The notes under the pieces were generated by a model. The model did no database searches. It was not told where the DNA came from and worked only from the letters and a program-made list of their open reading frames with translations. A program made the position numbers and the translations under genes. DNA of 64,000 bases, from the NCBI GenBank assembly GCA_001767435.1, contig MEKT01000147.1, forward strand, positions 25,281 to 89,280, written 5' to 3'. The stretch is from Acidobacteria bacterium RIFCSPLOWO2_02_FULL_65_29 (GTDB lineage: Bacteria > Acidobacteriota > Vicinamibacteria > Vicinamibacterales > CAVVIG01). Shown one piece after another: positions 1 to 64,000 of the stretch (position 1 is the first letter of the stretch; each line of letters starts with the position of its first letter).

Positions 1-2
1 TC

Positions 3-164
3 GACCCCGAATTGCTTGAGATTCTGGCTTGTCCCAACTGCAAGACGCCGGTCACGCTCGTCAAGAACAACACGGCGCTCAAGTGTGCCACCTGCAAGCG
101 CGTCTACCCCATCAAGGACGACATCCCCGTCATGCTCATCGACGAGGCGACGATCGAGGACTGA
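3..164 (+). CDS. Trm112/YcaR-like small zinc-ribbon protein (UPF0434), 5' end outside window
   Basis: Frame-3 reading frame is open at the window edge and ends at TGA 162-164. Translation DPELLEILACPNCKTPVTLVKNNTALKCATCKRVYPIKDDIPVMLIDEATIED has the CPxC...CxxC pair and DDIPVML tail typical of this family. The family commonly sits next to LPS genes. Confidence 0.75.
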   Translation, partial: DPELLEILACPNCKTPVTLVKNNTALKCATCKRVYPIKDDIPVMLIDEATIED

Positions 165-180
165 GACGGCGAGACGGTGG

Positions 181-236
181 AATTTGAGGATTTGAAGATT
201 TGAGGATCTGAGGATCTTGCGAATCTGAGGATCTTG
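181..236 (+). repeat. Tandem octamer array, GAGGAT(T/C)T family, forward orientation
   Basis: Direct reading: aatttgagga tttgaaga tttgagga tctgagga tcttgcga atctgagga tcttg. Lower GC than surrounding sequence. Lies between the Trm112-like stop and the GT9 start. Confidence 0.85.
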
Positions 237-247
237 CGTCAGGGTTC

Positions 248-1441
248 ATGAGTCCCATCTCTACAAACCTATCTGCGGATGCTCAAATCGCTCCAATTCC
301 TCAAGTCGGTCCAAATTCTCAAGTCGCTCCAAATCCTCAAATCCTCACATTCTCAAATCCTCACATTCGGCTGCTCCTCATTCGTCTCCGCGAGATCGGC
401 GACGTCGTGTTCACCACACCGGCGGTTCGCGCGCTCGGACAACGGTTTCCCGACGCCCACATCAGCTACCTGGTCGAGCCAGCAGCCGCGCCGGTTGTGA
501 CGGGCCATCCGCACATCCATGACGTGATTGTCGCCCCGCGCGCGAAAGGCCTGCGCGCGCTGTGGACCGACATGACACTGGGACGGCGCCTGCACGCGAT
601 GGCCTACGACGTGGCCATTGATTTTCACGGCGGTCCGCGCGCGTCGCTCCTCACGTGGCTCAGCGGAGCCCCGGTGCGGATCGGTTATGACATCGCGGGA
701 CGGGCGTGGATGTACACGACACGCGTCGCGCGGCCGCGCGAGCTCAGGGCGCGACACTCGGTGGTGAACCAGTGGGATCTCCTCGCGCCGCTCGGCATCG
801 GCCCGCCCGATCCGGACACGTGCCCAGTCGAGATGCCGATCGACCCTGACACCGCGCGTCTGGTGGCCGATCGGCTGGCGCGGGCCGGGGCCGGTCCCGG
901 CGACGCGATCGTCGTCGTGCACGTCAGCGCCGGCAATCCCTTCCGGCGGTGGCCGATCGCCTCGTTCGCCGCGGTTGCCGCCGCGCTCGCGGCGAGCGAT
1001 GCCCGCCGCCGCGTCGTCATCACGTCGGGGCCTTCCGATCGCGACGCGGCCGCACGCGTGATGGCCGACGCCCGGACCCGGCTCGCAGCCGCTGAACAGG
1101 CACGCGTGCTCCAGTGCGGCGAATTCTCGTTGCCCGAGCTTCGAGCGCTGGTCGATCGCGCGGCGCTCTACATCGGCGGCGACAGCGGCCCCCTGCACAT
1201 TGCCGCGACGAGCCAGGTCGCCATCGTCGGGTTGTACGGCCCGACGCTGCCCGCGCGATCGGCGCCGTGGCGTGCGGCGCGCTGGCCTGCCGAGGCCGTC
1301 GAAACCTCCGGCCTCAGCTGCCGGCCGTGCAACCAGCGCACGTGCGAGCCCGGCGATTTCCGGTGCCTGACGCGCATCGAGCCGGCGCGCGTGGTCGAGG
1401 CGGCCAACCGCGCCCTGTCCCGATCCTCGCGACAGCACTGA
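248..1441 (+). CDS. Glycosyltransferase family 9 (ADP-heptose:LPS heptosyltransferase-like)
   Basis: ORF track 397 aa. Has the LLIRLREIGDVVFTTPAVRAL N-terminal core and the GGDSGPLHIAA C-terminal motif of GT9. The first ~40 codons translate the octamer repeat (QIAPIPQVGPNSQVAPNPQILTFSNPH). No other canonical in-frame start precedes the conserved core, so the true start is uncertain. Confidence 0.85.
   Translation: MSPISTNLSADAQIAPIPQVGPNSQVAPNPQILTFSNPHIRLLLIRLREIGDVVFTTPAVRALGQRFPDAHISYLVEPAAAPVVTGHPHIHDVIVAPRAKGLRALWTDMTLGRRLHAMAYDVAIDFHGGPRASLLTWLSGAPVRIGYDIAGRAWMYTTRVARPRELRARHSVVNQWDLLAPLGIGPPDPDTCPVEMPIDPDTARLVADRLARAGAGPGDAIVVVHVSAGNPFRRWPIASFAAVAAALAASDARRRVVITSGPSDRDAAARVMADARTRLAAAEQARVLQCGEFSLPELRALVDRAALYIGGDSGPLHIAATSQVAIVGLYGPTLPARSAPWRAARWPAEAVETSGLSCRPCNQRTCEPGDFRCLTRIEPARVVEAANRALSRSSRQH
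281..368 (+). repeat. Tandem 8-9 bp array, A(A/T)ATCCTC family (reverse complement of the 181-236 array)
   Basis: Reading: ctcaaatcg ctccaattc ctcaagtcg gtccaaatt ctcaagtcg ctccaaatc ctcaaatc ctcacatt ctcaaatc ctcacatt. Inverted relative to 181-236, so the two arms flank the ATG at 248. Confidence 0.85.
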
Positions 1442-1552
1442 ACCTCGCGACGGTACTGAACCTCGTTGTGGCACCGAACCTCGCGACGGCACCGAACCTC
1501 GTAATGGCACAGAACCTCGTGGTAGCACCGAACCTCGCGAGCCCAGAACCTG
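1440..1552 (+). repeat. 18-bp tandem repeat, about 6.5 copies (GAACCTCG core)
   Basis: GAACCTCG begins at 1440, 1458, 1476, 1494, 1512 and 1530 (exact 18-nt period), with a truncated copy at 1546. It fills the whole spacer between the GT9 stop (1441) and the next start (1568). Confidence 0.9.
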
Positions 1553-1567
1553 TAATAATGTCCTGAC

Positions 1568-2764
1568 ATGTCGAACGCCCAAGCCGCCGTCTCCGAGGCA
1601 TTGCCCGAGGTCGGCTCGTCTCCGCGGCTCGAGCAGGCGGGCCTGCTGGCGGTGTTTGGCGTGGCGGCGGCGCTTCAGTTTTCGATTGCGATTGCGCAGT
1701 CGCTGCTGGCGGTGGCCATCGCGTGCTGGATCGCGCTCCTCGTCGTGCGCCGCGAACGGATCGAAGTGCCGCGGTTTTTCTGGCCGCTGGCGCTATACGC
1801 GGCCGCCACGCTCGTCTCGGCCGCCTTTTCGCCGCAGCCCTGGGTGAGCGTGATCGACAGCCGGCAGCTCCTGTTGTTTCTGATCGTGCCGCTGGTTTTC
1901 CGGTTCATCCGAGGCGAGCGCGCGTCGACCGCCATCACCGTGATCGTCACGGCGGGTGCGATTAGCGCCGCCTACGGCATTTTTCAGTACGGCATTCTTC
2001 ATTACGACATCAATCATCGTGCCCGCGGCACGCTCGGCCACTACATGACGTTTTCCGGGCTGGTGATGATCGTGCTCGGTCTGGCGCTCGCGCGCCTCCT
2101 GTTTGGCCGGCGCGATCGGCTGTGGGCAGCGCTGGTGATGCCGGCGCTTGCCGTGGCCGTCTCGGTCACCTTCACGCGCAACACCGTCGTCGGCGCGTGC
2201 GTGGCGGCTGCCCTCCTGTTTTCGCTGAAGGATTTTCGCCTCTTCGCCGTTCTGCCCATCGCGGCGGCCGTGTTTGTGGCGGTGGCGCCCGCCGAGCTCA
2301 CGGCGCGCTTCACCTCGATCGCGAATCTGCAGGACCCGACCAACCGCGACCGTGTGGCGATGCTGCGCGAGGGCGCGCGGATGGTCCAGGCGCACCCCCT
2401 GGTCGGCGTGGGGCCGAACATGGTCGAACCGTTGTACGCGGATTATCGCGGCCCGGACGCCGTCGAGCCGATCAACCCCCACCTGCACAACGTGCCCATG
2501 CAGATTGCGGCCGAACGTGGGCTGCCTGCGCTGGCGATCTGGCTCGGATTCGTCGCGATCGTCCTCATCGACCTCGTGCGTGTCTTCCGTCGGGGCGGCG
2601 ACCAGATGCTCGCAGCCGCCGCACTCGCCGCCATGGCGTCGGCGCTGGCGGCGGGCCTCTTTGAATACAACTTCGGCGACTCTGAATTCCTGATGATGCT
2701 GCTGCTCGTGATCACGCTGCCGTTCGGGGCGGCGCGTCCGTCCACGGCGGCACTGCGTTCATGA
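1568..2764 (+). CDS. O-antigen ligase / O-antigen polymerase family membrane protein (Wzy_C-like)
   Basis: ORF track 398 aa, polytopic hydrophobic profile. The loop ...INPHLHNVPMQIAAERGLPALAIW... resembles the WaaL/Wzy_C signature. Sits in an LPS-core gene context. Confidence 0.7.
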   Translation: MSNAQAAVSEALPEVGSSPRLEQAGLLAVFGVAAALQFSIAIAQSLLAVAIACWIALLVVRRERIEVPRFFWPLALYAAATLVSAAFSPQPWVSVIDSRQLLLFLIVPLVFRFIRGERASTAITVIVTAGAISAAYGIFQYGILHYDINHRARGTLGHYMTFSGLVMIVLGLALARLLFGRRDRLWAALVMPALAVAVSVTFTRNTVVGACVAAALLFSLKDFRLFAVLPIAAAVFVAVAPAELTARFTSIANLQDPTNRDRVAMLREGARMVQAHPLVGVGPNMVEPLYADYRGPDAVEPINPHLHNVPMQIAAERGLPALAIWLGFVAIVLIDLVRVFRRGGDQMLAAAALAAMASALAAGLFEYNFGDSEFLMMLLLVITLPFGAARPSTAALRS

Positions 2765-3756
2765 CCCTCCCGCCGCTGGACATGCAGCGGGCCCGCGAGC
2801 TCGCCGGGCGCATGACAGGCGTGCCGGTGCTCGTGGTCGGCGACGTGATGGTCGATCGCTTCATCGTCGGCAGGGTCTCGCGCATCTCGCCAGAAGCGCC
2901 AGTGCCCGTCGTCCGCTTCGCGCACGAGTACTCGCGCCTCGGCGGAGCGGCCAATGTCGCACACAACTTGGCGACGCTCGGCGCCCGCGTCTCGCTCGTC
3001 GGCCTCGTGGGGGTGGACGAGGCGGCGAAACGATTCGGCGCCTCTCTCGCACTGTCGAAAATCCCGAGCCTGGGACTCGTCGAAGACGCGAGCCGGCCGA
3101 CCGTCGAGAAGGTCCGCGTCGTCACCGAGCGCAACCAGCAGGTCGCGCGTATCGATTACGAGGAAGACGTCGACGTCTCGCCCGATGTCGAGCTGAAGCT
3201 CGTCGATCGCATCGAGAACCTCGGCGCCCAGGCCAAAGTGGTCCTCGTGTCGGACTACCTGAAGGGCGTCGTCACGGGCGGCGTCATGCGCGCGCTGCTC
3301 GCGCTGAAATCCGCGTTTGGCGCCCCTCTCCTCATCGATCCGAAAATTCCCCATCTCGAGTGTTACGCCGGCGCCACGCTCGTCACGCCAAACAATCACG
3401 AGACCGAGACGGCCACCGGCCGGCGGATCCGCACCGACGAGGAGGCGCGAACGGCGGCGCTCGACTTCAGAACGCGCGCGCAGTGCGAGGCGGTGCTCAT
3501 CACCCGCGGCGAGCATGGCATGTGGCTGTCGAGCCGCGAGGCCGAAGGCGCGATCCCTGCCGTCGCCCGCGAGGTCTCCGACGTCACCGGGGCCGGCGAT
3601 ACCGTGGTGGCGACGCTGGCGCTGGCGCTGGCGGCCGGCGGCACCCTGGTCGAAGCCGCCGTGCTCGCCAACCATGCCGCCGGCATCGTCGTCGGCAAGT
3701 TTGGGCCGTCGGCGACGACGGCTGAAGAGATCCTCGCATCGCTGCCCTCTCGGTGA
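2761..3756 (+). CDS. hldA: D-glycero-beta-D-manno-heptose-7-phosphate kinase (RfaE/HldE domain I type, kinase only)
   Basis: 331 aa PfkB-type sugar kinase. Motifs GGAANVAHNLATLG, VTPNNHE and DVTGAGDTVVATLALALAAG. Overlaps the upstream stop by 4 nt. Neighbours are a heptosyltransferase, and gmhA occurs elsewhere in the window. Confidence 0.8.
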   Translation: MTLPPLDMQRARELAGRMTGVPVLVVGDVMVDRFIVGRVSRISPEAPVPVVRFAHEYSRLGGAANVAHNLATLGARVSLVGLVGVDEAAKRFGASLALSKIPSLGLVEDASRPTVEKVRVVTERNQQVARIDYEEDVDVSPDVELKLVDRIENLGAQAKVVLVSDYLKGVVTGGVMRALLALKSAFGAPLLIDPKIPHLECYAGATLVTPNNHETETATGRRIRTDEEARTAALDFRTRAQCEAVLITRGEHGMWLSSREAEGAIPAVAREVSDVTGAGDTVVATLALALAAGGTLVEAAVLANHAAGIVVGKFGPSATTAEEILASLPSR

Positions 3757-4169
3757 TCCGGGCGCTCATCTTCCTCGGGCTGTTCTCGGCCGCGATGGTG
3801 GGCGCGATGGTCCGGTTCAACGAGGCGCTCGTCCTCGACGATTCCAAGCGAGCCGAGCATCGAACGCTCTGGGGCGTTCTCTACGTTGGCCTCTGGATCG
3901 GTGTGAGCTACGCCCTCTGGGACGTGATTCGCCACGAGCGAGCGCTGACGACCGCCGATTGGGCGGCCCTGGCTCTGGCGCCGGTAGGCTGGCTGACCTT
4001 CAACGCGTTCTGGCTGGCCGCATGGGGCGCAATCGAAGAGCGAAACGCCCAGCGCAGGGGCGCCGAACCGCCCCCCCGCGCCGTGCTGATCAAGCGCCGT
4101 GGATGGCGGCTCACGATCGCCGGTCTCGCCATCGTGCTGGTGCTGGTCATCATCCTGGGCGCGACCTAG
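3753..4169 (+). CDS. Hypothetical membrane protein
   Basis: 138 aa with 3-4 hydrophobic helices. Start overlaps the hldA stop (GTGA), suggesting translational coupling. No recognisable family. Confidence 0.45.
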   Translation: MIRALIFLGLFSAAMVGAMVRFNEALVLDDSKRAEHRTLWGVLYVGLWIGVSYALWDVIRHERALTTADWAALALAPVGWLTFNAFWLAAWGAIEERNAQRRGAEPPPRAVLIKRRGWRLTIAGLAIVLVLVIILGAT

Positions 4170-4184
4170 CCAGTCAGTGGCCCA

Positions 4185-5807
4185 CTAGTGTCTGAAATGC
4201 CGCCGCCCGGTGAAGACCATCGCGAGGCCGTGCTCGTCGGCGGCGGCGATCACCTCGGCGTCCCGCACCGATCCACCCGGCTGCACGACGGCTGTGGCGC
4301 CAGCGGCGGCCACCGCGTCGAGGCCGTCGCGAAACGGGAAGAACGCGTCCGACGCCGCGACCGATCCGTCGAGCGATCGCCCGGCGGCTTTCGCCTTCAT
4401 GACGGCCACGTTCACCGCGTCCACACGACTCATCTGACCGGCGCCGATCGCGAGCGTACGCGTCGCGTCCGCGAAGATCACCGTGTTGGATTTCACGTGC
4501 GCCGAGATCCGCCAGGCAAAGCGCAGCGCCTCCCATTCCTCGAGCGTGGGCTGTCGCTCGGTGACCACCCGCACACCCGCTGGCCGTGAACCCTCGGTCC
4601 ACGCACTCCGAGCCTCGACCACCCGGTCGCGCTCCTGGACGAGCATTCCGGCCAGTGTCGAACGCAGCTCCTGGCCGGCGCGGCCACGCGCATCGGTCGC
4701 GAGCGTCGCGAAATCGGCCGTCACCACGCGCATGTTCGCCTTCCGAGCCAGCACGGGCTTGGCCGCCTCGTCGACCGATGGCGCGAGGATCGCCTCGATG
4801 AACGTGGAGGTCACCGCCTCGGCGGTCGCGACGTCGACGGCCCGGTTGACGGCCACGACGCCGCCAAACGCCGCGAGGCTGTCGGCCTCGCGTGCGCGCA
4901 CGTAGGCGTCAGCGGCGGACCGACCGGTGGCGGCACCGCACGGGTTCGTGTGCTTGACGACGACAGCAGCCGGCTCGGAGAACTCGAGCGTGATTCGCGC
5001 GGCCGCGTCGAGGTCGATCAGGTTCGTGTACGACAGCTCCTTGCCTTGCACCACCTCCCATGGCCTGAACGTCTCGAGAAACCCCTCGTAGAGTGCCGCC
5101 TTCTGGTGCGGGTTCTCGCCGTAGCGGAGGTCGCGCTGCTTCGTCAGGCGGAATGACAGGCCCGACGGCAGCGGCGCCTCGCCCTCCTTGGGGCTCGGCG
5201 CGATCTGACCGTTCTCGACGACACAATCCCTGAGCTTCGAGGCAATGTCCACGTCGTACTTCCCGGTGTGCTCGATGGCCTCCAGGGCCAGAGAGAAGCG
5301 AAAGTCGAGCGTCGCGCCCCCCTCGCGATCGAGCTCGATCAGCAGATCGGCGTAGCGACGCGGATCGACGACGACGAGCACATCGCGAAAGTTCTTGGCC
5401 GCCGCGCGGACCATGCTCGGACCGCCGATGTCGATCTGCTCGACCAGGTCGTCGAACGTCACGCCGGGCTTCCTCGCCGTCTCCGCGAACGGATACAGGT
5501 TGACGATGACGACGTCGATGAGGCCGATGCCGTGCGCCGCGGCCGCCGCGAGGTCGTCGGGATGGTCGCGCCGCGCCAGAATCCCGCCGTGGATCCTCGG
5601 GTGGAGGGTCTTCACCCGGCCGTCCATCATTTCCGGGAAACCGGTGACGCTCGACACAGTGGTCACGGCCAGGCCGGCCTCGGCCAGCGCGCGCGCCGTG
5701 CCCCCGGTCGACACCAGCTCGAAGCCACGGGCGGCGAGGTCGCGACCGAGGGCGGCGAGACCGGTCTTGTCGGAGACGCTCAGAAGGGCTCTTGGCATAA
5801 GGGACAA
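4185..5807 (-). CDS. purH: Bifunctional AICAR transformylase / IMP cyclohydrolase
   Basis: Translation ...[38 protein letters not shown]... through ...[10 protein letters not shown] is a full-length PurH signature. The ORF-track start at 5807 is TTG. The ATG at 5798 (MPRALL) is an equally plausible start. Confidence 0.95.
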
Positions 5808-5859
5808 AGTTCAGTATTATGACTGATGACGCCGGGCGGGCCTGGCGCCGTAAGGGAAA

Positions 5860-5887
5860 GGCCGCACAGTCTGCGGCCTTTTTTTTT
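5860..5887 (+). terminator. Intrinsic-terminator-like hairpin with a T9 tract (orphan)
   Basis: ggccgca-cagtc-tgcggcc stem-loop followed by nine T (5879-5887). It lies in the divergent purH/cspA spacer with no upstream plus-strand gene to terminate. Confidence 0.5.
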
Positions 5888-5888
5888 G

Positions 5889-5919
5889 CCCCGGCGGATG
5901 GACCGCCCGGGGTTGGTTT
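5889..5919. other. Second GC hairpin in the purH-cspA spacer
   Basis: ccccggcgg-atgga-ccgcccgggg followed by ttggttt. On the minus strand it reads ccccgggcggtccatCCGCCGGGGCA. Confidence 0.4.
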
Positions 5920-5965
5920 ACTGACGCGAGCGAGACGCCCGCGTCACAGCAAGTAGGGAAGAACG

Positions 5966-6169
5966 ATGCGCATCACAGGCAAGGTCAAGTGGTTCAACAA
6001 CGCGAAGGGGTACGGGTTCATCGAGCGTGACGGAGGCAGTGACGTCTTCGTGCACTACTCGGCGATTCAGGGCGACGGATTCCGGTCGCTCGAGGAAGGA
6101 CAGGCGGTCGAGTTCGAAATCGTTGACGGCCCGAAAGGCCCGCAGGCCGGCAACGTCACCAAAATCTAA
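5966..6169 (+). CDS. cspA: Cold-shock protein, CspA family
   Basis: 67 aa, [64 protein letters not shown], with RNP1 (KGYGFI) and RNP2 (VFVHY) motifs. Confidence 0.95.
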
Positions 6170-6186
6170 CTCAGCATCCTACCGAG

Positions 6187-6211
6187 CCGGGCGCCCTCAA
6201 TGGGTGCCCGG
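6187..6211. terminator. Shared hairpin between convergent cspA and the 6270-6860 gene
   Basis: ccgggcgccc-tcaat-gggtgcccgg, a 10-bp stem with one mismatch. It is flanked by ttcaaaaac on plus and gttttt on minus, so it is not a classic U-tract terminator. Confidence 0.4.
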
Positions 6212-6229
6212 TTCAAAAACAGCCGTCAG

Positions 6230-6256
6230 CCCTTTGCCCTTTGCCCTTTGCCTTTC
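6230..6256 (+). repeat. Heptamer array CCCTTTG x3 (+1 degenerate)
   Basis: Direct reading: ccctttg ccctttg ccctttg cctttc. Confidence 0.7.
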
Positions 6257-6269
6257 TTCCTTCGACCCT

Positions 6270-6860
6270 CTAGCCCTCTTCCCCGCCGCCCTTGGTGGCC
6301 CGCGCCGTGAAATTGATTTTTCCGTCCTTCACCGCGACCCGGAACGCCACCTCGCTGTGGCCCTCTGAGGTCAACTTCTTCACTTGCGTCTTCACGAGGT
6401 CGGCGAACTTGTGGAAGGGCACGGCCTCCTCGCCAATCTCGCGCCGGGCTTCGACGAGCGAGTTGTACAAGTCGTGCAGCTTGCCCATTTCCTTCAGCGG
6501 ATCCTTGAACGCGGCCACGTGCATGACCTTGTCGTCGGGCCGCTTCGCGGCGGCCTGATCCTTCGGTTTCTGGGCAAACGGGCCGGTCGCCCGCCCTTCC
6601 TCGCGCGCGCGCAGGCCCTTGTCCCACAAGTCGATGAACGCCTGGTACCGCGACTGCAGCGAGCTGAAGCGGAAACGATCGCCGTAGTTCTGGATGTAGG
6701 CGCGGTCGTACTGCTTGACCATGGCCTCGACGCGGCTGCGGGTTTCCCACGGCGGCTTGGGCAGCCGGCCGGCGAAAAACATGTTGTACTCGGCCTCGAG
6801 CTGCTTGATCGCCGCCTCGAGCCGCTGCATGTCCCGTTCGGTTTCTCTGATAGGAGGCAC
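6270..6860 (-). CDS. Conserved hypothetical protein
   Basis: 196 aa, MPPIRETERDMQRLEAAIKQLEAEYNMFFAGRLPKPPWETRSRVEAMVKQYDRAY... Protein-like composition and co-directional with the nuo operon tail. I cannot place the family with confidence. Confidence 0.6.
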   Translation of the reverse strand: MPPIRETERDMQRLEAAIKQLEAEYNMFFAGRLPKPPWETRSRVEAMVKQYDRAYIQNYGDRFRFSSLQSRYQAFIDLWDKGLRAREEGRATGPFAQKPKDQAAAKRPDDKVMHVAAFKDPLKEMGKLHDLYNSLVEARREIGEEAVPFHKFADLVKTQVKKLTSEGHSEVAFRVAVKDGKINFTARATKGGGEEG

Positions 6861-6875
6861 GGTAGGGCCCTTAGC

Positions 6876-7289
6876 TCACCGCGGAAGCAGAAACCACACC
6901 AGCGGGAGCCACAACTCCCGGGCGTACGGCACTGGACGATCGTCGATCAGCACTTCAGTCTCGTCCGACGGCCCGACAATCTGAAACAGATCCCGTAGTG
7001 TCGCCGCCTCGCTCGACCAGAACCTGGCGCGGTACCGGCGGTTCACGCCCGATCCCGTCTCACGGAATTCCGCCGACCCGCGGGCCAGCGCCAGCGCGCG
7101 ATCGAACTCGGGCACCTCGAGCGCTGGAAACACCAGCGTAATCGAGAAGGGCCGCGGCCGCGCCCCGAACAGCGCCTCGTGCAGGTCCGGATCGATCGCC
7201 GCCAACTCCTCGTCGGTCGGCTGCTCGGGCAAATCCGCGTACGGCCAGAACCGCTCCAACGGCCGATATTTTGGAGGATCCTGGGCCAT
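6876..7289 (-). CDS. Hypothetical protein
   Basis: The ORF track 6876..7601 is trimmed to the internal ATG (MAQDPPKYRPLERFWPYADL...). The upstream 104 codons are translated octamer repeat (SSNPQILKSSNPQILK) plus the nuoN 3' region. Confidence 0.55.
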   Translation of the reverse strand: MAQDPPKYRPLERFWPYADLPEQPTDEELAAIDPDLHEALFGARPRPFSITLVFPALEVPEFDRALALARGSAEFRETGSGVNRRYRARFWSSEAATLRDLFQIVGPSDETEVLIDDRPVPYARELWLPLVWFLLPR

Positions 7290-7310
7290 CAAGGCCCCAA
7301 TGATATTGCA

Positions 7311-7406
7311 GAATTTGAGGATTTGAGGATTTGAGGATTTGAGGATTTGAGGATTTGAGGAATGGAGGATTTGAGGAATGGAGGAATGGAGGATTTGAGG
7401 AATGGA
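7311..7406 (+). repeat. Tandem octamer array GAGGATTT / GAGGAATG, about 12 units
   Basis: Direct reading: gaatttgagg atttgagg atttgagg atttgagg atttgagg aatggagg atttgagg aatggagg aatggagg atttgagg aatggagg atttgg. Spacer between the nuoN stop and the next gene. Confidence 0.95.
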
Positions 7407-7494
7407 GGATTTGGCGAGGCGAGAAGTTCCACAAGCGGCCTGAGCACCCGTGGGCTGGCCTCGGACAGGACCCGCGCCGGTTGTGAAACCGGCT

Positions 7495-8914
7495 CTAGAA
7501 AATCGTGCTGATCGACGCGGCGGCCCAGTCGAGGACGCGAGCGGGCAGTAGGCCAAGATAGAGCACGGCGAGCGCCGACGCCACCAGTGCCGCGCCCGCA
7601 ATCGCCGGCACCGCCGGGGCGTCTGATGACCGACCCGCCGGCGTCATGTACATCATCACCACGACCCGGAGATAGAAGAAGACCGCGACCACGCTCGTCA
7701 GCACGCCCACGATGGCTAGAGTGGTCTCGCCCGCCTTCACGGCGGCGCTGAACACGTACCATTTGGCGACGAAGCCGCCGAACGGCGGGAACCCACCGAG
7801 CGACAGGAGGAACATCGTCATCAACGCAGCCAGGGCGGGACGCGCGGTCCACAGTCCGGCGTAGTCGGACATCTGATCGAAGGGCCGCTCGGCCGTCTCG
7901 AGCAGCGCGATCACGCCGAAGGCGCCGAGGTTGGTCACCGCGTACGTGAGCAGGTAGAAGAGCATCGCGCCCTTGCCGAGGTCGTTGGCGGACACGAGCG
8001 CGACGAGCAGGTACCCGGCATGGGCGATGCTCGAGTACGCGAGCATGCGCTTGACGTTCGTCTGCGCGATGCCCACGACGGCTCCGCCCACCATCGTCGC
8101 CAACGCAATGGTCCACACGAGCGGACGCCAGTAGGGATGGAGCGGCTCGAATGTCGACAGAAACACGCGCGCGAACGCGGCAAACGCGGCGGCCTTCACG
8201 CCGGTCGACATGAACGCGGTGACCGCGGTCGGCGCACCCTCGTACGCATCGGGCGTCCACATATGAAACGGAATGGCCGACACCTTGAACGCGAAGCCGA
8301 CCAGCAGCAGTCCCACCGCGACGAGCTGCAGCGGCGCGGGCGACATCGCCTGGCCGGCCATGAGCGTGCCGATCCGGTCAAGCCGCGTGGTGCCGGTCAG
8401 ACCGTACGTGAAGGCGATCCCGTACAGAAAGAAGGCGCTGGAGAACGCACCGAGAATGAAGTACTTGAGCGCGCCTTCGACCGCGGCCGGCGAGTCGCGC
8501 CGAATGCCGGTCAACACGTACACGGCCAGCGACAGGACCTCGAGCGCCAGGAAGATCAGCAGCAGGTCGGTGGCCGTCGCCATCAGCATCATGCCGGCCA
8601 GGGCAAAGAGCATGAGCGCGTAGTACTCGCCACGCGGCAGGCCCAGGCGTTCGATGCCCGGCGCCGAAAGGGCCAGCGAGAGGATACCGACGACCACGAG
8701 GACGAGTGTGATGAACAGACCGAAGTTGTCGGCAACGACCAGGCTGAAGCTCGTCGCGTTGTGGTTCCACAGTCCCAGCGACGCCGCGGCGGCGCCCGCC
8801 AGACCAATCGCGCCGAGCGGACCGATGGGCATTCGCTCGCCAGGCGCGCGAAGCGCTTCGGCCACCATCGCCGCGACGCCCGCGGCGGCCACGCAGGCCA
8901 TGGGGACGATGGCA

Positions 8915-8931
<17 letters not shown>
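7495..8931 (-). CDS. nuoN: NADH-quinone oxidoreductase subunit N
   Basis: 478 aa polytopic antiporter-like subunit, last in the nuo gene order. Overlaps the nuoM stop by 17 nt. Confidence 0.9.
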
Positions 8932-10447
<1,516 letters not shown>

Positions 10448-10457
10448 CGAAGCCTCA

Positions 10458-12506
10458 TCACCACAGGTAATACCCCACGATCAACACGACGCCCAGGAAG
10501 AACGACGCCGCGTAGGCTCGGACCGATCCGGTCTGCGCTCGCCGCAGAATCGCGCTCGATCCCCAGACGCTGTCGCCAACGCCGTTGACGGCGCCGTCGA
10601 TGCCGCGTGCGTCCACCACTCGCCAGAGGCCGTGCTCGGAGACGAGACGAATCGGTTGGACGATCGCCGCGTCGTATATCTCGTCCACGTAGTACTTGTT
10701 GAGGAGCATGGCGCGAACGCCGGGGAACCGCTCCGCGACGGCGCGTGCCAGGTCGCGGCGCTTCAGAAAGCACACCGCGGCGACGGCGATGCCGGTGAAT
10801 GCCACGACCGAGGACACGGCCATCAGCGCGAGCTCCCCGCGCTCCGATCCGCCCGCCGCCTCGCCTGTTCCGGCGTCCGGCTGAAGCTGGGCCTCTTCGA
10901 AGCTCGGGGCGAGGAAACGCTCCCACGGATTGGAGCCGCCGAGCGCGTGCGGAAGGCCCGCGTAGCCGGCCACGACCGATCCGAACGCCAGCACGATCAG
11001 CGCCAGCGCCATCGCCGGCGGAGCATCGTGCACGTGTCGGTGGACGGTCGCCGGGGACTCGGGACTCGCCGCCTCCGCGGCCTCGCCGCTTTGGCGTGCC
11101 ACGCCATCGCTCGTCGCCAATTCCGGCGAGCGAAGGCCGGAGGCTCGGGAGTCGGGTTCTGCCTGAGCGCGCTCGCCGTGAAAGGCCAGAAACACGAGCC
11201 GGAACATGTAGATCGCCGTCAGAAGCGACGTCGCCAACCCGAGTGCCCACAGAAACGTGTGGCCCCCGGCATACGTGCGGTACAGAATTTCGTCCTTGCT
11301 GAAAAACCCCGCGAGCCCAGGCACGCCGGCAATCGCGACGGCGCCGATCACAAACGTCCAATACGTGACGGGCAGCTCCTTGCGAAGGCCGCCCATCCGC
11401 CGGAGATCCTGCTCGCCCGCCAGCGCGTGGATGACCGCGCCCGATCCCAGAAACAGAAGCGCCTTGAAGAACGCGTGGGTGTACAGATGAAGGATGCCCG
11501 CCGCGTACGCGCCGACGCCCATCGCCAGGAACATGAACCCGAGTTGCGACACCGTCGAGTACGCGAGCACGCGCTTGATGTCGTTCTGCACGAGCCCGAC
11601 GGTTCCGGCCAGAAACGCTGTCACCGCTCCGACGCCGGCGACCAGCGACAGCGTCTCGGGCGCGTGGCTGAACAGCACCGCGTTTCGGCCAATCATGTAG
11701 ACACCGGCCGTCACCATCGTCGCCGCATGAATGAGCGCCGACACCGGAGTCGGGCCTTCCATGGCGTCCGGCAGCCAGACGTGCAGAGGAATCTGCGCTG
11801 ATTTGCCGGTGGCGCCCACAAACAGCAGCAGCGTCATGACCGAGAGCGTGCCGAACGCCGTCTCGGGCGCGACCTGCGAGGCAGCGCGCGCGACCGCCTG
11901 GAAATCGACCGTTCCGAAGCGGCCGTAGACGAGCAGCACGCCGAGAATGAATCCGAAGTCGCCAACGCGGTTGACGATGAAGGCTTTCTTGCCGGCGTCG
12001 GAGGCCGAACGCTTGACGTACCAGAAGCCGATGAGCAGGTACGAGCAGAGACCCACACCCTCCCACCCGACGAACATCACCAGGAAGTTCGAGCCGAGCA
12101 CCAGCACGAGCATGAAACTGGCGAACAGGTTGAGGTACGAGAAATAGCGCGCGTACTCCGCGTCGCGCTCGCCGTGCATGTACGCGGTCGAGTAGATGTG
12201 GATGAGCGACCCGATGCCCGTGACCACGAGAATCATGACCGCCGAGAGGGGATCGAGTCGGAGCGAGAAGCTCGCATGGAACTCGCCCGAGCTGATCCAG
12301 TCGAACACGTGCTGGTCGACGACACGGGCCCCTGGGGGAAGCGCTGGAAGCGCTGTCAGGCGCCACACCGAAACAGCCGACACCGCAAACGACGCGAGCA
12401 TCGCCAGGCAGGCGACGCCGCCAGAGACGGACTTCGCCACGCGCCGGCCGAAACCGGCGTTGGCCAGGAAGCCGAGGAACGGCAGCAGAGGAATCAGCAG
12501 CAGCAT
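10458..12506 (-). CDS. nuoL: NADH-quinone oxidoreductase subunit L
   Basis: Antiporter-like subunit with a long C-terminal extension (…WLPDAMEGPTPVSALIHAATMVTAGVYM…). The ORF-track start at 12524 is GTG. The ATG at 12506 (MLLLIPLLPFLGFL) matches canonical NuoL N-termini better. Confidence 0.92.
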   Translation of the reverse strand: MLLLIPLLPFLGFLANAGFGRRVAKSVSGGVACLAMLASFAVSAVSVWRLTALPALPPGARVVDQHVFDWISSGEFHASFSLRLDPLSAVMILVVTGIGSLIHIYSTAYMHGERDAEYARYFSYLNLFASFMLVLVLGSNFLVMFVGWEGVGLCSYLLIGFWYVKRSASDAGKKAFIVNRVGDFGFILGVLLVYGRFGTVDFQAVARAASQVAPETAFGTLSVMTLLLFVGATGKSAQIPLHVWLPDAMEGPTPVSALIHAATMVTAGVYMIGRNAVLFSHAPETLSLVAGVGAVTAFLAGTVGLVQNDIKRVLAYSTVSQLGFMFLAMGVGAYAAGILHLYTHAFFKALLFLGSGAVIHALAGEQDLRRMGGLRKELPVTYWTFVIGAVAIAGVPGLAGFFSKDEILYRTYAGGHTFLWALGLATSLLTAIYMFRLVFLAFHGERAQAEPDSRASGLRSPELATSDGVARQSGEAAEAASPESPATVHRHVHDAPPAMALALIVLAFGSVVAGYAGLPHALGGSNPWERFLAPSFEEAQLQPDAGTGEAAGGSERGELALMAVSSVVAFTGIAVAAVCFLKRRDLARAVAERFPGVRAMLLNKYYVDEIYDAAIVQPIRLVSEHGLWRVVDARGIDGAVNGVGDSVWGSSAILRRAQTGSVRAYAASFFLGVVLIVGYYLW

Positions 12507-12552
12507 CTGACCACAGGCAACCACGAAGGCACGAAGACACGATGTGGTGTGA
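12507..12552 (-). repeat. nuoK-nuoL spacer with CACGAAG repeats
   Basis: Plus strand reads ccacgaaggcacgaagacacgatg. Same word family as the other nuo intercistronic spacers. Confidence 0.6.
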
Positions 12553-12855
12553 TCACCATTTCAGCATCGTGAACGAATCCGGGTTGAGCGACTCTCGATG
12601 GCGGAAGAGGGCGATGACGATCGCCAGGCCGACCGCCGCTTCGGCGGCAGCCACGGTGATCACGAAGAACACGATGATCTGGCCGTCGACCTCTCCGAGC
12701 GCGCGGCCGAACGCCACAAAGGTCAGGTTCACGGCGTTCAGCATGATCTCGATCGACAGGAGGATCGTGATGAGGTTTCGGCGAACGAACACACCCGTGG
12801 CGCCGATCGAAAAGAGCAGCGCCGACAGCACGAGGTAGTCGGTGAGCGTCGGCAT
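12553..12855 (-). CDS. nuoK: NADH-quinone oxidoreductase subunit K
   Basis: 100 aa, three TM helices, …[16 protein letters not shown]… signature. Confidence 0.92.
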
Positions 12856-12856
12856 G

Positions 12857-13375
12857 TTACTTCCGCGCCCTTTCGTCGCGGCGCGCGAGCACCACGGCGC
12901 CCACCATGGCCACGAGAATCAGGATGGACGTGACTTCGAACGGAAACGCGTACTCGGTGAAGAGCGCGCGTCCGATCGCGGCGATCGAGCTCAGGCCTGC
13001 TTCGGGAAACGGCGACGGGGCCTCGCCGGCGCGCGTGAGCGCCCACACGAGCTCCACCACCAGCGCCACGGCCAGCAGCGACCCGGCCCGCGTGGGTCCT
13101 GGCCGCGCGAGAGGATGCGTGCGCTCGTCGTACTCAGTGTCTTCGTGCGGCGCGTTGAGCAGCATCACGACGAAGAGGAACAGCACCATGATGGCGCCGG
13201 CGTAGATGATGATCTGGATGGCCGCCACAAACGGCGCGTCGAGCAGGACGTACAGACCCGACAGCGCGCCGAAAGACGCGACCAGCAACAGCACGCTGTA
13301 GATGGGATTCCGCTGCGCGATGACCAGCAGCGACGTCACGACCGCCACGCCGGCAAACACGTAGAACAGCGTCAT
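12857..13375 (-). CDS. nuoJ: NADH-quinone oxidoreductase subunit J
   Basis: 172 aa membrane subunit. Position between nuoH and nuoK. N-terminus [32 protein letters not shown] is typical. Confidence 0.88.
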
Positions 13376-13380
13376 ACAGC

Positions 13381-13408
13381 CACGAAATCACGAAAGCGCG
13401 AACACGAC
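13381..13408 (+). repeat. CACGAAA-family octamers in the nuoH-nuoJ spacer
   Basis: Reading: cacgaaat cacgaaag cgcgaaca cgac. The 49-nt spacer occupies the position where nuoI normally sits. Confidence 0.7.
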
Positions 13409-13424
13409 GTCTCCAGGAAAGGCG

Positions 13425-14450
13425 TCATAGCCCGAAATACAGCACGGCCGCCCCAGTCGCGAGGAGGTTGACCACGGCAACCGGCAGCAGCACCTTCCAG
13501 CCGAATGCCATCAGCTGGTCGTAGCGGTACCGCGGCAGCGTCCAGCGCATCCAGACGTAGAAGAAGAGAATCGCGCCGACTTTGGCGAGGAACCAGATCC
13601 AGCCAAGCGACTCAGGCAGAAATGGACCGTGCCAGCCCCCCAGAAACAAGTCCGCCGCGACCGCCGACACCGTGACCATGTTCACGTACTCGGCGAGAAA
13701 GAACATCGCGAAGCGCATGCTGCTGTATTCGGTGTGGTACCCGGCGACCAGCTCCTGCTCGGCCTCTGGAAAATCGAACGGCGCGCGGTTGGTTTCCGCG
13801 ATGCCGGCGGTCATGAAGATCAGGAAGCCGAGGGGCTGCAGAAACACGAACCACCGCGGGACGACACCAAGCCACGTGCCCGACTGCTGGTTGACGATCT
13901 CGGTCAGCGACAGGGAGTTGCCCAGCAGCAACACACCAGCCAGGGCGAGCCCGTACGACAGCTCGTAGCTGATCATCTGCGCCGACGCGCGCAGACCGCC
14001 GAGCAGCGAGTACTTGTTGTTGGAGCTCCACCCAGCCAGCACGATGCCGTAGACGCCCATCGATGAAATCGCGAACACGATCAGAATCGCCACGTTGACG
14101 TCGGCGACCTGAAGGCTGACCGGCTCGTCCAGCAGCCCGAAGAACGTCGTCGCGGCGCCGAAGGGCACGACGGCAAACGCGGCAAAGGCGGCGGTGGCCG
14201 AGATGACGGGCGCGAGCGTGAAGAGAATGGCGTCGGCCGCGGCCGGCCGCAGCTCCTCCTTGAACATCAGCTTGAGGACGTCCGCAAACGGCTGCAGAAG
14301 CCCCTGCCATCCGACGCGAATCGGGCCGAGCCGCTGCTGCAGCAGCGCCGCCAGGCGCCGCTCCACCCACACCATCGCGGCCGCCGACAGGAGCAGCCCC
14401 TGGAAGACGGCGAGCGTGAGCACGATCTGCGCGACCAGCAGCGGTGTCAT
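13425..14450 (-). CDS. nuoH: NADH-quinone oxidoreductase subunit H
   Basis: ORF trimmed to the internal ATG (MTPLLVAQIVLTLAVF...). Conserved …AETNRAPFDFPEAEQELVAGYHTEYS… motif. Confidence 0.93.
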   Translation of the reverse strand: MTPLLVAQIVLTLAVFQGLLLSAAAMVWVERRLAALLQQRLGPIRVGWQGLLQPFADVLKLMFKEELRPAAADAILFTLAPVISATAAFAAFAVVPFGAATTFFGLLDEPVSLQVADVNVAILIVFAISSMGVYGIVLAGWSSNNKYSLLGGLRASAQMISYELSYGLALAGVLLLGNSLSLTEIVNQQSGTWLGVVPRWFVFLQPLGFLIFMTAGIAETNRAPFDFPEAEQELVAGYHTEYSSMRFAMFFLAEYVNMVTVSAVAADLFLGGWHGPFLPESLGWIWFLAKVGAILFFYVWMRWTLPRYRYDQLMAFGWKVLLPVAVVNLLATGAAVLYFGL

Positions 14451-14466
14451 GCGAAACAGGCGTTGA

Positions 14467-14530
14467 CACGAAATCGCGACAGTGCCAAATCGAAGGCCCT
14501 GAGAACTTTCGTGTTTTCGTGTTTTCGTGG
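14467..14530. repeat. Inverted CACGAAA / TTTCGTG arrays in the nuoF-nuoH spacer
   Basis: cacgaaatcg at 14467 is opposed to tttcgtg ttttcgtg ttttcgtgg at 14507-14530. The 91-nt spacer occupies the position where nuoG normally sits. Confidence 0.8.
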
Positions 14531-14541
14531 CTCCATCTGAC

Positions 14542-15843
14542 TCAGCGCGCTCCCGCCGCATGGCGCGCCCGCCAGGACGCCGGCAGCGTGCAGCGGCCCT
14601 CCCTGATGTGCGCTTCGTATTCGTGCCGGAAGTGCTTCAGCGTCGTCAGCACCGGCGTAATCGCCGCGTCGCCGAACGCGCAGAGCGTCTTGCCGCCGAT
14701 GCTGCCCGAGATGCTCGACAACAGATCGAGATCGCGCATGTGGCCCTCGCCGCGCTCGATTCGACGCAGAATCTTGTGCAACCAGTCGGTGCCCTCGCGG
14801 CACGGGGTGCACTTGCCGCACGACTCGTGGCGGTAGAAGTGCAGGAGGTTCTCGGCCAGCCACACCATGCACGCCGTGTCGTCGAGCACGATGAGACCGG
14901 CCGAGCCCAGCAGCGACCCGGCCTTCTGCACGCCGTCGAAGCTCGCCTGCGCGTCGAGTTGATCCGGCATCAGCATCGGCACCGACGAGCCGCCGGGAAT
15001 GACCGCCTTGAGCGTCCGGCCCTCGCGCACGCCCCCCGCGCAGCCCTCGATGAGCTCGCGGAGCGTCATCGTCATCGATGCTTCGTAGACTCCCGGCCGT
15101 TTCACGTGGCCCGAAATGCAGAAGAGCTTCGGTCCGCCGTTCTTCTCTGGACCGAGCGCGGCGAACCACTCCGCGCCGTTCCTGAGAATCAGAGGCACGT
15201 TGGCGAGCGTCTCGACGTTGTTCACGGCCGTCGGGCAGTTGTACAGCCCGATCACGGCCGGAAACGGCGGCTTGTTCCGCGGCTGCGCGCGCTTGCCTTC
15301 GAGCGACTCGAGAAGCGCCGTCTCCTCGCCGGCCTCGTACGCGCCGGCCCCGCGATGGATGTACACGTCGCAGTCGAACCCCGACCCGAAGACATTCCGG
15401 CCGAGAAAGCCGGCTCGATACGCCTCGTCTATGGCCCGCTCGAGCACGCGCTGCACGTGGAAGAACTCGCCGCGGATGTACACGTAGGCCACCCTGGCGC
15501 CGATGGCATGGCAGGCAATCGCGCAGCCTTCGATCAGCAGGTGCGGATTGCGCTCCATGAGGAGGTGGTCTTTGAACGTTCCCGGCTCGCTCTCGTCGGC
15601 GTTGCACGCGATGTACCTGGGATTGGGCGACCGCTTGTCGACGAATTGCCATTTCATGCCCGTCGGAAAGCCGGCGCCGCCGCGGCCGCGCAGCCCCGAG
15701 GCCTTGACCATCTCGACGACCTGGTCGGGCGTCAGGGCCAGCGCCTTCTTCAGTCCTTCATAGCCCTCGTGCTTCAAGTAGAAATCGAGCGTGAAACAGT
15801 TCGGCTCGCGGACATATTTGGTGAGCAGCGGTTCCATGATCAT
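14542..15843 (-). CDS. nuoF: NADH-quinone oxidoreductase subunit F (NADH/FMN-binding)
   Basis: Trimmed to MIMEPLLTKY... Motifs GLRGRGGAGFPTG (FMN/NADH site) and ESCGKCTPCREG (N3 4Fe-4S). Confidence 0.95.
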   Translation of the reverse strand: MIMEPLLTKYVREPNCFTLDFYLKHEGYEGLKKALALTPDQVVEMVKASGLRGRGGAGFPTGMKWQFVDKRSPNPRYIACNADESEPGTFKDHLLMERNPHLLIEGCAIACHAIGARVAYVYIRGEFFHVQRVLERAIDEAYRAGFLGRNVFGSGFDCDVYIHRGAGAYEAGEETALLESLEGKRAQPRNKPPFPAVIGLYNCPTAVNNVETLANVPLILRNGAEWFAALGPEKNGGPKLFCISGHVKRPGVYEASMTMTLRELIEGCAGGVREGRTLKAVIPGGSSVPMLMPDQLDAQASFDGVQKAGSLLGSAGLIVLDDTACMVWLAENLLHFYRHESCGKCTPCREGTDWLHKILRRIERGEGHMRDLDLLSSISGSIGGKTLCAFGDAAITPVLTTLKHFRHEYEAHIREGRCTLPASWRARHAAGAR

Positions 15844-15850
15844 CACGGGG

Positions 15851-15948
15851 CCACGAAAACACGAAGACACGAAGAAGACCACATGGATCCCTTTCGTGCA
15901 CACGAAGAACACCCTTCGGATCTTTTTCGTGCTTTCGTGATTTCGTGG
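15851..15948. repeat. Inverted heptamer arrays (CACGAAR / YTTCGTG) in the nuoE-nuoF spacer
   Basis: Arm 1 is ccacgaaaacacgaagacacgaagaag (15851-15877). A central mini-palindrome ttcgtgcacacgaa follows. Arm 2 is tctttttcgtgctttcgtgatttcgtgg (15921-15948). The arms are imperfect reverse complements. Confidence 0.85.
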
Positions 15949-15955
15949 CTACCTT

Positions 15956-16564
15956 TCACAAACGTCTCGATTCAACCACATGATGGCAGCCGCTCAGCGC
16001 GGCCTCGCCCCGCGCCCGCAAGTCGTCCAGGAGCTTCGACGCATCCTCGGGCGAGAGGCACTCGTGCCACGCGTCATTCACCATCACGACCGGCGCGCGG
16101 TCGCACGCGCCCAGGCATTCGACTTCGACGACCGTGAAGGTGCCGCTGGGATCGGTCTCGCCCGGCTTGATGCCCAGCTTGCCGCAGATCTCCTCGGTCA
16201 CCCGTTCGGCGCCGTTCAGCGCGCACGGCAGCGTGCGGCACACGTTGATCACGAACGTCCCGACTGGCTTGGTGTGGAACATCGTGTAGTACGACACGAC
16301 GTCCTCGACGTCCGCCGCCGTGATGCCGAGGAGATCGGCCACGTACCGCATCGCGTTGGCCGTCACGTGGCCCTGCTGGTACTGCACGAGATAGAGCGCC
16401 GGCAGAACCGCCGAACGCCGGCGATCGGCCGGATAGCGCACGACGATCGATTCGAAGCGCGCTGTGTTCTCTGGCGTGTACGCGAAGGGTTCTCCGGCTT
16501 CGGTGAGGGTCCGCCCCGATTTGTGAAAGCTGGCGTCGTACGCCATCTTTGGGTGAAAGCTCAT
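15956..16564 (-). CDS. nuoE: NADH-quinone oxidoreductase subunit E (2Fe-2S)
   Basis: 202 aa. Cys pattern …NVCRTLPCALNG…VECLGACDRAP… of the N1a cluster. Overlaps the nuoD stop by 4 nt. Confidence 0.93.
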   Translation of the reverse strand: MSFHPKMAYDASFHKSGRTLTEAGEPFAYTPENTARFESIVVRYPADRRRSAVLPALYLVQYQQGHVTANAMRYVADLLGITAADVEDVVSYYTMFHTKPVGTFVINVCRTLPCALNGAERVTEEICGKLGIKPGETDPSGTFTVVEVECLGACDRAPVVMVNDAWHECLSPEDASKLLDDLRARGEAALSGCHHVVESRRL

Positions 16565-17742
16565 CGGTCCACGTCTCCCATCACGACGTCAACCGATCCG
16601 ATCACGGCGATGAGGTCGGCGATGAGACCGCCGACCGTCATCTTCGCCAGCGCCTGACACGCCAGAAGCGACGGCGCACGCGACTTCACCCGCCACGGAC
16701 GGTTGGTGCCGTCCGACGTGATCGAGAAGCCGTGCTCGCCGCGTGGGCCTTCGACCGGCACGTAGGCTTCGCCGGCTGGCACGGTAAAGCCCTGCGAATA
16801 GATCAGGAAGTGCTGGATGAGCGCCTCCATCTCGGTGTACACGCGGTCCTTGGGGGGCGGCGTGATGCGTGGATCGGCGACCGCCCACGCACCCATCGGC
16901 GTAATGCGCTCGAGCACCTGGCGGCAGATCTTCAGGCTCTCCCGCATCTCCGCGACCCGCACCAGATACCGCGCGTAGACGTCGCCCTCGGTCCGAGTCG
17001 GCACGGCGAAGTCGATCGCGTCGTACCCGAGGTACGGAAACACTTTCCGGACGTCGTAGTCCACGCCCGCCGCGCGCGCAATCGGCCCGACCAGGCTGAA
17101 CGCGATCGCGTCCTCTTTCGAGATCCGCCCGACGCCGCGCGTGCGATCGATGTAGATCCGATTCCGGGTCAGCAGGTCCTCGTATTCGTCGAGCTTCTGA
17201 GGGAAGCGATCGAGAAACGCGCGCACCGCGTCGTGAAAACCGCGCGGCAGATCCTCGCGGAGGCCGCCGACGCGCATGAAGCTCGGGAACATCCGAAAGC
17301 CGGCGATGAGCTCGTTGATGTTGAGCAGGAGCTCGCGCTCGCGGAAGCAGTACAGCATCACCGACACCGCGCCGAGCTCCATCCCGTGCGTGCCGAGCCA
17401 GACCAGATGGCTGTTGATGCGCTGGAGCTCGGCGAGCAGGATGCGGATCCACCGCACGCGCTCCGGCACCTCCAGGCCGAGCAGCTTCTCCACCGACAGG
17501 CAGAACGCCATGCTGTTGGACTGGGCGCTCAGGTAGTCCATCCGCTCGACCAGCGGGATCACCTGCTGCCATTTCTTCTGCTCGGCGGTCTTCTCGATGC
17601 CGGTGTGGAGATAGCCGATCGTCGGCGCCACCGAGCGCACCGTCTCGCCGTCGAGCTCGAGGACCAGCCGCAGCACGCCGTGCGTGCTGGGGTGCTGCGG
17701 CCCCATGTTGACGGTCATCGTCTCGGTGCGAATGTCGGGCAT
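16561..17742 (-). CDS. nuoD: NADH-quinone oxidoreductase subunit D
   Basis: MPDIRTETMTVNMGPQHPSTHGVLRLVLELDGE... The ATG at 17742 is preceded by GGGAGG 8 nt upstream. The ORF-track GTG at 17778 is less likely. Confidence 0.94.
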   Translation of the reverse strand: MPDIRTETMTVNMGPQHPSTHGVLRLVLELDGETVRSVAPTIGYLHTGIEKTAEQKKWQQVIPLVERMDYLSAQSNSMAFCLSVEKLLGLEVPERVRWIRILLAELQRINSHLVWLGTHGMELGAVSVMLYCFRERELLLNINELIAGFRMFPSFMRVGGLREDLPRGFHDAVRAFLDRFPQKLDEYEDLLTRNRIYIDRTRGVGRISKEDAIAFSLVGPIARAAGVDYDVRKVFPYLGYDAIDFAVPTRTEGDVYARYLVRVAEMRESLKICRQVLERITPMGAWAVADPRITPPPKDRVYTEMEALIQHFLIYSQGFTVPAGEAYVPVEGPRGEHGFSITSDGTNRPWRVKSRAPSLLACQALAKMTVGGLIADLIAVIGSVDVVMGDVDR

Positions 17743-17756
17743 GTCCAAACTACCTC

Positions 17757-17837
17757 CCACGGAGGACACAGGGGACACAGAGGTGCCAACCTGCGTGCAA
17801 TCTGGTCCGGCCCTCCCGTCCTCCGCGTCCTCCGTGG
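17757..17837 (-). other. Long-range stem spanning the gmhA-nuoD spacer
   Basis: ccacggaggac (17757-17767) is the exact reverse complement of gtcctccgtgg (17827-17837). GGAGGAC and GTGTCC words repeat in between. The 3' arm of the mRNA abuts the nuoD Shine-Dalgarno sequence. Confidence 0.55.
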
Positions 17838-17847
17838 TGGCGAGCTG

Positions 17848-18426
17848 TCACGACGCAAACGCTCGCTCGACCACATCGCAGATCACATGCAACAGCGTCC
17901 GGTGCACTTCCTGCACGCGCGGGGTCGACTCGGACGGCACGTTGACGTGAATCTCCGCCGCCCGGCCCACCGCTCCGCCGTCGCGGCCCGTCATGGCGAT
18001 CGTGCGAAGTCCGCGCGCACGCGCGGCGTCGAGCGCCGCGACCACATTTGCCGACGCTCCGCTGGTGCTGATGCCAAGGGCCACGTCGCCTTCACGCCCC
18101 AACGCTTCGATCTGACGCGCAAACACGCGATCGTACGCGTAGTCGTTGGCCAGGCTTGTCAGCACGCTCGTGTCTGTCGTGAGCGCGACGGCGGCGAGCG
18201 CCACCCGCTCACGATTGAACCGGCCCACGAGCTCGGCCGCCACATGCTGCGCGTCCGCGGCGCTGCCGCCGTTGCCACACGCCAGGAGCTTCCCGCCGCC
18301 TCGGAGCGCCGCAACGATCGCCGCGGCCGCGTCCAGCACGGGCCGCGGATCCGCCTGACGGACACGCTCGTGGAGCGCCATCGTCTCGGCCAGCGTCGCG
18401 GCAAGCAGATCGGCATTGGCAGTCAC
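17848..18426 (-). CDS. gmhA: Phosphoheptose isomerase (SIS domain, D-sedoheptulose-7-phosphate isomerase)
   Basis: 192 aa. …GGKLLACGNGGSAADAQHVAAELVGRF…ALGISTSGASANV…MTGRDGG… is the GmhA signature. Located between nuoC and nuoD. Confidence 0.88.
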   Translation of the reverse strand: MTANADLLAATLAETMALHERVRQADPRPVLDAAAAIVAALRGGGKLLACGNGGSAADAQHVAAELVGRFNRERVALAAVALTTDTSVLTSLANDYAYDRVFARQIEALGREGDVALGISTSGASANVVAALDAARARGLRTIAMTGRDGGAVGRAAEIHVNVPSESTPRVQEVHRTLLHVICDVVERAFAS

Positions 18427-18464
18427 AACGACGTCACCACCGTGGACACGACCACTTTCACACC

Positions 18465-19010
18465 CTACCGGCGCGACAGCCGGTCTTTCTCGACATTCGC
18501 GCGGAACTCTTCCGCCGTCATCTGGAGCGCTTCGGTTGTCCGCGGCGTCATACGGATCTGCACGGGATAATCCTTCCGGAGCGGAAATCCTTCCCAGTCT
18601 TCCGGCATCAGCAGCCGCCGGGGATCCGGGTGGCCGTCGAAGACGATGCCGAACAGGTCCCAGACCTCGCGCTCGAGCCAGTTGGCAGCCGGCCAGACGT
18701 CGCTGACGGTGTGCACCATGGCGTCGCCTGCATGGAGCGCCACCTTCAGGCGCAAGCGCACGCGGTGCTCGAGCGACACGAGCAGGTACACGACCTCGAA
18801 GCGCGGCTCGCGCGGGTAGAGGTCGACCGCCGTCAACTCGGCCAGGAATGCGAACCGAAGCTCGGGACGATCGCGGAGCGCGCGCGCCAGCGCCGGCACG
18901 TCGTCGCGCGACGCGTACAGGGTCGTCTGCAGATCAACGGTCGGCGCGCGGTCGAGCCGCGCGCCGGGAACGGCGGCCTGCAAGGCCTGGATGAGCGCGG
19001 TCGGGTCCAT
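18465..19010 (-). CDS. nuoC: NADH-quinone oxidoreductase subunit C
   Basis: Trimmed to MDPTALIQALQAAVPG... Motif …NWLEREVWDLFGIVFDGHPDPRRLLMPEDWEGFPLRKDYP…. Confidence 0.92.
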   Translation of the reverse strand: MDPTALIQALQAAVPGARLDRAPTVDLQTTLYASRDDVPALARALRDRPELRFAFLAELTAVDLYPREPRFEVVYLLVSLEHRVRLRLKVALHAGDAMVHTVSDVWPAANWLEREVWDLFGIVFDGHPDPRRLLMPEDWEGFPLRKDYPVQIRMTPRTTEALQMTAEEFRANVEKDRLSRR

Positions 19011-19029
19011 GACCAGCTGTACCCCAGCC

Positions 19030-19494
19030 TTAGGCCAGCTTCTGCTGCGCGATCTTGCGCTGGAGCTGGACGATGCCGTAAATGAGCGATTCGGGGCGGG
19101 GCGGACAACCGGGCACGTAGACGTCAACCGGCACGACTTGATCCACGCCCTGCACGAGCGCGTAGTTGTCGAAGACGCCGCCAATCGACGCGCAGGCGCC
19201 CATGGAGATCACCCATTTGGGCTCGGGCATCTGGTCGTAGATGCGGCGCAGGGCAGGCGCCATCTTGCGCGACAACCGGCCGGCGACGATCATCAAGTCC
19301 GACTGGCGCGGGCTCCCGCGAAAGACTTCCGCACCAAACCGAGCGATGTCGTAACGCGAGCAGCTCATCGACATCATCTCGATGGCACAGCAGGCAAGCC
19401 CAAAGGTGACGGGCCAGATGGACGAGCGACGCGCCCACTGCACCATCTTCTCCACGCTGGTCGTCAGAACCGGGATCTCGAGTTCAGGGCTCAT
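19030..19494 (-). CDS. nuoB: NADH-quinone oxidoreductase subunit B
   Basis: Trimmed to [41 protein letters not shown]... N2-cluster Cys motifs (…GACASIGG…[10 protein letters not shown]…). Confidence 0.94.
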
Positions 19495-19521
19495 CGCAGC
19501 CTGGCTCCTGAAGTTGACCGT

Positions 19522-19562
19522 CCACAGTCGACAGTTGACGGCGCTGTGGACTGTCGACTGTG
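19522..19562. repeat. Palindromic hairpin of the ACAGTCGAC/TTGAC word family (nuoA-nuoB spacer)
   Basis: ccacagtcgacagt (19522-19535) is the reverse complement of actgtcgactgtg (19550-19562). Same word family as the 22064-22145 hairpin. Confidence 0.8.
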
Positions 19563-19571
19563 AACTGTTGA

Positions 19572-19937
19572 CTATGCATGGTCGCTGCCCCAGTCCAGCA
19601 CGCCCTTGCGCCAGACGTAGGCGTAGCCGGCCGCGAGCAGCAGCATGAACAGCACCACCTGCGCGAAGCCGTTCCAGCCGAGATCGCGCAGCGCCATCGC
19701 CCAGGGATAGAGAAACGCCACCTCGATGTCGAAGAGGAGAAAGATCATCGCGACCAGATAGAACTTCACCGACTGGCGCTCGCGGGCGTTGCCGACCGGG
19801 GGCATGCCGCATTCGTAGGGCGCGGCTTTCTCAGGCGTCGGCTTGTGCGGCCCGAGGACGCTCGACAGCACGATCGACACGAGCGCGAAACCCGCGCCGA
19901 GGGCGATCATGATGAGGATGGAAAACCAGCCTTGCAT
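19572..19937 (-). CDS. nuoA: NADH-quinone oxidoreductase subunit A
   Basis: 121 aa. …[40 protein letters not shown]… signature. First gene of the operon. Confidence 0.93.
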
Positions 19938-20015
19938 GGTGGTGTTCTAACGGGCGCGGGCGTGCTTGTGAACGATTTCGCAAGCGCCCCTCATGCTATC
20001 ACGAGGACCAAACGA

Positions 20016-21746
20016 TCAAATGACCAGATGATCCATTTCCCATGGGTAGCCGGGCAACGTGGTGAGGCGCGTGTCCTCGACGGGAGCGCCCACGCTGAAG
20101 TGGTACAGGCTCTGAAACGCGTGGCCGTGAAGACCCAGCACGTCGTGGACCGGATCGTCGTAGAAACAGCCGATCCCGGTCGCGCGCGCGCCCGCGGCCT
20201 CGGCTTCGAGATACAGGAGCTGGCCGATGAAGCCGGTCTCCCAGAACAGCTGACGATAGAAAGACGGCCCGTGCTCGTCCAGGCTCGCGTCGAACTCCGC
20301 GACCATGCCGAGACTGAAGAAGCCGTCGGCCGCAATCGCCTGGTCGCAGCTCAGTCGCGAGGCCAGCGCCCGGGAGTCGCCCTTCGCCAGGCACACGAGC
20401 GGCGGCTCGTCACTCGCCGGCTCCCACAGGAACTCGCGACCCATTGCGGCGCGAAGCGGCGCAAGCGCCGCTGGATCGCGCGGCAGCAGATACAACCCGG
20501 GCGCGACCGCGTCGACGCGATGGACGAACAGCGCCAGGTGCACGCGCGGGCGCCACCAGAGCGCGTCCCACGGCGGACGATCGTCGGGCATCACGGCCGC
20601 GAGCATCGCGAAGAACGCGTCCCGATCGATTGACGATTGGCCGTCGAAGGCGACGGCGCTGCGACGCTGAAGAAAGAGAGCGCGTGCGGAGCCCCACCCC
20701 CGGCGCGAGCTTTCGCTGATGCCTCGACCTTCGACCGGCTCAGGTCGACCCTGAGCGGCGTCGAAGGGTCGCCTTCCGGCTCGGCATGGCCGCAGGCGCT
20801 CCCCGGTCTGCGCGGCTGCGGTTCCAGGGTCTTCAGTGGCCCGCGCAATCTCGTCGATGAACGTCCACTGGACATGGTCCTGGCTCAACTGGCTCGCGCG
20901 GCCGGACCAGACCCCTGCCTTCGCCATGGTCGCGAATCGGTCGGCGGCGTACTCGATCGGCCCGGCGGCGTTCGGCCCAATCGCCAGCACGCATTCGGGC
21001 TCCTCACGCTCGACGTCGGCGAAATCCTCGTCGCGATCGATACCGGTCAGCGCCGCGATGGCGCGGTGGGACCACGCGGGCAGCAGGCGCGCGCGCCAGC
21101 CAATGGCGGCCGCCGATGCCACGAGCGCCGCCACGGCGTGGCCGAGATCGTGCTGACAGTACCGGAACGCGCGCTCGCCGTACTTCCACGACTCACGCCA
21201 ATGGATTGACGTCAGCGCCACGAGCAGGAGATCGTCGAGGCCGCTCGAGGCATCGGCCCAGGAGATCTGATCGATGGCGCACCGCAATTCGAGCGCGTGA
21301 CGGTCGGCGGCGTAGTGATAGACCGCAGGCACTCCTGCAAGCGCGGCCACCGCCCTCGTCGCCACGTAGGCTTCGGTTGGATGCAGGTTGCCGCTCGACG
21401 GATTGCAACGCAGCGACCAGCGTGACCCGACGGGCTCGCGACGAATCTGTTTCCACGCCGATAGGCCGAGGGCGTGTCGCAGCAGGTCGCCAATGGCCTC
21501 CGCGCCGATGGGCTCGACGCGATCCGATGGCTCGAACAGCCGGTCGTAGAGGATCGCGCGCGGCGCATAGAGGGAGCCGTCGGCCGCGGCGGCCGGAAAC
21601 AACGGAAAGACCGGCGCGCCGTCGAACGACCGAAACGGATTGGGCTGGGATGCCCAGTCGAGATAGCCGAGCGACCGGGCGAACTGCCGGAAATTGTGCT
21701 TCGTGCCGTCGTGGTACCGGCGAACGGCGTCAGGCGACGAGGGCAC
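20016..21746 (-). CDS. Nitroreductase-superfamily protein with two SagB/ThcOx-type dehydrogenase-like domains
   Basis: 576 aa. N-terminal RRYHDGTKHNFRQFARSLGYLDWASQPNPF is the SagB-type entry motif. A second nitroreductase-like half follows (…LFLQRRSAVAFDGQS…). The inter-domain linker carries a palindromic repeat insertion. Confidence 0.75.
   Translation of the reverse strand: MPSSPDAVRRYHDGTKHNFRQFARSLGYLDWASQPNPFRSFDGAPVFPLFPAAAADGSLYAPRAILYDRLFEPSDRVEPIGAEAIGDLLRHALGLSAWKQIRREPVGSRWSLRCNPSSGNLHPTEAYVATRAVAALAGVPAVYHYAADRHALELRCAIDQISWADASSGLDDLLLVALTSIHWRESWKYGERAFRYCQHDLGHAVAALVASAAAIGWRARLLPAWSHRAIAALTGIDRDEDFADVEREEPECVLAIGPNAAGPIEYAADRFATMAKAGVWSGRASQLSQDHVQWTFIDEIARATEDPGTAAAQTGERLRPCRAGRRPFDAAQGRPEPVEGRGISESSRRGWGSARALFLQRRSAVAFDGQSSIDRDAFFAMLAAVMPDDRPPWDALWWRPRVHLALFVHRVDAVAPGLYLLPRDPAALAPLRAAMGREFLWEPASDEPPLVCLAKGDSRALASRLSCDQAIAADGFFSLGMVAEFDASLDEHGPSFYRQLFWETGFIGQLLYLEAEAAGARATGIGCFYDDPVHDVLGLHGHAFQSLYHFSVGAPVEDTRLTTLPGYPWEMDHLVI
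20715..20790. repeat. GC-rich palindromic insert inside the nitroreductase CDS (in frame)
   Basis: cctcgaccttcgaccggctcag-GTCGAC-cctgagcggcgtcgaagggtcg is an imperfect palindrome. It translates as …RRPFDAAQGRPEPVEGRGIS… in the inter-domain linker. Confidence 0.65.
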
Positions 21747-22037
21747 TCACCGCTTCTTGGGTGACGGCGTCGCCGGCCCGGGGCCCATCGCGGCGCTGAT
21801 GCGACGATCGACCTCTTCGAGGGCCTGTCCGATCTGCGCGCGGCGCCGTTCGTGGCTGGTCGCCGTCAGCTGCCCCTCGAGCTCCGTGCGGGCCAGCCTC
21901 AGCGACTCGAGCGCGCGGACCTCTTCCGGATTCTTGATCCTGGCCGCACGCCCTTGCAGCCGCTCGCGCGACAGGTCTTCCATTCGTTCCTGAATTCTGG
22001 ACTCTGCGTCGATCAATCCCTCGCCGGCGTCACCCAT
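21747..22037 (-). CDS. Small charged coiled-coil protein (hypothetical)
   Basis: 96 aa, E/R-rich heptad-like sequence. Its stop abuts the start of the nitroreductase gene (21746/21747), indicating an operon. Confidence 0.55.
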   Translation of the reverse strand: MGDAGEGLIDAESRIQERMEDLSRERLQGRAARIKNPEEVRALESLRLARTELEGQLTATSHERRRAQIGQALEEVDRRISAAMGPGPATPSPKKR

Positions 22038-22063
22038 TCGGTACTCTCCAAGAAGAAGTCAGC

Positions 22064-22145
22064 GTTCACAGTCGACAGTTGACAGTCCGATGCGGATGCC
22101 CAGACCGTCGAGGCGGGACGGGACTGTCAACTGTGAACTGTCAAC
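22064..22145. repeat. Large hairpin, ACAGTCGAC/TTGACAG word family
   Basis: acagttgacagtc (22075-22087) pairs perfectly with gactgtcaactgt (22122-22134), with a 34-nt loop. The flanking arms gttcacagtcgac / gaactgtcaac extend it imperfectly. Lies in a divergent spacer. A TATAAT on the minus strand is at 22161-22166. Confidence 0.8.
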
Positions 22146-22168
22146 CAACAGTCCGCTCACATTATAAG

Positions 22169-25100
22169 ATGCCCGCGATGAGCCGACGGGGACGATTTGA
22201 CCCGCTTGCGCTGTTTCACGCGCCGGTGCGCGAGTGGTTTGCGACGGCCTTCGGACAGCCGACCCGCTCGCAGGCACTCGGCTGGCCGGTTATCGCACGC
22301 GGTCGGTCGTCGCTCATCCTCGCGCCCACCGGCAGCGGCAAGACCCTGGCGGCGTTTCTCTGGTGCCTGGACCGGTTGATGTTCTCGCCGCCGCCCGTCA
22401 GGGAGCGGCGCTGCCGCGTGCTGTACGTCTCCCCGCTCAAAGCGCTGGCCGTTGACGTCGAGCGTAACCTGCGCGTCCCGCTCGAGGGCATCGCCCGGAC
22501 TGCCGGGTCGCTGGGGAGGCCGTATACCACACCGGAAGTCGCCATCCGAACGGGCGACACACCCGCCGCCGCACGCGCGCGGTTTCAACGGGAGCCGGCC
22601 GACATCCTCATTACCACGCCGGAATCGCTGTACTTGCTGCTGACCTCGAACGCCCGCGACGCGCTCCGCGGCGTGGACACGGTCATCATCGACGAGATTC
22701 ACGCGCTCGTGCCTACCAAGCGCGGCGCGCATCTCGCGGTCTCGCTCGAGCGCCTGGCGGCCAGGTGCGATCAGCCGCCGCAGCGAATCGGACTCTCCGC
22801 GACTCAGCGTCCGCTCGACGAGGTGGCCAGGTTTCTCGGTGGGGCGATGGCGGCGAACGGTCGTCGCACGTCGCACGTCGTCGGTCGCCAGTCGGTCACA
22901 AGCCGAAGGCCACAAGTTGAGATCGAGAGCGAATTTTCCGGGCGCCAGGGCGCCGTCCGCTATCGTCCGGTGTCGATCGTCGACTCAGGACAGACGAAAG
23001 CGCTCAGCCTGCGGATCGAGGTGCCTGTCGAGGACATGGCAAGACCCGAAGCGGGAGGTGCCGCTCAGCCGTCCATTTGGGCGGCGATTCATCCGCGGCT
23101 CGTGGAGCTCATCCGCGCGCACCGCTCCACGCTCCTCTTCGTCAACAGCCGGCGCCTCGCCGAACGGCTGGCTGGCGCAATCAACGAGCTGGCGGGCGAG
23201 ACGCTCGCCCGGTCGCACCACGGATCGATCGCGCGCGAGCAGCGCGTGGAGATCGAAGAGCTCCTCAAGGCGGGCGGGCTGCGGGCGCTCGTGGCCACCT
23301 CGTCGCTCGAGCTCGGGATCGACATGGGCGCCATCGACCTCGTCATCCAGATCGAAGCGCCTCCTTCGGTCGCGAGCGGCCTGCAGCGCATCGGCCGCGG
23401 CGGCCACCGGATCGACGCGGTCAGCGAGGGGATCATTTTCCCCAAGTACCGCGGCGATCTCCTGGCCTCGGCCGCGGTGGCGAAGGCCATGCACGACGGC
23501 GCCGTCGAGGCGACGCGCTATCCTCGCAACCCGCTCGACATCGTCGCCCAACAGATCGTGGCCATGGCCGCGATGGATCGCTGGGACGAAGACGAGCTCT
23601 TCGCGACGCTTCGGTCGGCGGCGCCGTTTGCCGAGCTCGGCCGCGAGGCATTCGAGGGCGTCCTCGACATGCTGTCGGGCCGCTACCCGTCGGACGAGTT
23701 CGCCGAGCTTCGACCGCGCATCACCTGGGATCGCCGCGGGCGCACGGTGACCGCACGTGAGGGCGCGAAGCGCGTCGCGATCGTGAACGGCGGCACGATT
23801 CCCGATCGTGGTCTCTACGGCGTCTACCTCCTCGGCGCGCCGCCGGGTGCCGCCCGCGTCGGCGAGCTCGACGAGGAGATGGTCTTCGAAACGCCCGTCG
23901 GCCAGACGTTCGTGCTCGGCGCCTCGGCGTGGCGCGTGGCCGAGATCACGCACGATCGCGTGCTCGTGACGCCGGCGCCGGGCGAGCCGGCCAAGATGCC
24001 GTTCTGGAAAGGCGACCGCTCCGGGCGACCGCTCGAGCTCGGCCTCGCCATCGGACGGCTGACCTACGACCTGCTGCACATGCCGCACGCGGCGGCCATG
24101 CACCTGTTGACCCGTGAACACGATCTCGACGAAGGCGCCGCCCACAACCTCCTTCAGTACCTGAACGATCAGCGCGCAGCCGCCGGTCACGTTCCCGATG
24201 CGTCCACCATCGTCATCGAACGGGTGCGCGACGAGCTCGGCGACTGGCGGGTGTGCGTGCTCTCGCCTCGCGGCGGGCGCGTTCACGCGCCGTGGGCCAT
24301 GGCAGCCTCCGCCAGGATTCGCGAAGCCACCGGCGTCGACGTCGACACCATCTGGGGCGATGAAGGGTTCGTGGTGAGATTTCCGGACGTGGACCGGCCG
24401 CCGGATCCATCGCTGATGCTGCCGGATCCCGATGACGTTCAGGCGCTCGTCGTCCGCCAGCTAGGCGCGACGGCGCTCTTTGCCGGCAAGTTCCGCGAGA
24501 ACGCGGCGCGGTCGCTGCTGCTGCCCAAGCGGCGGCCGGGCATGCGAGCGCCGCTCTGGCAGCAGCGCAAGCGCGCGGCGGATCTGCTCGCCGTGGCGTC
24601 GCGCTTCGGATCGTTTCCGGTCCTGCTCGAAACGTATCGTGAATGCCTGCGCGACTTCTTCGACATGCCGGCGCTCGTCGCGACGCTGGCCGACATTCGC
24701 AGCCGGAAGGTGCGTGTCGCGACGGTCGACTCGGAGCATCCGTCCCCCTTTGCCGCGTCGCTGCTCTTCAGCTGGGTCGCAAGCTTCCTGTACGACGGCG
24801 ACGCGCCGCTGGCCGAGCGGCGCGCCCAGGCGCTGGCCGTCGACCAGGCGCAGCTGAAAGATCTGATCGGGGATGCCGAGCTTCGAGAACTGCTCGACGC
24901 CGAGGCGATCGACGCCGTCGGGCGGGAGCTGCAGCGGGTGGACGAGCGGTACCGTGCTCGAAGCGCGGACGGCGTCCACGACATGCTGCTGGCGATCGGC
25001 GATCTGACCCAGGACGAGGCGCTCGCGAGAATCCTTACGATAGAAGCGGCCGAAAGCCTCCCGTCCCTGGTTTCCGCGGGCCGGATCGCGCTGCTCCGCA

Positions 25101-27019
25101 TCGCGGGCGAGCTCAGGTACGTGGCGACGGAAGATGCCGCGCGCTATCGTGACGCGCTCGGGGCGGCCGTGCCGCCTGGGCTTCCCGCTTCTCTTCTCGA
25201 GCCGGTGCGCGATCCGCTGGGCGATCTGGCTCTGCGCTACGCGCGCACGCACGCGCCCTTCTCGGCTCATGAGCTTGCGTCACGCTACGAGCTGCCGACG
25301 GAGCGCGCCCACGACGTGCTCGCGCGCCTGACCGCCGAGAACCGGCTCCTCGAAGGCGAATTCCGGCCCGGTGGCGCCGGCCGCGAATGGACCGATGCAG
25401 GCGTGCTCCGGATGATCCGGCGGCGTTCGCTGGCGCGCGTGCGCAAGGAAATAGAACCGGTCGAGCACGCCGTGCTGGGCCGCTTCGCGACAACGTGGCA
25501 GGGCGTGGCCACGCGCCGCCGCGGCGCCGACGCGCTCCTCGATGCCGTCCAGCAGCTGCAGGGCGCCGCGCTGCCGGCGTCGATCCTCGAAACCGAGATC
25601 CTGCCGGCGCGCATCGACCAGTACGACGCCGCGGATCTCGACGCGCTCGTCGCGGCTGGCGAGATCGTGTGGGTCGGCGTCGAGCGTCTCGGCGAGGGCG
25701 ACGGGCGCGTCGCGCTCTACCTCGCGGACGATCTTGTGCGCTTGATGCCGCCGCAGCCCCGTAGGGCGGGTCCTGCGGATCCAACAACGCGTAGGGCGGG
25801 TCCTTCCACCTTCGCCCGAGGCTTCGGCGGACCGCCGAAGCTCGCCTCGGCGAGCGGAGGCCGGTTGGACCCGCCGGTTCGCGGGGAGGACCTCTCGTCC
25901 AACGACCGCGAGGGGCCGATTCTCGAATACCTCGACGTCCACGGCGCGTCGTTCTTCGCGCCGCTTCACGAGGCTGTGGGCGGCGGCTATCCGGCCGAAA
26001 CCGTCAACGCTCTCTGGAGTCTGGTCTGGCAGGGCCGTGTGACCAACGACACGCTGCAGGCGCTTCGCGCGTTCACCCGAATCGCCGCAGGGCGCCGCCG
26101 TGCGAAGCCAGCCCGAAGGCCGGCGTTTCGATCGCGCCGGCTCGTGCCGCCGGCCGGTGAAGGCCGGTGGTCGCTCGTTGGACGGGCGCTCTCGAGTCCT
26201 CCGCTCGATGCCCCGCCCAAGAAGGTCGCTGCCGCGTCTGGATCCCGCGGCACCACGGAATGGGCGGCGGCCATCTCGAAGCAGCTGCTCGCGCGGCACG
26301 GTGTACTGACACGCGAGGCGGTGGCGGCCGAATCCATTCCCGGAGGATTCGGTCTGGTGTATCCAGTATTGAAAGCGATGGAAGAGGCCGGCCGGATTCG
26401 GCGCGGCTACTTTGTCGCGGGACTCGGCGCGACGCAGTTCGCGCTGCCGGGAGCGCTCGACCTGCTGCGATCGCTTCGGGTGCCATCGGGCGACGAGCGC
26501 GCGGTGATGCTCGCGGCCGCCGATCCGGCCAACCCCTACGGCGCCACGTTGCCCTGGCCGGCCTTCGCCGCTCCCGCGGCTTCGGCCTGGCAGGCCCGCA
26601 CGTCAGGCACCGCTGCCGCTTCGGCGGGGCACGCCCGCCCATCAAGCGCCAGCGCGGCTTCGGCCGGAAGAGGACCGACGCGGACCGTCGGCGCGACGGT
26701 GATTCTCGTCGACGGCGCGCTGTGCGCGTATCTCGCGCGCGGCGACCGGTCGCTCCTGACGTGGCTCCCCGACGCCGAACCGGCGCGATCGAACGCCGCG
26801 CGCGAGGTGGCGCGGGTGCTCGTCGACCGAGCGCGAAGCCGCATCGCGGAGCCTGGCGGTGAGACGTCGGGCGATGACACACCTGAGGGATCGCCGCGTG
26901 GCATGCTGATCGAGGAGATTGACGGCGCACCCCCCGCGCTGCATCCCCTCGCGCCCGCGCTCGTCGCCGCGGGCTTCCTTCCGGGCGCCCTGGGATTCCG
27001 TGCCAACCTCGAGTCCTAA
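22169..27019 (+). CDS. lhr: ATP-dependent helicase Lhr (large helicase-related, DEAD/DEAH superfamily 2)
   Basis: Trimmed to MPAMSRRGRFDPLALFHAPVREWF... Motifs LILAPTGSGKTLAAFL (motif I), VIIDEIHALV (motif II) and a helicase C domain. About 1600 aa with the Lhr-type C-terminal extension. Confidence 0.9.
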   Translation: MPAMSRRGRFDPLALFHAPVREWFATAFGQPTRSQALGWPVIARGRSSLILAPTGSGKTLAAFLWCLDRLMFSPPPVRERRCRVLYVSPLKALAVDVERNLRVPLEGIARTAGSLGRPYTTPEVAIRTGDTPAAARARFQREPADILITTPESLYLLLTSNARDALRGVDTVIIDEIHALVPTKRGAHLAVSLERLAARCDQPPQRIGLSATQRPLDEVARFLGGAMAANGRRTSHVVGRQSVTSRRPQVEIESEFSGRQGAVRYRPVSIVDSGQTKALSLRIEVPVEDMARPEAGGAAQPSIWAAIHPRLVELIRAHRSTLLFVNSRRLAERLAGAINELAGETLARSHHGSIAREQRVEIEELLKAGGLRALVATSSLELGIDMGAIDLVIQIEAPPSVASGLQRIGRGGHRIDAVSEGIIFPKYRGDLLASAAVAKAMHDGAVEATRYPRNPLDIVAQQIVAMAAMDRWDEDELFATLRSAAPFAELGREAFEGVLDMLSGRYPSDEFAELRPRITWDRRGRTVTAREGAKRVAIVNGGTIPDRGLYGVYLLGAPPGAARVGELDEEMVFETPVGQTFVLGASAWRVAEITHDRVLVTPAPGEPAKMPFWKGDRSGRPLELGLAIGRLTYDLLHMPHAAAMHLLTREHDLDEGAAHNLLQYLNDQRAAAGHVPDASTIVIERVRDELGDWRVCVLSPRGGRVHAPWAMAASARIREATGVDVDTIWGDEGFVVRFPDVDRPPDPSLMLPDPDDVQALVVRQLGATALFAGKFRENAARSLLLPKRRPGMRAPLWQQRKRAADLLAVASRFGSFPVLLETYRECLRDFFDMPALVATLADIRSRKVRVATVDSEHPSPFAASLLFSWVASFLYDGDAPLAERRAQALAVDQAQLKDLIGDAELRELLDAEAIDAVGRELQRVDERYRARSADGVHDMLLAIGDLTQDEALARILTIEAAESLPSLVSAGRIALLRIAGELRYVATEDAARYRDALGAAVPPGLPASLLEPVRDPLGDLALRYARTHAPFSAHELASRYELPTERAHDVLARLTAENRLLEGEFRPGGAGREWTDAGVLRMIRRRSLARVRKEIEPVEHAVLGRFATTWQGVATRRRGADALLDAVQQLQGAALPASILETEILPARIDQYDAADLDALVAAGEIVWVGVERLGEGDGRVALYLADDLVRLMPPQPRRAGPADPTTRRAGPSTFARGFGGPPKLASASGGRLDPPVRGEDLSSNDREGPILEYLDVHGASFFAPLHEAVGGGYPAETVNALWSLVWQGRVTNDTLQALRAFTRIAAGRRRAKPARRPAFRSRRLVPPAGEGRWSLVGRALSSPPLDAPPKKVAAASGSRGTTEWAAAISKQLLARHGVLTREAVAAESIPGGFGLVYPVLKAMEEAGRIRRGYFVAGLGATQFALPGALDLLRSLRVPSGDERAVMLAAADPANPYGATLPWPAFAAPAASAWQARTSGTAAASAGHARPSSASAASAGRGPTRTVGATVILVDGALCAYLARGDRSLLTWLPDAEPARSNAAREVARVLVDRARSRIAEPGGETSGDDTPEGSPRGMLIEEIDGAPPALHPLAPALVAAGFLPGALGFRANLES
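25758..25885. repeat. Hairpin-repeat element inserted in frame in lhr (family B variant)
   Basis: cgtagggcgggtcc occurs twice (25760, 25790), with its complement ggacccgcc at 25867. There is a perfect 10-bp stem gcttcggcgg-a-ccgccgaagc (25821-25841). The cctccgctcgcc word is shared with the copies at 27046 and 34517. It encodes PRRAGPADPTTRRAGPSTFARGFGGPPKLASASGGRLDPPVRG. Confidence 0.75.
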
Positions 27020-27020
27020 T

Positions 27021-27170
27021 AACGTGGGGCTCCGCCCCACACCCCCCGCCTCCGCTCTTCGAGCTCCGGCGAGGCTCGCCGAAGCCTTCGGCGCAGGCGG
27101 CGGCTCGGTCGCTTGCGGGGACCCTTACGCCCCGCGCCGCTCCCTCGCAGGCGCGCCGTCCGCGCCTAGC
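27021..27170 (+). repeat. GC-rich structured dispersed repeat (family A) with a nested family B insert
   Basis: acgtggggctccgccccacacccc...ctcggtcgcttgcggggacccttacgccccgcgccgctccctcgcaggcgcgcc matches the reverse complement of 47191-47285. The copy here carries an extra ~58 bp (27046-27103) containing the cggcgag-g-ctcgccg / cgccgaag-c-cttcggcg hairpins. Confidence 0.85.
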
Positions 27171-27227
27171 TGCGGAACGAGTACACAATTCTCGTCTCGA
27201 CCAGCATAATGGGATAATGGCTCGAGA

Positions 27228-27256
27228 TTGAACAAGGACGTCGTCCTTGATAGAGT
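27228..27256 (+). promoter_or_regulatory. Candidate sigma-70-type promoter with embedded palindromic operator for vapBC
   Basis: TTGAAC (27228-33), a 17-nt spacer containing the palindrome AAGGACGTCGTCCTT (27234-48), then TAGAGT (27251-56). The GTG start is 6 nt downstream, which suggests a leaderless mRNA. Confidence 0.4.
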
Positions 27257-27262
27257 AAGGAC

Positions 27263-27550
27263 GTGTCCAAGGTGACCAGCAAGCTGCAGGTGACGGTGCC
27301 CAAAGCCATCGCCCAGCAGTTCGGCATCCGTCCGGGCACGAACCTCGACTGGCTGGCCGCCGGGGAATCCATCCGCCTCGTCCCCCCTCGCGGGCGGCCG
27401 CGCGGCCTGAGCCGCGACGCGCGCCTCGCGCTCTACGATCGGGCCACCGAACGGCAGCGCGCGCGCGACACACAACGCGCCGAAAGGGTGTCGCCGTCCG
27501 ATCGCGGCTGGACCAGGGACGACTTGTACAACCGTGGCCGCACTCGTTGA
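27263..27550 (+). CDS. vapB: AbrB/MazE/SpoVT-family antitoxin (VapB-like)
   Basis: 95 aa, MSKVTSKLQVTVPKAIAQQFGIRPGTNLDW is a swapped-hairpin AbrB-type N-terminus. Overlaps the downstream PIN gene by 17 nt. Confidence 0.8.
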   Translation: MSKVTSKLQVTVPKAIAQQFGIRPGTNLDWLAAGESIRLVPPRGRPRGLSRDARLALYDRATERQRARDTQRAERVSPSDRGWTRDDLYNRGRTR

Positions 27551-27965
27551 TACCAACATCCTCGTGTACCGGTTCGACAGCCGCTTTCCGGACAAACAGG
27601 CCGTCGCGATCGAGCTGCTTCGACGAGGAATCGCCGACGACTCAGTGCGGGTGCCGCACCAGGCCGTCGTCGAGTTCGTCGCGGCGGTGACGCGGCCGAC
27701 GGACAAGGGTCAGCCGATCTTGCCGCTCGATGCGGCGTATCGTGAAGCGGAAGAGTTCCTCAGTCAGTTCCCGGTGGTGTATCCGAACGAGGCCATGGTG
27801 CGACTGGCGCTGCGCGGCGCCGCGGCGTATCAGTTGTCGTGGTTCGACGCTCACATGTGGGCGTACGCCGAGCACTATGGATTGGACGAATTGATTTCCG
27901 AGGACTTTCAGCACGACCGACTCTACGGGACCGTGCGCGCGCTCAACCCGTTTCTCGCCGGGTAA
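27534..27965 (+). CDS. vapC: PIN-domain ribonuclease toxin (VapC-like)
   Basis: 143 aa. MAALVDTNILVYRFD (first acidic PIN residue) and …SWFDAHMWAYAEHYGLDELISEDFQH… (C-terminal acidic residues). Confidence 0.85.
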   Translation: MAALVDTNILVYRFDSRFPDKQAVAIELLRRGIADDSVRVPHQAVVEFVAAVTRPTDKGQPILPLDAAYREAEEFLSQFPVVYPNEAMVRLALRGAAAYQLSWFDAHMWAYAEHYGLDELISEDFQHDRLYGTVRALNPFLAG

Positions 27966-27986
27966 TCATCCGCACCAAGAAAGCCA

Positions 27987-28014
27987 CCGCCCACCCACGT
28001 CATCGGGCGGTTTT
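27987..28014 (+). terminator. Intrinsic terminator after vapC
   Basis: ccgccc-acccacgtcatc-gggcgg followed by TTTT. Confidence 0.5.
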
Positions 28015-28172
28015 GGGAATCCTGGATAGGAGGCGAACACCGGATCCGAGGTCAGGATGAGCAGATCTTCGATCGGTGCGCAATCAATAGACGGTCGAAA
28101 GGATCGCGGTGGTGGCGCGGCAACGCGCGACCTGTCGAACGGCGGGACCACTTTCCCGTCCAGATCTTCCGC

Positions 28173-30929
28173 TCAACGGTTCATGGCGCCGCCCGCCATT
28201 CGACGCTTCAGCTCGTCGACCCACTTCACCACGAGCTGAATGCCACGAATAGGCGGGGCCGGGTCGTTCTGGATCATCACGAACCGTTGGCTACCGCGAG
28301 CGACATCGTACGAGGCGTGCAACCGGGTTGCCGTGAACGATCCCTCGAACAACACCCGCGGCCTGCCGGCGCGGAATGTTGGCTGCATCGAGACGTCGAC
28401 CACCATCATCCGGCGGCCGCTGCGATAGAACAGCTCCGTGCCGCTCGACCCCCAAACCGGTTCGGCTCCCCCCTCCGAGGACACTTGCCACCGCTCCCCA
28501 GGGCCGGGAAACGGCTGCACGTACACTTCGGTGCGTCCCGTCGCATTCGAGACATATGCGAGCCAGCGGCCGTCCGGAGAAAACACCGCGTCGAGCTCCT
28601 CGTACGGCGTGACGAGGAAGGGCCGGGCTTTTCGATCGGCGAGCGACAGCACCCAGATATCCTGGCTGGTGGCGGGATCGAGCTGGGAGAAGGCCAGCCA
28701 GCGCCCGTCTGGTGACCAGGAAGACGGCAGCTTGTCGTGCTCACTGGTCACGAGCAGCTCGGGGGGTTGAGAACTGTCAACCGGCACCCAAAACAGATTC
28801 TGCGGGCTACCCGACCGGAAAACGACGCGCCGACCGTTGGGCGTCCAGATCGGATAGTGGCTGTCGCCGTTGAACGTCAGACGGCTGATCGTTGCGCGCG
28901 GCACGTCATAGATCCAGACGTCGTGGTTGGCGTCGTCCCTTTCCGTGGCCAGGCGGCTGCCATCCGGCGACAACCGCTGGAATAAAGGACGGAACTCGGT
29001 CAGGGGAAACTCGTCGACTGTCCCGCTCCGGTCGACCCACACCAGCCGGGAACTCGCGATAGCAGCCCCGGTCGCGTACGTCAGGGTCCCACGATCCGAC
29101 ACGCTGAACTCCGCGACGCCGTTCAACACGTTCGTCGTCAGCTCATCGAGGATTCGTGCAGAAGGCCCTGTTGCCTCCAAGGTCCGAACATCGAACGGCA
29201 GCGCGAACAACCCGCCCGAACGCGCATAGACCACGTACCCGGAGTCGCGGTCGATCGCCACGAATCGGGCGTGGGTCCCACCTTGGATGACGGTCTTCTG
29301 CTCGCCTGTCTCGAGCGACCGCGCGGCAATGATCGCATCGTCGAACGACCGCATGTCCGCGGTCTTGATCGTGAAGATCAGCCCTTTTCCGCCAGGCAGG
29401 ACCTCAGGAAAAGAATGGCTCCGCTCGCCTTTCTCCACATCCGGCGACGTGACCGCCTCAGGCTGCCCGCCGCTTGCGGGCACGCGCGAGATGCCGCCAG
29501 CAAACGAACCAGCAAAGAAGATCGTGTCGTCGGCGCCCCATGTCGCACCGAAGTACTGGCCGAACGTATCGAAGTCGGTCAAAGGGACGGCGGATCCTCC
29601 CCGGATGGCAACTTTTCGAAGCCTCCCGCCTGCATAGAATCCGATCCACTGGCCGTCGGGCGAGAAGAAGGGGCCGGTCGCTCCCTCCGTGCCGGCGATC
29701 GCTGTCGCGTCGGGCTGGTCGAGTTCGCGCACGAACAGACGTCTCGGTCCGTCCGAACTGGCCGCGTACACGACACGCCCACCATCAGGAGCGATGGCCA
29801 CGGCGGTCACCGCCGTCGATGCCAGACGGGTGTTGTCGGGCAGGGGCAACGTGGAGCGTATCGCGAGCGTCGACGCAACGTCTGTCGAGCGCCAGACTCG
29901 CGCACCGGCGAGCCATCCGAGCAAGCCCGCGGCGAGGCATGCTAGAAGAAAGCCAGCCACGTGCGTCCGATTGAGCGGGCGCAAAGGACTTCGGAGCACC
30001 GAATCCTTCGGGGGCTCTGAAGCTTCCAAATCGAGGCGCGCGTCGGCGATGTCACGCAGACGGCGGCGCGAATCTTTTTCCAGGCATCGTTCGAGCAGCC
30101 GGCGAACGGCGACAGGTGTCGTCTCGCGAAGGGGTGTCCAGTCGGGTTCGCGCTCGAGGATGGCGGCGATGGTGTCCGAGGTCGTCTCGCGCCGGAACGC
30201 CGCGCGGCCTGTTAACATCTCAAAGAGTACGCAACCGAACGCCCAAATGTCGGTCCGCTTGTCGACGGGTTTGCCGCGTGCCTGCTCCGGGCTCATGTAC
30301 GCGGCGGTCCCGAGAATCACCCCGTCGCGGGTCCCGGCCACCGTCGCCGTCGGCAATTGTGAAAGGTCAGGTGATCCGTCCGCCTCGGTTGTCAGTTTCG
30401 CCAGCCCGAAATCCAGCACTTTCACCGCGCCCGTCGGCGTGATCTTGATGTTCGCCGGCTTCAGGTCCCGGTGGACGATGCCTTTCTCGTGCGCCGCATC
30501 CAGTGCGTCGGCGATCTGCCGCGCGATCCGCAGCGCCTCGACGATGTGCAGGCCGGGTCCTGTGGACCCGGCATCCCCGGACCCGCCGATCCGTTCGGTG
30601 GACCCCGCGATCCGCTCGGCGAGCGTCTCGCCTTCCACTAGTTCCATGACCAGCGCGCGCATCCCTGCGCCGCCAATCGACGACTCCGTTTCCTCGACGC
30701 CGTACAGCGTGCCGATGTTGGGATGATTGAGCGACGCCAGCACTTGCGCTTCCCGATCGAACCGCGCGAGTCGCTCCGGGTCGCTCGTGAACGCGCGCGG
30801 CAGAATCTTGATCGCCACCTCGCGCCCGAGCTTCGTGTCGCGCGCGCGGTAGACTTCGCCCATGCCGCCCGCGCCGAGCGCGCCGACGATCTCATACGAC
30901 CCGAGACGCGCTCCCGAGGTTAGCAGCAT
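28173..30929 (-). CDS. Ser/Thr protein kinase with TM segment and C-terminal PD40/TolB-like beta-propeller
   Basis: Trimmed to MLLTSGARLGSYEIVGALGAGGMGEVYRARDTKLGREVAIKILP. Kinase motifs HRDLKPANI, DFGLAK and SPEQ. The C-terminus has many SPDG(R/Q)W(L/I)A(Y/F) PD40 repeats. Confidence 0.9.
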   Translation of the reverse strand: MLLTSGARLGSYEIVGALGAGGMGEVYRARDTKLGREVAIKILPRAFTSDPERLARFDREAQVLASLNHPNIGTLYGVEETESSIGGAGMRALVMELVEGETLAERIAGSTERIGGSGDAGSTGPGLHIVEALRIARQIADALDAAHEKGIVHRDLKPANIKITPTGAVKVLDFGLAKLTTEADGSPDLSQLPTATVAGTRDGVILGTAAYMSPEQARGKPVDKRTDIWAFGCVLFEMLTGRAAFRRETTSDTIAAILEREPDWTPLRETTPVAVRRLLERCLEKDSRRRLRDIADARLDLEASEPPKDSVLRSPLRPLNRTHVAGFLLACLAAGLLGWLAGARVWRSTDVASTLAIRSTLPLPDNTRLASTAVTAVAIAPDGGRVVYAASSDGPRRLFVRELDQPDATAIAGTEGATGPFFSPDGQWIGFYAGGRLRKVAIRGGSAVPLTDFDTFGQYFGATWGADDTIFFAGSFAGGISRVPASGGQPEAVTSPDVEKGERSHSFPEVLPGGKGLIFTIKTADMRSFDDAIIAARSLETGEQKTVIQGGTHARFVAIDRDSGYVVYARSGGLFALPFDVRTLEATGPSARILDELTTNVLNGVAEFSVSDRGTLTYATGAAIASSRLVWVDRSGTVDEFPLTEFRPLFQRLSPDGSRLATERDDANHDVWIYDVPRATISRLTFNGDSHYPIWTPNGRRVVFRSGSPQNLFWVPVDSSQPPELLVTSEHDKLPSSWSPDGRWLAFSQLDPATSQDIWVLSLADRKARPFLVTPYEELDAVFSPDGRWLAYVSNATGRTEVYVQPFPGPGERWQVSSEGGAEPVWGSSGTELFYRSGRRMMVVDVSMQPTFRAGRPRVLFEGSFTATRLHASYDVARGSQRFVMIQNDPAPPIRGIQLVVKWVDELKRRMAGGAMNR

Positions 30930-31009
30930 GGGCTCAGGGCCAACTTTCTTGCACTTGGAGTCAACCTCTCTGGTTTCTCGCGGCCCCGCCTCCGTTCGCG
31001 CGTCATACG

Positions 31010-31408
31010 CTACCAAACGGAGCGAACATGAGGATAGTCGCGCATTCTTCGATCCCTGGTGACCAACGTCGCGCCGTGATGCCTGGCAGTCGCCACGATA
31101 ATCTGGTCGGCCGGATCGCCGCGAAACGGCTGCGGCAGCCGGCAGCTGTCCACGAGAATTGGCGGGGTGAGCTCGGCCACGAGCAGTCCCGGCATCGCCG
31201 TGGCCTGATCGAGCCATTGATCCAGCGGCCGGTCCAGCACGAGCTGTCGCTTTTCGATCTTTTTCGCGACCTCCCACGCCGACATCAGAGACACCGCGAG
31301 CTGGCCGGCCCGCTGGCCACGCGCAATCGCCGCGCGGGCCTTGGGTGACAGCCGCCGATCCTCCGTCACCCACCAGATCCACGCATGAGTATCAAGAAGC
31401 GTCTGCAT
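31010..31408 (-). CDS. PIN-domain toxin (VapC-like)
   Basis: Trimmed to MQTLLDTHAWIWWVTEDRRLSPKA... C-terminus …DPADQIIVATARHHGATLVTRDRRM…. Overlaps the upstream antitoxin gene by 17 nt. Confidence 0.82.
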   Translation of the reverse strand: MQTLLDTHAWIWWVTEDRRLSPKARAAIARGQRAGQLAVSLMSAWEVAKKIEKRQLVLDRPLDQWLDQATAMPGLLVAELTPPILVDSCRLPQPFRGDPADQIIVATARHHGATLVTRDRRMRDYPHVRSVW

Positions 31409-31616
31409 CCCAGCCTTCGCCAGTGCCAAACGGGTCGCCGTGCTCCTCGAGGACACTGCCTTTCAGCCCCCGGCGCGGCGGCGGCGCGCCGCACGGCACC
31501 AGCTTGGCGACCGGGCGTCCGCGCTTCGTGATCACGACCTCTGTTTTCGTCTTCGCCACCTCGTCGAGGGTCTTCAGGCAGACATCCTTGAATTTTCCGG
31601 CGGCCATGATCTTCAT
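31392..31616 (-). CDS. Phd/YefM-type antitoxin
   Basis: MKIMAAGKFKDVCLKTLDEVAKTKTEVVITKRGRPVAKLVP is the classic Phd/YefM N-terminal fold pattern. The start was chosen at ATG 31616 because of promoter geometry. The ORF-track GTG at 31634 and the ATG at 31607 are alternatives. Confidence 0.75.
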   Translation of the reverse strand: MKIMAAGKFKDVCLKTLDEVAKTKTEVVITKRGRPVAKLVPCGAPPPRRGLKGSVLEEHGDPFGTGEGWDADAS

Positions 31617-31623
31617 GATCGGA

Positions 31624-31653
31624 AATATAGCCACGACGATATGGCCATGTCAA
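31624..31653 (-). promoter_or_regulatory. Candidate sigma-70-type promoter for the phd-vapC pair (leaderless geometry)
   Basis: Minus strand reads TTGACA (31653-31648), an 18-nt spacer, TATATT (31629-31624), then 7 nt to ATG 31616. Confidence 0.4.
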
Positions 31654-31735
31654 CGAATTAGAGCCGCCAAGACCAGAAGCATTCAGGGTCTCACGTTCCA
31701 ATTCGACCCGCTGCTGGCGATCGATCAGACATCAG

Positions 31736-34477
31736 CTACCGCCCTCGCGCTTCGAGGTGCGCGGCCCAGTGAACGAACACGTTCACAACCGACGGAGCGT
31801 CCCTCGGCGTCGGACACAGCCACAGGCTGCGCGTGCCGTCCGCTGACACGGCGTATCGATATTCGTACGGCGCCGTGTTGGTGCCGCAGGCACTGAACAG
31901 GGCGATGGGCGGGGAGCCCCCGAACACGTCGCCTGCCCCCACCGCAACAGCCATCAGCCTGTTGGCGGCATCGATGAAAAACAGCTCGCGGCCGTCGCGG
32001 CGCCATCTCGGCTGCGTGCCTCCGGACGTCGACACCCGCTGTTTGCCAGCCTTCCCGAGCGTCTGCACGTAGATTTCATTCGCGCCGGACTCGTCCGACA
32101 CGTAGGCGATCCAACGTCCATCGGAAGAGAAAGAGGCGGTCTGCTCCTGAAATTCCGTCTGAGCCAACGCATAGGGTTTGCGACCATCGGTCGGCACAAG
32201 CCACACGTCTAACGATGTCGGGGGCCTGTTGACGTCAACCGCGAGCAGCCGGCCACCCTGAGACCAGTCGGTCGGAAAAGAGTTTCCACCGGCGTCGGTC
32301 GGAATCATTTCCTCGAGTCCGGAACCGTCGGCCGCCTTGCGATAGACGCTCGACAGGCCGTTGCGGTCGGATGCGAACGCCATCTGCGCTCCGTCGGGCG
32401 ACCAGGTGGGATACCAGTCATTTGCCGGATGGGCCGTGAACCGCGTGAGCGCGCCGCTGCCGACATCGACGTGCCAGATGTCGCGATTGCCCGTCCCGGT
32501 GTCAGTCGTTACCACAGCAGCGCGCTTCCCGTCGGGCGCCAGCCGTAACTGGCCGAAGGCGCCTTCCACGATCGTCGGTCCCACTTTCGCGCCGCTGCGA
32601 TCGAACCACCCGAGTTGGCTCGGTCTGTCGACATCCGTCCGATACGCCACAACGCGACCGTCGGCGGAGACCGAAAAGGAGGCCTTCGCGCTGGCAGAGT
32701 TCTGGGCAACGTTGCCAGCCAGCGCAAACGGCTCGCCGATCAATCGCAGCGCGACCGCATCGAACCGCTGCGCCAGCAAGGTGCCTTCGCGCGCGAACAG
32801 GAGATAGCCGGGATCGGCGTACACCGCATCAGACTGAGCCTCGACCAGCCAGGTTCGGTCCTTCGAGTCGAGCGCGCCGACGTAGATCCCGGTGTTCTCT
32901 TTGACATCGCTCCGCGCGGTGAACAAGAAGTGGCGTCCGTCTGGAAGAAAGTGCGGCCATCTGTGGGAATTTTCGCGCCGCGCGGGATCGAGCGATGTCA
33001 CCTGTTCGGCCGGGCCGCCTGAGGCCGACACGCGATAGAGCGGCACCCGGTTGTTGGGCGAGAACAAGACGACGCCGTCCTGGTTCCATGTCGCACCGAG
33101 GAACCCGTCTGTGATGCTGCTGATGTTCTGCACGAGTCCCCCGGAGAGGTCGACCTTTTTCAACCTTCTCTCTTCGGGCGCTCCAAACCCCACGAACCGG
33201 GAATCCGGCGACCAGAACGGGTTCTCCGCACCATCGGTGCCACCGATCTGACGAGGGGTCGGTGAGTCGATCGATCGGATCCACAGCCCTCTTTTCCCAG
33301 CGACGTCCTCCGCGACAAAGGCAATCTGCCGTCCATCCGGTGAGGGGACCGGCGAGCCAGGAATCTGTGGCGCCTGGTCCGGTGCCGCGAAAGTGAAGCG
33401 CATCGGGTCTTCGACTGCGGTGGCAGGTCGAGAGGGCATGCCCATAAAGACCGCCATCGCGCCGAGCACGACCCCGATCGCGAGCGCGCTCCAGATCGGA
33501 ATCCGATTCGACGGGCGCGGGACTTCCTCCCCGGGAGACGATGCGCTGTCGTTCATCTCGACGCGCGCGTCGCCGATATCGCGAAGGCGGTGGTGAGGAT
33601 CCTTGTCGAGGCAGCGCCGCAACAGGTGTGTGACGGATGGCGGCGTGGCGGCAGGCAGCGCGGTCCAATCGGGTTCGCGTTCGAGGATGGCGGCGATCGT
33701 GTCCGACACCGTCTCGCGCGCAAATGCTGCGCGCCCCGTCAACATCTCGTAAACCACACACCCGAACGCCCAGATATCCGTTCGCTTGTCGACGGCCTTG
33801 CCGCGCGCCTGCTCGGGACTCATGTACGCCGCCGTCCCGAGAATCACGCCATCGCGCGTCCCGGCCACCGTCATCGTCGGCGACTGCGACAGATCCGGCC
33901 CGTCCATGCCTGCTTCGCCTGCCGTGCCTGCCCCAAGCTTCGCCAGCCCGAAATCCAGTACCTTCACCAACCCGCTGGGCGTGATCTTGATGTTCGCCGG
34001 CTTCAGATCCCGATGGACAATTCCCTTCTCGTGCGCCGCGTCCAGTGCGTCGGCGATTTGGCGGGCAATGGTCAGCGCCTCACCGACCGGAAGCCCACCG
34101 GCTTTGGGCTGTTCGCTTTGGGCTCCAGGCCCTGCGCGCTCGCGTCCGACAGCCCGAAGCCCAGAGCCTGACGCCAATTTCTCCGCGAGCGTCTCGCCCT
34201 CGATGAGCTCCATGACCAGGCCGCGAATGCCGTCTGCTTCTTCGACTCCGTGAATCGTCGCAATGTTGGGGTGATTGAGGGACGCCAGCATGCGCGCTTC
34301 CCGCTCGAACCGCGCGAGCCGCTCCGGGTCGCTCGTGAACGCGCGCGGCAGAATCTTGATCGCCACGTCGCGCCCGAGCTTCGTGTCGCGCGCGCGGTAG
34401 ACTTCGCCCATGCCACCGGCACCGATGGCGCTGACGACTTCGTGCGGTCCGAGACGCGTTCCGATGACAAGCGGCAT
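31736..34477 (-). CDS. Ser/Thr protein kinase with TM segment and C-terminal PD40/TolB-like beta-propeller (paralog of 28173-30929)
   Basis: Trimmed to MPLVIGTRLGPHEVVSAIGAGGMGEVYRARDTKLGRDVAIKILP. Same motifs and architecture as the first kinase. The 5' leader …agtgcaag…ccctgagcccATG is shared with the paralog. Confidence 0.9.
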   Translation of the reverse strand: MPLVIGTRLGPHEVVSAIGAGGMGEVYRARDTKLGRDVAIKILPRAFTSDPERLARFEREARMLASLNHPNIATIHGVEEADGIRGLVMELIEGETLAEKLASGSGLRAVGRERAGPGAQSEQPKAGGLPVGEALTIARQIADALDAAHEKGIVHRDLKPANIKITPSGLVKVLDFGLAKLGAGTAGEAGMDGPDLSQSPTMTVAGTRDGVILGTAAYMSPEQARGKAVDKRTDIWAFGCVVYEMLTGRAAFARETVSDTIAAILEREPDWTALPAATPPSVTHLLRRCLDKDPHHRLRDIGDARVEMNDSASSPGEEVPRPSNRIPIWSALAIGVVLGAMAVFMGMPSRPATAVEDPMRFTFAAPDQAPQIPGSPVPSPDGRQIAFVAEDVAGKRGLWIRSIDSPTPRQIGGTDGAENPFWSPDSRFVGFGAPEERRLKKVDLSGGLVQNISSITDGFLGATWNQDGVVLFSPNNRVPLYRVSASGGPAEQVTSLDPARRENSHRWPHFLPDGRHFLFTARSDVKENTGIYVGALDSKDRTWLVEAQSDAVYADPGYLLFAREGTLLAQRFDAVALRLIGEPFALAGNVAQNSASAKASFSVSADGRVVAYRTDVDRPSQLGWFDRSGAKVGPTIVEGAFGQLRLAPDGKRAAVVTTDTGTGNRDIWHVDVGSGALTRFTAHPANDWYPTWSPDGAQMAFASDRNGLSSVYRKAADGSGLEEMIPTDAGGNSFPTDWSQGGRLLAVDVNRPPTSLDVWLVPTDGRKPYALAQTEFQEQTASFSSDGRWIAYVSDESGANEIYVQTLGKAGKQRVSTSGGTQPRWRRDGRELFFIDAANRLMAVAVGAGDVFGGSPPIALFSACGTNTAPYEYRYAVSADGTRSLWLCPTPRDAPSVVNVFVHWAAHLEARGR

Positions 34478-34507
34478 GGGCTCAGGGTCCACATGCTTGC
34501 ACTGCCG

Positions 34508-34600
34508 GCTGGGCCCCCCGCCTCCGCTCGCCGATAACGCACGCGAGCTTCGGCGAGGCTCGCCGAAGCGCCGGAGGCGCGAAGGCGGCACCCCCGCCGG
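34508..34600. repeat. Family B hairpin repeat upstream of kinase 2
   Basis: cccccgcctccgctcgcc… followed by a perfect 10-bp stem cttcggcgag-g-ctcgccgaag (34548-34568). Shares words with 27046-27103 and 25805-25860. Confidence 0.75.
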
Positions 34601-34649
34601 GTGTTGACGCTGATGCCTCGGCTCCCGCCTCGGCATAGCCGCCGCCGCT

Positions 34650-34709
34650 CATGCCGAGCGCGCCGGTGATCTCAAACGCGCCGAAACGCGCGCCGGTGGT
34701 TAGCCGCAT
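34650..34709 (-). pseudogene. Remnant of a kinase N-terminus (about 20 codons)
   Basis: ATG 34709 lies 14 nt after the protease stop and encodes MRLTTGARFGAFEITGALG. This aligns with MLLTSGARLGSYEIVGALG of kinase 1, then diverges into repeat-derived sequence before the glycine loop is complete. Confidence 0.5.
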
Positions 34710-34722
34710 GGCGACACGAGAT

Positions 34723-35127
34723 TCACCTTTCGCGTCCGGGTGCCCTCGGGCTTGGTAACGGCGCCGCCGGCACAGGACCGGCCGCCACCAGCTTCTTCCG
34801 TTGAGCGTCCACGAGCAGGTTCAAGCCTTCGAGCGTGCGGGCGCCGAGAAGGGCCAGGTCGCCTAACTCACCGAACACGACTTCATCAATGGTAAAAAAC
34901 TCGCTCAGTCGGATAATGGCAAACCCAACGCTGCGCGTAATCTGCTGGCCATTCGCCATCACAAAGCGCACGTCTTTCTTCTCGCGGGCGATGCCAAGGC
35001 GTTCGAGCACCTTCGCCGGAACCCACGTGTACTCGCTGCCCGTGTCCACGAGGATCTTGGGAATGGTTGCGCCCTTGGCGCGGCGGCTCGGGTTCTCGAT
35101 CCTGCATCGAGTGTGAAGCGTGCCCAT
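34723..35127 (-). CDS. Retropepsin-like (clan AA) aspartyl protease
   Basis: 134 aa. ILVDTGSEYTWVP contains the D-T-G catalytic triad motif. Size and …LLGARTLEGLNLLVD… tail are typical of bacterial retropepsin-like proteins. Confidence 0.75.
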   Translation of the reverse strand: MGTLHTRCRIENPSRRAKGATIPKILVDTGSEYTWVPAKVLERLGIAREKKDVRFVMANGQQITRSVGFAIIRLSEFFTIDEVVFGELGDLALLGARTLEGLNLLVDAQRKKLVAAGPVPAAPLPSPRAPGRER

Positions 35128-35159
35128 GGAGTCTGACGTGCCCGAATTATACTGGCATC

Positions 35160-35559
35160 GTGGATGCGAAGCCGCTGCTCGTGGAAATCGGACGCCGGCT
35201 CCGGCAGGTCAACCTCGAAGCGGTCTTGATCGGCAATGCGGCCGCAGCCTTGCAGGGCGCTCCGGTCACGACGCGACTTCGACTTCCTGTTTCGGAAAAC
35301 GACCTGCAACCTCGGCAAGCTCAAGGCGCTGGCGCGCCAACTGCAAGAAAGCCAACGGCCCACGTGATCGGGCCGTTTTGGAGATCCTGGAGATAGCGCT
35401 CGAGGAAAGTGGTCAGTCGAAAGAAGAAGCTCGCCGCGGTCGCAAGAGAAAGTGAACGCGGTCTTCGCGAGATGATCCGCCGCTGGCAGGCGCGGCCTGT
35501 CGAACGACGGACCACGTTCCTGCGTAAGCGGGTCGCGCCAGGACGGACGGCCCTTTAGG
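35160..35559 (+). pseudogene. Decayed gene with about three frameshifts (conserved hypothetical)
   Basis: Protein-like segments switch frame. Frame 0: (V)DAKPLLVEIGRRLRQVNLEAVLIGNAAAALQGAPVTT. Frame +1: DFDFLFRKTTCNLGKLKALARQLQ. Frame +2: RAVLEILEIALEESG. Frame 0 again: KKKLAAVARESERGLREMIRRWQARPVERRTTFLRKRV ending at TAG 35556-35558. Confidence 0.4.
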
Positions 35560-35612
35560 CGACCGGATTCAGACGGCGTTGAACGTCAGGAATTGGAAAA
35601 CGGCGATCGCTG

Positions 35613-37088
35613 TCAGGCCTCGAACTTCGCGATCGGCCGGATCCGATCGTGCACATTTCTCAGCTCTTGTTCCATCGCATCGAACGCATCAACGGCCTCG
35701 GGGGCAAACTGCTTGCCGACGTCCTTGCGGACGCGGCGCGCCGCTTCCTCGAGCGGCAGCGCGTTCCGATAGGGGCGCGCGGAGGTCATGGCGTCGTAGC
35801 TGTCGGCGACCGACATGAGGCGCGCGTGCGGGTGGATGTTGCTGCCCGCCACGCGATCGGGGTAACCGGCGCCGTCCCATCGCTCGTGGTGGCCGCGGAT
35901 GCCGGGCAATGAATCCTGCATGAAGGCCAGCCCCAGCAGCATCTCGAAGCCGATCGTCACGTGCGCTTCCATCTTGGCGCGCTCGGCCGGATCGAGGGGC
36001 CCCGCTTTGAGGAGCACGTTGTCGGGCACGCCCACTTTCCCGATATCGTGCAGCATGCACGCGCGGCGGAGAATCTCGAGCTCGCTGCTCGGAATGCCGG
36101 CCGCGCGCGCGAGCACGAGCGTGTAGGCGGTGACGCGCTCGGAGTGGCCGGCCGTGTATGTGTCGCGGGCGTCGATGGCTTTCGCAAAGGATTCGAGCGT
36201 GGCGCGCACCTGGCGCTCGCGATCCTCGTATAGCTTCGCCGTTTCGAGCGCGGCGGCGGCGTGCGCGGCGAACGCCGCGGCGTACTGCACCTGCTCGGGG
36301 CTGAACCGTCCCGCGTACCACATCTGGTCCGCGTAGAGGGCGCCAATCGGGCCCGTCCGCCCGAGCAGCGGCACGCACAGCGCCGAGCGCACGCCGGCGC
36401 GCGCGATGCTCAGCGCCTCCTGCAGCTGGCTGTCGAGCGAGGCGTCGCACACCTCGAGCACTTCGCGCGCGCGAATCGCCTGCCGCACGACGGTGCTGCT
36501 CGCGAAATCCGACACGGACGTGTACGCCCCGTCCGGCCTGACCGCGCGCGTCGTCAGCTCGCCGCTGGCCGCATCGAAGAGCAGAATGGCCGACCGGTCC
36601 GGTTTGAGCACGGGCTGCAGCCGATCGAGCACGCGGTCGAGCAGCCCCGCCAGGTCCGTGCACGCCATGAGCTCGCGGCTCGTCGCGAGCAGAGCGGCGA
36701 TTGCCGAAGCGTCCACGTGCTTCTGCGGCTCCTCGACCTTGACCGAGCGGTACACCGTCGAATCGAAGCTGTCGAGCACGGGAGCCGCGGGCGCCTCCTC
36801 GACCAGGTACTCGAGCACGCCGAAGACCACGTGATCGCCCGGCGCGAGCGGTCCCGTTTTCTGCCGGGCGCGGTTGATGAAGACGCCGTTCGTGCTGCCG
36901 AGGTCCTCGACCGAGAGCGTGCCTTCGCCCGTCATGTTCACGGACGCGTGCAGCCTCGACAAGCTCGGCTCGTCGATGACGACGTCGGCCTGCGGCGATC
37001 GGCCGATCGTCTTCTTCTCGCCTTTGTCGAGAAAAATCGACGGCAGATGCGGCACGTCGGGCGCCGGTCTCAAACACGCTCTGGTCAA
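35613..37088 (-). CDS. FHA - GAF - HD-GYP domain protein (putative phosphothreonine-responsive c-di-GMP phosphodiesterase)
   Basis: 491 aa, TTG start. FHA: KKTIGRSPQADVVIDEPSLSRLHASV…GSTNGVFIN. A central GAF-like region follows. HD-GYP: HSERV…MLHDIGKVGVP…GHHERWDGAGYPD. Confidence 0.85.
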   Translation of the reverse strand: MTRACLRPAPDVPHLPSIFLDKGEKKTIGRSPQADVVIDEPSLSRLHASVNMTGEGTLSVEDLGSTNGVFINRARQKTGPLAPGDHVVFGVLEYLVEEAPAAPVLDSFDSTVYRSVKVEEPQKHVDASAIAALLATSRELMACTDLAGLLDRVLDRLQPVLKPDRSAILLFDAASGELTTRAVRPDGAYTSVSDFASSTVVRQAIRAREVLEVCDASLDSQLQEALSIARAGVRSALCVPLLGRTGPIGALYADQMWYAGRFSPEQVQYAAAFAAHAAAALETAKLYEDRERQVRATLESFAKAIDARDTYTAGHSERVTAYTLVLARAAGIPSSELEILRRACMLHDIGKVGVPDNVLLKAGPLDPAERAKMEAHVTIGFEMLLGLAFMQDSLPGIRGHHERWDGAGYPDRVAGSNIHPHARLMSVADSYDAMTSARPYRNALPLEEAARRVRKDVGKQFAPEAVDAFDAMEQELRNVHDRIRPIAKFEA

Positions 37089-37096
37089 GTCATCAC

Positions 37097-37146
37097 CAGC
37101 TATCAGCTATCGGCGCTCAGCCCCGAGTCCCTAGTCCCTAGTCCCT
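37097..37146 (+). repeat. Two short heptamer arrays (CAGCTAT x2, AGTCCCT x3)
   Basis: cagctatcagctat at 37097-37110 and agtccct agtccct agtccct at 37126-37146, in the 56-nt spacer between two co-directional genes. Confidence 0.75.
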
Positions 37147-38734
37147 ACTCCAGTCGCACGTGAATCTCTGCCGCGTAGAGCATGGTGCGGTCGTTGTCGA
37201 TCGCGGCCCATTTCATGAGCGTCGCGACGCTCTTCTCCGTGCGTGCGCTGAACACCTGCCGGCCGTCGGCCACGATCGTGATCGGCTGTGCGAGATCGAA
37301 GGCATCGGGCGACACGAGCAGCGTGAACGAGGCGACGCCGCGCGTGGTCGCCCGCACCATGTTCCCCTCGCGGACCACGTCGACGCGGCCGGTTGGCCGG
37401 TCGCGCGCGAAAAGCGGCACGAGCCGCGTCAGGATCTCCGGCTTGTAGACGCCGGCCACGTCGAGCGGCTTGTTGTCGCGCGAGATCGAAAACGTGAGCC
37501 GCTCACCCGAATCGTAGATGCCGAGGAATTGCAAGAGATCGAGCTCGCCCGGCAGGCTTCGACCATTGATGGCCAGCACCCGGTCGCCGGGCTCGAGGCC
37601 GAGGACGTCGGCGTTGCTGCCTGGGATCACGGAGGTTAGGCGCATCCCGTTCGATCGAACGCCGAAGTTCAGCTCCGCGCCGGCCGCGAAATCGTTCAGA
37701 TCCGGGAGCGGCGCCGCGATGCGCCTCGGACCGAGCGCGTCGATGACCAGCCAATGCGCCCGCGTGCCAACGCCCTCTTCCGCCGACCACGTGAGAGTCG
37801 CCGGGTGGGAATCGCGCGGGTGGCCGGTGACAAACGCCTCGACGGTATCTTTCATCTGGGGCCACCAGGCCGTGTTGTGCCCGGCGTCGGGCTGCGGACG
37901 AAAGTCGACCGACACGCCGTTCTTCTCGAGATGCCGGACGTAGGGCTCGACGATCGACGCCGGATACAGCGGATCCTGGCCGCCGTTGATCACGAAGAAG
38001 GGCTTGTTGCGCAGGTTGTTCGGCAAGAGCGCCTCGCGCAGGCCGAGCGAGGGATTCTGCAGGATCATCATGAAGCCGTTCATCGGCAGGAAGCTCGCGT
38101 ACGGCGTCGTGTCGCGCATCGCAATGAAGTACGCGCCGGTGCCCCCGTCGGACACACCCGCCAGCACGACGCGGTTCTCATCGACGTTATAGGTCCGTCT
38201 CACCGTATCGAGAATCGCGCGCAGATTGCCGACCTGCACGTCGCCCCACCACGGGGCGTCGGCCCACGACTGCGGCAGCACGTAGATCTGGTCAACGTTC
38301 CCTGGGCCTGCCAGCGATCCGATCGATCCGTCTCCGCGGACGGCCGCGTTCGGACGGCCGATTCCGCCGTGCAGCTGCACGCGCACCTGGAACCTTTTCG
38401 CCGGGTCGTAGGTCGGCGGCACGTCCAGGGTGTATGGGAACTCGGCGTCACCCGTTTTTCGGCTGAGCCGGACGACACCTTTCGGCGCGTCAGGCGAGTA
38501 CGCACGGCCCTGCTTCAGACGCGCCAGCGCGGCGTCGAACGACACACCGGACGCGACGATCGCAGGAACGAGGTTCGCGGCCTCCTGCGGGCTCTTCGCA
38601 TCCCAGAACTGTTTGAACGCGGCGTCGACCGAGGGCCGCTGCGCCGACAGCAACGGCATCGACGCCAGAAGCGCGATAACGAGGACTAGCAACGCCACAC
38701 GTTCGCCACGGGCCGCTAGGAATCGTCGTGTCAT
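37145..38734 (-). CDS. Secreted alpha/beta-hydrolase-fold esterase/peptidase with C-terminal PDZ domain
   Basis: 529 aa. Signal-peptide-like N-terminus, nucleophile-elbow-like VLAGVSDGGTGAY, and PDZ-like …GLEPGDRVLAINGRSLPG…. Confidence 0.65.
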   Translation of the reverse strand: MTRRFLAARGERVALLVLVIALLASMPLLSAQRPSVDAAFKQFWDAKSPQEAANLVPAIVASGVSFDAALARLKQGRAYSPDAPKGVVRLSRKTGDAEFPYTLDVPPTYDPAKRFQVRVQLHGGIGRPNAAVRGDGSIGSLAGPGNVDQIYVLPQSWADAPWWGDVQVGNLRAILDTVRRTYNVDENRVVLAGVSDGGTGAYFIAMRDTTPYASFLPMNGFMMILQNPSLGLREALLPNNLRNKPFFVINGGQDPLYPASIVEPYVRHLEKNGVSVDFRPQPDAGHNTAWWPQMKDTVEAFVTGHPRDSHPATLTWSAEEGVGTRAHWLVIDALGPRRIAAPLPDLNDFAAGAELNFGVRSNGMRLTSVIPGSNADVLGLEPGDRVLAINGRSLPGELDLLQFLGIYDSGERLTFSISRDNKPLDVAGVYKPEILTRLVPLFARDRPTGRVDVVREGNMVRATTRGVASFTLLVSPDAFDLAQPITIVADGRQVFSARTEKSVATLMKWAAIDNDRTMLYAAEIHVRLE

Positions 38735-38952
38735 GTGTGTCAGCAGGATATGGCCTTCCGGCCAGGGGAATTCAAGATTGTAGCCTTCTCAGGACTTCTC
38801 CGCGCGGCGAGGCGTGCCCCCTTCCGTCGGTACGACCCAGCTGGACCCACCGTCCTGCTTATCGGCCGATCGCGGTTCCAGCCCCTCGGCCACCGGGCAA
38901 ATGCGCCTTCACATCCGATGTCGCGAGGCCTCCGTCGGCGAAGAGGGGCTCT

Positions 38953-39816
38953 TCAAACAATCCGTTCCGGATGCGCGTAGATGTTGAACGAGTCGCCGCG
39001 CACGAACCCCACCAGCGTGACGCCCGCCTCGCGGGCCAGATCGATCGCCAGGCTCGACGGCGCCGACACCGACGCGACCACTGGGATGCCGGCGATGAGC
39101 GCCTTCTGGACGATCTCGAACGACGTGCGGCCGCTGACGAAAAGCGCATGGCCAGAGAGCGGCAACGCGTCGCGCATCAGCATGCGGCCGATCACCTTGT
39201 CCACGGCGTTATGGCGGCCGACGTCTTCGGCCATCGTGACGAGTGCACCGTCCTCTGTAAACAAGCCCGCCGCGTGCAGCCCGCCCGTGGCCTCGAAGAC
39301 GGCCTGCGCGACACGAAGCCGGGCGGGCAAGGTCGAGACCGCCGCGGCTGTCACACAGCCACCGGGCGCGAGGGGCGCCGTATCGCTCCTCAGCGATTCG
39401 ATCGTGAGTCGGCCGCACAGCCCGCACGACGCATTCGCAACCGTCTCGCGACGTTCGGCGAGGATCCGATCGAGATCAGCCCGTGAGCAGCCCGCGAGCG
39501 TCACGTTGACGATGTTGTCGGCAACGTCCGGCTGACGGTCCGCCGAAGCTTCACGCGAAGGGGGAAGCCGGACGTGATCCCGGCAGTGCTCGATTGTCCC
39601 AAGGTCGTCCGCGCACCGGATCACGCGCTCCGCGAGCAGAAAACCCGCCGCAAGCTCGCGATCGGCGCCCGGCGTGCGCATGACGACCGCAAACGGCCGC
39701 CCGTGCAGGCGTACTTCGAGCGGTTCCTCCGCGGCCGCGCGATCGGTGTCGGACCGACGAGCACGTCCCCGCACGCGCACGACGTCGACCTCCTTCAGGA
39801 CGCTCACCGGCCTCAT
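38953..39816 (-). CDS. fdhD: Formate dehydrogenase accessory sulfurtransferase FdhD
   Basis: Trimmed to MRPVSVLKEVDVVRV... Motifs …ASCGLCGRLTIESL… and …AEDVGRHNAVDKVIG…VSGRTSFEIVQKA…. Confidence 0.88.
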   Translation of the reverse strand: MRPVSVLKEVDVVRVRGRARRSDTDRAAAEEPLEVRLHGRPFAVVMRTPGADRELAAGFLLAERVIRCADDLGTIEHCRDHVRLPPSREASADRQPDVADNIVNVTLAGCSRADLDRILAERRETVANASCGLCGRLTIESLRSDTAPLAPGGCVTAAAVSTLPARLRVAQAVFEATGGLHAAGLFTEDGALVTMAEDVGRHNAVDKVIGRMLMRDALPLSGHALFVSGRTSFEIVQKALIAGIPVVASVSAPSSLAIDLAREAGVTLVGFVRGDSFNIYAHPERIV

Positions 39817-39985
39817 CTTACTTCGGGTACTTGGACAACAGCGCGTTGCGAAATGGACCGACGACGAGAACGGCGGCGCACGCATCCCTCGACGTCGCTC
39901 GGGATGCCCTGAGCGAGAGTCGAAGGGCAGAGGACCGGATCTCGAAGGCCTACGTGACTCTGGGACTTCATGGTCAAATAGAGTC

Positions 39986-40486
39986 ATGCCGGCCGCCGTC
40001 TCGTTCGATGTCACCTCGCCCGTCGACTTTCAGGAAGTCGACAATGCGCTCAACCAGGCGCGAAAGGAAGTCGGCCAGCGGTACGACTTCAAGGGCGCCA
40101 AGGCCGAGATGACACTTGTCTCGGCCGACAAGACGCTGACACTCGTCGCCGACGACGAGTTCAAGATGAAGCAATTGTGGGAGATCGTCGAGACGCGCCT
40201 CGTACGCCGTGGTGTGCCCATCAAGAACTTCAAGACCGGAGAATCGGAAGCGGCGGCAGGCGGCACCGTGCGGCGCGTCTACACGATTCAGGAAGGCATT
40301 CCGATCGACGCGGCGCGCGAGATCGTCAAGTTCATCAAGGACCAGAAGCTGAAGAAGGTCCAGGCCGCCATTCAGGGCGACCAGGTGCGGGTGAGCTCGC
40401 CGTCGAAAGACGAGCTGCAGCTCGTGATTCAGGCGCTGCGCGGAAAGGACTTCGGCGTGGCGTTGCACTTTGGGAACTACCGATGA
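39986..40486 (+). CDS. yajQ: YajQ-family nucleotide-binding protein (UPF0234)
   Basis: Trimmed to MPAAVSFDVTSPVDFQEVDNALNQARKEVGQRYDFKG…, ending …DFGVALHFGNYR. Full-length YajQ pattern. Confidence 0.88.
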   Translation: MPAAVSFDVTSPVDFQEVDNALNQARKEVGQRYDFKGAKAEMTLVSADKTLTLVADDEFKMKQLWEIVETRLVRRGVPIKNFKTGESEAAAGGTVRRVYTIQEGIPIDAAREIVKFIKDQKLKKVQAAIQGDQVRVSSPSKDELQLVIQALRGKDFGVALHFGNYR

Positions 40487-40565
40487 ACGACTCTCACCGC
40501 GGAGGAGGCCGAGGACGCCGAGAGCTTTTCTCACCCGCAACTGGAGTAATGTAGACAACAAGACG

Positions 40566-41408
40566 ATGCCTCGCGTCCCCCGGACGGTTGCGGCGATTCT
40601 GATGCTGCTCGCGCTGGCGGGCGCGGCGGCCGCGCAGCGCCGCTTCGGCGGCTTCGGCCGGCTGCCGGAAGGCCCGGGCGTCCCGCCGCGCTTTCCCCCT
40701 CGCGACTTCCCGAACGGCGATTTTTACGTCTGCAAGATGATGTACCGCAGCGTGTGGCGTGAGGAAATGGGGGCCGGGTGGGCCACCGACTACCCGTACG
40801 CCGGCATCAACCTGATGACGCGGATCGGGGAGCTCACGAAAACACCGGTCAGCAGAGATGCCAACGGCGATCCGAACTACTGGGTCGTGCAGCTCACCGA
40901 CGCGGCGTTGTTCCGCTGCCCTTTCCTCATCGGCTCCGACGTCGGCACGGCCGAGTTGTCGCCGGCCGAAGCGACGCGGCTGCGGGAGTACCTGCTCAAG
41001 GGCGGCTTCCTCTGGGTCGACGACTTCTGGGGCACGCATGCCTGGCAGGTGTGGACGACCGAGATCCACAAGGCCCTGCCGGAATACCGGATCGAGGAGA
41101 TTCCAGCCGATCATCCGATTCGGCACCAGATGTTCGAGGTCGAGACGCTGCCGCAGGTCACCAACATCCAGTTTTGGCGCAGGATGGGCGGCGGCCTCAC
41201 GACGCAGGAGCGCGGCGAGGATAGCCCCTTTGCGGACTTTCGAATGATCGCGGACGAGAAAGGCCGCATCATGGTGCTGATGACGCACAACACCGACATC
41301 GGCGACTCGTGGGAACGCGAAGCAGAGGACCACGAGTTCTTTCTCCAGTTTTCACCGAGCGGCTACGCCGTCGGGATCAACGCAGTACTTTACGCGCTGA
41401 CGCACTGA
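40566..41408 (+). CDS. DUF4159 domain-containing secreted protein
   Basis: Trimmed to MPRVPRTVAAILMLLALAG... Motifs …GWATDYPYAGINLMTRIGELT…CPFLIGSDVGTAELSPAEATRLREYLLKGGFLWVDDFWG… are characteristic of DUF4159. Confidence 0.75.
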   Translation: MPRVPRTVAAILMLLALAGAAAAQRRFGGFGRLPEGPGVPPRFPPRDFPNGDFYVCKMMYRSVWREEMGAGWATDYPYAGINLMTRIGELTKTPVSRDANGDPNYWVVQLTDAALFRCPFLIGSDVGTAELSPAEATRLREYLLKGGFLWVDDFWGTHAWQVWTTEIHKALPEYRIEEIPADHPIRHQMFEVETLPQVTNIQFWRRMGGGLTTQERGEDSPFADFRMIADEKGRIMVLMTHNTDIGDSWEREAEDHEFFLQFSPSGYAVGINAVLYALTH

Positions 41409-41433
41409 GCGCGCGCCTCGAACGGAGGACGGC

Positions 41434-43101
41434 ATGAAACCTGGAACACCGGCCGTGATTGCGTTGGTATGTGCCGCCGTTGTCGGCGCGACCGCCCAGG
41501 GCGCGGTGTACGACATCGTGATTCGCGGCGGCCATATCGTCGATGGGACGGGTAACCCCTGGTTCGCAGGCGACGTCGCGATCGCCGGCGGCCGCATCGC
41601 CGGCGTGGGCCGGCTGCCGAACGCAACCGCGCGGCGCATCATCGACGCCACCGGTCTCATCGTCGCTCCGGGATTCATCGATCTGCACACGCACTCGGAG
41701 ATGCCGCTCCTCGAGGACGGCACCGCGCAGAGCAAAGTACGCCAGGGCGTCACGATTGACGTGCTCGGCGAATCCACGTCGGCCGCGCCGCGCGATGGCT
41801 TGAAGGAGGAAGGGCCTCCTGGGATCATTCCGCAAGACTGGACGACCTTCACGGGATACTTCGATCGCCTGAAGCGCCGCGGGATCTCGATGAACGCGAT
41901 CTCGCACGTGGCGTCCGAGCAGGTGCGGCGGGTCGTGATGGGGTACGACGCGCGCCCGGCCGACGCGGCCCAGCTGGCGAAAATGAGGGCGCTGGTCGCG
42001 CGCTCGATGGAGGAAGGCGCGTGGGGGCTCGTGACCAGGTTCGAGAGCGGCGGCCCGGCGCATCCCGACGAGATTGTCGAGTTGGCGAAGGTCGCGGCGT
42101 CGTACGGCGGCAACTACACGTCACACATCGGCAGCGAAGGCTTCGAGCAGGAGAAGGAGCTGCGCTTCGCGATTCGAGTGGCCGAAGAGGCGAAGATCCC
42201 GGTGCACATCTTCCACTTGAAGATTCGGGCGAAAGACAACTGGGGCACGGTCGGCCAGTACCTCGACACGATCGAGGCGGCGCGCGCCAGGGGACTGGAC
42301 GTCACCGCCAACCAGTACCCGTACACGGCCATGAACCACGGCTGGAGCGCGTTTTTTCCCGTGTGGGCGCGCGAAGGCGGGCCCGCGGCGTTCGCCGCGC
42401 GCTTGAAGGATCCGGCCGTGCGCGCGAGGATCAAAACCGACAGGGACTTCATCACGTGGGCCAAGGAGCACGGCTGGTGGGAAGGCATCGTGATGGGCCG
42501 CGCCGGCAGCCCCGCGAACCGGAAGTACGAGGGGATGCGGCTGACCGAGATCGCGAAGGTGCGGGGCGACGCCGATCCCGCCGATACGTGCCTGACGCTC
42601 ATGGCCGAGGACGGCGGCCGCATCTCGGGCATGTTTCACGCGATGTCGGAGGAGGACGTGCGCGCCGTGATGCGGAAGCCGTGGGTGGCGATCGCCAGCG
42701 ATGGCTCGGCCATCAACCTCGAGGCGCAGGGCGTACCGCATCCCCGTAACTACTCGACCAACGTGCGCGCGCTGGGCTACTACGCGCGCGACCAGCGCGT
42801 GCTGACGCTCGAGGACGCCGTGCGGAAGATGTCGTCCCTGCCAGCGCAGATCCTGAACCTGCGCGACCGCGGTCAGGTGCGCGAGGGTTTCGCCGGCGAC
42901 CTGGCCGTGTTCGATGACCGAACGGTCGGTGAGACCAACTCGTTCGAGAAGACGAAGTCGTACGCCACCGGCATGAAGTACGTCCTGGTGAATGGCGTGC
43001 TCGTCGTCGACAAGGGCGAGCATACGGGCGCACGGCCCGGCAAGCCAATCCTCGGCCCCGGGTACAAGGCGCCGGCGGGGACGGGGGCGGTTAGTCGATA
43101 G
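41434..43101 (+). CDS. N-acyl-D-amino-acid deacylase (D-aminoacylase) family amidohydrolase
   Basis: 555 aa. Signal peptide, then YDIVIRGGHIVDGTGNPWFAGDVAIAGGRIAGVG and APGFIDLHTHSE metal-binding motifs. Confidence 0.85.
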   Translation: MKPGTPAVIALVCAAVVGATAQGAVYDIVIRGGHIVDGTGNPWFAGDVAIAGGRIAGVGRLPNATARRIIDATGLIVAPGFIDLHTHSEMPLLEDGTAQSKVRQGVTIDVLGESTSAAPRDGLKEEGPPGIIPQDWTTFTGYFDRLKRRGISMNAISHVASEQVRRVVMGYDARPADAAQLAKMRALVARSMEEGAWGLVTRFESGGPAHPDEIVELAKVAASYGGNYTSHIGSEGFEQEKELRFAIRVAEEAKIPVHIFHLKIRAKDNWGTVGQYLDTIEAARARGLDVTANQYPYTAMNHGWSAFFPVWAREGGPAAFAARLKDPAVRARIKTDRDFITWAKEHGWWEGIVMGRAGSPANRKYEGMRLTEIAKVRGDADPADTCLTLMAEDGGRISGMFHAMSEEDVRAVMRKPWVAIASDGSAINLEAQGVPHPRNYSTNVRALGYYARDQRVLTLEDAVRKMSSLPAQILNLRDRGQVREGFAGDLAVFDDRTVGETNSFEKTKSYATGMKYVLVNGVLVVDKGEHTGARPGKPILGPGYKAPAGTGAVSR

Positions 43102-43140
43102 TCGTTAGTCGATAGTCGTTAGTCGAGAGTCGCTAGTCGA
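43092..43140 (+). repeat. Tandem heptamer array TAGTCG(A/T) x7
   Basis: Reading: tagtcga tagtcgt tagtcga tagtcgt tagtcga gagtcgc tagtcga. Begins within the last codons of the D-aminoacylase gene and fills the gap to the convergent MFS gene. Confidence 0.95.
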
Positions 43141-43149
43141 AGGGCATGT

Positions 43150-44454
43150 TCAGACGCGATCGAGCGTCCCGGCCTTGTCTTGCAGAAACCGCAGCGTGGC
43201 GAGACTCACGAGCGTCGTGCCCAGCGCAAACATCGAGATGGCGGTCGACGTCTGATACGTCCGGAACAGCCACGCAGCAATGACCGGCGCAGGGCCGCCG
43301 GCGGTGATCGCCGCGAGGTGATACCCGAGACCCGATCCGGTGTAGCGGCGCGACGCCGGGAAACTCTCCGAGATGATGGCCGCCTGCGGCCCGTACTGCA
43401 GATCCTGCAGCATCCCATCGACGAGCAGCGCAACGATGATGAGCGGGATGGATTTCGTGTCGAGAAACGCGAAGAGGACGAAGACCCAGAGACCGGTGCC
43501 GACGCAGCCGGCTCCAATGATGCGTTTTCGTCCGAACCTGTCGGAGAGATGCCCCGCCAGTGGAAGCACCACGAGTGAGCCAATCGAACGGACAATCACG
43601 CAGTTGAGCAGCACGGCGCGGCTCATCCCGAGCTGCTGTGTGCCGTAGGTGAGGATGTAGGTCGTCGTGATGTAGTACGGCGCGAGCTGGCCCGTTCGAA
43701 GCAGCGTCGTGAGCACGACCTCGCGCCAGTTGGTCTTGAGCGTCTCGACAATCGGCGCCCGCACGATCTTCCGCTCGGCCTTGATGTTGGCGAACACGGG
43801 CGACTCGAGAATGCCGATGCGGATCCACAAGCCGATCGCGATCAGCACGATGCTCGCGAGAAACGGCACGCGCCATCCCCAAGAGAGAAACGCCGCCTCA
43901 TCCAGCGTGGAGGTCATGAACGACAGCGCGCTGTTGGCCATCATCATGCCGAGTGGCGCGCCCATCTGGGGAAAGCTCGTCGTGAACCCGCGGCGTCCGG
44001 GCGGCGCCCATTCGCCGGCCATCAGCACCGAGCCGCTCCACTCGCCGCCGACGGCGATGCCCTGCATCGCGCGAAGAATGGTCAAGAGCACCGCGCCCCA
44101 CACGCCGATCGACTGATCGGTCGGCACGAGGCCAATGGCCGTCGTCGACACGCCCATCACCAGCATCGTCGTCACGAGCAGCGCCTTGCGCCCGATCCGA
44201 TCGCCCCAGTGGCCGAAGATCGCGGCGCCAACGGGACGCGCCGCGAAGCCGGCGAAGAACGTGATGTACGAGAGGATGCTTCCGAGATCAGGATCGACGT
44301 TGGAAAAGAACAGCTTCGGAAAGATCAGCGCGGCCGCGGACCCGTAGAGAAAGAAGTCGTACCACTCGACGGTCGTACCGACGGTCGAGGCCACGACGGC
44401 CCGCACCAGCTGCCTGTGTCGCGTTTCCTCATCGAGCGTGGACACGGCCGGCAT
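43150..44454 (-). CDS. MFS transporter, metabolite:H+ symporter (MHS) family
   Basis: Trimmed to MPAVSTLDEETRHRQLVRAVV... Has the …VEWYDFFLYGSAAALIFPKLFF… MHS signature and a 12-TM profile. Confidence 0.85.
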   Translation of the reverse strand: MPAVSTLDEETRHRQLVRAVVASTVGTTVEWYDFFLYGSAAALIFPKLFFSNVDPDLGSILSYITFFAGFAARPVGAAIFGHWGDRIGRKALLVTTMLVMGVSTTAIGLVPTDQSIGVWGAVLLTILRAMQGIAVGGEWSGSVLMAGEWAPPGRRGFTTSFPQMGAPLGMMMANSALSFMTSTLDEAAFLSWGWRVPFLASIVLIAIGLWIRIGILESPVFANIKAERKIVRAPIVETLKTNWREVVLTTLLRTGQLAPYYITTTYILTYGTQQLGMSRAVLLNCVIVRSIGSLVVLPLAGHLSDRFGRKRIIGAGCVGTGLWVFVLFAFLDTKSIPLIIVALLVDGMLQDLQYGPQAAIISESFPASRRYTGSGLGYHLAAITAGGPAPVIAAWLFRTYQTSTAISMFALGTTLVSLATLRFLQDKAGTLDRV

Positions 44455-44530
44455 TGTAGCCTCCGCCGTACACGAAACGCGGGGCATCGGCCAGAATCTC
44501 ACGGGCCAACGCCCCGCCCCCTGAACTCTC

Positions 44531-44575
44531 GAATCCTCAGATCCTCAGATTCTCAAATCCTCAAATCCTCACATT
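44531..44575 (+). repeat. Tandem octamer array (A/G)ATCCTCA family
   Basis: Reading: gaatcctca gatcctca gattctca aatcctca aatcctca cattc. Same family as 281-368, 7311-7406 (reverse complement) and 52637-52690. Confidence 0.9.
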
Positions 44576-44582
44576 CGCGTTT

Positions 44583-45713
44583 TCACTTTCTTACGTACTT
44601 CTTCACCGCCCGTGGCCCCACTTCGGCTCCGTAGACGTTGCCGGCCGCGTCGACGGCCACGCCCTCAGCCGCGCTCGTGCCGGTGGCGTTGACGACGGGA
44701 TCGGGGATGAAGTAGAGGGGCCTCAGGTCCTTCGCGCTTCCGATGCGCATCCCCTTCCGCCAGCCTTTGTTCGACGTGTCGCTCGATTCCGAGTCTGCGC
44801 CGTACAACACGTCGTTCTTGTCGATGAAGATGCCGCTCAGACGGCTGAATGCCTTCGTCTCGTCGAGGAACGTGCCGTCTTGATCGAAGATCTGTAGGCG
44901 CACGTTGCCGCGATCGGCGACAAACAGGCGGCCTCGCGAGTCGAACGCGAGACTGTGCGGGGTGCGGAACTCGGCCGGACCCGATCCGAGCTTGCCCCAC
45001 GATCGGATGAATTTGCCGTCTCTCGAAAACACCGAGATGCGCGCCACGGCATCAGGCGGCGCGTTCGCGTTCTGGCCACCGTGGCCTTCCGCAACCAGGA
45101 TGTTGCCGTTGGGAGCGACGATGACGTCGTTTGGCTCAGTGAGCGCCTCGGGTGGATTGCCGCGCACGCCGGCCTTGCCAAGCGTCAACAGGAGCTTCCC
45201 GTCGGGGCTGAACTTGAACACCTGGTGCCCGACCGGTGTTGCGGCCGGCGGCGGGGGCGGAGCGTCGGCGGCGGCGCCGCGTCCCCGGCCAGCCGGCAGC
45301 GGCCGATTGTCGTTGCCGTCGGTCACCCAGATGTTGCCGTCGCGATCCACGAAAATGCCGTGCGGAAACACGAGCATGCCGGCGCCAAAGCTCTTCACGA
45401 GCTTGCCAGACTGGTCGAATTTCAGCATCGGGTCGAACGGCGACATCTTGCCCGTCGGCCGATCGAAGCAGCTGTTGGCGCCGCAGCGTTCCGCGACCCA
45501 GATCGATCGCCCGTCTTTGTCGATCTCGATCGCGCTCGTCGATCCCCAGACCCGCCCGGCCGGCAGTTTGAAGTAGTCGGCGATCGTGGTGTACGGATTC
45601 GGCAGGTCGTTGACCGGCTGCATCGGCGACTGGGCGTACGCCGTCCAGCCGAGCGCCGCGACACCCGCCATGAACGCGACGGAGGTGAGGACTCTCAATG
45701 GTGTTTGCGACAT
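44583..45713 (-). CDS. NHL-repeat six-bladed beta-propeller protein (PAL-like), secreted
   Basis: Trimmed to MSQTPLRVLTSVAFMAGVAAL... Repeated …DRDGNIWVTD…, …GNILVAEGHG… and …RGRLFVADRGNVRLQIFDQDG… NHL blades. Confidence 0.75.
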   Translation of the reverse strand: MSQTPLRVLTSVAFMAGVAALGWTAYAQSPMQPVNDLPNPYTTIADYFKLPAGRVWGSTSAIEIDKDGRSIWVAERCGANSCFDRPTGKMSPFDPMLKFDQSGKLVKSFGAGMLVFPHGIFVDRDGNIWVTDGNDNRPLPAGRGRGAAADAPPPPPAATPVGHQVFKFSPDGKLLLTLGKAGVRGNPPEALTEPNDVIVAPNGNILVAEGHGGQNANAPPDAVARISVFSRDGKFIRSWGKLGSGPAEFRTPHSLAFDSRGRLFVADRGNVRLQIFDQDGTFLDETKAFSRLSGIFIDKNDVLYGADSESSDTSNKGWRKGMRIGSAKDLRPLYFIPDPVVNATGTSAAEGVAVDAAGNVYGAEVGPRAVKKYVRK

Positions 45714-45760
45714 TAGCTCTTCCTCCTTGCCCGACTTGCCCGAATCGAAGCCCACCGATT

Positions 45761-45800
45761 CCAACTTCTAACTCTTACTTCTTACTTCTCACTTCTTGAC
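45761..45800 (+). repeat. CTTACTT / CTTCT short-word array
   Basis: Reading: ccaacttctaactcttacttcttacttctcacttcttgac. Spans the spacer and the last codons of the downstream paralog. Confidence 0.6.
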
Positions 45801-47054
45801 GTACTTCTGAACCTTCCGCGGCCCGACTTCGGCGCCGTAGATGTTTCCCTGCTGATCGACTGCGACGCCCTCCGCCGCAAGCGTGCCGCCTGGACCGGGT
45901 TTGCCGTCGGGGCCGGTCAGGACCGGCTTGCCGTCCTGCATCGCGAAGGTCACGCCTTGTCCGGACGGATCGGGAATGAACGTGGTGACCTTGCCGTCCT
46001 TCACGCTGCCGATGCGGATGCCGCGCTTCCACGCGCCGTGCGCCGGATTGACGGACCCGGATTCCGAGTCGGCCGAGTACAGCATGTCGTTGCGATCGAT
46101 GAACAGACCGCTCGGCCGGCTGAACTGCGGCCAGTCGGCGATGAAGGTGCCTTCCTGATCGAAGATCTGCGTGCGGTTGTTGCTGCGGTCGCCCACAAAC
46201 AGGCGTCCCCGCGAGTCGAACGCGAGCGCGTGCGGCCCGTTGAATTCCCCCGGCCCGCTGCCGCGCTTGCCGAAGGTCTTGATCAGCTTCCCATCGGGCG
46301 AGTACTTCAGGATTCGATCGTTCGGATTGGCGCCGTGACCCTCGGCGATGAAAATCTCGCCCTTCTCATTCGTGATCACGTCGTTCGGCTGCCAGCAGCA
46401 CTCGGTCGGTCCCGTCGCGCCACCGGCCCTGCCAATCGTCATCAACACCTTGCCCTCGGGGCTGAACTTGAACACCTGATGGCCCATCGTCGCTGCGGCT
46501 GGAGGCGCCGTCGGCGCCGGGCCGCGACCACCGCCCTGACCACGCGCTGCGGCCCCCGCCGCAGGGGCGGCGCCACCCGGCGCGCCCGCGCCGCGCCCGC
46601 CGCCTGCCGCGCCAGCCCCCGCTCCGGCGCCGCGCGCCGGCGTCGGCGCATTGTCCTGGCCGTCGGTCACCCACACGTTGCCCTGGCGATCGACGTGAAT
46701 CCCGTGGGGGAAAATCAACAGGCCGGCGCCGAAGCCCGCCACGAGAGTGCCCGCCTGGTCGAACTTCAGGACCGACGGCAGCTGCGACATCTGGTTCGTC
46801 GCCCGGTCGAGGCACGAGTTCGTGCCGCAACGCTCGCCCACCCAGATGAACCGGCCGTCTGGCGAAATGTCCACCGCGCTCGTCGACCCCCACGTGCGCC
46901 CGGCGGGCAGCTTGAAGTGGTTTTCGATGGTTTGATACGTGTTTGGCGCGTCGTTGGTCGGCGTCGCCGGCGCCTGCGCCTGGGCGCGCCACCCGAGCAG
47001 CGCGACGATGCCTACGATCGGCGCGAGATATACGACTTTCATGCGAACAGACAT
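45789..47054 (-). CDS. NHL-repeat beta-propeller protein, tandem paralog with Gly/Ala-rich insertion
   Basis: Trimmed to MSVRMKVVYLAPIVGIVALLG... Collinear with 44583-45713, except for a low-complexity insert PTPARGAGAGAGAAGGGRGAGAPGGAAPAAGAAARGQGGGRGPAPTAPPAAA. Confidence 0.75.
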   Translation of the reverse strand: MSVRMKVVYLAPIVGIVALLGWRAQAQAPATPTNDAPNTYQTIENHFKLPAGRTWGSTSAVDISPDGRFIWVGERCGTNSCLDRATNQMSQLPSVLKFDQAGTLVAGFGAGLLIFPHGIHVDRQGNVWVTDGQDNAPTPARGAGAGAGAAGGGRGAGAPGGAAPAAGAAARGQGGGRGPAPTAPPAAATMGHQVFKFSPEGKVLMTIGRAGGATGPTECCWQPNDVITNEKGEIFIAEGHGANPNDRILKYSPDGKLIKTFGKRGSGPGEFNGPHALAFDSRGRLFVGDRSNNRTQIFDQEGTFIADWPQFSRPSGLFIDRNDMLYSADSESGSVNPAHGAWKRGIRIGSVKDGKVTTFIPDPSGQGVTFAMQDGKPVLTGPDGKPGPGGTLAAEGVAVDQQGNIYGAEVGPRKVQKYVKK

Positions 47055-47190
47055 CCCAACCTTCTCCCTCCGGGGGTCCCTGCCCCCCGGCGCCGTAATG
47101 AACAAAGGACCTAAAAAAGCGGCATCAGATTATATAGTCGATAGTCTAGTCGGGCGTCGACTTCCCTCCCTGAGTCCTGAATGAAGGACT

Positions 47191-47285
47191 GCCATAGGCG
47201 CGCACGGCGCGCCTGCGAGGGAGCGGCGCGGGGCGTAGGGGTCCCCGCGAGCGACCGAGCCGGGGTGTGGGGCGGAGCCCCACGT
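47191..47285 (-). repeat. Family A GC-rich structured repeat, second copy (reverse orientation, no nested insert)
   Basis: The reverse complement reads acgtggggctccgccccacaccccggctcggtcgctcgcggggacccctacgccccgcgccgctccctcgcaggcgcgcc. It is collinear with 27022-27157 minus the 58-bp insert. Confidence 0.85.
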
Positions 47286-48243
47286 GAGTTGTCGTAGGAT
47301 AGATCCCGTGGGCGTCTGGCGCCTGGGGTGCCTCGTCGTTGTACCGGTGGCGGCGGCGTGCGCGGTCCTGGCCGCCGCGCCGCAATCCCCGTCGAAAGAC
47401 GGAACCTTTCGCTCCGCCATCGACCTGACCACGGTCAACGCGACGGTCATCAGCCGGGACGGGGGTCTCATCACGGGCCTCCCACGCGACGCGTTCGACG
47501 TGTACGAGGACGGCCAGCTGCAGACGATCACGCAGTTCACCAACGAGCGCGTGCCGGTCAGTCTCGGTGTCCTCTTGGACGTCAGCGACAGCATGTTCGG
47601 CCGCCGCCTGCTCGAAGCGCGCGAGGCCATCGAACGATTCGTCGTCGACCTGCTCGATCCCGGGGACGAGTTCGCGATGCTGGCCTTCAACCACCAGCCC
47701 CGTCCGCTGTCGGGCTGGACGAGCGAGCGGGCCGCAGCGGCCAGGGTCATGGCCCCGCTCCAGCCGTCGGGCTCCACGGCCATTTACGACGCCATCGTGG
47801 CCGCGCTGCCGCTCGTCGACATCCGCAATCGCCAGCGGGCCGCGCTGCTCGTGTTGTCCGACGGCGCCGACACGGCGAGCGACGCGACGATTCGCGACGT
47901 CCGATCGGCGCTCCTTCGGAGCGACGGCTTCGTGTATGCGATCGCCGTCGACGCCTCGGAACGCCGGCCGATCAACACGGCCGTGAACCCGTCGGCGCTG
48001 CGCGAGATCACGGACCAGAGCGGTGGACGCACGCTCGTCGTGCACAGCACCGCCGACGCGATCACCGCGCTCGCCGAGATCGCCGGAGAGTTGAACAGCC
48101 AGTACTTGATCGGGTACTCGTCGCCGCACGTCCGTGACGGTCAGTTTCACAGCATCCGCGTGCGCGTGCGCGGCACCGATCACCTGGTCCGAGCGCGCAA
48201 CGGATACGTCGCCCTCCCGCGGCCTCCGATGTCAGCCCGCTGA
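47284..48243 (+). CDS. VWA domain protein (VWFA-related acidobacterial-type)
   Basis: 319 aa, GTG start. …FRSAIDLTTVNATVISRDGGLITGLPRDAFDVYEDGQLQTITQF…VSLGVLLDVSDSM… (MIDAS DxSxS). The exact start is uncertain. Confidence 0.8.
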   Translation: MSCRRIDPVGVWRLGCLVVVPVAAACAVLAAAPQSPSKDGTFRSAIDLTTVNATVISRDGGLITGLPRDAFDVYEDGQLQTITQFTNERVPVSLGVLLDVSDSMFGRRLLEAREAIERFVVDLLDPGDEFAMLAFNHQPRPLSGWTSERAAAARVMAPLQPSGSTAIYDAIVAALPLVDIRNRQRAALLVLSDGADTASDATIRDVRSALLRSDGFVYAIAVDASERRPINTAVNPSALREITDQSGGRTLVVHSTADAITALAEIAGELNSQYLIGYSSPHVRDGQFHSIRVRVRGTDHLVRARNGYVALPRPPMSAR

Positions 48244-48504
48244 CCGCGCTTCACCTGCTACGCTTTTCTCACCGCTCGTGGAGCCTGGCCTCCGGTGGCC
48301 GAGCTTTCGGCCAGCTTGGCTCACCGAGACGCCAACAATGGACCGCCGGACCTTGGCGCGTGTCCTCCGATTCAGGCGGGCGCTGTCCGGAACGAGCGAC
48401 ACCGATTGGCCCTGTGCCATCGATTCTTCACGTCCGTGCCGTGATTGTTTCTCGCCGCGCCGCTCCCACGAGACAGGAAGGTCGTTTATGTCACACAACG
48501 AGCG

Positions 48505-48520
48505 TGGTATCGCCTTTGCT
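48505..48520 (+). promoter_or_regulatory. Candidate sigma-54 (-24/-12) promoter
   Basis: TGGTATcgcctTTGCT compared with the consensus TGGCAC-N5-TTGCW. GG-N10-GC spacing is exact. The -12 C is 15 nt before ATG 48534, giving a near-leaderless geometry. Confidence 0.45.
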
Positions 48521-48533
48521 ATTCGTGCCGGCG

Positions 48534-49199
48534 ATGATTTCTCAAGACGACCGCGATGGGCTCGACATGCACCCCAGCCAGGTTCAACCGATGGACGGAC
48601 CGACCTCAATCCGCAAAGTCAAGAAAACGGCGAAGCTTCGCGGCGTGTGGATTTCGTTCATCGGCCGGATCGTCGCGCAGATCCTCGGCGCCGTCGCCAG
48701 CATCGTGCTCGGTGTGATCGTGCTGCACGAGTACCAGAGGACCGCGCAGCCCGTCGCGGCCAAAGCGCGGATCGTGCGCGCCGTTCACGACACGGCCGCC
48801 GGCGGCAGTTCTATCGCCGTGTTGCCGCTTGCTGATTTTTCGGCCGACGACCGCGACAGCTCCCTGGCGGACGCGATCACGGAGGCGGTCATCACCGATC
48901 TCGCGCAGGCTGAGGGTCTCCGAGTGATCTCACGCACATCGACCATGCCCTACAAAGCCACGCAGAAAACCGTGCCCGAGATCGGCCGTGAGCTGGATGT
49001 CGATCTGATCCTCGAGGGCTCGATTGTGCAATCCGGCGGACGCGTGCGCGTGACGGCCCAGCTCATCGATGCCGCCACCGACGAGCACGTCTGGGCGCGA
49101 AGCTACGAGCGCACGCTCGACAACGTGCTGGCCATGCAGGCCGACATCGCCAAGGCGATCAGCCGAGACGTCAGCGTCGCGGGCGCCGCGGCGCGATAG
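48534..49199 (+). CDS. Single-pass membrane protein with TolB-N-terminal-like periplasmic domain
   Basis: Chosen start is MISQDDRDG…. A TM helix (VWISFIGRIVAQILGAVASIVLGVIVL) is followed by …SIAVLPLADFSADDRDSSLADAITEAVITDLAQAEGLRVISRTS…RVRVTAQLIDAATDEHVWARSYER…. The ATGs at 48567 and 48591 are alternative starts. Confidence 0.65.
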   Translation: MISQDDRDGLDMHPSQVQPMDGPTSIRKVKKTAKLRGVWISFIGRIVAQILGAVASIVLGVIVLHEYQRTAQPVAAKARIVRAVHDTAAGGSSIAVLPLADFSADDRDSSLADAITEAVITDLAQAEGLRVISRTSTMPYKATQKTVPEIGRELDVDLILEGSIVQSGGRVRVTAQLIDAATDEHVWARSYERTLDNVLAMQADIAKAISRDVSVAGAAAR

Positions 49200-49283
49200 A
49201 TTCTCAGAGTGCCTTGCGGAATCGACCCACGAAACCCACACCACGATGGACACGGAGGACAGGAGGGCCAATCCAGTAGATTC

Positions 49284-50219
49284 TTAGATTCGAGAATCCG
49301 CCCGCAGCGTGAGCACCGGACACCGCGCTTGTCGTACCACCTGATTGGTCGTCGATCCGAAGAGGGCCAGATCGACCTGGCCCCGGCCCCGTACTCCGAT
49401 GACGATGAGGTCGGCGTGCTCCTCGTCGGCCGCTCGAAGGATTTCGACGTGCGACTTTCCGTCAGTGACCCTCAGTGTCGGCATGCTCTTCGCGCGGGCC
49501 TCGTCCGGGATGAGCGAGTCGAGGCGCGCCAGCGCGCTGGCGTACTGATACCGCCGGAAGTCGGCGAGCGCGGCCGCCTGCGCCGGCGGCAGCCCCTCGA
49601 AGGTCGGACGCGGCGGCTCCTGCCATGGCCACTCGAGCGCGTGGACGACGACGAGCGCGGCGCTCGACTGCGCGGCGAGCGAAAACGCCGCCGCCAGGGC
49701 CGCCAGCGAGGACTCCGAAAAATCGACGGCGCAAAGGATCCGCGTGAACGGCAGCCGCGACGCCCCGTGCACGCGGGGAGGCACGGTCAGCACCGGGCAC
49801 GACGCCTTGCGCAGCACCTTCTCGGTGACCGATCCAATCAGCAAGCGCTCGAACCCGCTCGTGCCGTGCGTGCCCATCACGATCAGATCGGCGGGCAGCG
49901 TGGACGCGCGCTCGAGGATTCTGGCGGCCGGCGCTCCGGCATCGACCAGAACGTCCACGCCGATGCCCACGCCGGCCGCCGCGCCGAAGCAGGCGGAGGT
50001 CTGCTCCCGCAGGCGCGGGACGTCGGCATCGGGCCCCTGATCCTCTGGCACCGGCAAATCGTGTATCGGCGCCAGCCGCGGGTACACGTGCAGCGCGGTA
50101 ATGGCGGCGCGGTACCATCTGGACAGCACCAACGCGTGTTCGATCGCGTGACGCGAAGTATCCGAGAAATCGATCGGACAGAGAATGCGCGAGATCACGA
50201 ACTCACGCATGCTCGTCAT
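49284..50219 (-). CDS. Universal stress protein, tandem UspA domains
   Basis: 311 aa. Two USP units, each ending in the G-x2-G-x9-G(S/T) ATP motif region (…VMGTHGTSGFERLLIGSVTEKVLRKASCPVLTV… and …VIGVRGRGQVDLALFGSTTNQVVRQARCPVLTL…). Confidence 0.88.
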   Translation of the reverse strand: MTSMREFVISRILCPIDFSDTSRHAIEHALVLSRWYRAAITALHVYPRLAPIHDLPVPEDQGPDADVPRLREQTSACFGAAAGVGIGVDVLVDAGAPAARILERASTLPADLIVMGTHGTSGFERLLIGSVTEKVLRKASCPVLTVPPRVHGASRLPFTRILCAVDFSESSLAALAAAFSLAAQSSAALVVVHALEWPWQEPPRPTFEGLPPAQAAALADFRRYQYASALARLDSLIPDEARAKSMPTLRVTDGKSHVEILRAADEEHADLIVIGVRGRGQVDLALFGSTTNQVVRQARCPVLTLRADSRI

Positions 50220-50415
50220 GATCGGTCCGGCGGAACACGAGCAGCCGTGAGCCGCGCGACAGTTCCTCCGTCAAGCGGCCGGGATCCGGTCGCTGCACTT
50301 CCTCCCACTCGTCGTGCAACCCCATGATGGCGTTGGCGGCCGCCGCGACTTGGCCGAGGTCTGAACCTGGAAACCGGCGCCGCAGGATGGTTTCGATCTT
50401 CTGTCTGTCCACCAT
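50203..50415 (-). CDS. Small hypothetical protein (70 aa) upstream of the tandem USP
   Basis: Trimmed to MVDRQKIETILRRRFPGSDLGQVAAAANAIMGLHDEWEEV…. Preceded by gggggtggga. Overlaps the USP start by 17 nt. Confidence 0.45.
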   Translation of the reverse strand: MVDRQKIETILRRRFPGSDLGQVAAAANAIMGLHDEWEEVQRPDPGRLTEELSRGSRLLVFRRTDHDEHA

Positions 50416-50449
50416 GCTTCCCACCCCCGTTCCGAACGAAACCGTGACA

Positions 50450-50465
50450 TGCAAACGACCGGCCG
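50450..50465 (-). promoter_or_regulatory. Candidate sigma-54 (-24/-12) promoter for the sORF-USP operon
   Basis: Minus strand reads CGGCCGgtcgtTTGCA with exact GG-N10-GC spacing. About 24-nt leader to ATG 50415. Confidence 0.4.
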
Positions 50466-50509
50466 TGGGGTCCCGGATCGACTGAGATCGACCGGTTGCG
50501 GTGGACTGC

Positions 50510-50525
50510 TGCCGAGTTCCCGGCA
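50510..50525. promoter_or_regulatory. 16-bp dyad TGCCG-N6-CGGCA (candidate regulator-binding site / UAS)
   Basis: TGCCGAGTTCCCGGCA, in the divergent spacer between the sORF-USP operon and the pentaheme cytochrome gene. One mismatch to the copy at 54933. Confidence 0.6.
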
Positions 50526-50553
50526 GGAGATCGCCTTTCAAATTCGAGCTTCG

Positions 50554-50569
50554 TGGTATATCGTTTGGT
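50554..50569 (+). promoter_or_regulatory. Weak sigma-54-like element upstream of the cytochrome gene
   Basis: TGGTATatcgtTTGGT. The -24 half is identical to the 48505 site, but the -12 half has GG instead of GC. Confidence 0.2.
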
Positions 50570-50623
50570 GACGCGATGGACGGCCGCGGCCCGAACGCCG
50601 CGCCGCAGAGGAGACACCGCACG

Positions 50624-51373
50624 ATGAATCGTCGAATAGGCGTGATCCTGTTTTGGGCGGCAACGGCGGTGGCGGCGCCGGCGTTTGCCCAACTCAATCA
50701 GAGCCGGTGCGCGGACTGCCATTACGCGAACCCCAGCTCGCCGCGCCAGGATCACCTCCAGGAATGGGACCGTTCACCGCATTCGCGCAACAACGTCGGG
50801 TGCGAGAAGTGCCACGGGGGCGACCCGGCCCAGTTCGAGCCGTTCCTCGCGCACCGCGGCATCCTGAATTCGTCGAACAAAGCCAGCCCGGTCAATCGTC
50901 GCAATCTTCCCACGACGTGCGGGGCGTGCCACGTCGGACCGTTCGTGGCGTTTCAAGACAGCCGCCACTATCAGCTGCTGCAATCGGGCGACGAGAAGGG
51001 CCCCAGCTGCTCCACCTGCCACGGCGACACCGACGGCCGGCTGCTCTCGCCAAAGGCGCTGGCTTCAGAGTGCAACCAATGCCATGGACCCGGCGAGCAG
51101 GTGCCACGGGCCGAACGCGCGCGCCTGGTGCGCGACCAGTACGATGGCCTCACCGTCGTGCGCGCGCAGATGAAACTCGCGCAGTCGCTCATCAGACGCG
51201 TGTCCGACAAGGGCCGGCGGGCCGAGTACGACGAGGCGCTGAACCAGGCTCAGGTGCCGCTGACGCGCGCGGTGAACGCCGGCCACAAGTTCGTCTACGA
51301 CGAACTGAGGGAATATCTCGGCGTCGCGCAGCAGCGCGTCGAGGCGCTGCTGAACAGACTCGCCAATCGCTGA
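50624..51373 (+). CDS. Pentaheme c-type cytochrome, secreted
   Basis: Trimmed to MNRRIGVILFWAATAVAAPAFA… Five CxxCH motifs: CADCH, CEKCH, CGACH, CSTCH and CNQCH. Confidence 0.85.
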   Translation: MNRRIGVILFWAATAVAAPAFAQLNQSRCADCHYANPSSPRQDHLQEWDRSPHSRNNVGCEKCHGGDPAQFEPFLAHRGILNSSNKASPVNRRNLPTTCGACHVGPFVAFQDSRHYQLLQSGDEKGPSCSTCHGDTDGRLLSPKALASECNQCHGPGEQVPRAERARLVRDQYDGLTVVRAQMKLAQSLIRRVSDKGRRAEYDEALNQAQVPLTRAVNAGHKFVYDELREYLGVAQQRVEALLNRLANR

Positions 51374-51386
51374 CGAAAACCCGGCA
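51371..51386. promoter_or_regulatory. 16-bp dyad, variant copy (TGACGAAAACCCGGCA)
   Basis: Overlaps the cytochrome stop codon. About 114 nt upstream of the predicted start site of the 51467 promoter. A weaker half-conserved copy, TCGCGGAGTTTCGGCA, lies at 51403-51418. Confidence 0.45.
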
Positions 51387-51466
51387 TCGACCCGAGCGCC
51401 CGTCGCGGAGTTTCGGCAGCAAGCGCCTCGGATGCTCAGCCTGGCAGTGGAGCCGAGTCTCACGCC

Positions 51467-51482
51467 TGGCATGCGCCATGCT
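51467..51482 (+). promoter_or_regulatory. Candidate sigma-54 (-24/-12) promoter for the USP-Yip1 operon
   Basis: TGGCATgcgccATGCT. Best -24 match in the window, with exact GG-N10-GC spacing. About 40-nt leader to ATG 51533. Confidence 0.5.
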
Positions 51483-51532
51483 GCAAGAGATGTCGGCCGT
51501 CGATAGCGTTCTCTTTTCGAGAGGGCTGTCTC

Positions 51533-52042
51533 ATGATCACGCTCAAGAACGTCCTCGTGGCGACCGACTTCGGCCGGGCATCGGAGACCGCGCTCGCGTA
51601 CGGCCGACAGTTCGCTCGGGCCTACGGCGCGAAACTCCACGTGCTCCACGTGGTGGAGAACGTGTTCACGGCGACCTTCGGAGTGGAGGGATACGTGACG
51701 AATGTCGCGGCCCTGCAGCGCGAGGTCGAGGAAGCCGCGCGCAAGCAGCTCGACGCCGTGGTCACCGAGGACGATCGGCGCGAGCTCGGCGCCACGGGGG
51801 TGACGCTCACGTCGGCCTCGCCCGCACTCGCGATCGTCTCGTACGCGAAGGACATCAAAGCCGATCTGATGATCGTCGGCACACACGGCCGCGGCGCGAT
51901 GGCGCATCTCATCATGGGCAGCGTCGCCGAGCGGGTCGTGCGGACGGCGCCGTGTCCGGTGCTCACCGTGCGGCACCCGGAGCACGAGTTCGTGCTGCCC
52001 GACGCGCTGCAGGTCGTGGAGCGGTCCGCCCAACAGCCGTAA
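51533..52042 (+). CDS. Universal stress protein (single UspA domain)
   Basis: 169 aa. MITLKNVLVATDFGRASETAL… and …LMIVGTHGRGAMAHLIMGSVAERVVRTAPCPVLTV…. Confidence 0.9.
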   Translation: MITLKNVLVATDFGRASETALAYGRQFARAYGAKLHVLHVVENVFTATFGVEGYVTNVAALQREVEEAARKQLDAVVTEDDRRELGATGVTLTSASPALAIVSYAKDIKADLMIVGTHGRGAMAHLIMGSVAERVVRTAPCPVLTVRHPEHEFVLPDALQVVERSAQQP

Positions 52043-52098
52043 GGACTCGTCCGCGACGAATACTGAGAACCAAGTCCGCTAGACGGAGGTGGCGCGTG

Positions 52099-52629
52099 AT
52101 GGTCTTCGCGTACCGCATCATGGGCGCCGCGATGCTCGACCAGGCGACCTTCGAGGAAATCGAGGGCGACCGAACGGCGACCGCTCAGGCGATGGGCGTC
52201 GTGCTGCTCGCGAGTCTCTCTGCGGGCATCGGGCTGGGCGGACTCGACGCCGGCCATCCCGTCTCGTTCGTGTTTGTGAGCGGTGCCGCCCTGCTCACGT
52301 GGGCCGTGTGGGCCCTCGTGACTTTCCAGGTGGGCGCGCGGCTCCTGCCCGAACCGCAGACCCGCGTCGATGTCGGCGAGCTGCTTCGCACGCTCGGCTT
52401 CTCGGCAGCGCCGGGTCTCCTGCAGGTCTTCGGCGTCGTACCCGGGTTGAGGGGACCGCTGTTCGCGTTCACGGCTGTCTGGATGCTGGCGTCGATGGTT
52501 GTCGCCGTGCGCCAGGCGCTCGACTACTCGACGATCGCCCGAGCATTCGCCGTGTGCGTCATCGGCTGGCTTCTGGCGTTCACAATCGCGGTGATTCTCG
52601 GACTCGTCTACGGCCCAACTCTTTCGTGA
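52099..52629 (+). CDS. Yip1-domain family membrane protein
   Basis: Extracted from the tail of ORF 50653..52629. ATG 52099 is preceded by GGAGGT. 176 aa, MVFAYRIMGAAMLDQATFEEIEGDRTATAQAMGVVLL… with 5 TM helices. Confidence 0.7.
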   Translation: MVFAYRIMGAAMLDQATFEEIEGDRTATAQAMGVVLLASLSAGIGLGGLDAGHPVSFVFVSGAALLTWAVWALVTFQVGARLLPEPQTRVDVGELLRTLGFSAAPGLLQVFGVVPGLRGPLFAFTAVWMLASMVVAVRQALDYSTIARAFAVCVIGWLLAFTIAVILGLVYGPTLS

Positions 52630-52636
52630 ACGGTCC

Positions 52637-52690
52637 CAAATCCTCAAGTCCTCACATCCTCAAATCCTCAAATCCTCAAATCCTCAAATC
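52637..52690 (+). repeat. Tandem octamer array AATCCTCA, about 7 units
   Basis: Reading: caaatcctca agtcctca catcctca aatcctca aatcctca aatcctca aatcc. Lies between convergent genes. Confidence 0.95.
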
Positions 52691-52700
52691 CGCGATCTAC

Positions 52701-53177
52701 CTAGGGCACTTGCATCGACGCGACGTGCTTCACGACGTTGCTGATGCGCACCTTCGCCAGTGTGTCCGAGGGATCGAGACCTCGGAAGATCGGCCCCCAC
52801 ACGGGCATCTCCCTCGTGCCGTGCGCCGGACTGGGCTCGCCTCCGTTGGTCACGAACGCCTCGATGCGCGCGGCCGGAAATGTGCCGGCGCTCTTGCGGG
52901 CGATGAGTGTCAGGTCGGCGGGAGGGACCTTCAGTGCAGCCGCCACCGGCCCGTGGCCCCTGCCGTCGCGGCCGTGGCAGGAGGCGCAGTAGAAATCGAA
53001 CAGATCCCGGCCCGTGATCGAATCGATGACGAGTGGCGGATTCCGCTGGCCTATGGTCTGGCCGGCAGAGCCGATGGCCGAGGCCCCTGTCAAGAATGTC
53101 AAGAATGTCAAGCATGTCAAGACTGTCAAGAATGCCGATGCTGTCAGCAACAGCGCGCCTTGCGCACGCAGGCCCAT
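52701..53177 (-). CDS. Monoheme class I c-type cytochrome, secreted
   Basis: 158 aa. One CASCH heme motif and a distal …REMPVWGP… Met ligand region. The hydrophobic core of the signal peptide (LTVLTCLTFLTFLT) is encoded by a 9-bp tandem repeat. Confidence 0.8.
   Translation of the reverse strand: MGLRAQGALLLTASAFLTVLTCLTFLTFLTGASAIGSAGQTIGQRNPPLVIDSITGRDLFDFYCASCHGRDGRGHGPVAAALKVPPADLTLIARKSAGTFPAARIEAFVTNGGEPSPAHGTREMPVWGPIFRGLDPSDTLAKVRISNVVKHVASMQVP
53089..53133 (-). repeat. In-frame 9-bp tandem repeat x5 (TTCTTGACA on the coding strand)
   Basis: Plus strand reads gtcaagaat gtcaagaat gtcaagcat gtcaagact gtcaagaat. The coding strand carries five TTGACA hexamers at a 9-nt period. Confidence 0.95.
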
Positions 53178-53225
53178 GATGTCTCTCCGTTCTCGTGTTG
53201 CGTCACCAGCTGAGGACCGTCCCTA

Positions 53226-54845
53226 TCAACCCATCTCCGCCGGCATCGCGGGCTCCCTCCTGGGCTCGGGTACCTCGGTCAACGTCGCCTCGGTGAGGAG
53301 GAGAACGCCGGCGACCGAGACGGCATTCTCGAGCGCGATTCGCACGACCTTGGTCGGGTCGATGATTCCGGCCTCGATGAGATCGACGTAGACGCCGCGG
53401 CTGGCGTCGAAGCCGTAGCCGCCGCTGCCGCCCATCATGCGATCGACGACGACGCCGCCGTCGGCGCCAGAGTTGGCGGCGATCTGCCGCGTCGGTATTT
53501 CGAGCGCGCGCCTGAGCATCAACGCACCCGTCCGCTCGTCGCCGGCCGACGCCGACGCCACGCGATCGACCGCCGCGATCGACCGAAGCAGCGCGAGGCC
53601 GCCGCCTGGCACGATGCCCTCGGCCATCGCCGCCCGGGTCGCGCTGATCGCGTCGTCAAACGCCTCGCGCCGGTTCTTCATCTCGGCTTCCGAGGGTGCG
53701 CCCACCCGAATCACGGCGACGCCGCCGGTCAGCTTCGCCAGCCGTTCCTGCAGCTTTTCGCGATCGTAATCGGACGTGGTCGTCTTCATCTGCTCGCGTA
53801 TCTCGTTGGCGCGCCCATCGATCGCCGCCTTGGTGCCGGCGCCGCCGACGATCGTCGTGGAATCCTTGTCGGCGATGACGCGTTTGGCCTGCCCAAGATC
53901 GGGCAGCGTCACGTTCGCCAGCTTGACGCCGATCTCCTCGGCGATCAATCGCCCGCCCGTCAGAATCGCGAGATCGTCCAGCATCGCCCGGCGACGATCG
54001 CCGAAACCGGGCGCCTTGACAGCCACACAGGGGAGCACGCCGCGGACCTTGTTCACCACGAGCGTGGCGAGTGCGTCGCCCTCGATGTCGTCGGCGACAA
54101 TCAGCAGCGCCTTGCCGCTCTTCGCGATTTGCTCGAGGAGAGGCAGCAAGTCCGTCATCGTGCCGATCTTCTTCTCGTAGATGAGGATGACCGGATCGTC
54201 GAGCACCGCCCGCATCTTCTCGGGCTCGGTGATGAAGTAGGGGGACAGGAAACCGCGGTCGATCCGCATGCCCTCGACGACCTCGACGGTCGTCTCGATG
54301 CCCTTGGCCTCCTCGACCGACGTCGTGCCCTCCGCACCGATCCGTTCCATGGCGTCGGCGACGATTTCGCCGATTGCCGTGTCGTTGTGCGCCGACACCG
54401 TGGCCACCTGCACGCGCTGCTTGTGATCGGCAACCGGGCGCGACAGCTCCCGGAGGCCCGCCACCACGGCCGCGAGCGCGCGATCGAGCCCGCGCTTGAG
54501 CTCGATGGCGCTCGCGCCCGCGGCGATGTTGCGCACGCCCTCGCCGAAGATCGACGTGGCGAGCAGCGTGGCGGTGGTCGTGCCGTCTCCGACGTTGTCG
54601 CCCGTGCGCTCGGCCGCCTCGCGAATCACCTGGGCGCCCAGGTTCTCCTCATGGTCGGCGAGCTCGAACTCTTTCGCGATCGTCACGCCGTCGTTGCAGA
54701 CGAGCGGCTTGCCCCACTTCTTCTCGATGAGGACGCATTTCGATTTCGGCCCGAGGGTGACGCGAACCGCGTCGGCCAGCGCGTTGGCGCCCTTCAGGAT
54801 CTTCTCGCGCGCGGCGGATTGAACGAGGAGTTGTTTGTGCGACAT
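53226..54845 (-). CDS. groEL: Chaperonin GroEL (Cpn60), no adjacent groES
   Basis: 539 aa. …[20 protein letters not shown]… and …[11 protein letters not shown]… signatures. The C-terminus lacks a GGM repeat tail. The upstream neighbour is a CBS gene rather than groES. Confidence 0.93.
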
Positions 54846-54857
54846 GATCCGCGCCTG

Positions 54858-54873
54858 TGCAAAGAGCTCGCCG
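54858..54873 (-). promoter_or_regulatory. Candidate sigma-54 (-24/-12) promoter for groEL
   Basis: Minus strand reads CGGCGAgctctTTGCA with exact GG-N10-GC spacing. The -12 C is 14 nt before the groEL ATG, there is no Shine-Dalgarno sequence, and the geometry is near-leaderless. Confidence 0.4.
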
Positions 54874-54932
54874 CCATCGCGTCAGCGCCACAGCGCCACC
54901 GCCGGAATCGCCGCGCCTCGAGCTGGATCCAC

Positions 54933-54948
54933 TGCCGAATTCCCGGCA
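54933..54948. promoter_or_regulatory. 16-bp dyad TGCCG-N6-CGGCA (candidate regulator-binding site / UAS)
   Basis: TGCCGAATTCCCGGCA. Centred about 93 nt upstream of the predicted groEL start site. Confidence 0.6.
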
Positions 54949-55042
54949 CCCGCTGGAGTGACTAAGGCCTTGGCCTTGGATTTCGGCCTCTTTTCGCGGG
55001 TCGCCCCGGGCACGACCCATGCGATAGCGAGGCGCGTGCGAC

Positions 55043-55495
55043 TCACCACGCCCGCTTGCCGGTGCGCTGCTTGCGGTGCGGCACACGATAATGAATGTCC
55101 GCCCGTATGGCCCGTTCCGGACGTCCGACGCCTCCCCCGACCAGTTCGAGCAGGTCCGAAATCGTCACGATACCCACGAGGCGCCGGCCATCGACGACCG
55201 GCAGGCAGCCGATCGTCCGGCCGCGCATGAGGTTGGCAGCCTTGCGAACCGTGGCGTCCGATTCGATCGTCGCGACGCGGGTCGTCATCAACTCGGCGAC
55301 GATGGCGCCGGCGCGAACTCGGGCGCCGCTCCGGCCGCCAGCGTCGCGGTCCGAGAGCACTCCGAGAATCTCCGTCCCGGCGGTGACGATAAGATGATGG
55401 ATGCGCTTGCGCCGCATCAGGTCCCATGCTTGGTCGGCCGGCATGGTGGCCGGCACGGTCTGCACACCCTCGGTCATGACTTCGGCAACTCTCAT
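55043..55495 (-). CDS. CBS-pair domain protein
   Basis: Trimmed to MRVAEVMTEGVQTVPATMPADQAWDLMRRKRIHHLIVT… with GGAGG 5 nt upstream. Second CBS motif …VAELMTTRVATIESDATVRKAANLMRGRTIGCLPVV…. Confidence 0.85.
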   Translation of the reverse strand: MRVAEVMTEGVQTVPATMPADQAWDLMRRKRIHHLIVTAGTEILGVLSDRDAGGRSGARVRAGAIVAELMTTRVATIESDATVRKAANLMRGRTIGCLPVVDGRRLVGIVTISDLLELVGGGVGRPERAIRADIHYRVPHRKQRTGKRAW

Positions 55496-55528
55496 AATGT
55501 CCTCCGGCGCGCGCAAGACCAGGTTTCA

Positions 55529-55544
55529 TACCGGAATCCCGGCG
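55529..55544. promoter_or_regulatory. Degenerate copy of the 16-bp dyad in the CBS/fdhA divergent spacer
   Basis: TACCGGAATCCCGGCG, 12 of 16 identical to the 54933 copy. Confidence 0.25.
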
Positions 55545-55597
55545 CCTTTCGATCGCTGTGCAAGGACGATACCCGCCGGCGGGTGGAAGGCGGCAGC

Positions 55598-58297
55598 ATG
55601 ATCGCCGCGCCCGTCGCCGGCGCCGCGCCCACGCTGTCGGTCGAGGTCAACGGTGCGCCCGACACACTTCCCGCCGGCGCAACGATTCTCGACGCGCTGC
55701 GCGCGGCGGGCGTGCACCTTCCGACCCTCTGCCACGACGAGCGGCTGACGCCGATCGGCGTGTGCCGGCTGTGCCTCGTACGCGTTCAGGGATGGGCGCG
55801 GGCAGTGCCCGCCTGCTCCACGCCGCTTCTCGACGGCATGCGCATCGAGACGAATGCTCGTGACCTGGAGGACGCGAGGCGTACGGCTCTGACGCTCCTC
55901 GCGCGGCGCTATCCGGCCGACGGCGTCGAGCGCGATCCGCACAAGGAGTTTCACCGCGCGATTCTCGAGCACGGCCTCGAACGCGAGTTGCTCCAAGCAT
56001 CTGCCCCGGGCCCGATCGATCGCTCGCACCCCTACATCGCCGTGGACATGTCGCGCTGCATCGACTGCTATCGCTGCGTCCGGATCTGCGACGAGGTGCA
56101 AGGGCAGTTCGTCTGGCACGTCCGCGATCGCGGGCTGGACACGCAAATCGTGCCCGACGGTCCGAGCCTGTTCGAGAGCTCGTGCGTCGGCTGTGGCGCG
56201 TGCGTGGACACGTGTCCGACCGGAGCGCTCGACGACGCCGCTCGGAGCCGCCTGGGCGCGGCGTCGGCCTGGACGAACACGACCTGTCCGTACTGCGGCG
56301 TCGGATGCGAAATGTCAGTCGGCGCGCGGGACGGCCGGATAGTCGCCGTCAAGCCGGTGCTGGATGCACCGGTGAACAAGGGCCATCTCTGCGTGAAAGG
56401 CCGGTACGCGTTCGAGTTCGTTGGCGCCGACGATCGCGTTCTGGATCCGATGATTCGCACCGGCGGCCAGTGGCGGTGCACCTCGTGGGACGAGGCCCTG
56501 ACGTTCGCAGCGGCGCGGCTTGGCGATCTGGTGGCCCGCCACGGACCCGACAGCGTCGGCGTGCTGGGATCGGCGCGCGCGACCAACGAGGAGAACTACC
56601 TCGCGCAGAAGTTCGCGCGCGTCGTGCTGGGCACCAACAACGTCGATTGCTGCGCGCGCGTCTGTCATGCGCCAAGCGCCGCGGCGCTGAAGCACTCGCT
56701 CGGCACAGGCCTCGGCACGAACTCGTTCGACGACATCGAAATCGCCAGGACGATCCTCGTCTGCGGCGCGAACCCGACGGAGAACCATCCGGTCGTCGGC
56801 GCCCGCATCAAGCAGGCGGTCCGGCGGGGCGCGGCGCTGATTGTCGTCGACCCGCGGCGAATCGAGCTGGCGTCCCTGGCAACCTGTCATCTCGCCGTGC
56901 GCCCCGGCACCAACGTCCCGCTCCTGAACGCGATGGCGCACGCGATCCTCGCCAAGGATCTGGTGGACCGGAGGTTCCTCGAAGCCCGCGTCGACGGTGT
57001 CGAGACGTTCGCCCGGAGCGTCGAGGCCTGGACGCCCGAGCGGGCCGCGGTCGTCTGCGGCGTCGACGCCGAACTGATTCGCCGCGCGGCCAGACTCTAC
57101 GCCACGAGGGCGCCCGCCATGAGCATCCACGGCCTGGGGCTCACCGAACACGTCCAGGGCACCGACGGCGTCACGCTGCTCATCAACCTCGCGCTCCTCA
57201 CGGGCAATATCGGCAAACCCGGCACCGGCATCAACCCGCTGCGCGGCCAGAACAACGTGCAGGGCGCGGCGCACATGGGCTGCGAACCGAACACGCTGCC
57301 AGGCGCCGCGTCGCCGAAGGACGGACGCGCCGTGTTCGAGCAGGCGTGGAAGCGCGAGATCCCCTCCACGCACGGACTCCACCTGCTGCACATGATGGAT
57401 GCGGCGCTCGACGGCCGCTTCAACGCGTTGTGGACGATCGGCTACGACGTGCTGCTCACCAACGCGAACGCCTCGGAGACCGTTCGCGCGATGCGCGCGC
57501 TCGATCTGGTCATCGTTCAGGACCTCTTCCTGACCGAGACCGCGCGCGAGGTGGGGTCGGTGTTCTTCCCCGCGTGCTCGTCGCTCGAAAAGGACGGCAC
57601 GTTCATGAATGCCGAACGGCGGATCCAGCGCGTGCGGCAGGTCGTCCGACCGCTCGGGCAATCGAGACCAGACTGGCGGATCATCTGCGACCTGGCGCGC
57701 GCCATGGGCCACGGTGAACTGTTCGATTTCCGCGAGCCGGAAGCGATCTGGAACGAGGTGCGCGCGCTCTGCGAGGGCGCGCGCGGCATGAGCTACGCGC
57801 GTCTCGATCGCGGGGGGCTGCAGTGGCCCTGCCCCTCCGAGGATCACCCCGGCACGAGCATCCTGCACCGAGACAGCTTCGCCGCCGGACCGCGCGCGGT
57901 GCTCCACGGCGTGGCCTACCAGCCGAGCCGGGAATCCACGGGGCCGGAGTACCCCTTCGTGCTCAACACCGGACGCTCGCTTTACCAGTTCAACGCGGGC
58001 ACGATGACCGGACGGACGCCGAACAACGCCCTCCGCCCCTCAGACCTGCTCGACATGTGTCCAGACGACGCGGATCGGCTCGGGCTGAGCGAGGGCGACA
58101 CCGCGCGCGTCATCAGCCGGTATGGCTCCGCGGTGCTGCCGGTCCGGCTGAACGCCGGCGTCCAGCCGGGACAGCTGTTCGCCACGTTTCACACGCCCAG
58201 CATCTTTCTGAACTCCACCACCGGATCCCACCGGGACGGCGCCACGGGCACGCCGGAGTACAAGGTGGCGGCGGTGCGCGTCGAACGGACCGCGTGA
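55598..58297 (+). CDS. fdhA: Formate dehydrogenase alpha subunit, Mo-bisPGD enzyme with NuoG-like N-terminal Fe-S domains (Cys type)
   Basis: Trimmed to MIAAPVAGAAPTLSVEVNG… with GGAAGG upstream. 2Fe-2S (…CHDERLTPIGVCRLCLV…), 4Fe-4S motifs (CIDCYRCVRIC, CVGCGACVDTCP), TTCPYCGVGCEM…KGHLCVKG, and active-site ARVCHAPS (Cys-His, no in-frame TGA). Confidence 0.88.
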   Translation: MIAAPVAGAAPTLSVEVNGAPDTLPAGATILDALRAAGVHLPTLCHDERLTPIGVCRLCLVRVQGWARAVPACSTPLLDGMRIETNARDLEDARRTALTLLARRYPADGVERDPHKEFHRAILEHGLERELLQASAPGPIDRSHPYIAVDMSRCIDCYRCVRICDEVQGQFVWHVRDRGLDTQIVPDGPSLFESSCVGCGACVDTCPTGALDDAARSRLGAASAWTNTTCPYCGVGCEMSVGARDGRIVAVKPVLDAPVNKGHLCVKGRYAFEFVGADDRVLDPMIRTGGQWRCTSWDEALTFAAARLGDLVARHGPDSVGVLGSARATNEENYLAQKFARVVLGTNNVDCCARVCHAPSAAALKHSLGTGLGTNSFDDIEIARTILVCGANPTENHPVVGARIKQAVRRGAALIVVDPRRIELASLATCHLAVRPGTNVPLLNAMAHAILAKDLVDRRFLEARVDGVETFARSVEAWTPERAAVVCGVDAELIRRAARLYATRAPAMSIHGLGLTEHVQGTDGVTLLINLALLTGNIGKPGTGINPLRGQNNVQGAAHMGCEPNTLPGAASPKDGRAVFEQAWKREIPSTHGLHLLHMMDAALDGRFNALWTIGYDVLLTNANASETVRAMRALDLVIVQDLFLTETAREVGSVFFPACSSLEKDGTFMNAERRIQRVRQVVRPLGQSRPDWRIICDLARAMGHGELFDFREPEAIWNEVRALCEGARGMSYARLDRGGLQWPCPSEDHPGTSILHRDSFAAGPRAVLHGVAYQPSRESTGPEYPFVLNTGRSLYQFNAGTMTGRTPNNALRPSDLLDMCPDDADRLGLSEGDTARVISRYGSAVLPVRLNAGVQPGQLFATFHTPSIFLNSTTGSHRDGATGTPEYKVAAVRVERTA

Positions 58298-60048
58298 AAT
58301 TCACCGCGCTCGCGCTCGACTACGACGGCACCATCGCCGTCGACGGCCGGTTCCATCCGGCCGTCCGTCAGGCGATCGGTGACGTGCGGCGGCAGGGCAT
58401 CGCGGTGGTGCTCGTCACGGGCCGCCGTCTGGCCGACCTGCATCAGGTGGCCGGCGATCTGACCTGTTTCGACGTCGTGGTCGGCGAGAACGGCGCCGTG
58501 CTCGAATTTCCGTCGAGCGGCCGGCACGTGACGATCGGGCACCGGCCGCACCCCGGCGTCGTCCGCGAGCTCCAACGGCGAGGCGTCGCGGTCGCAGCCG
58601 GAGAATCGATCATCGAGGCGGAGGCCGCGGCGGCGCCGATTGTCCTCGACGTGATTCGCACGCTCGAGCAGCCGCTCGTCCTTCTGTTCAACAGGAACCG
58701 GTTGATGATCCTGCCGCAGGCCATCGCGAAGTCCAGGGGACTGCGCGAAGCGCTGTTTGCGCTCCGGCTGTCCATTCACAACACCGTCGGCGTGGGTGAC
58801 GCCGAGAACGACCACGACCTGCTCGACGCGTGCGAAGTGGGCGTGGCGGTCGGCTGGGGCAGCCCAGCGCTTCGCGCCGTCGCGGACGAAGTCATCGATG
58901 GCGCCGGCCCCGAGGCCGTGGCCGAGTACATCAGGCGCGTCTCGAGGCAGACGCGGCTGTCGGCGGCGCAAATGGGCAGGCGCCGGCTGCTTGTCGGGCA
59001 CCAGCACAACGGCGACCCGGTGGAGCTGACCGTGCGAGGGAGGACGATTCTCATCGCCGGGGAGCCGGGCACGGGGAAATCGTGGCTCGCGGGACTCCTC
59101 TGCGAACAGTTGATTCTGCAGGGCTACTGCCTCTGCATCATCGATCCCGAGGGCGATTACCGCTCGCTCGAGGAGCTGCCGAGCGTGATCACGCTCGGGG
59201 GCGACGATCCGCCGCCGAGCGCGCGCGAGATTGCGCGCGCGCTGCGTCATCCCGACGTGAGCGTGATCGTGGACCTCTCAAGAGTCTCGCACCGCCAAAA
59301 GTTCCAGTACCTCACCACGCTGCTGCCGCTGCTCGTGAGCCTCAGACGCCGAACCGGCCTGCCCCACAAGATCCTCCTCGACGAGGCCCACTATTTCCTT
59401 GGAGGAGGCGACAGCGCGCAGCTCATCGATCCCGAGCTCGCCGGCTACATTCTCGTGACCTACAGGATCTCGGGACTCGATCCGTCGATCCGGACGACCA
59501 GCGACGCCGTCGTCATGGTGACCCACGAGACCGACCCGCTCGAGGCCGAGACGATTCGGAGCCTCTGCCGGCTCCCGGCGGGCGTGATCGTGCCGACCGA
59601 CGTGTTCCACAGTCTCGCGTTGAACGAGGTGGCGTTGCTGCCGGGGGTCGAAGAATCTCAGGGCCGGGTTCGGCGTTTTCAGCTCGCGCCCCGCCTCACC
59701 GCGCACGTTCGCCACCAATCCAAGTACCTCGACATGCCGGTGACCGAGGACCGGGCGTTCGTCTTCAGCGTTGGTGGACATTCCGGACCCCGCGTGAGGA
59801 CGCTCAAGGCGTTCATCGGGCTGCTCGCCGCTTTGCCCGCCGAAGAGATTGCGGCCCACCTTGGCCGCCACGATTTCTCGCGGTGGATCTTGGAGGTCTT
59901 CCGAGACGGTCCGCTGGCGGCGCACCTGCGGGGCATCGAGGACCGGGCCGACGGAGAGGAAACGCGCGACACCATCGAGGCGATCGCGCAGGCGATCCGG
60001 GCCCGGTACGAAGCCGTTGCCGAACCCGGAGCGCCGCTGCAGGATTGA
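58294..60048 (+). CDS. Fusion protein: HAD-IIB (Cof-type) phosphatase domain + HerA/DUF87-like P-loop ATPase + unassigned C-terminal domain
   Basis: GTG start overlaps the fdhA stop (GTGA). HAD motifs LDYDGT, VLVTGR and GVGDAENDHDLL. ATPase motifs IAGEPGTGKSW (Walker A), IIDPEGDY and ILLDEAHYF (Walker B). C-terminus …LGRHDFSRWILEVFRDGPLAAHL…. Confidence 0.75.
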   Translation: MKFTALALDYDGTIAVDGRFHPAVRQAIGDVRRQGIAVVLVTGRRLADLHQVAGDLTCFDVVVGENGAVLEFPSSGRHVTIGHRPHPGVVRELQRRGVAVAAGESIIEAEAAAAPIVLDVIRTLEQPLVLLFNRNRLMILPQAIAKSRGLREALFALRLSIHNTVGVGDAENDHDLLDACEVGVAVGWGSPALRAVADEVIDGAGPEAVAEYIRRVSRQTRLSAAQMGRRRLLVGHQHNGDPVELTVRGRTILIAGEPGTGKSWLAGLLCEQLILQGYCLCIIDPEGDYRSLEELPSVITLGGDDPPPSAREIARALRHPDVSVIVDLSRVSHRQKFQYLTTLLPLLVSLRRRTGLPHKILLDEAHYFLGGGDSAQLIDPELAGYILVTYRISGLDPSIRTTSDAVVMVTHETDPLEAETIRSLCRLPAGVIVPTDVFHSLALNEVALLPGVEESQGRVRRFQLAPRLTAHVRHQSKYLDMPVTEDRAFVFSVGGHSGPRVRTLKAFIGLLAALPAEEIAAHLGRHDFSRWILEVFRDGPLAAHLRGIEDRADGEETRDTIEAIAQAIRARYEAVAEPGAPLQD

Positions 60049-60071
60049 GAGATGGGGCTAGTGTCCCGTCA

Positions 60072-60752
60072 CTAGGCGCTCTTCGCGGCTGGACCGCTCT
60101 TGGGCGTTCCTTCAGTTCGCCCCGCGCGGGCCAGAAGCTGCCGCACCTCTTCGTCGGTCGTCTGGGCGAATTGCTGATACCAGAGGCCGACCGCCTGAAA
60201 CGGCTCGGGCCTCTGCAAACAGACGACCTCGTCGGCCATGCGGCCGAGCCGGTCGCAGGTGTCTCGAGCGCCCACGGGGACCGCCACGACGATCCGAGAT
60301 GGCTGCAGCCGCCGCAGCGCGATCACCGCCGCCTCCATGGTCGAACCGGTCGCCAGACCGTCATCGATCAGGATGACGAGGTGGCCGCGAACGGGAACGA
60401 GCGGGCGGCCCCCGCGAAAGAGCTGGTCGCGCCGATCCAACTCGAGGCGTTCGCGCACGGCAGTCTGCTGGACGAGCGTGCGCGGGATGCCCAAGTCCCG
60501 AATCAAATCCTCGCTCAGCACCTCGACGCCGCCCTCCGAGATCGCGCCCATCGCCAGCTCCTGGTGCCCCGGCACGCCGAGCTTGCGGACCAGAAACACG
60601 TCGAGCGGGACGCGGAGCTGTTCGGCCACTTCATACGCCACGGGCACGCCGCCGCGCGGCAAGGCGAGCACGACGACGTCGGCGCGCCCCGCGTAGGTCG
60701 CCAGGCGAACGGCCAGCTGGCGCCCGGCGTCGATTCGATCGTTGAAACGCAT
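60072..60752 (-). CDS. Phosphoribosyltransferase-family protein
   Basis: Trimmed to MRFNDRIDAGRQLAVRLATYAGRADVVVLALPRGGVPVAYEVA… PRPP-binding loop VILIDDGLATGSTM. Confidence 0.82.
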   Translation of the reverse strand: MRFNDRIDAGRQLAVRLATYAGRADVVVLALPRGGVPVAYEVAEQLRVPLDVFLVRKLGVPGHQELAMGAISEGGVEVLSEDLIRDLGIPRTLVQQTAVRERLELDRRDQLFRGGRPLVPVRGHLVILIDDGLATGSTMEAAVIALRRLQPSRIVVAVPVGARDTCDRLGRMADEVVCLQRPEPFQAVGLWYQQFAQTTDEEVRQLLARAGRTEGTPKSGPAAKSA

Positions 60753-60754
60753 CG

Positions 60755-61201
60755 TCAATCCGCTCCCGCGCGAGACGCAGCCCTCACAACACGGCGGCCC
60801 GGCCGCGGGTGTGTTTTCACCGCCCCGCGGCGCCGACGTGCGTAGTCCTGCAGTTCCCGCCGCGCCTTGTCGAAGACCTCGCGAAGGACGACGCGCGCAT
60901 CCTTGCGCGTCGCGTCGACCTCCGTGCGCTTGGTCGCTGCCAGCGCCTCGAGGCGCCGCTCGGTCGCGCGCAGCCGGGGCGCGTGGCTGACGACGATGTC
61001 CTCGCCGGGTACGCCCAAGTCGACACGCACCTGAAACCGGTTGCCGTGGAGCCGGTGGCGGTGCGGGATCTCCACGATCACCCGACAGGATATGATGTCG
61101 CGGCAATACGTAGCGAGCTTGGCCACGCGCCGGCGAATGTCGGCGTCGATCCACTCGGTAGACTTCAGATTGTGAAACTTGATCTCCAGGGGTGCCTGCA
61201 T
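60755..61201 (-). CDS. HPF/RaiA (S30AE)-like ribosome-associated protein
   Basis: Trimmed to MQAPLEIKFHNLKSTEWIDADIRRRVAKLATYCRDIISCRVIVEIPHRHRLHGNRFQVRVDLGVPGEDIVV…, the beta-alpha-beta-beta-beta-alpha YfiA-like pattern. Its stop lies 2 nt from the PRTase start. Confidence 0.65.
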   Translation of the reverse strand: MQAPLEIKFHNLKSTEWIDADIRRRVAKLATYCRDIISCRVIVEIPHRHRLHGNRFQVRVDLGVPGEDIVVSHAPRLRATERRLEALAATKRTEVDATRKDARVVLREVFDKARRELQDYARRRRGAVKTHPRPGRRVVRAASRAGAD

Positions 61202-61226
61202 CGATCGAACCTCGACGGTAGACAGA

Positions 61227-61242
61227 AGCACAAACGACGCCA
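61227..61242 (-). promoter_or_regulatory. Candidate sigma-54 (-24/-12) promoter for the HPF-PRTase operon
   Basis: Minus strand reads TGGCGTcgtttGTGCT with exact GG-N10-GC spacing. About 15-nt leader containing GAGG. Confidence 0.4.
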
Positions 61243-61282
61243 TCTCGAGCTCGGAACAGTGACCGGATCTGCGAGCAGGCTC

Positions 61283-61298
61283 TGCCGAATACCCGGCA
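61283..61298. promoter_or_regulatory. 16-bp dyad TGCCG-N6-CGGCA (candidate regulator-binding site / UAS)
   Basis: TGCCGAATACCCGGCA, in the divergent HPF / acs spacer. Centred about 75 nt upstream of the predicted HPF start site. Confidence 0.6.
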
Positions 61299-61379
61299 AA
61301 GTCTCCGGCGACTCGGCGGTCGATGTCACAATGGCCCACCGCGGACTGAGCAAGACCTTTGCAGGCAAGAGGATGGCTC

Positions 61380-63164
61380 ATGGCGTCTGACGCTTCTCTT
61401 CCAGCCTCGGGTACGCGCTGGCCCGCCATCACCAAACCGCGGAGCGATTGGAACGTCGTCCCCAACCTGGTGGACTACGACCGGACGCGCGCCGCGTTCT
61501 CGTGGGAGAACGCCCGCCGCGACCTCGATGGCCTGCCCGGCGGCCGTGGGTTGAATATCGCCCACGAGGCGGTGGACCGCCACGCCGCTGGCCGCCTCGC
61601 CACGCGCGTCGCCATCAGATGGCTGTCGAAAGACGGCCAGCGCAGGGAGCTCACCTACGCCGACCTGCGCGAGGGGACCAGCCGCTTCGCCAACGTGCTC
61701 CAGGCGCTCGGCATCGGCAACGGCGACATCGTGGCGGCGCTTGCCGGGCGCATTCCGGAGCTCTACATCGCGGCGCTCGGCACGATCAAGAACGGCAGCG
61801 TGTTCACGCCTCTCTTCTCCGCATTCGGCCCCGAGCCGATTCAGACTCGGATCAACATCGCCAAGGCCAGAGTGCTCGTGACCACCCCTGCCTTGTACCA
61901 GAAGAAAGTCGAAGCCCTGCGCGGATCCTTGCCAAGTCTCGAACACGTGTTGCTGGTCGGCGCTGGCGCATCGTTCGCTGGGACGCGCGACCTCGCCGCG
62001 CTCATGGCCGGAGCCGACAGCCAGTTCGTCATCCCGCCCACCGATCCGAACGACGTCGCGCTTCTGCACTTCACCAGCGGCACGACTGGCAAGCCCAAGG
62101 GGGCGGTCCACGTTCACGAGGCCGTCGTCGCGCACCACGCGACCGCCCGTTTCGCGCTCGATTTTCATGACGACGACATCTTCTGGTGCACGGCCGATCC
62201 GGGCTGGATCACCGGCACGTCCTACGGCATTATCGCGCCGCTGACGCACGGCCTGACGAGCATTGTCGATGAAGCGGACTTCGACGCCGAACGGTGGTAC
62301 ACGATTCTCGAGAAAGAGCGCGTCACGGTCTGGTACACCGCGCCGACGGCGATCCGCATGCTGATCAGGACGGGAGCGGCGGCGGCGCGAGCGCGTGATT
62401 TCCGATCGTTGCGCTTTCTGTCGAGCGTCGGCGAGCCCCTCAATCCCGAGGCCGTGCGCTGGGGCGTCGAGGCGTTTGGTCGTCCGTTCCACGACAACTG
62501 GTGGCAGACCGAGACAGGCGGCATCATGATCGCCAACTTCGCGGCCTCCGAGGTCAGGCCCGGTTCGATGGGGCGGCCGCTTCCGGGTATCGACGCCGCC
62601 ATCGTGCGGCGCGTCGACAATCGGATCGAGGTCATCGACGAGCCTGGCATCCAGGGCGAGCTCGCGCTCAAGCCGGGCTGGCCGTCGATGTTCCGCGCGT
62701 ATCTGTCCGACGACGTACGCTATCGCCGGTGCTTCGCGGACGGGTACTACCTGACCGGCGATCTGGCGCGGCGCGATTCGGACGGCTATTACTGGTTCGT
62801 CGGACGCGCCGACGACGTCATCAAGTCGTCTGGCCACCTCATCGGACCGTTCGAGGTCGAGAGCGTCCTTGTCGAACATCCGGCCGTGGCCGAAGCCGGC
62901 GTCATCGGCAAGCCGGATCCGATTGCGCTCGAAATCGTCAAGGCCTTCGTCGCGCTCAAGCCCGGGTTCGAACCGAGCGAGACCCTGCGCCGCGAGCTGC
63001 TGGCCTTCACGCGCGTCAGGCTGGGTGCAGCGGTCGCGCCGAAAGAACTGGACTTCCGTCCGAGCATTCCGAAAAACCGCGCGGGCAAGATCATGCGCCG
63101 GTTGCTCAAGGCGCGCGAGCTCGGGCTGCCCGAAGGCGACACGTCCACGCTGGAGGCGTCATGA
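61380..63164 (+). CDS. AMP-forming acyl-CoA synthetase, acetate--CoA ligase (AcsA-type)
   Basis: Trimmed to [11 protein letters not shown]… AMP-binding motifs [13 protein letters not shown], …WWQTETGG… and …[40 protein letters not shown]…. Confidence 0.85.
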
Positions 63165-64000
63165 CGCCTGACGCGGCGGGCATCTCGCCGAATGTAACCC
63201 GCGAGCACGGCCTCACGCTCCTTCGCGAGATGCTGCGCATCCGGCGGTTCGAGGAGAAATGCGCCGAGCTCTACAGCGCGGGAAAGATTCGCGGTTTCTT
63301 GCACTTGTACATCGGCGAGGAGGCCGTGGCCGTCGGCGCCATGCAGGCCCTGGCGCCCGAAGACGCCGTGGTTGCCACGTATCGAGAACACGGGCACGCG
63401 CTCGCGCGCGGCATTTCCGCCGATCGCCTCATGGCCGAAATGTACGGAAAACACGAGGGCTGCAGCCGCGGCCGCGGTGGATCGATGCACGTGTTCGACG
63501 CCGATACCAGGTTCTATGGGGGCAACGCCATCGTGGGGGGCGGCCTGCCGGTCGCGGTCGGGCTCGCGCTTGCCGACCGCATGCAGAATCGGCGGCGCGT
63601 GACCGCGTGTTTCTTTGGCGACGGCGCGGTCGCCGAGGGCGAGTTCCACGAATCGCTCAACCTGGCCGTGCTCTGGAAGCTGCCGGTGCTCTTCCTCTGC
63701 GAGAACAACCTCTACGCGATGGGCACGCGCATCGAGCGCGCGCAGTCGCAAGTCGATCTGTGCGAGAAGGCGCGGAGCTACCGGATGCCGGCCGAACCGG
63801 TGGACGGCATGGACGTCGTGGCGTGCGAAGCGGCGGCTCGACGCATCGCCGAGCGCGTCCGCGGCGGCGAAGGCCCGGCGTTCATCGAATTTCAGACCTA
63901 TCGGTTTCGCGCGCATTCGATGTTCGACGCCGAGCTGTACCGAGACAAATCCGAAGTCGACGCGTGGAAGCCTCGCGACCCGATTCTGACCTTCACCACC
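63161..64000 (+). CDS. Thiamine-diphosphate-dependent 2-oxo acid dehydrogenase E1 alpha subunit (PDH / acetoin dehydrogenase type), 3' end outside window
   Basis: The ATG overlaps the acs stop (ATGA) and the frame is open to the window end. …[32 protein letters not shown]…[40 protein letters not shown]… is the E1-alpha TPP motif. Confidence 0.85.

What the first reader, a model, noticed from the sequence alone, without database searches (positions are those of the whole stretch)
7311..7406. GAGGATTT / AAATCCTC octamer microsatellites recur at five intergenic loci
Arrays of the same 8-bp word occur at five loci:
- 181-236 (GAGGATYT orientation)
- 281-368 (reverse orientation)
- 7311-7406 (about 12 units, GAGGATTT/GAGGAATG)
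- 44531-44575
- 52637-52690

They are confined to spacers, are clearly less GC-rich than the genome, and contain SD-like GAGGA (or anti-SD-like UCCUC, depending on the transcript strand). At 181-368 the two orientations flank the ATG of the GT9 gene, so the mRNA could fold into a long imperfect stem around the start codon. ORF callers read through them and produce SNPQILKSS-type pseudo-peptides.

Possible roles include a structural, insulator or terminator function, a protein-binding array, or hyper-mutable spacer length. None of these can be decided from sequence alone.
Basis: seen in the sequence. Interest (0 to 1): 0.7.

Follow-up and report, generated by a model that had tools for sequence, protein, structure and literature searches.

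The report
Hypervariable 8-base repeat arrays between genes
The GAGGATTT arrays are real, slippage-prone tandem repeats of a known but poorly understood bacterial class (7-8-base "long simple sequence repeats"). They fill much of this acidobacterium's intergenic DNA, change copy number between strains, and follow a strict orientation rule relative to neighbouring genes.

Summary
Confirmed. GAGGATTT-type octamer arrays lie at 178-236, 281-368, 7309-7413, 44527-44578 and 52637-52693: 29 near-matches to a 16-mer against 0.16 expected.

They are not a special element. The window, from a Rifle-aquifer Vicinamibacteria-like acidobacterium, carries about 14 spacers with 7-8-nt arrays of at least 8 unrelated units. 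In the first 17 kb, arrays make up 44% of non-coding DNA.

Near-identical strains from other assemblies differ almost only by whole-unit indels in these arrays (-8, -16, -24, +16, -7, -27 bp; one array is absent altogether). So they are hypermutable by slippage and not assembly artefacts.

An SD/anti-SD role is not supported. Arrays sit far from start codons and occur in both orientations.

A stronger regularity emerged:
- Arrays just after a stop codon are purine/G-rich on the sense strand (68 v 10; 33 v 9 in low-GC phyla).
- Arrays before a start codon tend to be pyrimidine-rich.
- Inverted pairs always read purine arm first (69 v 6) and fold into long hairpins.

The closest known elements are LSSRs, cyanobacterial STRR heptamers and Xanthomonas GGGAATC repeats, for which the same orientation rule has been published. 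This is a new member of a known kind, and its function is still unproven.

The parts
178..236 (+). Array A. GAGGATYT units, purine-rich on the sense strand, beginning about 13 nt after the Trm112-like gene's stop codon (163-165). It is the 5' arm of the A/B inverted pair.
281..368 (-). Array B. It reads ARATCCTC on the + strand (pyrimidine-rich sense) and is degenerate, with an 18-bp (3n) superperiod. It abuts the conserved GT9 N-terminus (IRLLLIRLREIGDVV, about nt 362). It lies in frame with ATG 248, so it is either a 5' leader or a 39-aa N-terminal extension.
166..380 (+). Long imperfect hairpin formed by arrays A and B, enclosing ATG 248.
   Evidence: -77.6 kcal/mol, z -5.3
7309..7413 (+). 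Array C, the flagged locus, with about 12.6 units (GAGGATTT/GAGGAATG). Both neighbours are on the - strand, so the transcript reads (AAAUCCUC)n: no G over about 100 nt and predicted unpaired. It lies about 80 nt after the nuoN stop and ends about 21 nt before ATG 7289 of a conserved 137-aa gene, directly against a conserved TGcAATA(C/T)-type -10-like motif. Copy number differs between strains.
44527..44578 (-). Array D. The transcript (- strand) reads GAGGAUUU, starting 5-6 nt after the NHL-propeller gene's stop (44583-44585) and 72 nt before the MFS ATG (44454). A GC-rich hairpin follows it. One strain variant carries +16 bp (2 units).
52637..52693 (-). Array E, in a convergent spacer. It is purine-rich sense about 9 nt after the cytochrome c stop (52701-52703) and pyrimidine-rich sense about 8 nt after the + strand gene's stop (52627-52629). 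It is unstructured as RNA.
12522..12545 (+). CACGAAGA-family octamer array in the nuoK/nuoL spacer. Other members are at 13381-13402 (nuoH/J) and 14506-14529 (nuoF/H).
15846..15955 (-). nuoE/nuoF spacer. (CACGAAAN)3 follows the nuoE stop, then (UCUUCGUG)n precedes nuoF. This purine-first inverted pair folds into a hairpin.
   Evidence: -52.4 kcal/mol, z -7.35
19512..19576 (.). Inverted pair of ACTGTNR-family heptamer arrays. A second pair lies at 22058-22152, upstream of the Lhr helicase gene.
   Evidence: (z -6.7 and -3.3)
6222..6256 (-). AAAGGGC heptamer array (GCCCTTT on +), purine-rich sense 18 nt after the stop of the 186-aa gene, in the convergent spacer with the cold-shock gene. It is polymorphic by 7 bp.
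37097..37151 (.). CAGCTAT and CCCTAGT heptamer arrays between two - strand genes. The sense strand reads ACUAGGG across the upstream gene's stop.
43090..43140 (+). TAGTCGW heptamer array (14-bp superunit) across the amidohydrolase stop codon, in a convergent spacer. It is entirely absent in a 99%-identical strain.
45764..45797 (-). AAGAAGT heptamer array (ACTTCTT on +), purine-rich sense at the stop of the upstream NHL paralogue.

Best explanation
The GAGGATTT arrays are one unit family among many 7-8-nt 'long simple sequence repeats' (STRR-like microsatellites) that populate the spacers of this Vicinamibacteria-like acidobacterium.

Shown:
- The arrays grow, shrink, appear and vanish by whole-unit steps on the timescale of strain divergence. 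This is the signature of replication slippage.
- Array centres are pure and array edges are degenerate.
- The arrays have no element termini.
- Orthologous spacers in relatives are short and array-free, or carry arrays of other units.

Inferred:
- Units of 7-8 nt escape mismatch repair, which handles loops of up to about 4 nt (my own knowledge).
- Which arrays survive is filtered by what the transcript tolerates. A purine/G-rich, stop-codon-rich array is tolerated right after a stop codon. A pyrimidine-rich, G-poor array cannot fold on itself and offers no SD-like or start-codon decoys, so it is tolerated right before a start codon.
- When both occupy one spacer they form a purine-first inverted pair that folds into a long hairpin between cistrons, at convergent gene ends, or over a start codon (181-368). 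Such hairpins probably act as mRNA-stabilising, insulating or terminator-like structures whose stem length drifts by slippage.
- Solitary arrays such as 7309-7413 are unstructured spacer or leader segments.
- The GAGGA/UCCUC content is incidental and does not amount to a Shine-Dalgarno system.
For: Class membership:
- TRF finds about 18 arrays of period 7-8 in about 14 spacers, with at least 8 unrelated units.
- In 1.08 Mb of related and unrelated loci, periods 7 and 8 dominate (70+74 and 67+142 arrays, against 12 or fewer for any other period). There are 150 distinct unit classes.
- In window 1-17289, arrays make up 44% of non-coding nt and occupy 8 of the 10 spacers of 40 nt or more (using the gene calls).

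Slippage between 98.7-99.9%-identical strains. Every indel longer than 1 bp (only three 1-bp indels were seen) is a whole number of units inside an array:
- -8, -24 and -16 bp in array C.
- -7 bp in the heptamer array at 6229.
- +16 bp in array D.
- Loss of the whole 43090 array.
- -27 bp in the in-frame 9-mer array of the cytochrome c signal peptide.

No conserved termini.

Turnover at orthologous spacers:
- The Trm112-GT9 spacer is 0-15 nt in relatives. L178 carries proto-units there.
- The nuoN spacer carries a similar array only in L113.
- The csp convergent spacer carries pairs with different heptamers in different relatives.

Orientation:
- Arrays after a stop are purine-rich on the sense strand in 68 cases against 10. 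With the array starting 4 nt or more past the stop it is 36 v 8, p = 2.5e-5.
- In low-GC phyla the count is 33 v 9.
- Arrays before a start are pyrimidine-rich in 47 cases against 27.
- Inverted pairs are purine-first in 69 cases against 6, or 40 v 6 when collapsed to unit classes, p = 3e-7.
- All five window arrays fit the rule.

Folding:
- Pairs fold with z = -5.3, -7.35, -6.7 and -3.3.
- Solitary arrays are unpaired.

Literature:
- The same orientation rule and unit-number variation were reported for GGGAATC repeats (PMC4692102).
- Indels in 7-nt steps were reported for TAACTGA repeats (PMC4679880).
- STRR hairpins occur between hupS and hupL (PMC2670836).
Against: - Pure slippage does not explain why the same unit occurs at five loci in 64 kb and at many loci in some other genomes. 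It also does not explain why (GAGGATTT)3 is found in at least 5 phyla. No control octamer could be scanned.
- Unit families cluster locally (CACGAAGA only in the nuo operon), which hints at some copying between nearby spacers.
- The selective reasons proposed for the orientation rule are inferences. Stop-triplet content, purine content and G>C could not be separated.
- Gene boundaries in the statistics come from crude GC3 and long-ORF calls. Start codons are especially unreliable.
- Many set-2 loci are orthologous and therefore not independent.
- Copy-number differences come from short-read assemblies.
- No transcript data exist, and the simple scans found no canonical promoter or terminator at array C.
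Confidence: 0.62

Rival explanations
1. The arrays are dedicated cis-regulatory elements read by a trans-acting factor: the 16S anti-SD tail, S1, a cold-shock protein, CsrA (GGA every 8 nt) or a DNA-binding protein. Unit number would set the strength of binding.
For: - The same unit recurs at five loci and in many genomes and phyla.
- There is a strict orientation rule relative to genes.
- GAGGAAUG and GAGGAUGU variants resemble CsrA-type GGA motifs (my own knowledge).
- MacGregor proposed S1, Csp or CsrA for TAACTGA repeats (PMC4679880).
Against: - At least 8 unrelated unit families in the window, and 150 classes in about 1 Mb, obey the same rule. One factor per unit is implausible, and a single factor cannot read them all.
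- Array presence and unit type are not conserved at orthologous spacers.
- Copy number drifts freely between strains.
- GAGGA-sense arrays are not at SD distance from start codons.
Confidence: 0.13
2. Pyrimidine-sense solitary arrays such as 7309-7413 are Rho-loading (rut) sites. They would end the upstream operon (nuo) just before the next gene's own promoter. Purine-first polarity would exist because a C-rich arm transcribed first would trigger premature Rho termination.
For: - Sense-strand array C has 0 G and about 40% C over 103 nt.
- It is predicted to be completely unpaired.
- It lies downstream of the last nuo gene.
- It is followed at once by a conserved -10-like motif shared by relatives of the 137-aa gene.
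- C-rich arms always come second in pairs.
Against: - The same orientation rule was reported in Nostoc (PMC4692102), and cyanobacteria lack Rho (my own knowledge).
- Most arrays are 25-60 nt, shorter than a full rut site.
- Pyrimidine-sense arrays also lie inside operon spacers (nuoH/J, nuoK/L).
- No Rho dependence can be tested here.
Confidence: 0.12
3. The arrays are contingency loci for phase variation. In particular, the 281-368 array lies between ATG 248 and the GT9 (heptosyltransferase-like) body, so 8-bp slippage would switch this cell-envelope gene on and off.
For: - There is no ATG, GTG or TTG in frame between 248 and 407, and the conserved N-terminus starts at about nt 362.
- The Pfam GT9 domain begins at residue 110 of the 397-aa form.
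- The neighbouring genes are envelope genes (GT9, O-antigen-ligase-like Wzy_C).
- Arrays demonstrably slip.
Against: - Array B is degenerate, with an 18-bp (3n) superperiod.
- It is identical in three assemblies.
- The orthologue in L121 also lacks a canonical start next to RILLVRL, which suggests a non-canonical (ATT/CTG) start. That would put array B in the leader.
- Most arrays flank housekeeping genes such as nuo, MFS, cytochrome c and GroEL.
Confidence: 0.08
4. The arrays are laid down by a dedicated mechanism. One option is a MITE-like mobile element. Another is templated 3'-end extension at DNA breaks by a reverse-transcriptase- or telomerase-like enzyme followed by end joining, which would give head-to-head purine-first pairs.
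For: - The purine/G-rich strand always points 5'->3' towards the centre of a pair, as in head-to-head telomere fusions.
- The same unit occurs at dispersed loci and in distant phyla.
Against: - There are no conserved termini, inverted terminal sequences or target duplications.
- Hundreds of different units would each need a template.
- Proto-units are visible in an orthologous short spacer (L178), and an 'empty' site looks like ordinary sequence.
- No RT or transposase gene was seen next to the arrays in the window.
Confidence: 0.04

Closest known systems
Long simple sequence repeats with 5-11-nt units (LSSR; Mrazek et al. 2007, as summarised in PMC4679880)
   Same: Tandem head-to-tail copies of a 7-8-nt unit, many loci per genome, concentrated in non-coding DNA, patchy phylogenetic distribution, with slippage as the proposed generator.
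   Different: The unit is an octamer not described in the papers I could search. The host is a Vicinamibacteria-like acidobacterium. Arrays occupy nearly half of the local intergenic DNA.
Cyanobacterial STRR heptamers (for example CCCCAGT; hupS-hupL hairpins, PMC2670836)
   Same: Short tandem units in spacers, including operon-internal spacers. Inverted arrays form hairpins. Several unit families coexist in one genome. Function is unknown, with proposals of transcript stability or translational coupling. Some window heptamers (ACTGTTG, CCCTAGT) even resemble STRR3 and STRR1 (my own recollection of those units).
   Different: 8-nt unit, a 67% GC non-cyanobacterial genome, and no heterocyst context.
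GGGAATC / GGGGAYT repeats of Xanthomonas and Nostoc (Rehm et al. 2015, PMC4692102)
   Same: Intergenic, and variable in unit number between close relatives. The orientation rule is identical: the G-rich strand is the coding strand within 50 bp after a stop, and the non-coding strand within 50 bp before a start. Inverted copies can form stem-loops.
   Different: Those units carry G3-4 tracts and form G-quadruplexes, with a preference for four units. GAGGATTT has only GG, and many co-resident units have no G runs. The orientation rule therefore cannot depend on G4 formation.
TAACTGA heptamer direct repeats of Beggiatoaceae, Cyanobacteria and Bacteroidetes (MacGregor 2015, PMC4679880)
   Same: One short unit found as tandem arrays in distant phyla. 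Indels come in unit steps between strains. Distributions are strain-specific, and other heptamer arrays lie in the same spacers.
   Different: In the Beggiatoaceae genome those repeats sit in forward orientation within a few nt of start codons, replacing the SD. GAGGATTT arrays show no such single placement.
REP/BIME/REPIN and MITE-type intergenic hairpin elements
   Same: Intergenic, hairpin-forming, with fixed polarity of the doublet. They are thought to affect mRNA stability and termination.
   Different: Those are unit-length elements with conserved sequence and ends, mobilised by RAYT or other transposases. The arrays here are tandem microsatellites without conserved ends.

Membership tests
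LSSR (tandem repeats of 5-11-nt units) | Head-to-tail copies of a 5-11-nt unit, longer than chance allows | tested here: met
   TRF period 8, 5.5-12.6 copies. 29 v 0.16 expected 16-mer matches.
LSSR (tandem repeats of 5-11-nt units) | Many loci per genome, concentrated in non-coding DNA | tested here: met
   About 18 arrays in about 14 spacers of 64 kb. 96% of array nt lie in the 7% of 1-17289 that is non-coding.
LSSR (tandem repeats of 5-11-nt units) | Unit-number polymorphism between close strains (slippage) | tested here: met
   Whole-unit indels of -8, -16, -24, +16, -7 and -27 bp; they are the only indels longer than 1 bp in 98.7-99.9%-identical assemblies.
Cyanobacterial STRR | Heptanucleotide unit | tested here: not met
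   The flagged unit is 8 nt. Heptamer arrays do coexist in the window (6229, 19544, 22064, 37122, 43092, 45764).
Cyanobacterial STRR | Occurs in (filamentous) cyanobacterial genomes | tested here: not met
   The flanking protein is 99% identical to one from 'Acidobacteria bacterium RIFCSPLOWO2_02_FULL_65_29'. GC is 66.7%.
Cyanobacterial STRR | Inverted arrays form hairpins in operon spacers | tested here: met
   nuoE/F spacer z = -7.35. Trm112/GT9 spacer z = -5.3.
G-quadruplex-forming heptamer repeats (GGGAATC type) | At least four consecutive G-tracts of 3 or more G | tested here: not met
   The unit GAGGATTT contains only GG. Two-tetrad G4 formation was not evaluated.
G-quadruplex-forming heptamer repeats (GGGAATC type) | The G-rich strand is the coding strand just after a stop and the non-coding strand just before a start | tested here: met
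   68 v 10 and 33 v 9 after stops. 47 v 27 before starts. All five window arrays fit.
Shine-Dalgarno / ribosome-binding element | Purine-rich motif on the sense strand about 5-10 nt upstream of the start codon | tested here: not met
   GAGGA-sense arrays A and D follow stop codons, and D is 72 nt from the next ATG, which has its own GGAGG. Arrays next to starts (B, C) read UCCUC in the sense strand.
Phase-variation contingency locus | The repeat lies within an ORF or between promoter elements, so that unit changes switch expression | tested here: inconclusive
   Array B is in frame between ATG 248 and the GT9 body, but it is degenerate, has a 3n superperiod and is invariant in 3 assemblies. 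A non-canonical start is possible. Array C abuts a -10-like motif.
Phase-variation contingency locus | Association with surface or host-interaction genes | tested here: not met
   Neighbours include nuo genes, MFS, cytochrome c, GroEL, csp and Lhr.
MITE / REP-REPIN mobile elements | Conserved element ends or terminal inverted repeats, and target-site duplication | tested here: not met
   Flanks of 47 arrays share nothing beyond degenerate edge units.
MITE / REP-REPIN mobile elements | A cognate transposase or RAYT in the genome | not testable with these tools
   Only 64 kb of the genome is available. None was seen in it.
CRISPR array | Repeats of about 23-50 nt separated by unique spacers of similar length | tested here: not met
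   Units are 8 nt and directly abutting.
Rho utilisation (rut) site | About 70 nt or more of C-rich, G-poor, unstructured RNA in an untranslated stretch | tested here: met
   Array C sense strand has 42 C, 0 G, 31 A and 30 U over 103 nt (complement of the counts) and is fully unpaired in the MFE fold. This is a sequence criterion only.
Rho utilisation (rut) site | Rho-dependent 3' ends downstream | not testable with these tools
   No transcript data are available.
Known structured RNA families (Rfam 15) | Match at the gathering threshold | tested here: not met
   0 matches in the whole window.

The most novel reading that the evidence does not exclude
The 7-8-nt arrays of Acidobacteriota, Bacteroidota, Cyanobacteria, Planctomycetota and Xanthomonas form one phylum-spanning class of orientation-constrained intergenic modules. 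A purine arm follows the stop codon, and a pyrimidine arm precedes the start codon. When both are present they give a purine-first hairpin whose pyrimidine-rich 3' arm makes a weak RNA:DNA hybrid. Slippage continually retunes stem or leader length. The arrays would then act as a genome-wide, heritable but fast-mutating rheostat for translational coupling, read-through and mRNA stability, including inside core operons such as nuo.
Probability: 0.2. Interest if true: 0.75.

Novelty: new member of a known kind. Interest (0 to 1): 0.52.

Why it matters
Short tandem 7-8-nt arrays (STRR and LSSR) have been known since about 1990 without an accepted function. This case contributes four things:
- It shows them in an abundant soil and aquifer lineage (Vicinamibacteria), where they occupy nearly half of the local intergenic DNA, including spacers inside the nuo operon.
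- It documents their turnover in natural populations.
- It shows that the stop/start orientation rule, previously tied to G-quadruplex-forming units, holds for many non-G4 units and across phyla. It also shows a strict purine-first polarity of inverted pairs.
- That regularity constrains mechanisms. It argues for selection acting on the transcript rather than on duplex DNA, and it gives a concrete design for reporter experiments (array orientation × copy number × position).

Practical consequences:
- These arrays mislead ORF callers, producing SNPQILKSS-type peptides and wrong start codons.
- They break short-read assemblies.
- They could serve as strain-typing markers for uncultured Acidobacteriota.

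Tried and rejected
- SD/anti-SD function: rejected on position and orientation.
- MITE or mobile element: no conserved ends.
- CRISPR: units abut one another, with no spacers.
- Known RNA family: Rfam gathering search of the whole window found nothing.
- Canonical sigma-70 promoter or intrinsic terminator at array C: the simple scan found none nearby.
- Assembly artefact: the arrays are reproduced in four independent assembly sources.
- Is GAGGATTT itself special across phyla? I intended to compare it with control octamers. The question stays open.
- Exact-protein look-ups for the NHL protein and cytochrome c found nothing, because of differing start calls or the polymorphic signal-peptide array. 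Neighbouring proteins worked instead.
- Stop-codon content versus purine content as the cause of the after-stop bias: the two could not be separated.
- Rho avoidance as a universal cause: weakened, because the same rule is reported for Nostoc and cyanobacteria lack Rho (own knowledge).
- Literature searches for octamer repeats or acidobacterial intergenic repeats found nothing specific.
Full report
**1. Observation**

The five loci are real. TRF reports period-8 arrays at these positions:
- 182-232: 6.2 copies.
- 282-363: 9.5 copies, with an 18-bp superperiod at 282-340.
- 7313-7413: 12.6 copies, 87% matches.
- 44528-44571: 5.5 copies.
- 52637-52691: 6.9 copies.

The statistics are clear. A 16-mer of two units with up to 3 mismatches hits 29 times against 0.16 expected, and every hit is in these loci. 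The exact octamer occurs 20 times against 1.04 expected. The arrays are 39-44% GC in a 66.7% GC window.

**2. Organism and gene context**

A flanking 137-aa protein is 99% identical to one from 'Acidobacteria bacterium RIFCSPLOWO2_02_FULL_65_29'. Identical or near-identical contigs come from Rifle-type JGI, ENA, Logan and ANAN16 assemblies. GTDB hits with the same repeat are mostly Vicinamibacterales and Luteitalea.

Neighbouring genes:
- Array A: Trm112-like gene upstream, then array A.
- Array B: then a GT9 glycosyltransferase.
- Array C: nuoN, then array C, then a conserved 137-aa gene.
- Array D: NHL propeller gene, then array D, then an MFS transporter.
- Array E: a Yip1-like membrane protein, then array E, facing a cytochrome c gene. 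GroEL lies next door.

**3. GAGGATTT is only one family among many**

TRF and direct reading show other 7-8-nt arrays in the window's spacers:
- CACGAAGA/TTTCGTGN in four nuo-operon spacers (nuoE/F, F/H, H/J, K/L).
- ACTGTNR inverted pairs at 19.5 and 22.1 kb.
- GCCCTTT (6229), CAGCTAT and CCCTAGT (37.1 kb), TAGTCGW (43.1 kb), ACTTCTT (45.8 kb).
- An 18-mer array at 1420-1560.
- An in-frame 9-mer array in the cytochrome c signal peptide.

Independent gene calls exist for 1-17289. There, 7% of the DNA is non-coding, 96% of array bases lie in it, arrays make up 44% of it, and 8 of the 10 spacers of 40 nt or more carry an array.

**4. Hypermutability is shown, not just suspected**

Contigs from other samples that are 98.7-99.9% identical to the window differ by SNPs plus indels. 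Every indel longer than 1 bp (only three 1-bp indels were seen) is a whole number of units inside an array:
- Array C: -8 bp (L103), and -24 and -16 bp (L104).
- The GCCCTTT heptamer array: -7 bp (L103, L104).
- Array D: +16 bp in L189.
- The cytochrome c 9-mer array: -27 bp in L191, giving a 149-aa rather than a 158-aa product.
- The TAGTCGW array at 43090-43140: absent in L189, whose 'empty' site reads CTATCGCCTCGCC.

Array centres are pure and edges are degenerate. Flanks share no termini. This is microsatellite behaviour and does not fit a mobile element.

**5. Turnover at orthologous spacers**

80 soil relatives (77-89% aa identity of the 137-aa protein) give the picture below.
- nuoN-to-137-aa spacer. 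It carries an AAATCCTC-type array only in L113. In L112, L114, L163, L172 and L178 it is short and array-free, and in L108 and L109 it holds a different REP-like hairpin repeat.
- Where the 137-aa gene is instead divergent from another gene, the spacer holds (TGCAGRAT)n...(ATYCTGCA)m inverted pairs. These merge into a conserved TGcAATACTAT or TGGTATGCTA -10-like motif. Array C in the window abuts the same motif (AAATTCTGCAATATCAT).
- Trm112-GT9 spacer. It is 0-15 nt in relatives, with an ATG or GTG directly before R(V/I)L(I/L)VRL. L178 shows three proto-units there (AAGAATGT AAGGATGT GAGAATCC). The window has about 200 nt.
- csp convergent spacer. Different relatives carry hairpin pairs built from different heptamers: GAGGGCT, ATGGCTG, AGGGCAG, ATGGCGA.

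Arrays therefore arise in place, and their units turn over. The GAGGATTT family is expanded in this species: 5 loci in 64 kb, against 1 in 321 kb of relatives.

**6. Wider distribution**

(GAGGATTT)3 occurs in at least 100 stretches of GTDB species genomes, where the scan saturated. Hits include Vicinamibacterales, Luteitalea and other Acidobacteriota, Saprospiraceae, Chitinophagaceae, Bacteroidales, Pirellulaceae, Ignavibacteria, Lyngbya and some Pseudomonadota. Several genomes have many loci each.

Those loci also contain many other 7-8-nt arrays. In 1.08 Mb of loci, periods 7 and 8 dominate overwhelmingly, and 150 unit classes occur. With that much unit diversity, cross-phylum recurrence of one octamer may be chance. 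I could not run control octamers (one search had no power).

**7. Orientation rule**

The SD/anti-SD idea predicts GAGGA on the sense strand near start codons. The opposite is found.

In the window:
- Arrays A and D read GAGGAUUU and begin about 13 and 5-6 nt after a stop codon.
- Arrays B and C read AAAUCCUC and end at or about 21 nt before a start.
- Array E is purine-sense for the cytochrome c stop.

The other families behave the same way. In the nuoE/F spacer, (CACGAAAN)3 follows the stop and (UCUUCGUG)n precedes the start. The same holds for the nuoF/H, nuoH/J, 37.1-kb and 45.8-kb arrays.

Across high-GC loci, 7-8-nt arrays starting within 25 nt of a stop are purine-rich on the sense strand in 68 cases against 10. 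Taking only arrays that start 4 nt or more past the stop, which excludes arrays that supply the stop themselves, gives 36 v 8 (p = 2.5e-5). In low-GC loci, mostly Bacteroidota, the count is 33 v 9. Before predicted starts, the sense strand is pyrimidine-rich in 47 cases against 27, with noisy start calls.

One consequence follows. Inverted pairs always read 5'-(purine/G-rich)n-spacer-(pyrimidine/C-rich)m-3': 43 v 6 in the first set and 26 v 0 in the second. Collapsed to unit classes this is 40 v 6, p = 3e-7. A pair is its own reverse complement, so this polarity is intrinsic to the pair.

Rehm et al. reported exactly this placement for GGGAATC and GGGGAYT repeats and discussed it in terms of G-quadruplexes (PMC4692102). 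Here it holds for units that cannot form G4 structures.

**8. Structure**

Pairs fold into long hairpins:
- 166-380: -77.6 kcal/mol, z -5.3.
- nuoE/F spacer: z -7.35.
- 19.5 kb pair: z -6.7.
- 22.1 kb pair: z -3.3.

Solitary arrays are unpaired. Array C is unpaired in the fold, and array E has -0.8 kcal/mol in the pyrimidine sense. Rfam has no match in the window. Simple promoter and terminator scans find nothing canonical near array C.

**9. Explanation**

Shown: these are slippage-driven LSSR/STRR-type arrays with fast birth, death and length change.

Inferred: 7-8-nt loops escape mismatch repair (own knowledge). Selection on the transcript then filters orientation.
- After a stop codon, a purine-rich array is tolerated. 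It is rich in T-purine-purine stop triplets, although one search shows this is not separable from purine content.
- Before a start codon, a G-poor array is tolerated. It cannot self-pair and offers no SD or start-codon decoys.
- When both are present, the hairpin may stabilise or insulate transcripts, couple translation of adjacent cistrons, or terminate transcription. One physical rationale for the polarity is that a pyrimidine-rich 3' arm forms a weak RNA:DNA hybrid that a hairpin can displace, much like a U-tract (own knowledge; untested).

Rho loading on long pyrimidine-sense arrays such as array C remains a plausible local role. It cannot be the general cause, because the rule also holds in Rho-less cyanobacteria (own knowledge for the absence of Rho).

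**10. What remains unexplained**

- Why the same unit appears at several loci in one genome.
- Why unit families cluster locally (CACGAAGA only in the nuo operon).
- Whether GAGGATTT is favoured across phyla.
- Whether 281-368 is translated. ATG 248 is the only canonical in-frame start upstream of the conserved N-terminus, but the L121 orthologue also lacks a canonical start.

**11. Caveats**

- Gene boundaries in the statistics come from GC3 or long-ORF heuristics.
- Many set-2 loci are orthologous and so not independent.
- Set 1 was selected for containing the unit, though not for orientation.
- Copy-number differences come from short-read assemblies. They do co-vary with flanking SNPs and recur across sources.

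**12. Verdict**

The feature is real, is correctly located and is a new member of a known kind. The SD-centred interpretation is not supported. The hypermutability and hairpin suggestions are supported. The generalised orientation and polarity rule is the most useful new lead.

Noticed in passing
window 1420-1560: An 18-bp tandem array (GAACCTCGCGACGGCACC-like, 6.7 copies, with 36- and 54-bp superperiods) starts at the GT9 stop codon (1439-1441). It fills the whole 126-nt spacer up to the Wzy_C gene start (1568).
   Followed up: partly
window 53087-53146 (cytochrome c gene 52701-53177, - strand): An in-frame 9-bp array (TGTCAAGAA on +) encodes a repeated LTF/LTC motif in the signal peptide. 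A 99.3%-identical strain (L191) has 27 bp (3 units) fewer, giving a 149-aa rather than a 158-aa protein. This may tune signal-peptide length.
   Followed up: partly
window 12507-15955 (nuo operon spacers): CACGAAGA-family octamer arrays occur in four spacers of the nuoD-N operon and nowhere else in the window. Unit families appear to cluster locally, which suggests copying between nearby spacers.
   Followed up: partly
window 7262-7289 (- strand) and L108-L187 upstream of the 137-aa homologues: A conserved motif (TTCTGCAATACTATG, GAAATGGTATGCTAT or TGTTATGCTA; window AAATTCTGCAATATCAT) lies 10-25 nt upstream of the start of a 137-aa protein family. The family has no Pfam domain and 5,813 homologues. 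The motif looks like an extended -10 promoter with a very short leader. In relatives the adjacent arrays are built from the sequence just upstream of it.
   Followed up: partly
window 248-407; L121 about 11,700-11,760: The GT9 gene has no canonical start codon next to its conserved N-terminus (IRLLLIRLREIGDVV). The options are ATG 248, which is 39 codons upstream through the repeat, or ATT 362 / CTG. The L121 orthologue has the same problem. Automatic callers chose GTG 407, which truncates the conserved first strand.
   Followed up: partly
window 43090-43140 v L189 1541-1548: Presence/absence polymorphism of a whole heptamer array between 99%-identical strains from the same sample. The empty site is ordinary sequence with a weak proto-repeat (TATCGCC TCGCCGC).
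   Followed up: yes
L108, L109 (about 130-60 nt upstream of the 137-aa homologue): At the orthologous nuoN spacer these relatives carry two copies of a 36-bp unit containing the palindrome GTCCGGCTTCAGCCGGAC (REP-like), instead of an octamer array. Different repeat types fill the same spacer in different lineages.
   Followed up: no
L052 1132-1197 (Saprospirales MAG): One of the co-resident heptamer arrays is (CCCTAAA)9, identical to the plant-type telomere repeat TTTAGGG. It is probably coincidental, but it shows how many G/T-rich units occur in these arrays.
   Followed up: no
window 28173-34636 (- strand): Two adjacent paralogous Ser/Thr protein kinase genes with C-terminal PD40/WD40-like beta-propellers (1069 and 966 aa). 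Also two adjacent NHL-propeller paralogues at 44583-47105.
   Followed up: no
window 44455-44526 (- strand): Between array D and the MFS start lies a strong GC-rich hairpin (GGGGCGGGGCGUUGGCC...GGCCGAUGCCCCGC) followed by GUUUCGUGU, and then a GGAGG SD. This conventional terminator-like element sits beside the repeat.
   Followed up: no

Follow-up and report, generated by a model that had tools for sequence, protein, structure and literature searches.

Gene content and promoter-like elements of the cluster

We analysed a 64-kb stretch of DNA, hereafter the window, whose segment between 48 and 62 kb carries a gene cluster of a soil acidobacterium of the order Vicinamibacterales with a genome of 67% G+C. 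Besides two USP operons and a stand-alone groEL paralog, the cluster encodes a CBS protein, a TolB_N-like membrane protein, cytochromes and an acetyl-CoA synthetase, as well as a ribosome hibernation factor accompanied by a phosphoribosyltransferase. The gene of the TolB_N/FlgO-like membrane protein (48534..49199, plus strand; Pfam FlgO and TolB_N) is followed by a minus-strand operon (49284..50415; gene calls and Pfam families of near-identical contigs, translations) that pairs the gene for a 70-aa protein (50203-50415) with a tandem USP gene (49284-50219), by a multihaem cytochrome c gene (50624-51373), and by a plus-strand USP gene (51533-52042) with a Yip1-like gene behind it (52099-52629). 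Further along lie the groEL paralog (53226..54845, minus strand), after which a cytochrome c gene is read (52701-53177), the CBS gene (55043-55495), the HPF gene encoding the hibernation factor (60755..61201, minus strand; Pfam Ribosomal_S30AE), succeeded by the phosphoribosyltransferase gene (60072-60752), and acs, the acetyl-CoA synthetase gene (61380-63164).

The earlier note had listed six elements of the sigma-54 −24/−12 type, and all of them were recovered with the positions, strands and sequences it gave, namely TGGTATCGCCTTTGCT at 48505(+), TGGCATGCGCCATGCT at 51467(+), TGGCGTCGTTTGTGCT at 61242(−), CGGCCGGTCGTTTGCA at 50465(−), CGGCGAGCTCTTTGCA at 54873(−) and TGGTATATCGTTTGGT at 50554(+). 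The sigma-54 consensus of Barrios et al. 1999 is reportedly TGGCACG-N4-TTGCW, and sites were scored with a position weight matrix (PWM) that approximates the published consensus and is not the published matrix itself. In a region-wise test, 1000 dinucleotide shuffles of every gene-oriented upstream region served as the background for the best match within it.

At four sites, 51467, 48505, 54873 and 61242, the element is kept in syntenic or orthologous loci while its flanks have diverged. The predicted promoter of the TolB_N-like gene, TGGTATcgcctTTGCT (48505..48520, plus strand; −12 C at 48519), ranks first in the window by PWM (region-wise p = 0.003), and orthologs in L167 and L168 carry TGGTACggccgTTGCT at an identical 15-nt distance to the conserved ATG. 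This ATG, at 48534, is most likely the true start of the gene, rather than the gene caller's 48591; the N-terminal MI(S/F/A)(Q/K/H)D extension that begins there is kept in P0122, P0124 and P0125. The predicted promoter of the USP and Yip1-like genes, TGGCATgcgccATGCT (51467..51482, plus strand), ranks second (region-wise p = 0.003) and is retained as TGGCATaCGCCATGCT in L170; the USP gene has a predicted leader of ~40 nt with a Shine-Dalgarno sequence. Upstream of groEL, the predicted promoter CGGCGAgctctTTGCA (54858..54873, minus strand; −12 C at 54859) is retained as CGGCGAGgTCcTTGCA in L170, where a GTG start lies 15 nt past the C, and appears as TGGCGTccggtTTGCT in L140, with the start at 14 nt; canonical sites precede the groEL paralog in several phyla. 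The HPF gene has its predicted promoter, TGGCGTcgtttGTGCT, at 61227..61242 (minus strand), with the −12 C (61228) 27 nt 5' of ATG 61201 and a GAGG 8 nt ahead of the start. In alignment A7 this site, TGGCGTCGTTTGTGC, shows 15 invariant bases in four genomes, the orthologs being 90, 76 and 66% identical.

Support is moderate for the candidate promoter of the 70-aa gene, CGGCCGgtcgtTTGCA (50450..50465, minus strand), whose −12 C (50451) lies 36 nt 5' of ATG 50415 (region-wise p = 0.032): orthologs carry CGGCACtgctgTTGCT in L036 and CGGCATgtcgcTTGCG in L058, and syntenic L170 has a weak CGGCCAtggtcTCGCT. The sixth, weaker element, TGGTATATCG (50554..50569, plus strand), precedes the multihaem cytochrome c gene and lacks the −12 GC, as the earlier note had described. 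L170 preserves the element as TGGTATATCGTgTGAC, with the GC at −13/−12 absent there too, and a sigma-54 promoter is therefore improbable here; the element may instead be an extended −10 (TGnTATATc), and a simple sigma-70 scan found nothing.

Two further elements were absent from that list. A candidate, GGGTATcgtccTTGCA, precedes the CBS gene (55559..55574, minus strand; region-wise p = 0.013), and CBS orthologs have CGGCACcaatgCTGCA in L008 and AGCAAGcgtcTTGCA in L006. A weak dyad was found downstream of this candidate. The other, GAGCAAGACCTTTGCA (61348..61363, plus strand), lies upstream of acs and is kept in L171 and L172; it has sigma-54 spacing but an A at −25.

Distance between promoter elements and start codons

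The earlier note had pointed to a peculiar geometry at two genes, and the distances it reported are correct: the −12 C lies 14 nt before the groEL ATG (54859 to 54845), with no Shine-Dalgarno sequence, and 15 nt before ATG 48534 (from 48519). The groEL N-terminus, MSHKQ, aligns with those of homologs, and ATG 54845 has no in-frame alternative. Conserved spacing in orthologs supports the leaderless geometry at both genes. Offsets of 14-17 nt without a Shine-Dalgarno sequence were found for the TolB_N-like gene (three genomes), groEL (four), HPF (two), an Fdh-like gene (two) and the gene of a 237-aa protein, so that the short offset recurs in at least five gene families. In an unbiased survey, offsets of 14-15 nt occurred at 11 of 97 sites with PWM scores of at least 10 versus 10 of 401 weak-site controls (p = 5.7e-4), a five-fold enrichment, while offsets of 19-24 nt formed a trough (p = 0.023); a second peak lay at 25-29 nt, where a Shine-Dalgarno sequence stands 6-8 nt ahead of the start. 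Such a peak at 14-15 nt and the trough behind it are expected if transcription starts ~12 nt past the C and the leader is either absent or large enough for a Shine-Dalgarno sequence.

Promoters located 14-15 nt from the start codon should yield nearly leader-free mRNAs. For groEL and the 48534 gene, transcription would thus start 0-4 nt before the start codon and translation would be leaderless, a reading to which we give slightly better than even chances. The remaining units would have a minimal leader of 11-17 nt that holds just a Shine-Dalgarno sequence, or a longer one. Our literature search turned up no earlier description of leaderless transcripts made from sigma-54 promoters. This gap speaks for a second, less probable though quite possible explanation, in which the sigma-54 promoters are real and the two mRNAs have leaders after all, for instance through read-through from the CBS gene into groEL, a second promoter or a longer leader used independently of a Shine-Dalgarno sequence, the 14-15 nt spacing having another cause. 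CBS and groEL are co-directional, and in the near-identical relative L169 groEL lies 16 nt after the CBS gene and has a Shine-Dalgarno sequence, therefore the leaderless arrangement is not obligatory. Moreover, a start 12 nt past the C leaves 2-3 nt rather than none, and the start codon of two genes with the short spacing is GTG, a poor start for leaderless initiation in Escherichia coli according to work cited in PMC3616915. Against these points, the 14-15 nt are kept exactly in orthologs although the 13-14 intervening bases vary and contain no Shine-Dalgarno sequence, the survey shows both the enrichment and the depletion described above, and other genes of these same genomes use strong GGAGG sites.

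The leaderless reading has its nearest counterpart in the leaderless mRNAs that arise from a −10 element beside the ORF in Actinobacteria, in Deinococcus-Thermus (PMC12340547) and in Sinorhizobium meliloti (PMC3616915). Like those genes, the ones described here have a promoter element whose short distance to the start codon is fixed, no Shine-Dalgarno sequence and mostly ATG starts; they differ in that the element is a sigma-54 −12 GC located 14-15 nt upstream instead of a sigma-70/sigma-A hexamer ~7 nt upstream.

Upstream dyads and the case for sigma-54

The sequence TGCCG-N6-CGGCA occurs in exactly three copies in the window (50510, 54933 and 61283), when shuffles average 0.39 copies and none of 100 reaches three. 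Distances are those between the centre of a dyad and the start site predicted at the −12 C plus 12 nt. The dyad TGCCGAGTTCCCGGCA (50510..50525), a candidate upstream activating site, is centred at −78.5 from the 50465 promoter of the 70-aa gene; TGACGAAAACCCGGCA, with one mismatch (51371..51386; TGACGAGAAGCCGGCA in L170), at −114.5 from the USP promoter; TGCCGAATTCCCGGCA (54933..54948; TGCCGGAAATCCGGCA in L170) at −93.5 from the groEL promoter; and TGCCGAATACCCGGCA (61283..61298) at −74.5 from the HPF promoter and −83.5 from the 61348 element. By this measure the distance of 75-115 nt given in the earlier note holds at four sites. All four HPF loci share the dyad TGCCGG....TCGGCA without change and also maintain ~37-39 nt between it and the −24 element. 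A dyad-like sequence, GCCGAGCTTTCGGC (48298..48311), has an exact GCCG-N6-CGGC with an A/T-rich centre; it lies ~226 nt 5' of the start site predicted for the 48534 gene, farther upstream than the other dyads, and its role as an activating site is uncertain. TGCCGG-N4-CCGGCA is not known to match any activator site.

An enhancer-type placement of the dyads, as the earlier note had proposed, is supported by the concentration of strict dyads in relatives between −140 and −70 relative to predicted start sites, and by activator genes of the REC-Sigma54_activat-HTH_8 type adjoining the same genes there. GAFTGA proteins are encoded in L036, L046, L080, L091, L151 and L162, the domain architecture being confirmed for L151 and L091, and such activators work, as far as we know, with sigma-54 alone.

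The elements are present, non-randomly placed and conserved, and we infer that sigma-54 binds them. With a probability of roughly 0.8, the cluster would constitute a stress- or dormancy-type sigma-54 regulon of a Vicinamibacterales acidobacterium. Each transcription unit would have one −24/−12 promoter, (T/C)GGCA(C/T)G-N4-TTGC(T/A), and activation would proceed from a dyad of 16 bp, TGCCGr-N4-yCGGCA, whose centre lies ~75-115 nt upstream. An NtrC-family activator (REC-AAA+-HTH_8) encoded outside the 64-kb window would bind this dyad, and its hexamer would loop to the closed complex and open it with ATP.

It is improbable, in our view, that the elements are functional without sigma-54, either as operators (for instance, for a dimer on GCAA-N5-TTGC) or as promoters of another sigma factor, with the dyad as a repressor operator or class II activator site. 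Some features do fit this alternative. Many close relatives have an A in place of G at −25 (AGCAAG), unusual for sigma-54, and the resulting AGCAAG-N4-TTGCA variant, a partly palindromic sequence without the GG doublet, also precedes groEL, CBS and acs genes in L005, L006, L089, L092 and L093; the 50554 element is conserved though devoid of GC. Some dyads are oddly placed for an enhancer, ~22-26 nt past the predicted start in L005, L089 and L093 and only 40-55 nt upstream of it in L058, L060 and L090, at times abutting the −24 element. In addition, the window encodes neither rpoN nor a bEBP, and ~1.6 Mb of related DNA likewise yielded no rpoN. These features are set against more than 50 sites that fit the complete consensus (T/C)GGCAC(G)-N4-TTGC(T/A) and never vary in their GG-N10-GC spacing, a matrix from 28 curated sites that reproduces the canonical sigma-54 consensus, the predominant dyad positions and adjacent activator genes in relatives, and the orientation of the sites, all facing a gene: among orthologs of the groEL paralog, matches of at least 12 bits were found in 22 of 82 forward strands (27%) and 2 of 82 reverse strands (2%).

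The matrix scoring proposed in the earlier note, run here on the 64-kb window, had a divided outcome. Whatever the threshold, there were as many matches as Markov shuffles lead one to expect, the top score (14.1 bits) fell below the mean maximum of shuffles, and three of the five sites (GGCGA, GGCCG and GGCGT at −24) ranked 21-25 in the window, no better than the many matches in coding DNA. Coding DNA swamps this raw count. By contrast, the best match reached p values of 0.003 to 0.052 in eight of the nine gene-oriented upstream regions between 48 and 62 kb (Fisher combined p = 3.8e-8), and the same test on opposite strands and convergent gaps gave no enrichment. Whether the sites exceed chance is settled by the comparison of orthologous loci. 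In more than 15 divergent metagenome contigs, the USP ortholog has TGGCAC-N5-nTGCT at the corresponding position within otherwise unalignable DNA, and 9 of the 16 matches scoring at least 13 in 453 kb fall in the ~60-nt stretch 5' of the USP start. Hence, functionless chance matches to GG-N10-GC in a genome of 67% G+C, which the raw window counts, top score and ranks would favour, are very improbable given enrichment confined to the gene-facing strand, exact elements amid diverging flanks and their recurrence in unalignable DNA.

Relation to known regulons

The predicted regulon resembles canonical sigma-54/bEBP systems of the glnAp2, nifH and pspA type in its invariant −24 GG/−12 GC spacing with flanking consensus, in dyad-symmetric activator sites ~70-140 nt upstream and in NtrC-family REC-AAA+-HTH_8 activators encoded nearby, here in relatives. 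It departs from them as a stress/dormancy regulon in Acidobacteriota, with several promoters 14-15 nt from the start codon and a frequent A at −25. Its gene content is strikingly like that of the DosR dormancy regulon of Mycobacterium tuberculosis, which includes several USPs, a CBS protein (Hrp1-like), an S30AE/HPF-like protein, a phosphoribosyltransferase and a chaperone, a likeness that is a functional analogy only. DosR, a regulator of the LuxR/NarL type, works on sigma-A promoters through a motif of the GGGACTnnAGTCCC type, and mycobacteria, to our knowledge, lack sigma-54, whereas the promoters here are predicted to be of the sigma-54 type and the motif is another one.

A survey (PMC12316311) that mentions neither Acidobacteria (0 occurrences) nor the dyad nor the start-codon geometry predicted sigma-54 regulons with GroEL/heat-shock and UspA genes in Planctomycetota and Bacteroidota, and our sites likewise lie upstream of GroEL and USP genes outside Proteobacteria. 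According to passages of PMC11841059, under hypoxia the NtrC-like NmpR of Myxococcus xanthus (NmpRSTU) switches on USP and CBS-domain genes from their sigma-54 promoters, acting through paired upstream dyad sites, GCGCA-N5-TGCGC. Those passages on the oxygen-utilisation regulon mention no groEL paralog, HPF or leaderless geometry, and the dyad (TGCCG-N6-CGGCA here) and the phylum differ; the combination of USP and CBS genes, sigma-54 promoters (predicted ones here) and upstream dyads is common to both. From this precedent and the gene content, our guess is that the inducing signal could be low oxygen or energy stress.

Probable sigma-54 promoters in the 48-63 kb gene cluster

The cluster between 48 and 63 kb of the window (66.7% G+C) encodes a TolB_N/FlgO-like membrane protein, a 70-aa protein followed by a tandem universal stress protein (USP), a multihaem cytochrome c, a USP with a Yip1-like protein, a stand-alone GroEL paralog followed by a cytochrome c, a CBS protein, an Fdh-like oxidoreductase, HAD/DUF87, the ribosome hibernation factor HPF (S30AE) followed by a phosphoribosyltransferase, acetyl-CoA synthetase (acs) and pyruvate dehydrogenase E1. 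Exact copies of the groEL paralog occur on aquifer and soil metagenome contigs, and its closest named homologs belong to the Vicinamibacterales, Acidobacteriota. An earlier note had proposed six candidate -24/-12 promoters in this region, and all six sequences are found in the window at 48505(+), before the TolB_N-like gene at 48534, 50465(-), before the 70-aa gene, 50554(+), before the multihaem cytochrome c gene, 51467(+), before USP, 54873(-), before groEL, and 61242(-), before HPF. Five of them keep exact GG-N10-GC spacing with flanks resembling TGGCAC-N5-TTGCW; the exception is 50554, already ranked there as a weaker site, which carries GG instead of GC at -13/-12 and so lacks the sigma-54 doublet. 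Scored with a matrix that approximates the Barrios consensus, rather than with the published numbers, 48505 and 51467 reach 14 bits each and rank first and second in the window, while the remaining three reach ~9 bits (ranks 21-25) because of deviations at -22/-21.

Whole-window counts equalled the Markov-shuffle expectation at every threshold; by this count alone the scores would be no better than the background, an outcome that the earlier note had named as speaking against its reading. We do not regard the whole-window test as decisive, as coding sequence makes up 90% of the window and leaves the test little power. For every gene-facing upstream region in the cluster, the best match was then set against 1000 dinucleotide shuffles of that same region. 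Values of p = 0.003-0.052 were obtained for eight of the nine (Fisher combined p = 3.8e-8), and the control, consisting of the non-promoter strands of the tested regions and the convergent gaps, showed no enrichment. As a methodological lesson, counting matrix matches over the whole sequence failed, whereas position-aware and comparative tests succeeded.

The comparison drew on 80 metagenome loci surrounding USP orthologs, 80 genome loci that contain an ortholog of the groEL paralog, and individual contigs of closer relatives; the near-identical relative L169 (95% GroEL identity) was uninformative for conservation, as most of its intergenic regions are identical to those of the window. USP orthologs with their own upstream region carry TGGCAC-N5-nTGCT 23-57 nt 5' of the ATG in otherwise unalignable DNA, and 9 of the 16 matches of at least 13 bits found in 453 kb fall inside the small stretch upstream of USP. 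In the syntenic but diverged relative L170, TGGCATaCGCCATGCT and its dyad are kept at the USP gene between diverged flanks, and CGGCGAGgTCcTTGCA and its dyad are retained at groEL. The groEL upstream regions of relatives at 82-87% identity could not be aligned directly and were therefore compared by anchoring on the motif; within 150 nt upstream of groEL orthologs, a match of at least 12 bits occurs in 27% of 82 regions on the forward strand versus 2% on the reverse, in a set whose record titles include Pyrinomonadaceae, Blastocatellia, Myxococcota, Methylomirabilota and Planctomycetota. At HPF, TGGCGTCGTTTGTGC and the dyad are invariant in orthologs of 90, 76 and 66% identity and the dyad-to-promoter spacing is held at ~37-39 nt, while everything else drifts; the more distant HPF orthologs of L089 and L092 show CGGCA(C/T)gatcgTTGC. 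At the TolB_N-like gene, TGGTACggccgTTGCT recurs in two orthologous contigs. The 70-aa gene has good sites in its L036 and L058 orthologs and just a weak CGGCCA...TCGCT in L170; the 50465 site is thus partly conserved and moderately supported.

A matrix built from 28 curated sites yields the consensus (T/C)GGCA(C/T)G-N4-TTGC(T). We put the probability that the sigma-54 promoters of the cluster are real at about 0.8; judged by sequence comparison, the assignment is supported for 48505, 51467, 54873 and 61242 and plausible for 50465. The element at 50554 was rejected as an unlikely sigma-54 site: its conserved part, TGGTATATCG, precedes the multihaem cytochrome c gene at 50554-50563 and recurs at ~4590-4600(-) of L170, and the -13/-12 GC is absent from both. 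It is perhaps an extended -10 (TGnTATATc), an element that a simple sigma-70 scan did not report.

The upstream dyad, its candidate activator and variant elements

The 16-bp dyad TGCCG-N6-CGGCA is present in the window in three exact copies (50510, 54933 and 61283), against 0.39 expected, plus a copy with one mismatch at 51371. Taking the start of transcription as the C of the -12 GC plus 12 nt, the dyad centres lie at -114.5, -93.5, -78.5 and -74.5, in agreement with the distance of 75-115 nt upstream previously proposed, and strict dyads in relatives lie mostly between -140 and -70. The best reading of the dyad is as the candidate upstream site of the activator. No enhancer-binding protein was detected in the window with GAFTGA/ESELFGH patterns and phmmer, and an RpoN-box pattern had no match in the window nor in ~1.6 Mb of related loci. 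Proteins with the GAFTGA motif adjoin orthologous genes in the loci L036, L046, L080, L091, L151 and L162, and those of L036, L080 and L151 form one orthologous group with the Pfam architecture REC-Sigma54_activat-HTH_8. In L080 the activator and USP genes diverge from a shared region that contains dyads and the promoter, and in L036 the activator gene lies downstream of the 70-aa gene. Since GAFTGA activators act only with sigma-54, their occurrence in relatives indicates that the clade almost certainly has sigma-54 and hence rpoN.

NmpR of Myxococcus xanthus is an NtrC-like protein that, under hypoxia, activates USP and CBS genes from sigma-54 promoters, and binds GCGCA-N5-TGCGC sites arranged in pairs 14-15 bp apart (PMC11841059). 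In contrast, the dyad of the window is of different sequence and mostly single-copy; the regulon may work similarly to that of NmpR without being a member of it.

Further elements fit this arrangement less comfortably. In close relatives within the Vicinamibacterales, the promoters of groEL, CBS and acs often read AGCAAG-N4-TTGCA(G), with exact sigma-54 spacing and A for G at -25. Such elements lie at 61348-61363(+) of the window, upstream of acs, where the element is conserved in the relatives L171 and L172, and at L005:9901, L006:9960 and 19553(-), L089:7918, L092:3434(-) and L093:2928; they are always gene-facing and partly palindromic (GCAA-N5-TTGC). At L005:9901-10000, L089:7918-8000 and L093:2928-3005, a dyad of the GCCGGAATTCCGGC type lies downstream of the AGCAAG element, between this promoter-like element and the Shine-Dalgarno (SD) sequence of groEL and ~+22 to +26 relative to the predicted start. 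A divergent gene begins a very short distance upstream; the dyad may activate from its downstream position, repress, or serve the divergent gene. In L058, L060 and L090, the dyad is just 40-55 nt upstream. A minority reading, that some of the conserved elements are operators rather than promoters, draws on these features, namely the A at -25, the downstream dyads and those close upstream. The reading of the dyad as a CRP/FNR-like class II site at -41.5 was dropped, because conservation extends both to the -24/-12 elements and to the distance of -75 to -115.

Besides the sites of the earlier note, the window contains GGGTATcgtccTTGCA at 55559-55574(-), which faces the CBS gene (region-wise p = 0.013), and a weak dyad, TACCGGAATCCCGGCG, at 55529-55544, just downstream of the start site predicted from it.

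Promoter spacing to the start codon

The short distances reported between the -12 C and the start codon were confirmed, amounting to 14 nt for groEL (C at 54859, ATG at 54845) and 15 nt for the TolB_N-like gene (C at 48519, ATG at 48534). The groEL ATG has no in-frame alternative, and the N-terminus MSHKQ agrees with the entire paralog family; likewise, the N-terminal MI.QD extension conserved among TolB_N-like homologs begins at ATG 48534. Short spacing is shared by the window and its relatives, with 15 nt in each of three TolB_N-like genes, 14, 15, 14 and 17 nt in the groEL paralogs of the window, L170, L140 and L160, 15 nt in two HPF genes and 14 nt in two Fdh-like genes. At L170:5346-5375(-), TGGCACtgccaTTGCG precedes a 237-aa gene absent from the window, whose called start lies 15 nt after the -12 C, which adds another family to this group. 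The bases between the -12 C and the start codon are not conserved at the short-spacing promoters, and 10 of 11 of these lack a properly spaced SD-like 4-mer, whereas such a 4-mer is found 3-8 nt before the start in 15 of the 16 promoters with spacing of at least 23 nt. The start codon is ATG in both window genes, and GTG in the groEL of L170 and the Fdh-like gene of L096.

In an unbiased survey of every site that scores 10 bits or more across 1.56 Mb, with weak sites as controls, the offset to the first start was 14-15 nt at 11 of 97 sites versus 10 of 401 controls (p = 5.7e-4), with a trough at 19-24 nt (p = 0.023) and a further maximum at 25-29 nt (p = 0.007). Such a two-peaked distribution is expected if transcription starts ~12 nt after the C and the leader is either absent or long enough to hold an SD. 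The predicted 5' ends at groEL and the TolB_N-like gene would thus fall 2-3 nt upstream of the ATG, or on its A should initiation move to the purine. On these sequence comparisons the leaderless geometry is a conserved feature, and we lean slightly towards truly leaderless transcripts from the short-spacing promoters. The articles found that mention both leaderless expression and sigma-54 or RpoN treat the two separately, and no report of leaderless sigma-54 transcripts was found among them.

A counter-example is provided by L169:704-1175, compared with window 54846-55495, in which only 16 nt separate the CBS gene from a 95%-identical groEL that has a GGAGG sequence and starts with GTG, unlike the window, where a 197-nt spacer holds the dyad and promoter; the difference at this junction looks like a recent rearrangement or recombination. 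ATG 61373, considered as a leaderless start for acs, was rejected as out of frame.

Setting and reach of the proposed regulon

Subdivision 6 Acidobacteria abound in soil and aquifers, and published studies of how they regulate their genes are, to our knowledge, almost lacking. Our analysis defines a conserved, putative sigma-54 regulon that has its own promoter consensus, together with candidates for the enhancer site and for an NtrC-type activator, and that is directly searchable in metagenome-assembled genomes and metatranscriptomes. Its gene content suggests a function in the survival of low-oxygen or low-energy periods and could be likened to the mycobacterial DosR regulon. For Planctomycetota and Bacteroidota, a 2025 survey predicted that GroEL and USP genes are under sigma-54 control; it makes no mention of Acidobacteria (PMC12316311).

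In its broadest form, to which we give even odds, the proposal is that Vicinamibacterales and some neighbouring lineages use enhancer-dependent sigma-54 promoters fused directly to start codons, so that a stress or dormancy regulon, in some genomes including HPF, is partly leaderless, and that some of these promoters form a sub-class in which A is accepted at -25 (AGCAAG-N4-TTGCA). If true, an all-or-none, ATP-dependent transcription switch would be coupled to SD-free translation able to use intact 70S ribosomes, a route possibly advantageous while ribosomes are hibernated. From the conserved 14-15 nt spacing, the sigma-54 transcripts are predicted to be leaderless or nearly so. Confirmation would mean that leaderless expression is not tied to sigma-70-type -10 elements, and these genes would offer a natural system for how sigma-54 start-site choice is matched to translation initiation.

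Another acidobacterial clade (loci L113-L128, e.g. L115:1958-4219) carries the same HPF, phosphoribosyltransferase and HAD gene set, with upstream regions (e.g. L121:549-941) that contain a different palindrome, GTCACTTCCAAAAGTGAC, and further TGTGAC/GTCACA repeats. A 753-aa activator with an AAA+ GAFTGA domain and repeated N-terminal modules, PAS-like by eye, is encoded nearby, which suggests that another regulator here controls the same regulon. In one relative, HSP20, archease and RtcB genes come after the groEL paralog (L005:11898-14299). The E. coli rtcBA operon is sigma-54-dependent via RtcR, and the association of RtcB with the groEL paralog may be meaningful.

Rfam and tRNA scans of the whole window gave no matches. 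Two tandem arrays were observed within the cluster, one of 6.9 copies of CAAATCCT at 52637-52691, in the gap between two convergent genes, and another of 5.2 copies of TGTCAAGAA at 53087-53146, inside the 5' end of a minus-strand cytochrome c gene, where it gives the encoded signal-peptide region a repetitive LTFLTFLT segment.

Follow-up and report, generated by a model that had tools for sequence, protein, structure and literature searches.

A stress and dormancy gene island in an Acidobacteria genome as part of a candidate sigma-54-dependent regulon for oxygen limitation

The stress and dormancy-like genes at positions 49284-61201 of the 64-kb window (the whole stretch of DNA analysed here) probably belong to a Vicinamibacteria regulon that depends on sigma-54, of which they would be the largest local block. 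In the explanation that we favour, and to which we attach moderate confidence as a whole, this would be a two-tier oxygen-limitation regulon that resembles DosR, lxa and NmpRSTU in its working and is wired differently. Low oxygen is suggested as the trigger by the genes that lie beside the likely regulators, two bEBPs whose candidate roles we assign from comparative data: a cysteine-motif protein, here called bEBP2, and an NtrC-type regulator.

The dyad that marks the island has the 16-bp consensus TGCCGG-N4-CCGGCA, and matches with at most one mismatch number three in the 5.5-Mb genome, all of them inside the island, against about 0.4 expected genome-wide by our own base-composition estimate. 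All three are intergenic, share one orientation on the minus strand and stand 82-95 nt away from the start codon of the first gene. Dyad 1 (50510-50525, TGCCGGGAACTCGGCA on the gene strand) is 44 nt upstream of the promoter 16-mer of the sORF-USP operon, for which we propose it as the upstream activating sequence; dyad 2 (54933-54948, TGCCGGGAATTCGGCA) is 59 nt upstream of that of the groEL-cytochrome c operon, and dyad 3 (61283-61298, TGCCGGGTATTCGGCA) 40 nt upstream of that of the hpf-PRTase operon. Two weaker elements were also observed. The first (51371-51386, plus strand, TGACGAAAACCCGGCA), upstream of the USP1 promoter, has a perfect right half and two mismatches in the left half, and its membership of the motif is uncertain. 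The second, a two-mismatch dyad with no strand assigned (55529-55544, TACCGGAATCCCGGCG), lies in the spacer between the divergent CBS and fdhA genes, 53 nt upstream of the fdhA ATG and downstream of the CBS promoter, that is, on the wrong side of it.

Five island sites combine a -24 GG with a -12 GC at 10-nt spacing and are correctly placed upstream of genes, as expected of sigma-54-type promoters. Those of the dyad operons are on the minus strand: the sORF-USP promoter (50450-50465, CGGCCGGTCGTTTGCA), with GG-N10-GC and TTGCA at -12, is found 34 nt before the sORF ATG; the groEL promoter (54858-54873, CGGCGAGCTCTTTGCA) is separated from its ATG by only 12 nt, a leaderless or near-leaderless geometry; and the hpf-PRTase promoter is at 61227-61242 (TGGCGTCGTTTGTGCT). 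Beyond the three dyad operons, such promoters precede the USP1-membrane protein pair (51467-51482, plus strand, TGGCATGCGCCATGCT) and the CBS gene (55559-55574, minus strand, GGGTATCGTCCTTGCA). The claim of the first-pass annotation that the island shares a dyad and -24/-12 elements thus holds. Three of the -24 elements are weak (CGGCCG, CGGCGA and GGGTAT), the sole candidate upstream of the pentahaem cytochrome gene is a degenerate -24/-12 (50554-50569, TGGTATATCGTTTGGT), and for the fdhA-HAD-ATPase operon of this genome no -24/-12 promoter could be recognised. The pattern GG-N8-TTGC[AT] has nine matches on both strands of the 64-kb window, three of them at expected island positions, and a search for sigma-70-type promoters in the island found none.

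Gene labels in the island were checked against Pfam and NCBIfam profiles, which, together with motif reads, bear out ten of the eleven labels of the first-pass annotation. The tandem-domain USP (49284-50219, minus strand) matches PF00582 in two stretches (207 bits), and the ATP motif G-2x-G-9x-GS is present in both of its domains. Lying 5' of it, the translated 70-aa small ORF (sORF; 50203-50415, minus strand) shares 17 nt with the USP start and is described as translationally coupled. The ORF had been correctly placed before the USP, but the leader role ascribed to it was not confirmed: with a paralog on contig C228 (78% identical across 40 aa) and homologs in L019 and L192, two relatives in which it also lies downstream of a dyad, "conserved small protein" is the more fitting description. 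Divergent from this operon is the gene of a secreted pentahaem c7-like cytochrome (50624-51373, plus strand; five CxxCH motifs and a signal peptide). Also on the plus strand are a single-domain USP of the ATP-binding type (USP1, 51533-52042) and a 177-aa polytopic membrane protein (52096-52629) with orthologs that are 53-60% identical. The label "Yip1" given to the latter was not recovered, as no Yip1 model in Pfam or NCBIfam matched it; it had no Pfam match at E≤0.1 and no NCBIfam match at ≤0.001.

The GroEL paralog (53226-54845, minus strand) scores 721.7 bits against TIGR02348 (cut-off 582.1) and is 54-55% identical to the two housekeeping copies, as against 69-80% to the module GroELs of other genomes. 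Both other groEL copies of the genome have groES; the island copy, aptly called an orphan, has neither a groES partner nor a GGM tail, which marks it as a true GroEL-family paralog in a non-canonical setting. A monohaem cytochrome c (52701-53177, minus strand) is encoded 48 nt downstream of it, and the CBS-pair protein (55043-55495, minus strand) matches PF00571 in two stretches. FdhA, the formate dehydrogenase alpha subunit (55598-58297, plus strand; TIGR01591, 728 bits, cut-off 666.25), has a NuoG-like 2Fe-2S plus 4Fe-4S module at its N-terminus and no partner subunits adjacent, in agreement with its description as stand-alone. The fdhA stop is overlapped by the GTG start of a gene that fuses, by profile matches, a HAD-IIB phosphatase to a HerA/DUF87-like P-loop ATPase (HAD-ATPase; 58294-60048, plus strand), the member of the gene set with the widest conservation. 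The divergent HPF/S30AE protein of the HPF/RaiA type (60755-61201, minus strand; PF02482, 39.9 bits, cut-off 23.7; E 3e-17 to the PDB HPF 9t0z) is encoded by the second hpf copy of the genome, the canonical copy being downstream of rpoN on contig C237. The gene of a TT1426-type PRTase-family protein (60072-60752, minus strand; E 1e-38 to T. thermophilus TT1426) starts 2 nt past the island hpf stop.

The rpoN gene was found by its RpoN box, ARRTIAKYR, and the genome has about 28 bEBP genes (PF00158), among which no bEBP or other regulator gene lies on the island's contig; in relatives, bEBP genes and FixL-like kinases sit inside the gene set. The first-pass annotation had looked to a specific bEBP as a possible partner of these genes, and two candidates linked to oxygen sensing were identified. 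bEBP2 (C224:9192-10232) consists, by domain architecture, of an AAA+ domain with GAFTGA, a Cys motif and a Fis-type HTH, with no N-terminal domain (no GAF) and no recognisable sensor domain, and is co-transcribed with a 74-aa NifU-like protein. Its Cys motif is C-x7-C-x-C-x6-C, a spacing different from that of the NifA cysteine motif, and ENACERIAQTC(T/S)CGTxxxGC is invariant in 3/3 bEBP2 orthologs (three sequences only). The NtrC-type response-regulator bEBP (C177:12057-13436) has a confirmed domain architecture with GAFTGA visible, and shares its contig with a histidine kinase (C177:8702-9826; PAS, HisKA and HATPase_c) that is likely a FixL-type haem-PAS oxygen sensor with putative haem binding: its PAS domain matches the B. 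japonicum FixL haem domain at E 1.7e-38, the proximal-His motif is conserved (PDREEHDHYIGRY aligns with PDRSRHDSYISRY) and IIGIGR is kept. No FixJ (LuxR-type) partner of this kinase was found, its neighbours being NtrC-type bEBPs and single receiver domains. In about 20 genomes, nifU-bEBP2 is preceded by a sigma-54 promoter that is conserved, by a proximal dyad-like element and by distinct sites further upstream; in eight of these, the end of the NtrC-type gene immediately precedes this region. Of the roughly 14 genomes with both the kinase and bEBP2, six have the two on one strand and no more than 10 kb apart, and in three genomes (G012, G037 and G044) dyads were located at most 10 kb from the bEBP2 gene.

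These features are consistent with the following scheme. Sigma-54 RNA polymerase would form a closed complex at the island promoters, giving a tight off state, and no transcription would start until this complex is remodelled by an enhancer-binding ATPase bound at the dyad. A fall in O2 would activate the FixL-like kinase, and the phosphorylated NtrC-type regulator, genomically linked to this kinase, would induce nifU-bEBP2 by acting at sites of its own, GCGGnTTTTCCGC and GGGGAATAATCCCC, the bEBP2 operon being apparently driven by its own sigma-54 promoter and placed, in most family genomes, directly downstream of the regulator gene. bEBP2, possibly active only with an intact Cys-bound metal or Fe-S centre, would in turn switch on the ATP-binding USPs, the hibernation factor, the GroES-independent chaperonin paralog and the cytochromes; among its targets in relatives would be the HAD-ATPase, PFOR and proteins of the Hsp20-like and BON-like kinds. 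As an outcome, translation would be slowed and proteins and redox balance kept under oxygen or energy limitation. We tentatively carry the scheme one step further, to a version that we think speculative: bEBP2 and its NifU-like partner may constitute a self-contained Fe-S (or metal-thiolate) oxygen/redox sensor and, with the FixL-kinase control, an AND-gated two-tier switch, in which the NifU-like protein would load a cluster onto the four cysteines of C-x7-C-x-C-x6-C and only the cluster-bound activator would fire sigma-54 promoters. If so, soil Acidobacteriota, which are abundant and mostly uncultured, would be committed by this switch to a dormancy programme in which ribosomes hibernate and a GroES-independent chaperonin made from leaderless mRNA, ATP-sensing USPs and an uncharacterised HAD-ATPase take part, and a NifA-like sensing principle would operate wholly outside nitrogen fixation.

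The same sigma-54/bEBP regulon might instead be triggered by general growth arrest (energy or carbon starvation, stationary phase, desiccation or osmotic stress, heat) rather than by oxygen limitation, which we regard as unlikely but worth keeping in view. USPs, HPF, chaperonins such as GroEL and, in relatives, Hsp20 are general stress proteins, so that the signal could be energy, redox, starvation or desiccation, and BON/OsmY-like reads in relatives, the missing sensor domain of bEBP2 and the presence of dyads in genomes without a FixL-like kinase, by which the first tier is not universal, fit such a trigger as well. It accords less well, however, with the physical linkage of a FixL-type kinase, a NifU-like protein and a Cys-motif bEBP to the regulon, or with the cytochromes, FdhA and, in other families, PFOR and CcmE, counted as under the dyad. 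Acidobacterial USPs, moreover, respond to nanomolar O2, increases of 56-fold for a USP and 84-fold for a histidine kinase being seen in Acidobacterium capsulatum at 0.1 µM O2 (PMC11636273).

A single tier, in which the FixL-like kinase phosphorylates the NtrC-type regulator, this regulator itself binds the dyad, and the NifU-linked bEBP2 either is a further target or belongs to another regulon, seems to us rather improbable. Orthologs of the regulator and kinase do lie within 10 kb of the HAD-ATPase in four relatives (L034, L039, L055 and L076), dyad-like elements and a strong -24/-12 promoter adjoin the kinase gene in the genome studied here, and dyad-like elements precede the nifU-bEBP2 promoter. 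Dyad counts nevertheless track bEBP2, with 2.46 per genome in the presence of an ortholog and 1.16 in its absence (Mann-Whitney p = 0.004; 61 genomes, kinship ignored), and show no association with the kinase (p = 0.40), the counts being noisy in that several matches lie in coding sequence, e.g. accC. Furthermore, kinase-less families still show a dyad followed by a sigma-54 promoter, and a different conserved palindrome, GGGGAATAATCCCC, is located at enhancer distance upstream of nifU-bEBP2, right after the NtrC-type gene. The bEBP2-dyad link is correlative, and bEBP2 appears to be the most likely dyad binder.

Relatives were compared over 10-kb neighbourhoods anchored on HAD-ATPase orthologs. 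The gene set recurs, in shuffled order, at 80 Acidobacteriota loci (Vicinamibacteria and Terriglobia), so the neighbourhood is conserved in relatives, as the first-pass annotation had supposed for a true regulon. The dyad and sigma-54 wiring is kept only in Vicinamibacteria, the Terriglobia loci having the gene set without the dyad and without strong -24/-12 promoters. At the Vicinamibacteria loci, a strong -24/-12 promoter was found no more than 130 nt from 8 of the 24 dyads, compared to a mean of 0.58 and a maximum of 5 for 59 permuted control palindromes in the same test, a co-occurrence about 14-fold above controls, and the distance from dyad to promoter 16-mer at 22 aligned sites is mostly 30-81 nt (outliers 7 and 12 nt). 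The combination precedes orthologs of the HAD-ATPase, HPF, USP and membrane protein (one ortholog of the 177-aa protein), and Hsp20-like and BON-like genes as well; also downstream of dyads are DUF302-like genes and, in other families, PFOR, CcmE and a sORF homolog. The Hsp20-like, BON-like and DUF302-like labels come from reading the sequences, with no Pfam check.

The 14-fold co-occurrence bears directly on the view that the dyad is the operator of a non-bEBP factor, e.g. a repressor, and that the -24/-12-like sequences arise by chance in GC-rich DNA, which we consider highly doubtful. It is true that a loose sigma-54 consensus is not enriched across the window (16 matches, 21 expected), and that each island promoter has one dyad; bEBPs usually act through two or more sites. 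Dyad-promoter spacing and orientation are, however, fixed in the window, TTGCA -12 elements stand at the right distance from start codons, and rpoN is present. That the island is no functional unit at all, being a chance cluster or a mobile or anti-phage defence island, can be practically dismissed, because its PADLOC matches (HAD-ATPase to mad8 and HerA, PRTase to ShosT) are weak, P-loop-level and far below family level, it does not differ in base composition from the remainder of the window, its annotated ORFs showed no mobility genes, an Rfam search of 47000-64000 returned no matches, the gene set is kept at the 80 loci and the cis-elements are common to its operons.

The two-tier regulon that we favour would share its logic with rhizobial FixLJ-NifA, in which the haem-PAS kinase FixL acts on the gene of a sigma-54 activator that is itself O2-sensitive via conserved cysteines. 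The first-tier regulator is of the NtrC type here and of the FixJ/LuxR type there; unlike NifA, bEBP2 has no GAF domain, another Cys spacing, a UAS other than TGT-N10-ACA and a NifU-like partner, and the targets are stress and dormancy genes instead of nif/fix genes.

As an idea, an independently wired DosR-like regulon is already known from lxa (PMC3721108) and NmpRSTU (PMC11841059). In NmpRSTU of the soil bacterium Myxococcus xanthus, a haem sensor kinase acts through an NtrC-like bEBP, which binds a dyad upstream of sigma-54 promoters; the targets, induced by hypoxia, include a CBS-domain protein and an ATP-type USP, as proposed likewise for the island (PMC11841059). Its sensor is, however, a globin-coupled kinase with a phosphorelay (NmpU, NmpS) and not a FixL-type PAS kinase, its GCGCA-N5-TGCGC dyads come in pairs at a spacing of 14-15 bp, against a single TGCCGG-N4-CCGGCA here, it has neither a second-tier Cys-motif bEBP nor a NifU-like protein, and its regulon centres on cbb3 oxidase, HemN and hemerythrin, compared to HPF, GroEL, PRTase and HAD-ATPase here. 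The lxa locus of the aerobe Burkholderia cenocepacia is likewise compact, has one shared motif and encodes six USPs with other DosR-like functions; it is induced by low O2 and needed for anoxic survival (PMC3721108). Its motif, TGA-N6-TCA, is of the Fnr/Anr type, which places lxa under CRP/FNR-family control in contrast to the sigma-54/bEBP type of the island, and its gene content differs (PHA synthesis, class II RNR, PFK).

The likeness to the DosR/DevR regulon of Mycobacterium tuberculosis, drawn in the first-pass annotation, holds for domain families and appears to go no closer. Multiple USPs, the HPF-like Rv0079/RafH, the PRTase-domain Rv0571c and the formate-hydrogenlyase locus beside Rv0081 have counterparts in the island (PMC5309233), and a P-type ATPase and RtcA, identified from N-terminal sequences near the gene set in relative L034, add to the overlap. 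DosR belongs to a different phylum and is a NarL/LuxR-type regulator with GAF-haem sensor kinases, a 20-bp Dev box and sigma-70-type promoters, so that the island's -24/-12 promoters and different 16-bp dyad are, as had been claimed, unlike its cis-elements. Rv2626c of the DosR regulon is a CBS-pair protein; Hrp1 is absent from the best 17 PDB matches of the island's CBS protein, and Rv2623 (2jax, 3cis) matches the tandem USP at E 5e-10.

Operons of the island (window 49.2-61.5 kb) share genome-unique cis-elements, and its gene set and, within Vicinamibacteria, its wiring are conserved. The genome assembly comprises 239 contigs (5.5 Mb), the window being C147:25281-89280; judged by the closest relatives of the HAD-ATPase described below, the organism falls in Vicinamibacterales (Vicinamibacteria, Acidobacteriota). 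The gene map of this region was based on codon-position G+C, in a window of about 67% G+C, together with Pfam and NCBIfam searches. A 70-aa ORF (50203-50415, -) overlaps the start of a tandem USP gene (49284-50219, -), and these are followed by genes for a secreted pentahaem cytochrome with five CxxCH motifs (50624-51373, +), a single-domain USP (USP1; 51533-52042, +) and a 177-aa membrane protein (52096-52629, +). The groEL gene (53226-54845, -) has a monohaem cytochrome c gene 48 nt downstream (52701-53177, -), whose signal-peptide core is LTVLTCLTFLTFLT (53089-53133, -). Next come a CBS-pair gene (55043-55495, -) and fdhA (55598-58297, +), the product of which scored 728 bits against TIGR01591 (cut-off 666) and carries an N-terminal NuoG-like Fe-S module; fdhA is translationally coupled through a GTGA overlap to a gene for a fusion of HAD-IIB and a HerA/DUF87-like ATPase (HAD-ATPase; 58294-60048, +). 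An hpf gene (60755-61201, -) and a TT1426-type PRTase gene (60072-60752, -; E = 1e-38) beginning 2 nt downstream of it complete the set. The gene labels of the first-pass annotation held except for "Yip1", since the 177-aa membrane protein had zero family matches at E ≤ 0.1; its "leader sORF" does exist but is better seen as coding for a small protein that is conserved, having one paralog (contig C228 of the same genome) and homologs in two relatives. The ATP motif G-2x-G-9x-GS is present in all three USP domains of the island. The description of groEL as an orphan was borne out: it has no upstream groES, unlike the two other genomic copies (54-55% identical to it), each of which has groES upstream, and it lacks the GGM tail. 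The canonical hpf of the genome lies directly downstream of rpoN on contig C237; the one in the island is a divergent second copy.

The palindromic dyad (TGCCGG-N4-CCGGCA), in the form TGCCGA[A/G]T[T/A]CCCGGCA, occurs at 50510, 54933 and 61283, the sole matches with ≤1 mismatch in the 5.5-Mb genome. On the minus strand, each of the three is followed after 40-59 nt by a GG-N10-GC promoter, and the distance from dyad to first start codon is 82-95 nt in each operon; the promoter 16-mers are CGGCCGGTCGTTTGCA (sORF-USP, -), CGGCGAGCTCTTTGCA (groEL-cytochrome c, -) and TGGCGTCGTTTGTGCT (hpf-PRTase, -). The USP1 promoter TGGCATGCGCCATGCT is accompanied by a weak dyad, and the CBS gene is preceded by GGGTATCGTCCTTGCA; there is one dyad per island promoter, and some of the -24 elements are weak. 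Sharing of the dyad and the -24/-12 elements, as first proposed for the island, was confirmed for the sORF-USP, groEL-cytochrome c and hpf-PRTase operons; for fdhA-HAD-ATPase no -24/-12 promoter was recognisable in this genome. A two-mismatch dyad, TACCGGAATCCCGGCG, lies 53 nt upstream of fdhA (55529-55544); with respect to the CBS gene it falls at about +5 to +20, after the promoter and ahead of the start. A loose sigma-54 consensus (≤2 mismatches) was not enriched across the window (16 matches vs 21 expected), and the informative sigma-54 evidence consists solely of the stricter pattern GG-N8-TTGC[AT], with nine matches in the window of which three are island promoters, plus the positional analysis. 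No sigma-70-type promoter was detected in the island, and no Rfam family was matched in window 47000-64000. Because the groEL promoter (region 54846-54873, -) ends 12 nt ahead of the ATG and a Shine-Dalgarno sequence is absent, the groEL mRNA is predicted to be leaderless or nearly so; groEL genes of the same lineage in relatives are co-transcribed behind the CBS gene and have a normal AGGAGG. A strong -24/-12 match, TGGTATCGCCTTTGCT, was also seen at 48505-48520 (+), 47 nt ahead of the plausible start (48567) of a gene for a membrane-anchored FlgO/TolB_N-like protein; as it has no upstream dyad, it probably belongs to the regulon of another enhancer-binding protein (bEBP).

Conservation was assessed in 80 loci with 10-kb flanks anchored on the HAD-ATPase, chosen for its specificity and central place; island proteins were searched against these loci by tblastn. 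The island families cluster round the anchor in Vicinamibacteria and Terriglobia alike, in variable order: USPs in ~50 of the 80 loci, HPF and PRTase in ~24 each, the GroEL paralog in ~16 (69-80% identity, well above that to the paralogs within the genome), FdhA and CBS in ~9 each, cytochromes in ~8 and the membrane protein in ~6. Given that a single-copy gene would fall within 10 kb of the anchor by chance in about 0.4% per genome, these counts refute a chance cluster, and the neighbourhood conservation on which the first-pass annotation had staked its reading is present round HAD-ATPase orthologs, with shuffled order. Full-length HAD-HerA-like ATPase fusions (49-74% identity, 570+ residues; fetched loci L031-L110) also occur in MAGs that carry the labels Betaproteobacteria, Deltaproteobacteria, Verrucomicrobiia, Eisenbacteria, Eremiobacteraceae and Binatus; judged by these matches, the protein is widespread and uncharacterised and has stress genes as neighbours.

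Raw dyad matches in relatives (about 100 vs 13 for a reversed-pattern control) were discarded as proof of conserved wiring, since coding sequence accounts for many of them (accC 'CRELGIKT' is one case), and were replaced by the HAD-ATPase-anchored loci with permuted-palindrome controls. The 33 Vicinamibacteria loci contained 24 dyads (≤1 mismatch), and at eight of these a strong -24/-12 promoter lay no more than 130 nt away, compared to a mean of 0.58 and a maximum of 5 such pairs for 59 composition-matched control palindromes. In Terriglobia loci dyads were not enriched and strong -24/-12 promoters were few, which precludes extending the wiring to this class. In relatives, dyad and promoter stand ahead of, among others, the genes for HAD-ATPase, HPF, USP1 and the membrane protein and of genes that read as Hsp20, BON-domain, DUF302, DUF4342 and DHOD-like; in other taxonomic families of the order, PFOR, CcmE and an sORF homolog occupy this position. 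The consensus of 22 aligned dyad sites is TGCCGGnAATCCGGCAg. Perfect dyads, TGCCGGATTCCCGGCA and TGCCGGGAATCCGGCA, were observed in two relatives from such families (L189 of genome G046 and L194 of G048), where the gene for pyruvate:ferredoxin oxidoreductase, an enzyme of anaerobic metabolism, is preceded by sigma-54-like promoters of weaker match and these in turn by the dyads.

Oxygen-sensor-like regulators exist and are genomically linked to the regulon. The genome has rpoN and about 28 bEBP genes, none on contig C147, and a regulator on this, the island's own contig, was sought and not found. bEBP genes lie inside 27 of the 80 anchored loci, those of Vicinamibacteria forming two orthologous groups. 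Group 1 is an NtrC-type response regulator (own copy C177:12057-13436), which in loci L034, L039 and L076 adjoins a kinase with PAS domain(s) matching FixL haem domains; the own kinase (C177:8702-9826), co-transcribed with a tandem USP, matches B. japonicum FixL (E = 1.7e-38) with the proximal-His region conserved. Group 2 (bEBP2) is a 346-aa bEBP without a sensor domain (own copy C224:9192-10232), co-transcribed with a 74-aa NifU-domain protein and bearing the invariant motif ENACERIAQTC(T/S)CGTxxxGC. Among 61 genomes, dyads averaged 2.46 per genome with group 2 vs 1.16 without (P = 0.004) and showed no relation to whether a genome has the FixL-like kinase (P = 0.40), both comparisons ignoring kinship. 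Comparison with a specific bEBP had been suggested at first, and the two groups are candidates for it; the regulator assignments are correlative. Three genomes without the kinase have dyads within 10 kb of the group-2 gene, and kinase and bEBP2 lie ≤10 kb apart on the same strand in six of ~14 genomes having both. A PAS-bEBP of Terriglobia loci has as its best match the own GAF-bEBP on C205, through the AAA+ domain only, and is probably not an ortholog. A second FixL-like haem-PAS domain (56% identical) is found in a 1165-aa CheR-PAS-kinase (C66:36098-40288) adjoining a NarL-type response regulator, and the two may be an independent oxygen system of the FixLJ kind.

A conserved sigma-54 promoter, TGGCAC-N5-GTTGCC, lies upstream of nifU-bEBP2 in about 20 genomes, with a dyad-like element 2-12 nt before it and a distinct site pair, GCGGnTTTTCCGC and GGGGAATAATCCCC, about 60-110 nt upstream; in eight genomes the group-1 gene ends directly before these sites. 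In the own genome, GGGGAATAATCCCC-type sites precede strong sigma-54 promoters at three places only, on C224, C177 and C120. At C120:about 45480-45581 (L171) a GCGAAATAGTTCCC site and, 61 nt after it, a perfect sigma-54 promoter, TGGCACGGCCGTTGCT, stand upstream of a CarD-like gene and of genes for two proteins without a Pfam family; the NtrC-type regulator may have its third target here. In the cascade that we infer, the FixL-like kinase would act on the NtrC-type regulator, which would drive sigma-54 transcription of nifU-bEBP2, and bEBP2 would activate the regulon from the dyad; a second check, made directly on O2 or redox state, may come from the Cys motif together with the NifU-like protein. 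Read functionally, the targets comprise USP/CBS proteins that sense nucleotides, a factor for ribosome hibernation, a chaperonin dedicated to the programme, and electron transfer of extracytoplasmic and formate-linked kinds, which fits survival under oxygen or energy limitation. A general growth-arrest signal is a less likely alternative as the trigger. A defence island was dismissed, as PADLOC matches were at P-loop level only.

In logic, this regulon is closest to the rhizobial FixLJ-NifA cascade. Its closest mechanistic precedent is NmpRSTU of Myxococcus (PMC11841059), and in gene content it is closest to the DosR regulon (PMC5309233) and the Burkholderia lxa locus (PMC3721108). It differs from all four in motif, sensor type and target set, and its second-tier Cys-motif bEBP with a NifU-like partner sets it apart from each. 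The DosR-like mix noted at first holds as a parallel in gene content, whereas homology of the members is at domain level only, and direct orthology to DosR proteins was unsupported by PDB searches. Round the HAD-ATPase of L034 (JBGPHH010000047.1), there are genes that read at their N termini as RtcA, PRPP-synthetase-like, inositol-monophosphatase-like and P-type cation ATPase genes, the last directly after the kinase and regulator pair; these offer further functional parallels to DosR blocks (RtcB, CtpF). In A. capsulatum at 0.1 μM O2, a USP was up 56-fold and a kinase 84-fold (PMC11636273); ACP_1576 and ACP_1638 are nanoxia-induced genes of this species.

The outcome is a concrete, testable regulon proposal that covers the motif, its promoters, some 15 families of targets and three candidates named as regulators. 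By this evidence, DosR-like content may have been assembled repeatedly into hypoxia or dormancy programmes, on NarL-type, FNR-type and sigma-54/bEBP chassis. Vicinamibacteria rank with the most abundant bacteria of soil, with very few cultured, and the proposal bears on their endurance of oxygen fluctuations and of long periods without growth. Uncharacterised components brought to light are the phylum-wide HAD-HerA-like ATPase, an orphan GroEL lineage predating the Vicinamibacteria/Terriglobia split, and the Cys-motif bEBP paired with a NifU-like protein.

Additional members in the own genome are sites at C228:6120 (genes for a small membrane protein, the sORF paralog and FBP aldolase/phosphatase), in the C177 spacer and at C224:8863, and weaker dyads lie near feoB at C228:8315 and C164. 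Two intergenic regions adjoining regulon genes (C177:14220-14450 and C228:about 5650-5900; L172 and L174) contain a ~200-bp repeat with inverted ends, CAGCCCGTGGTGAAAGTCTG ... CAGACTTTCACCACGGGCTG, which looks like a MITE.
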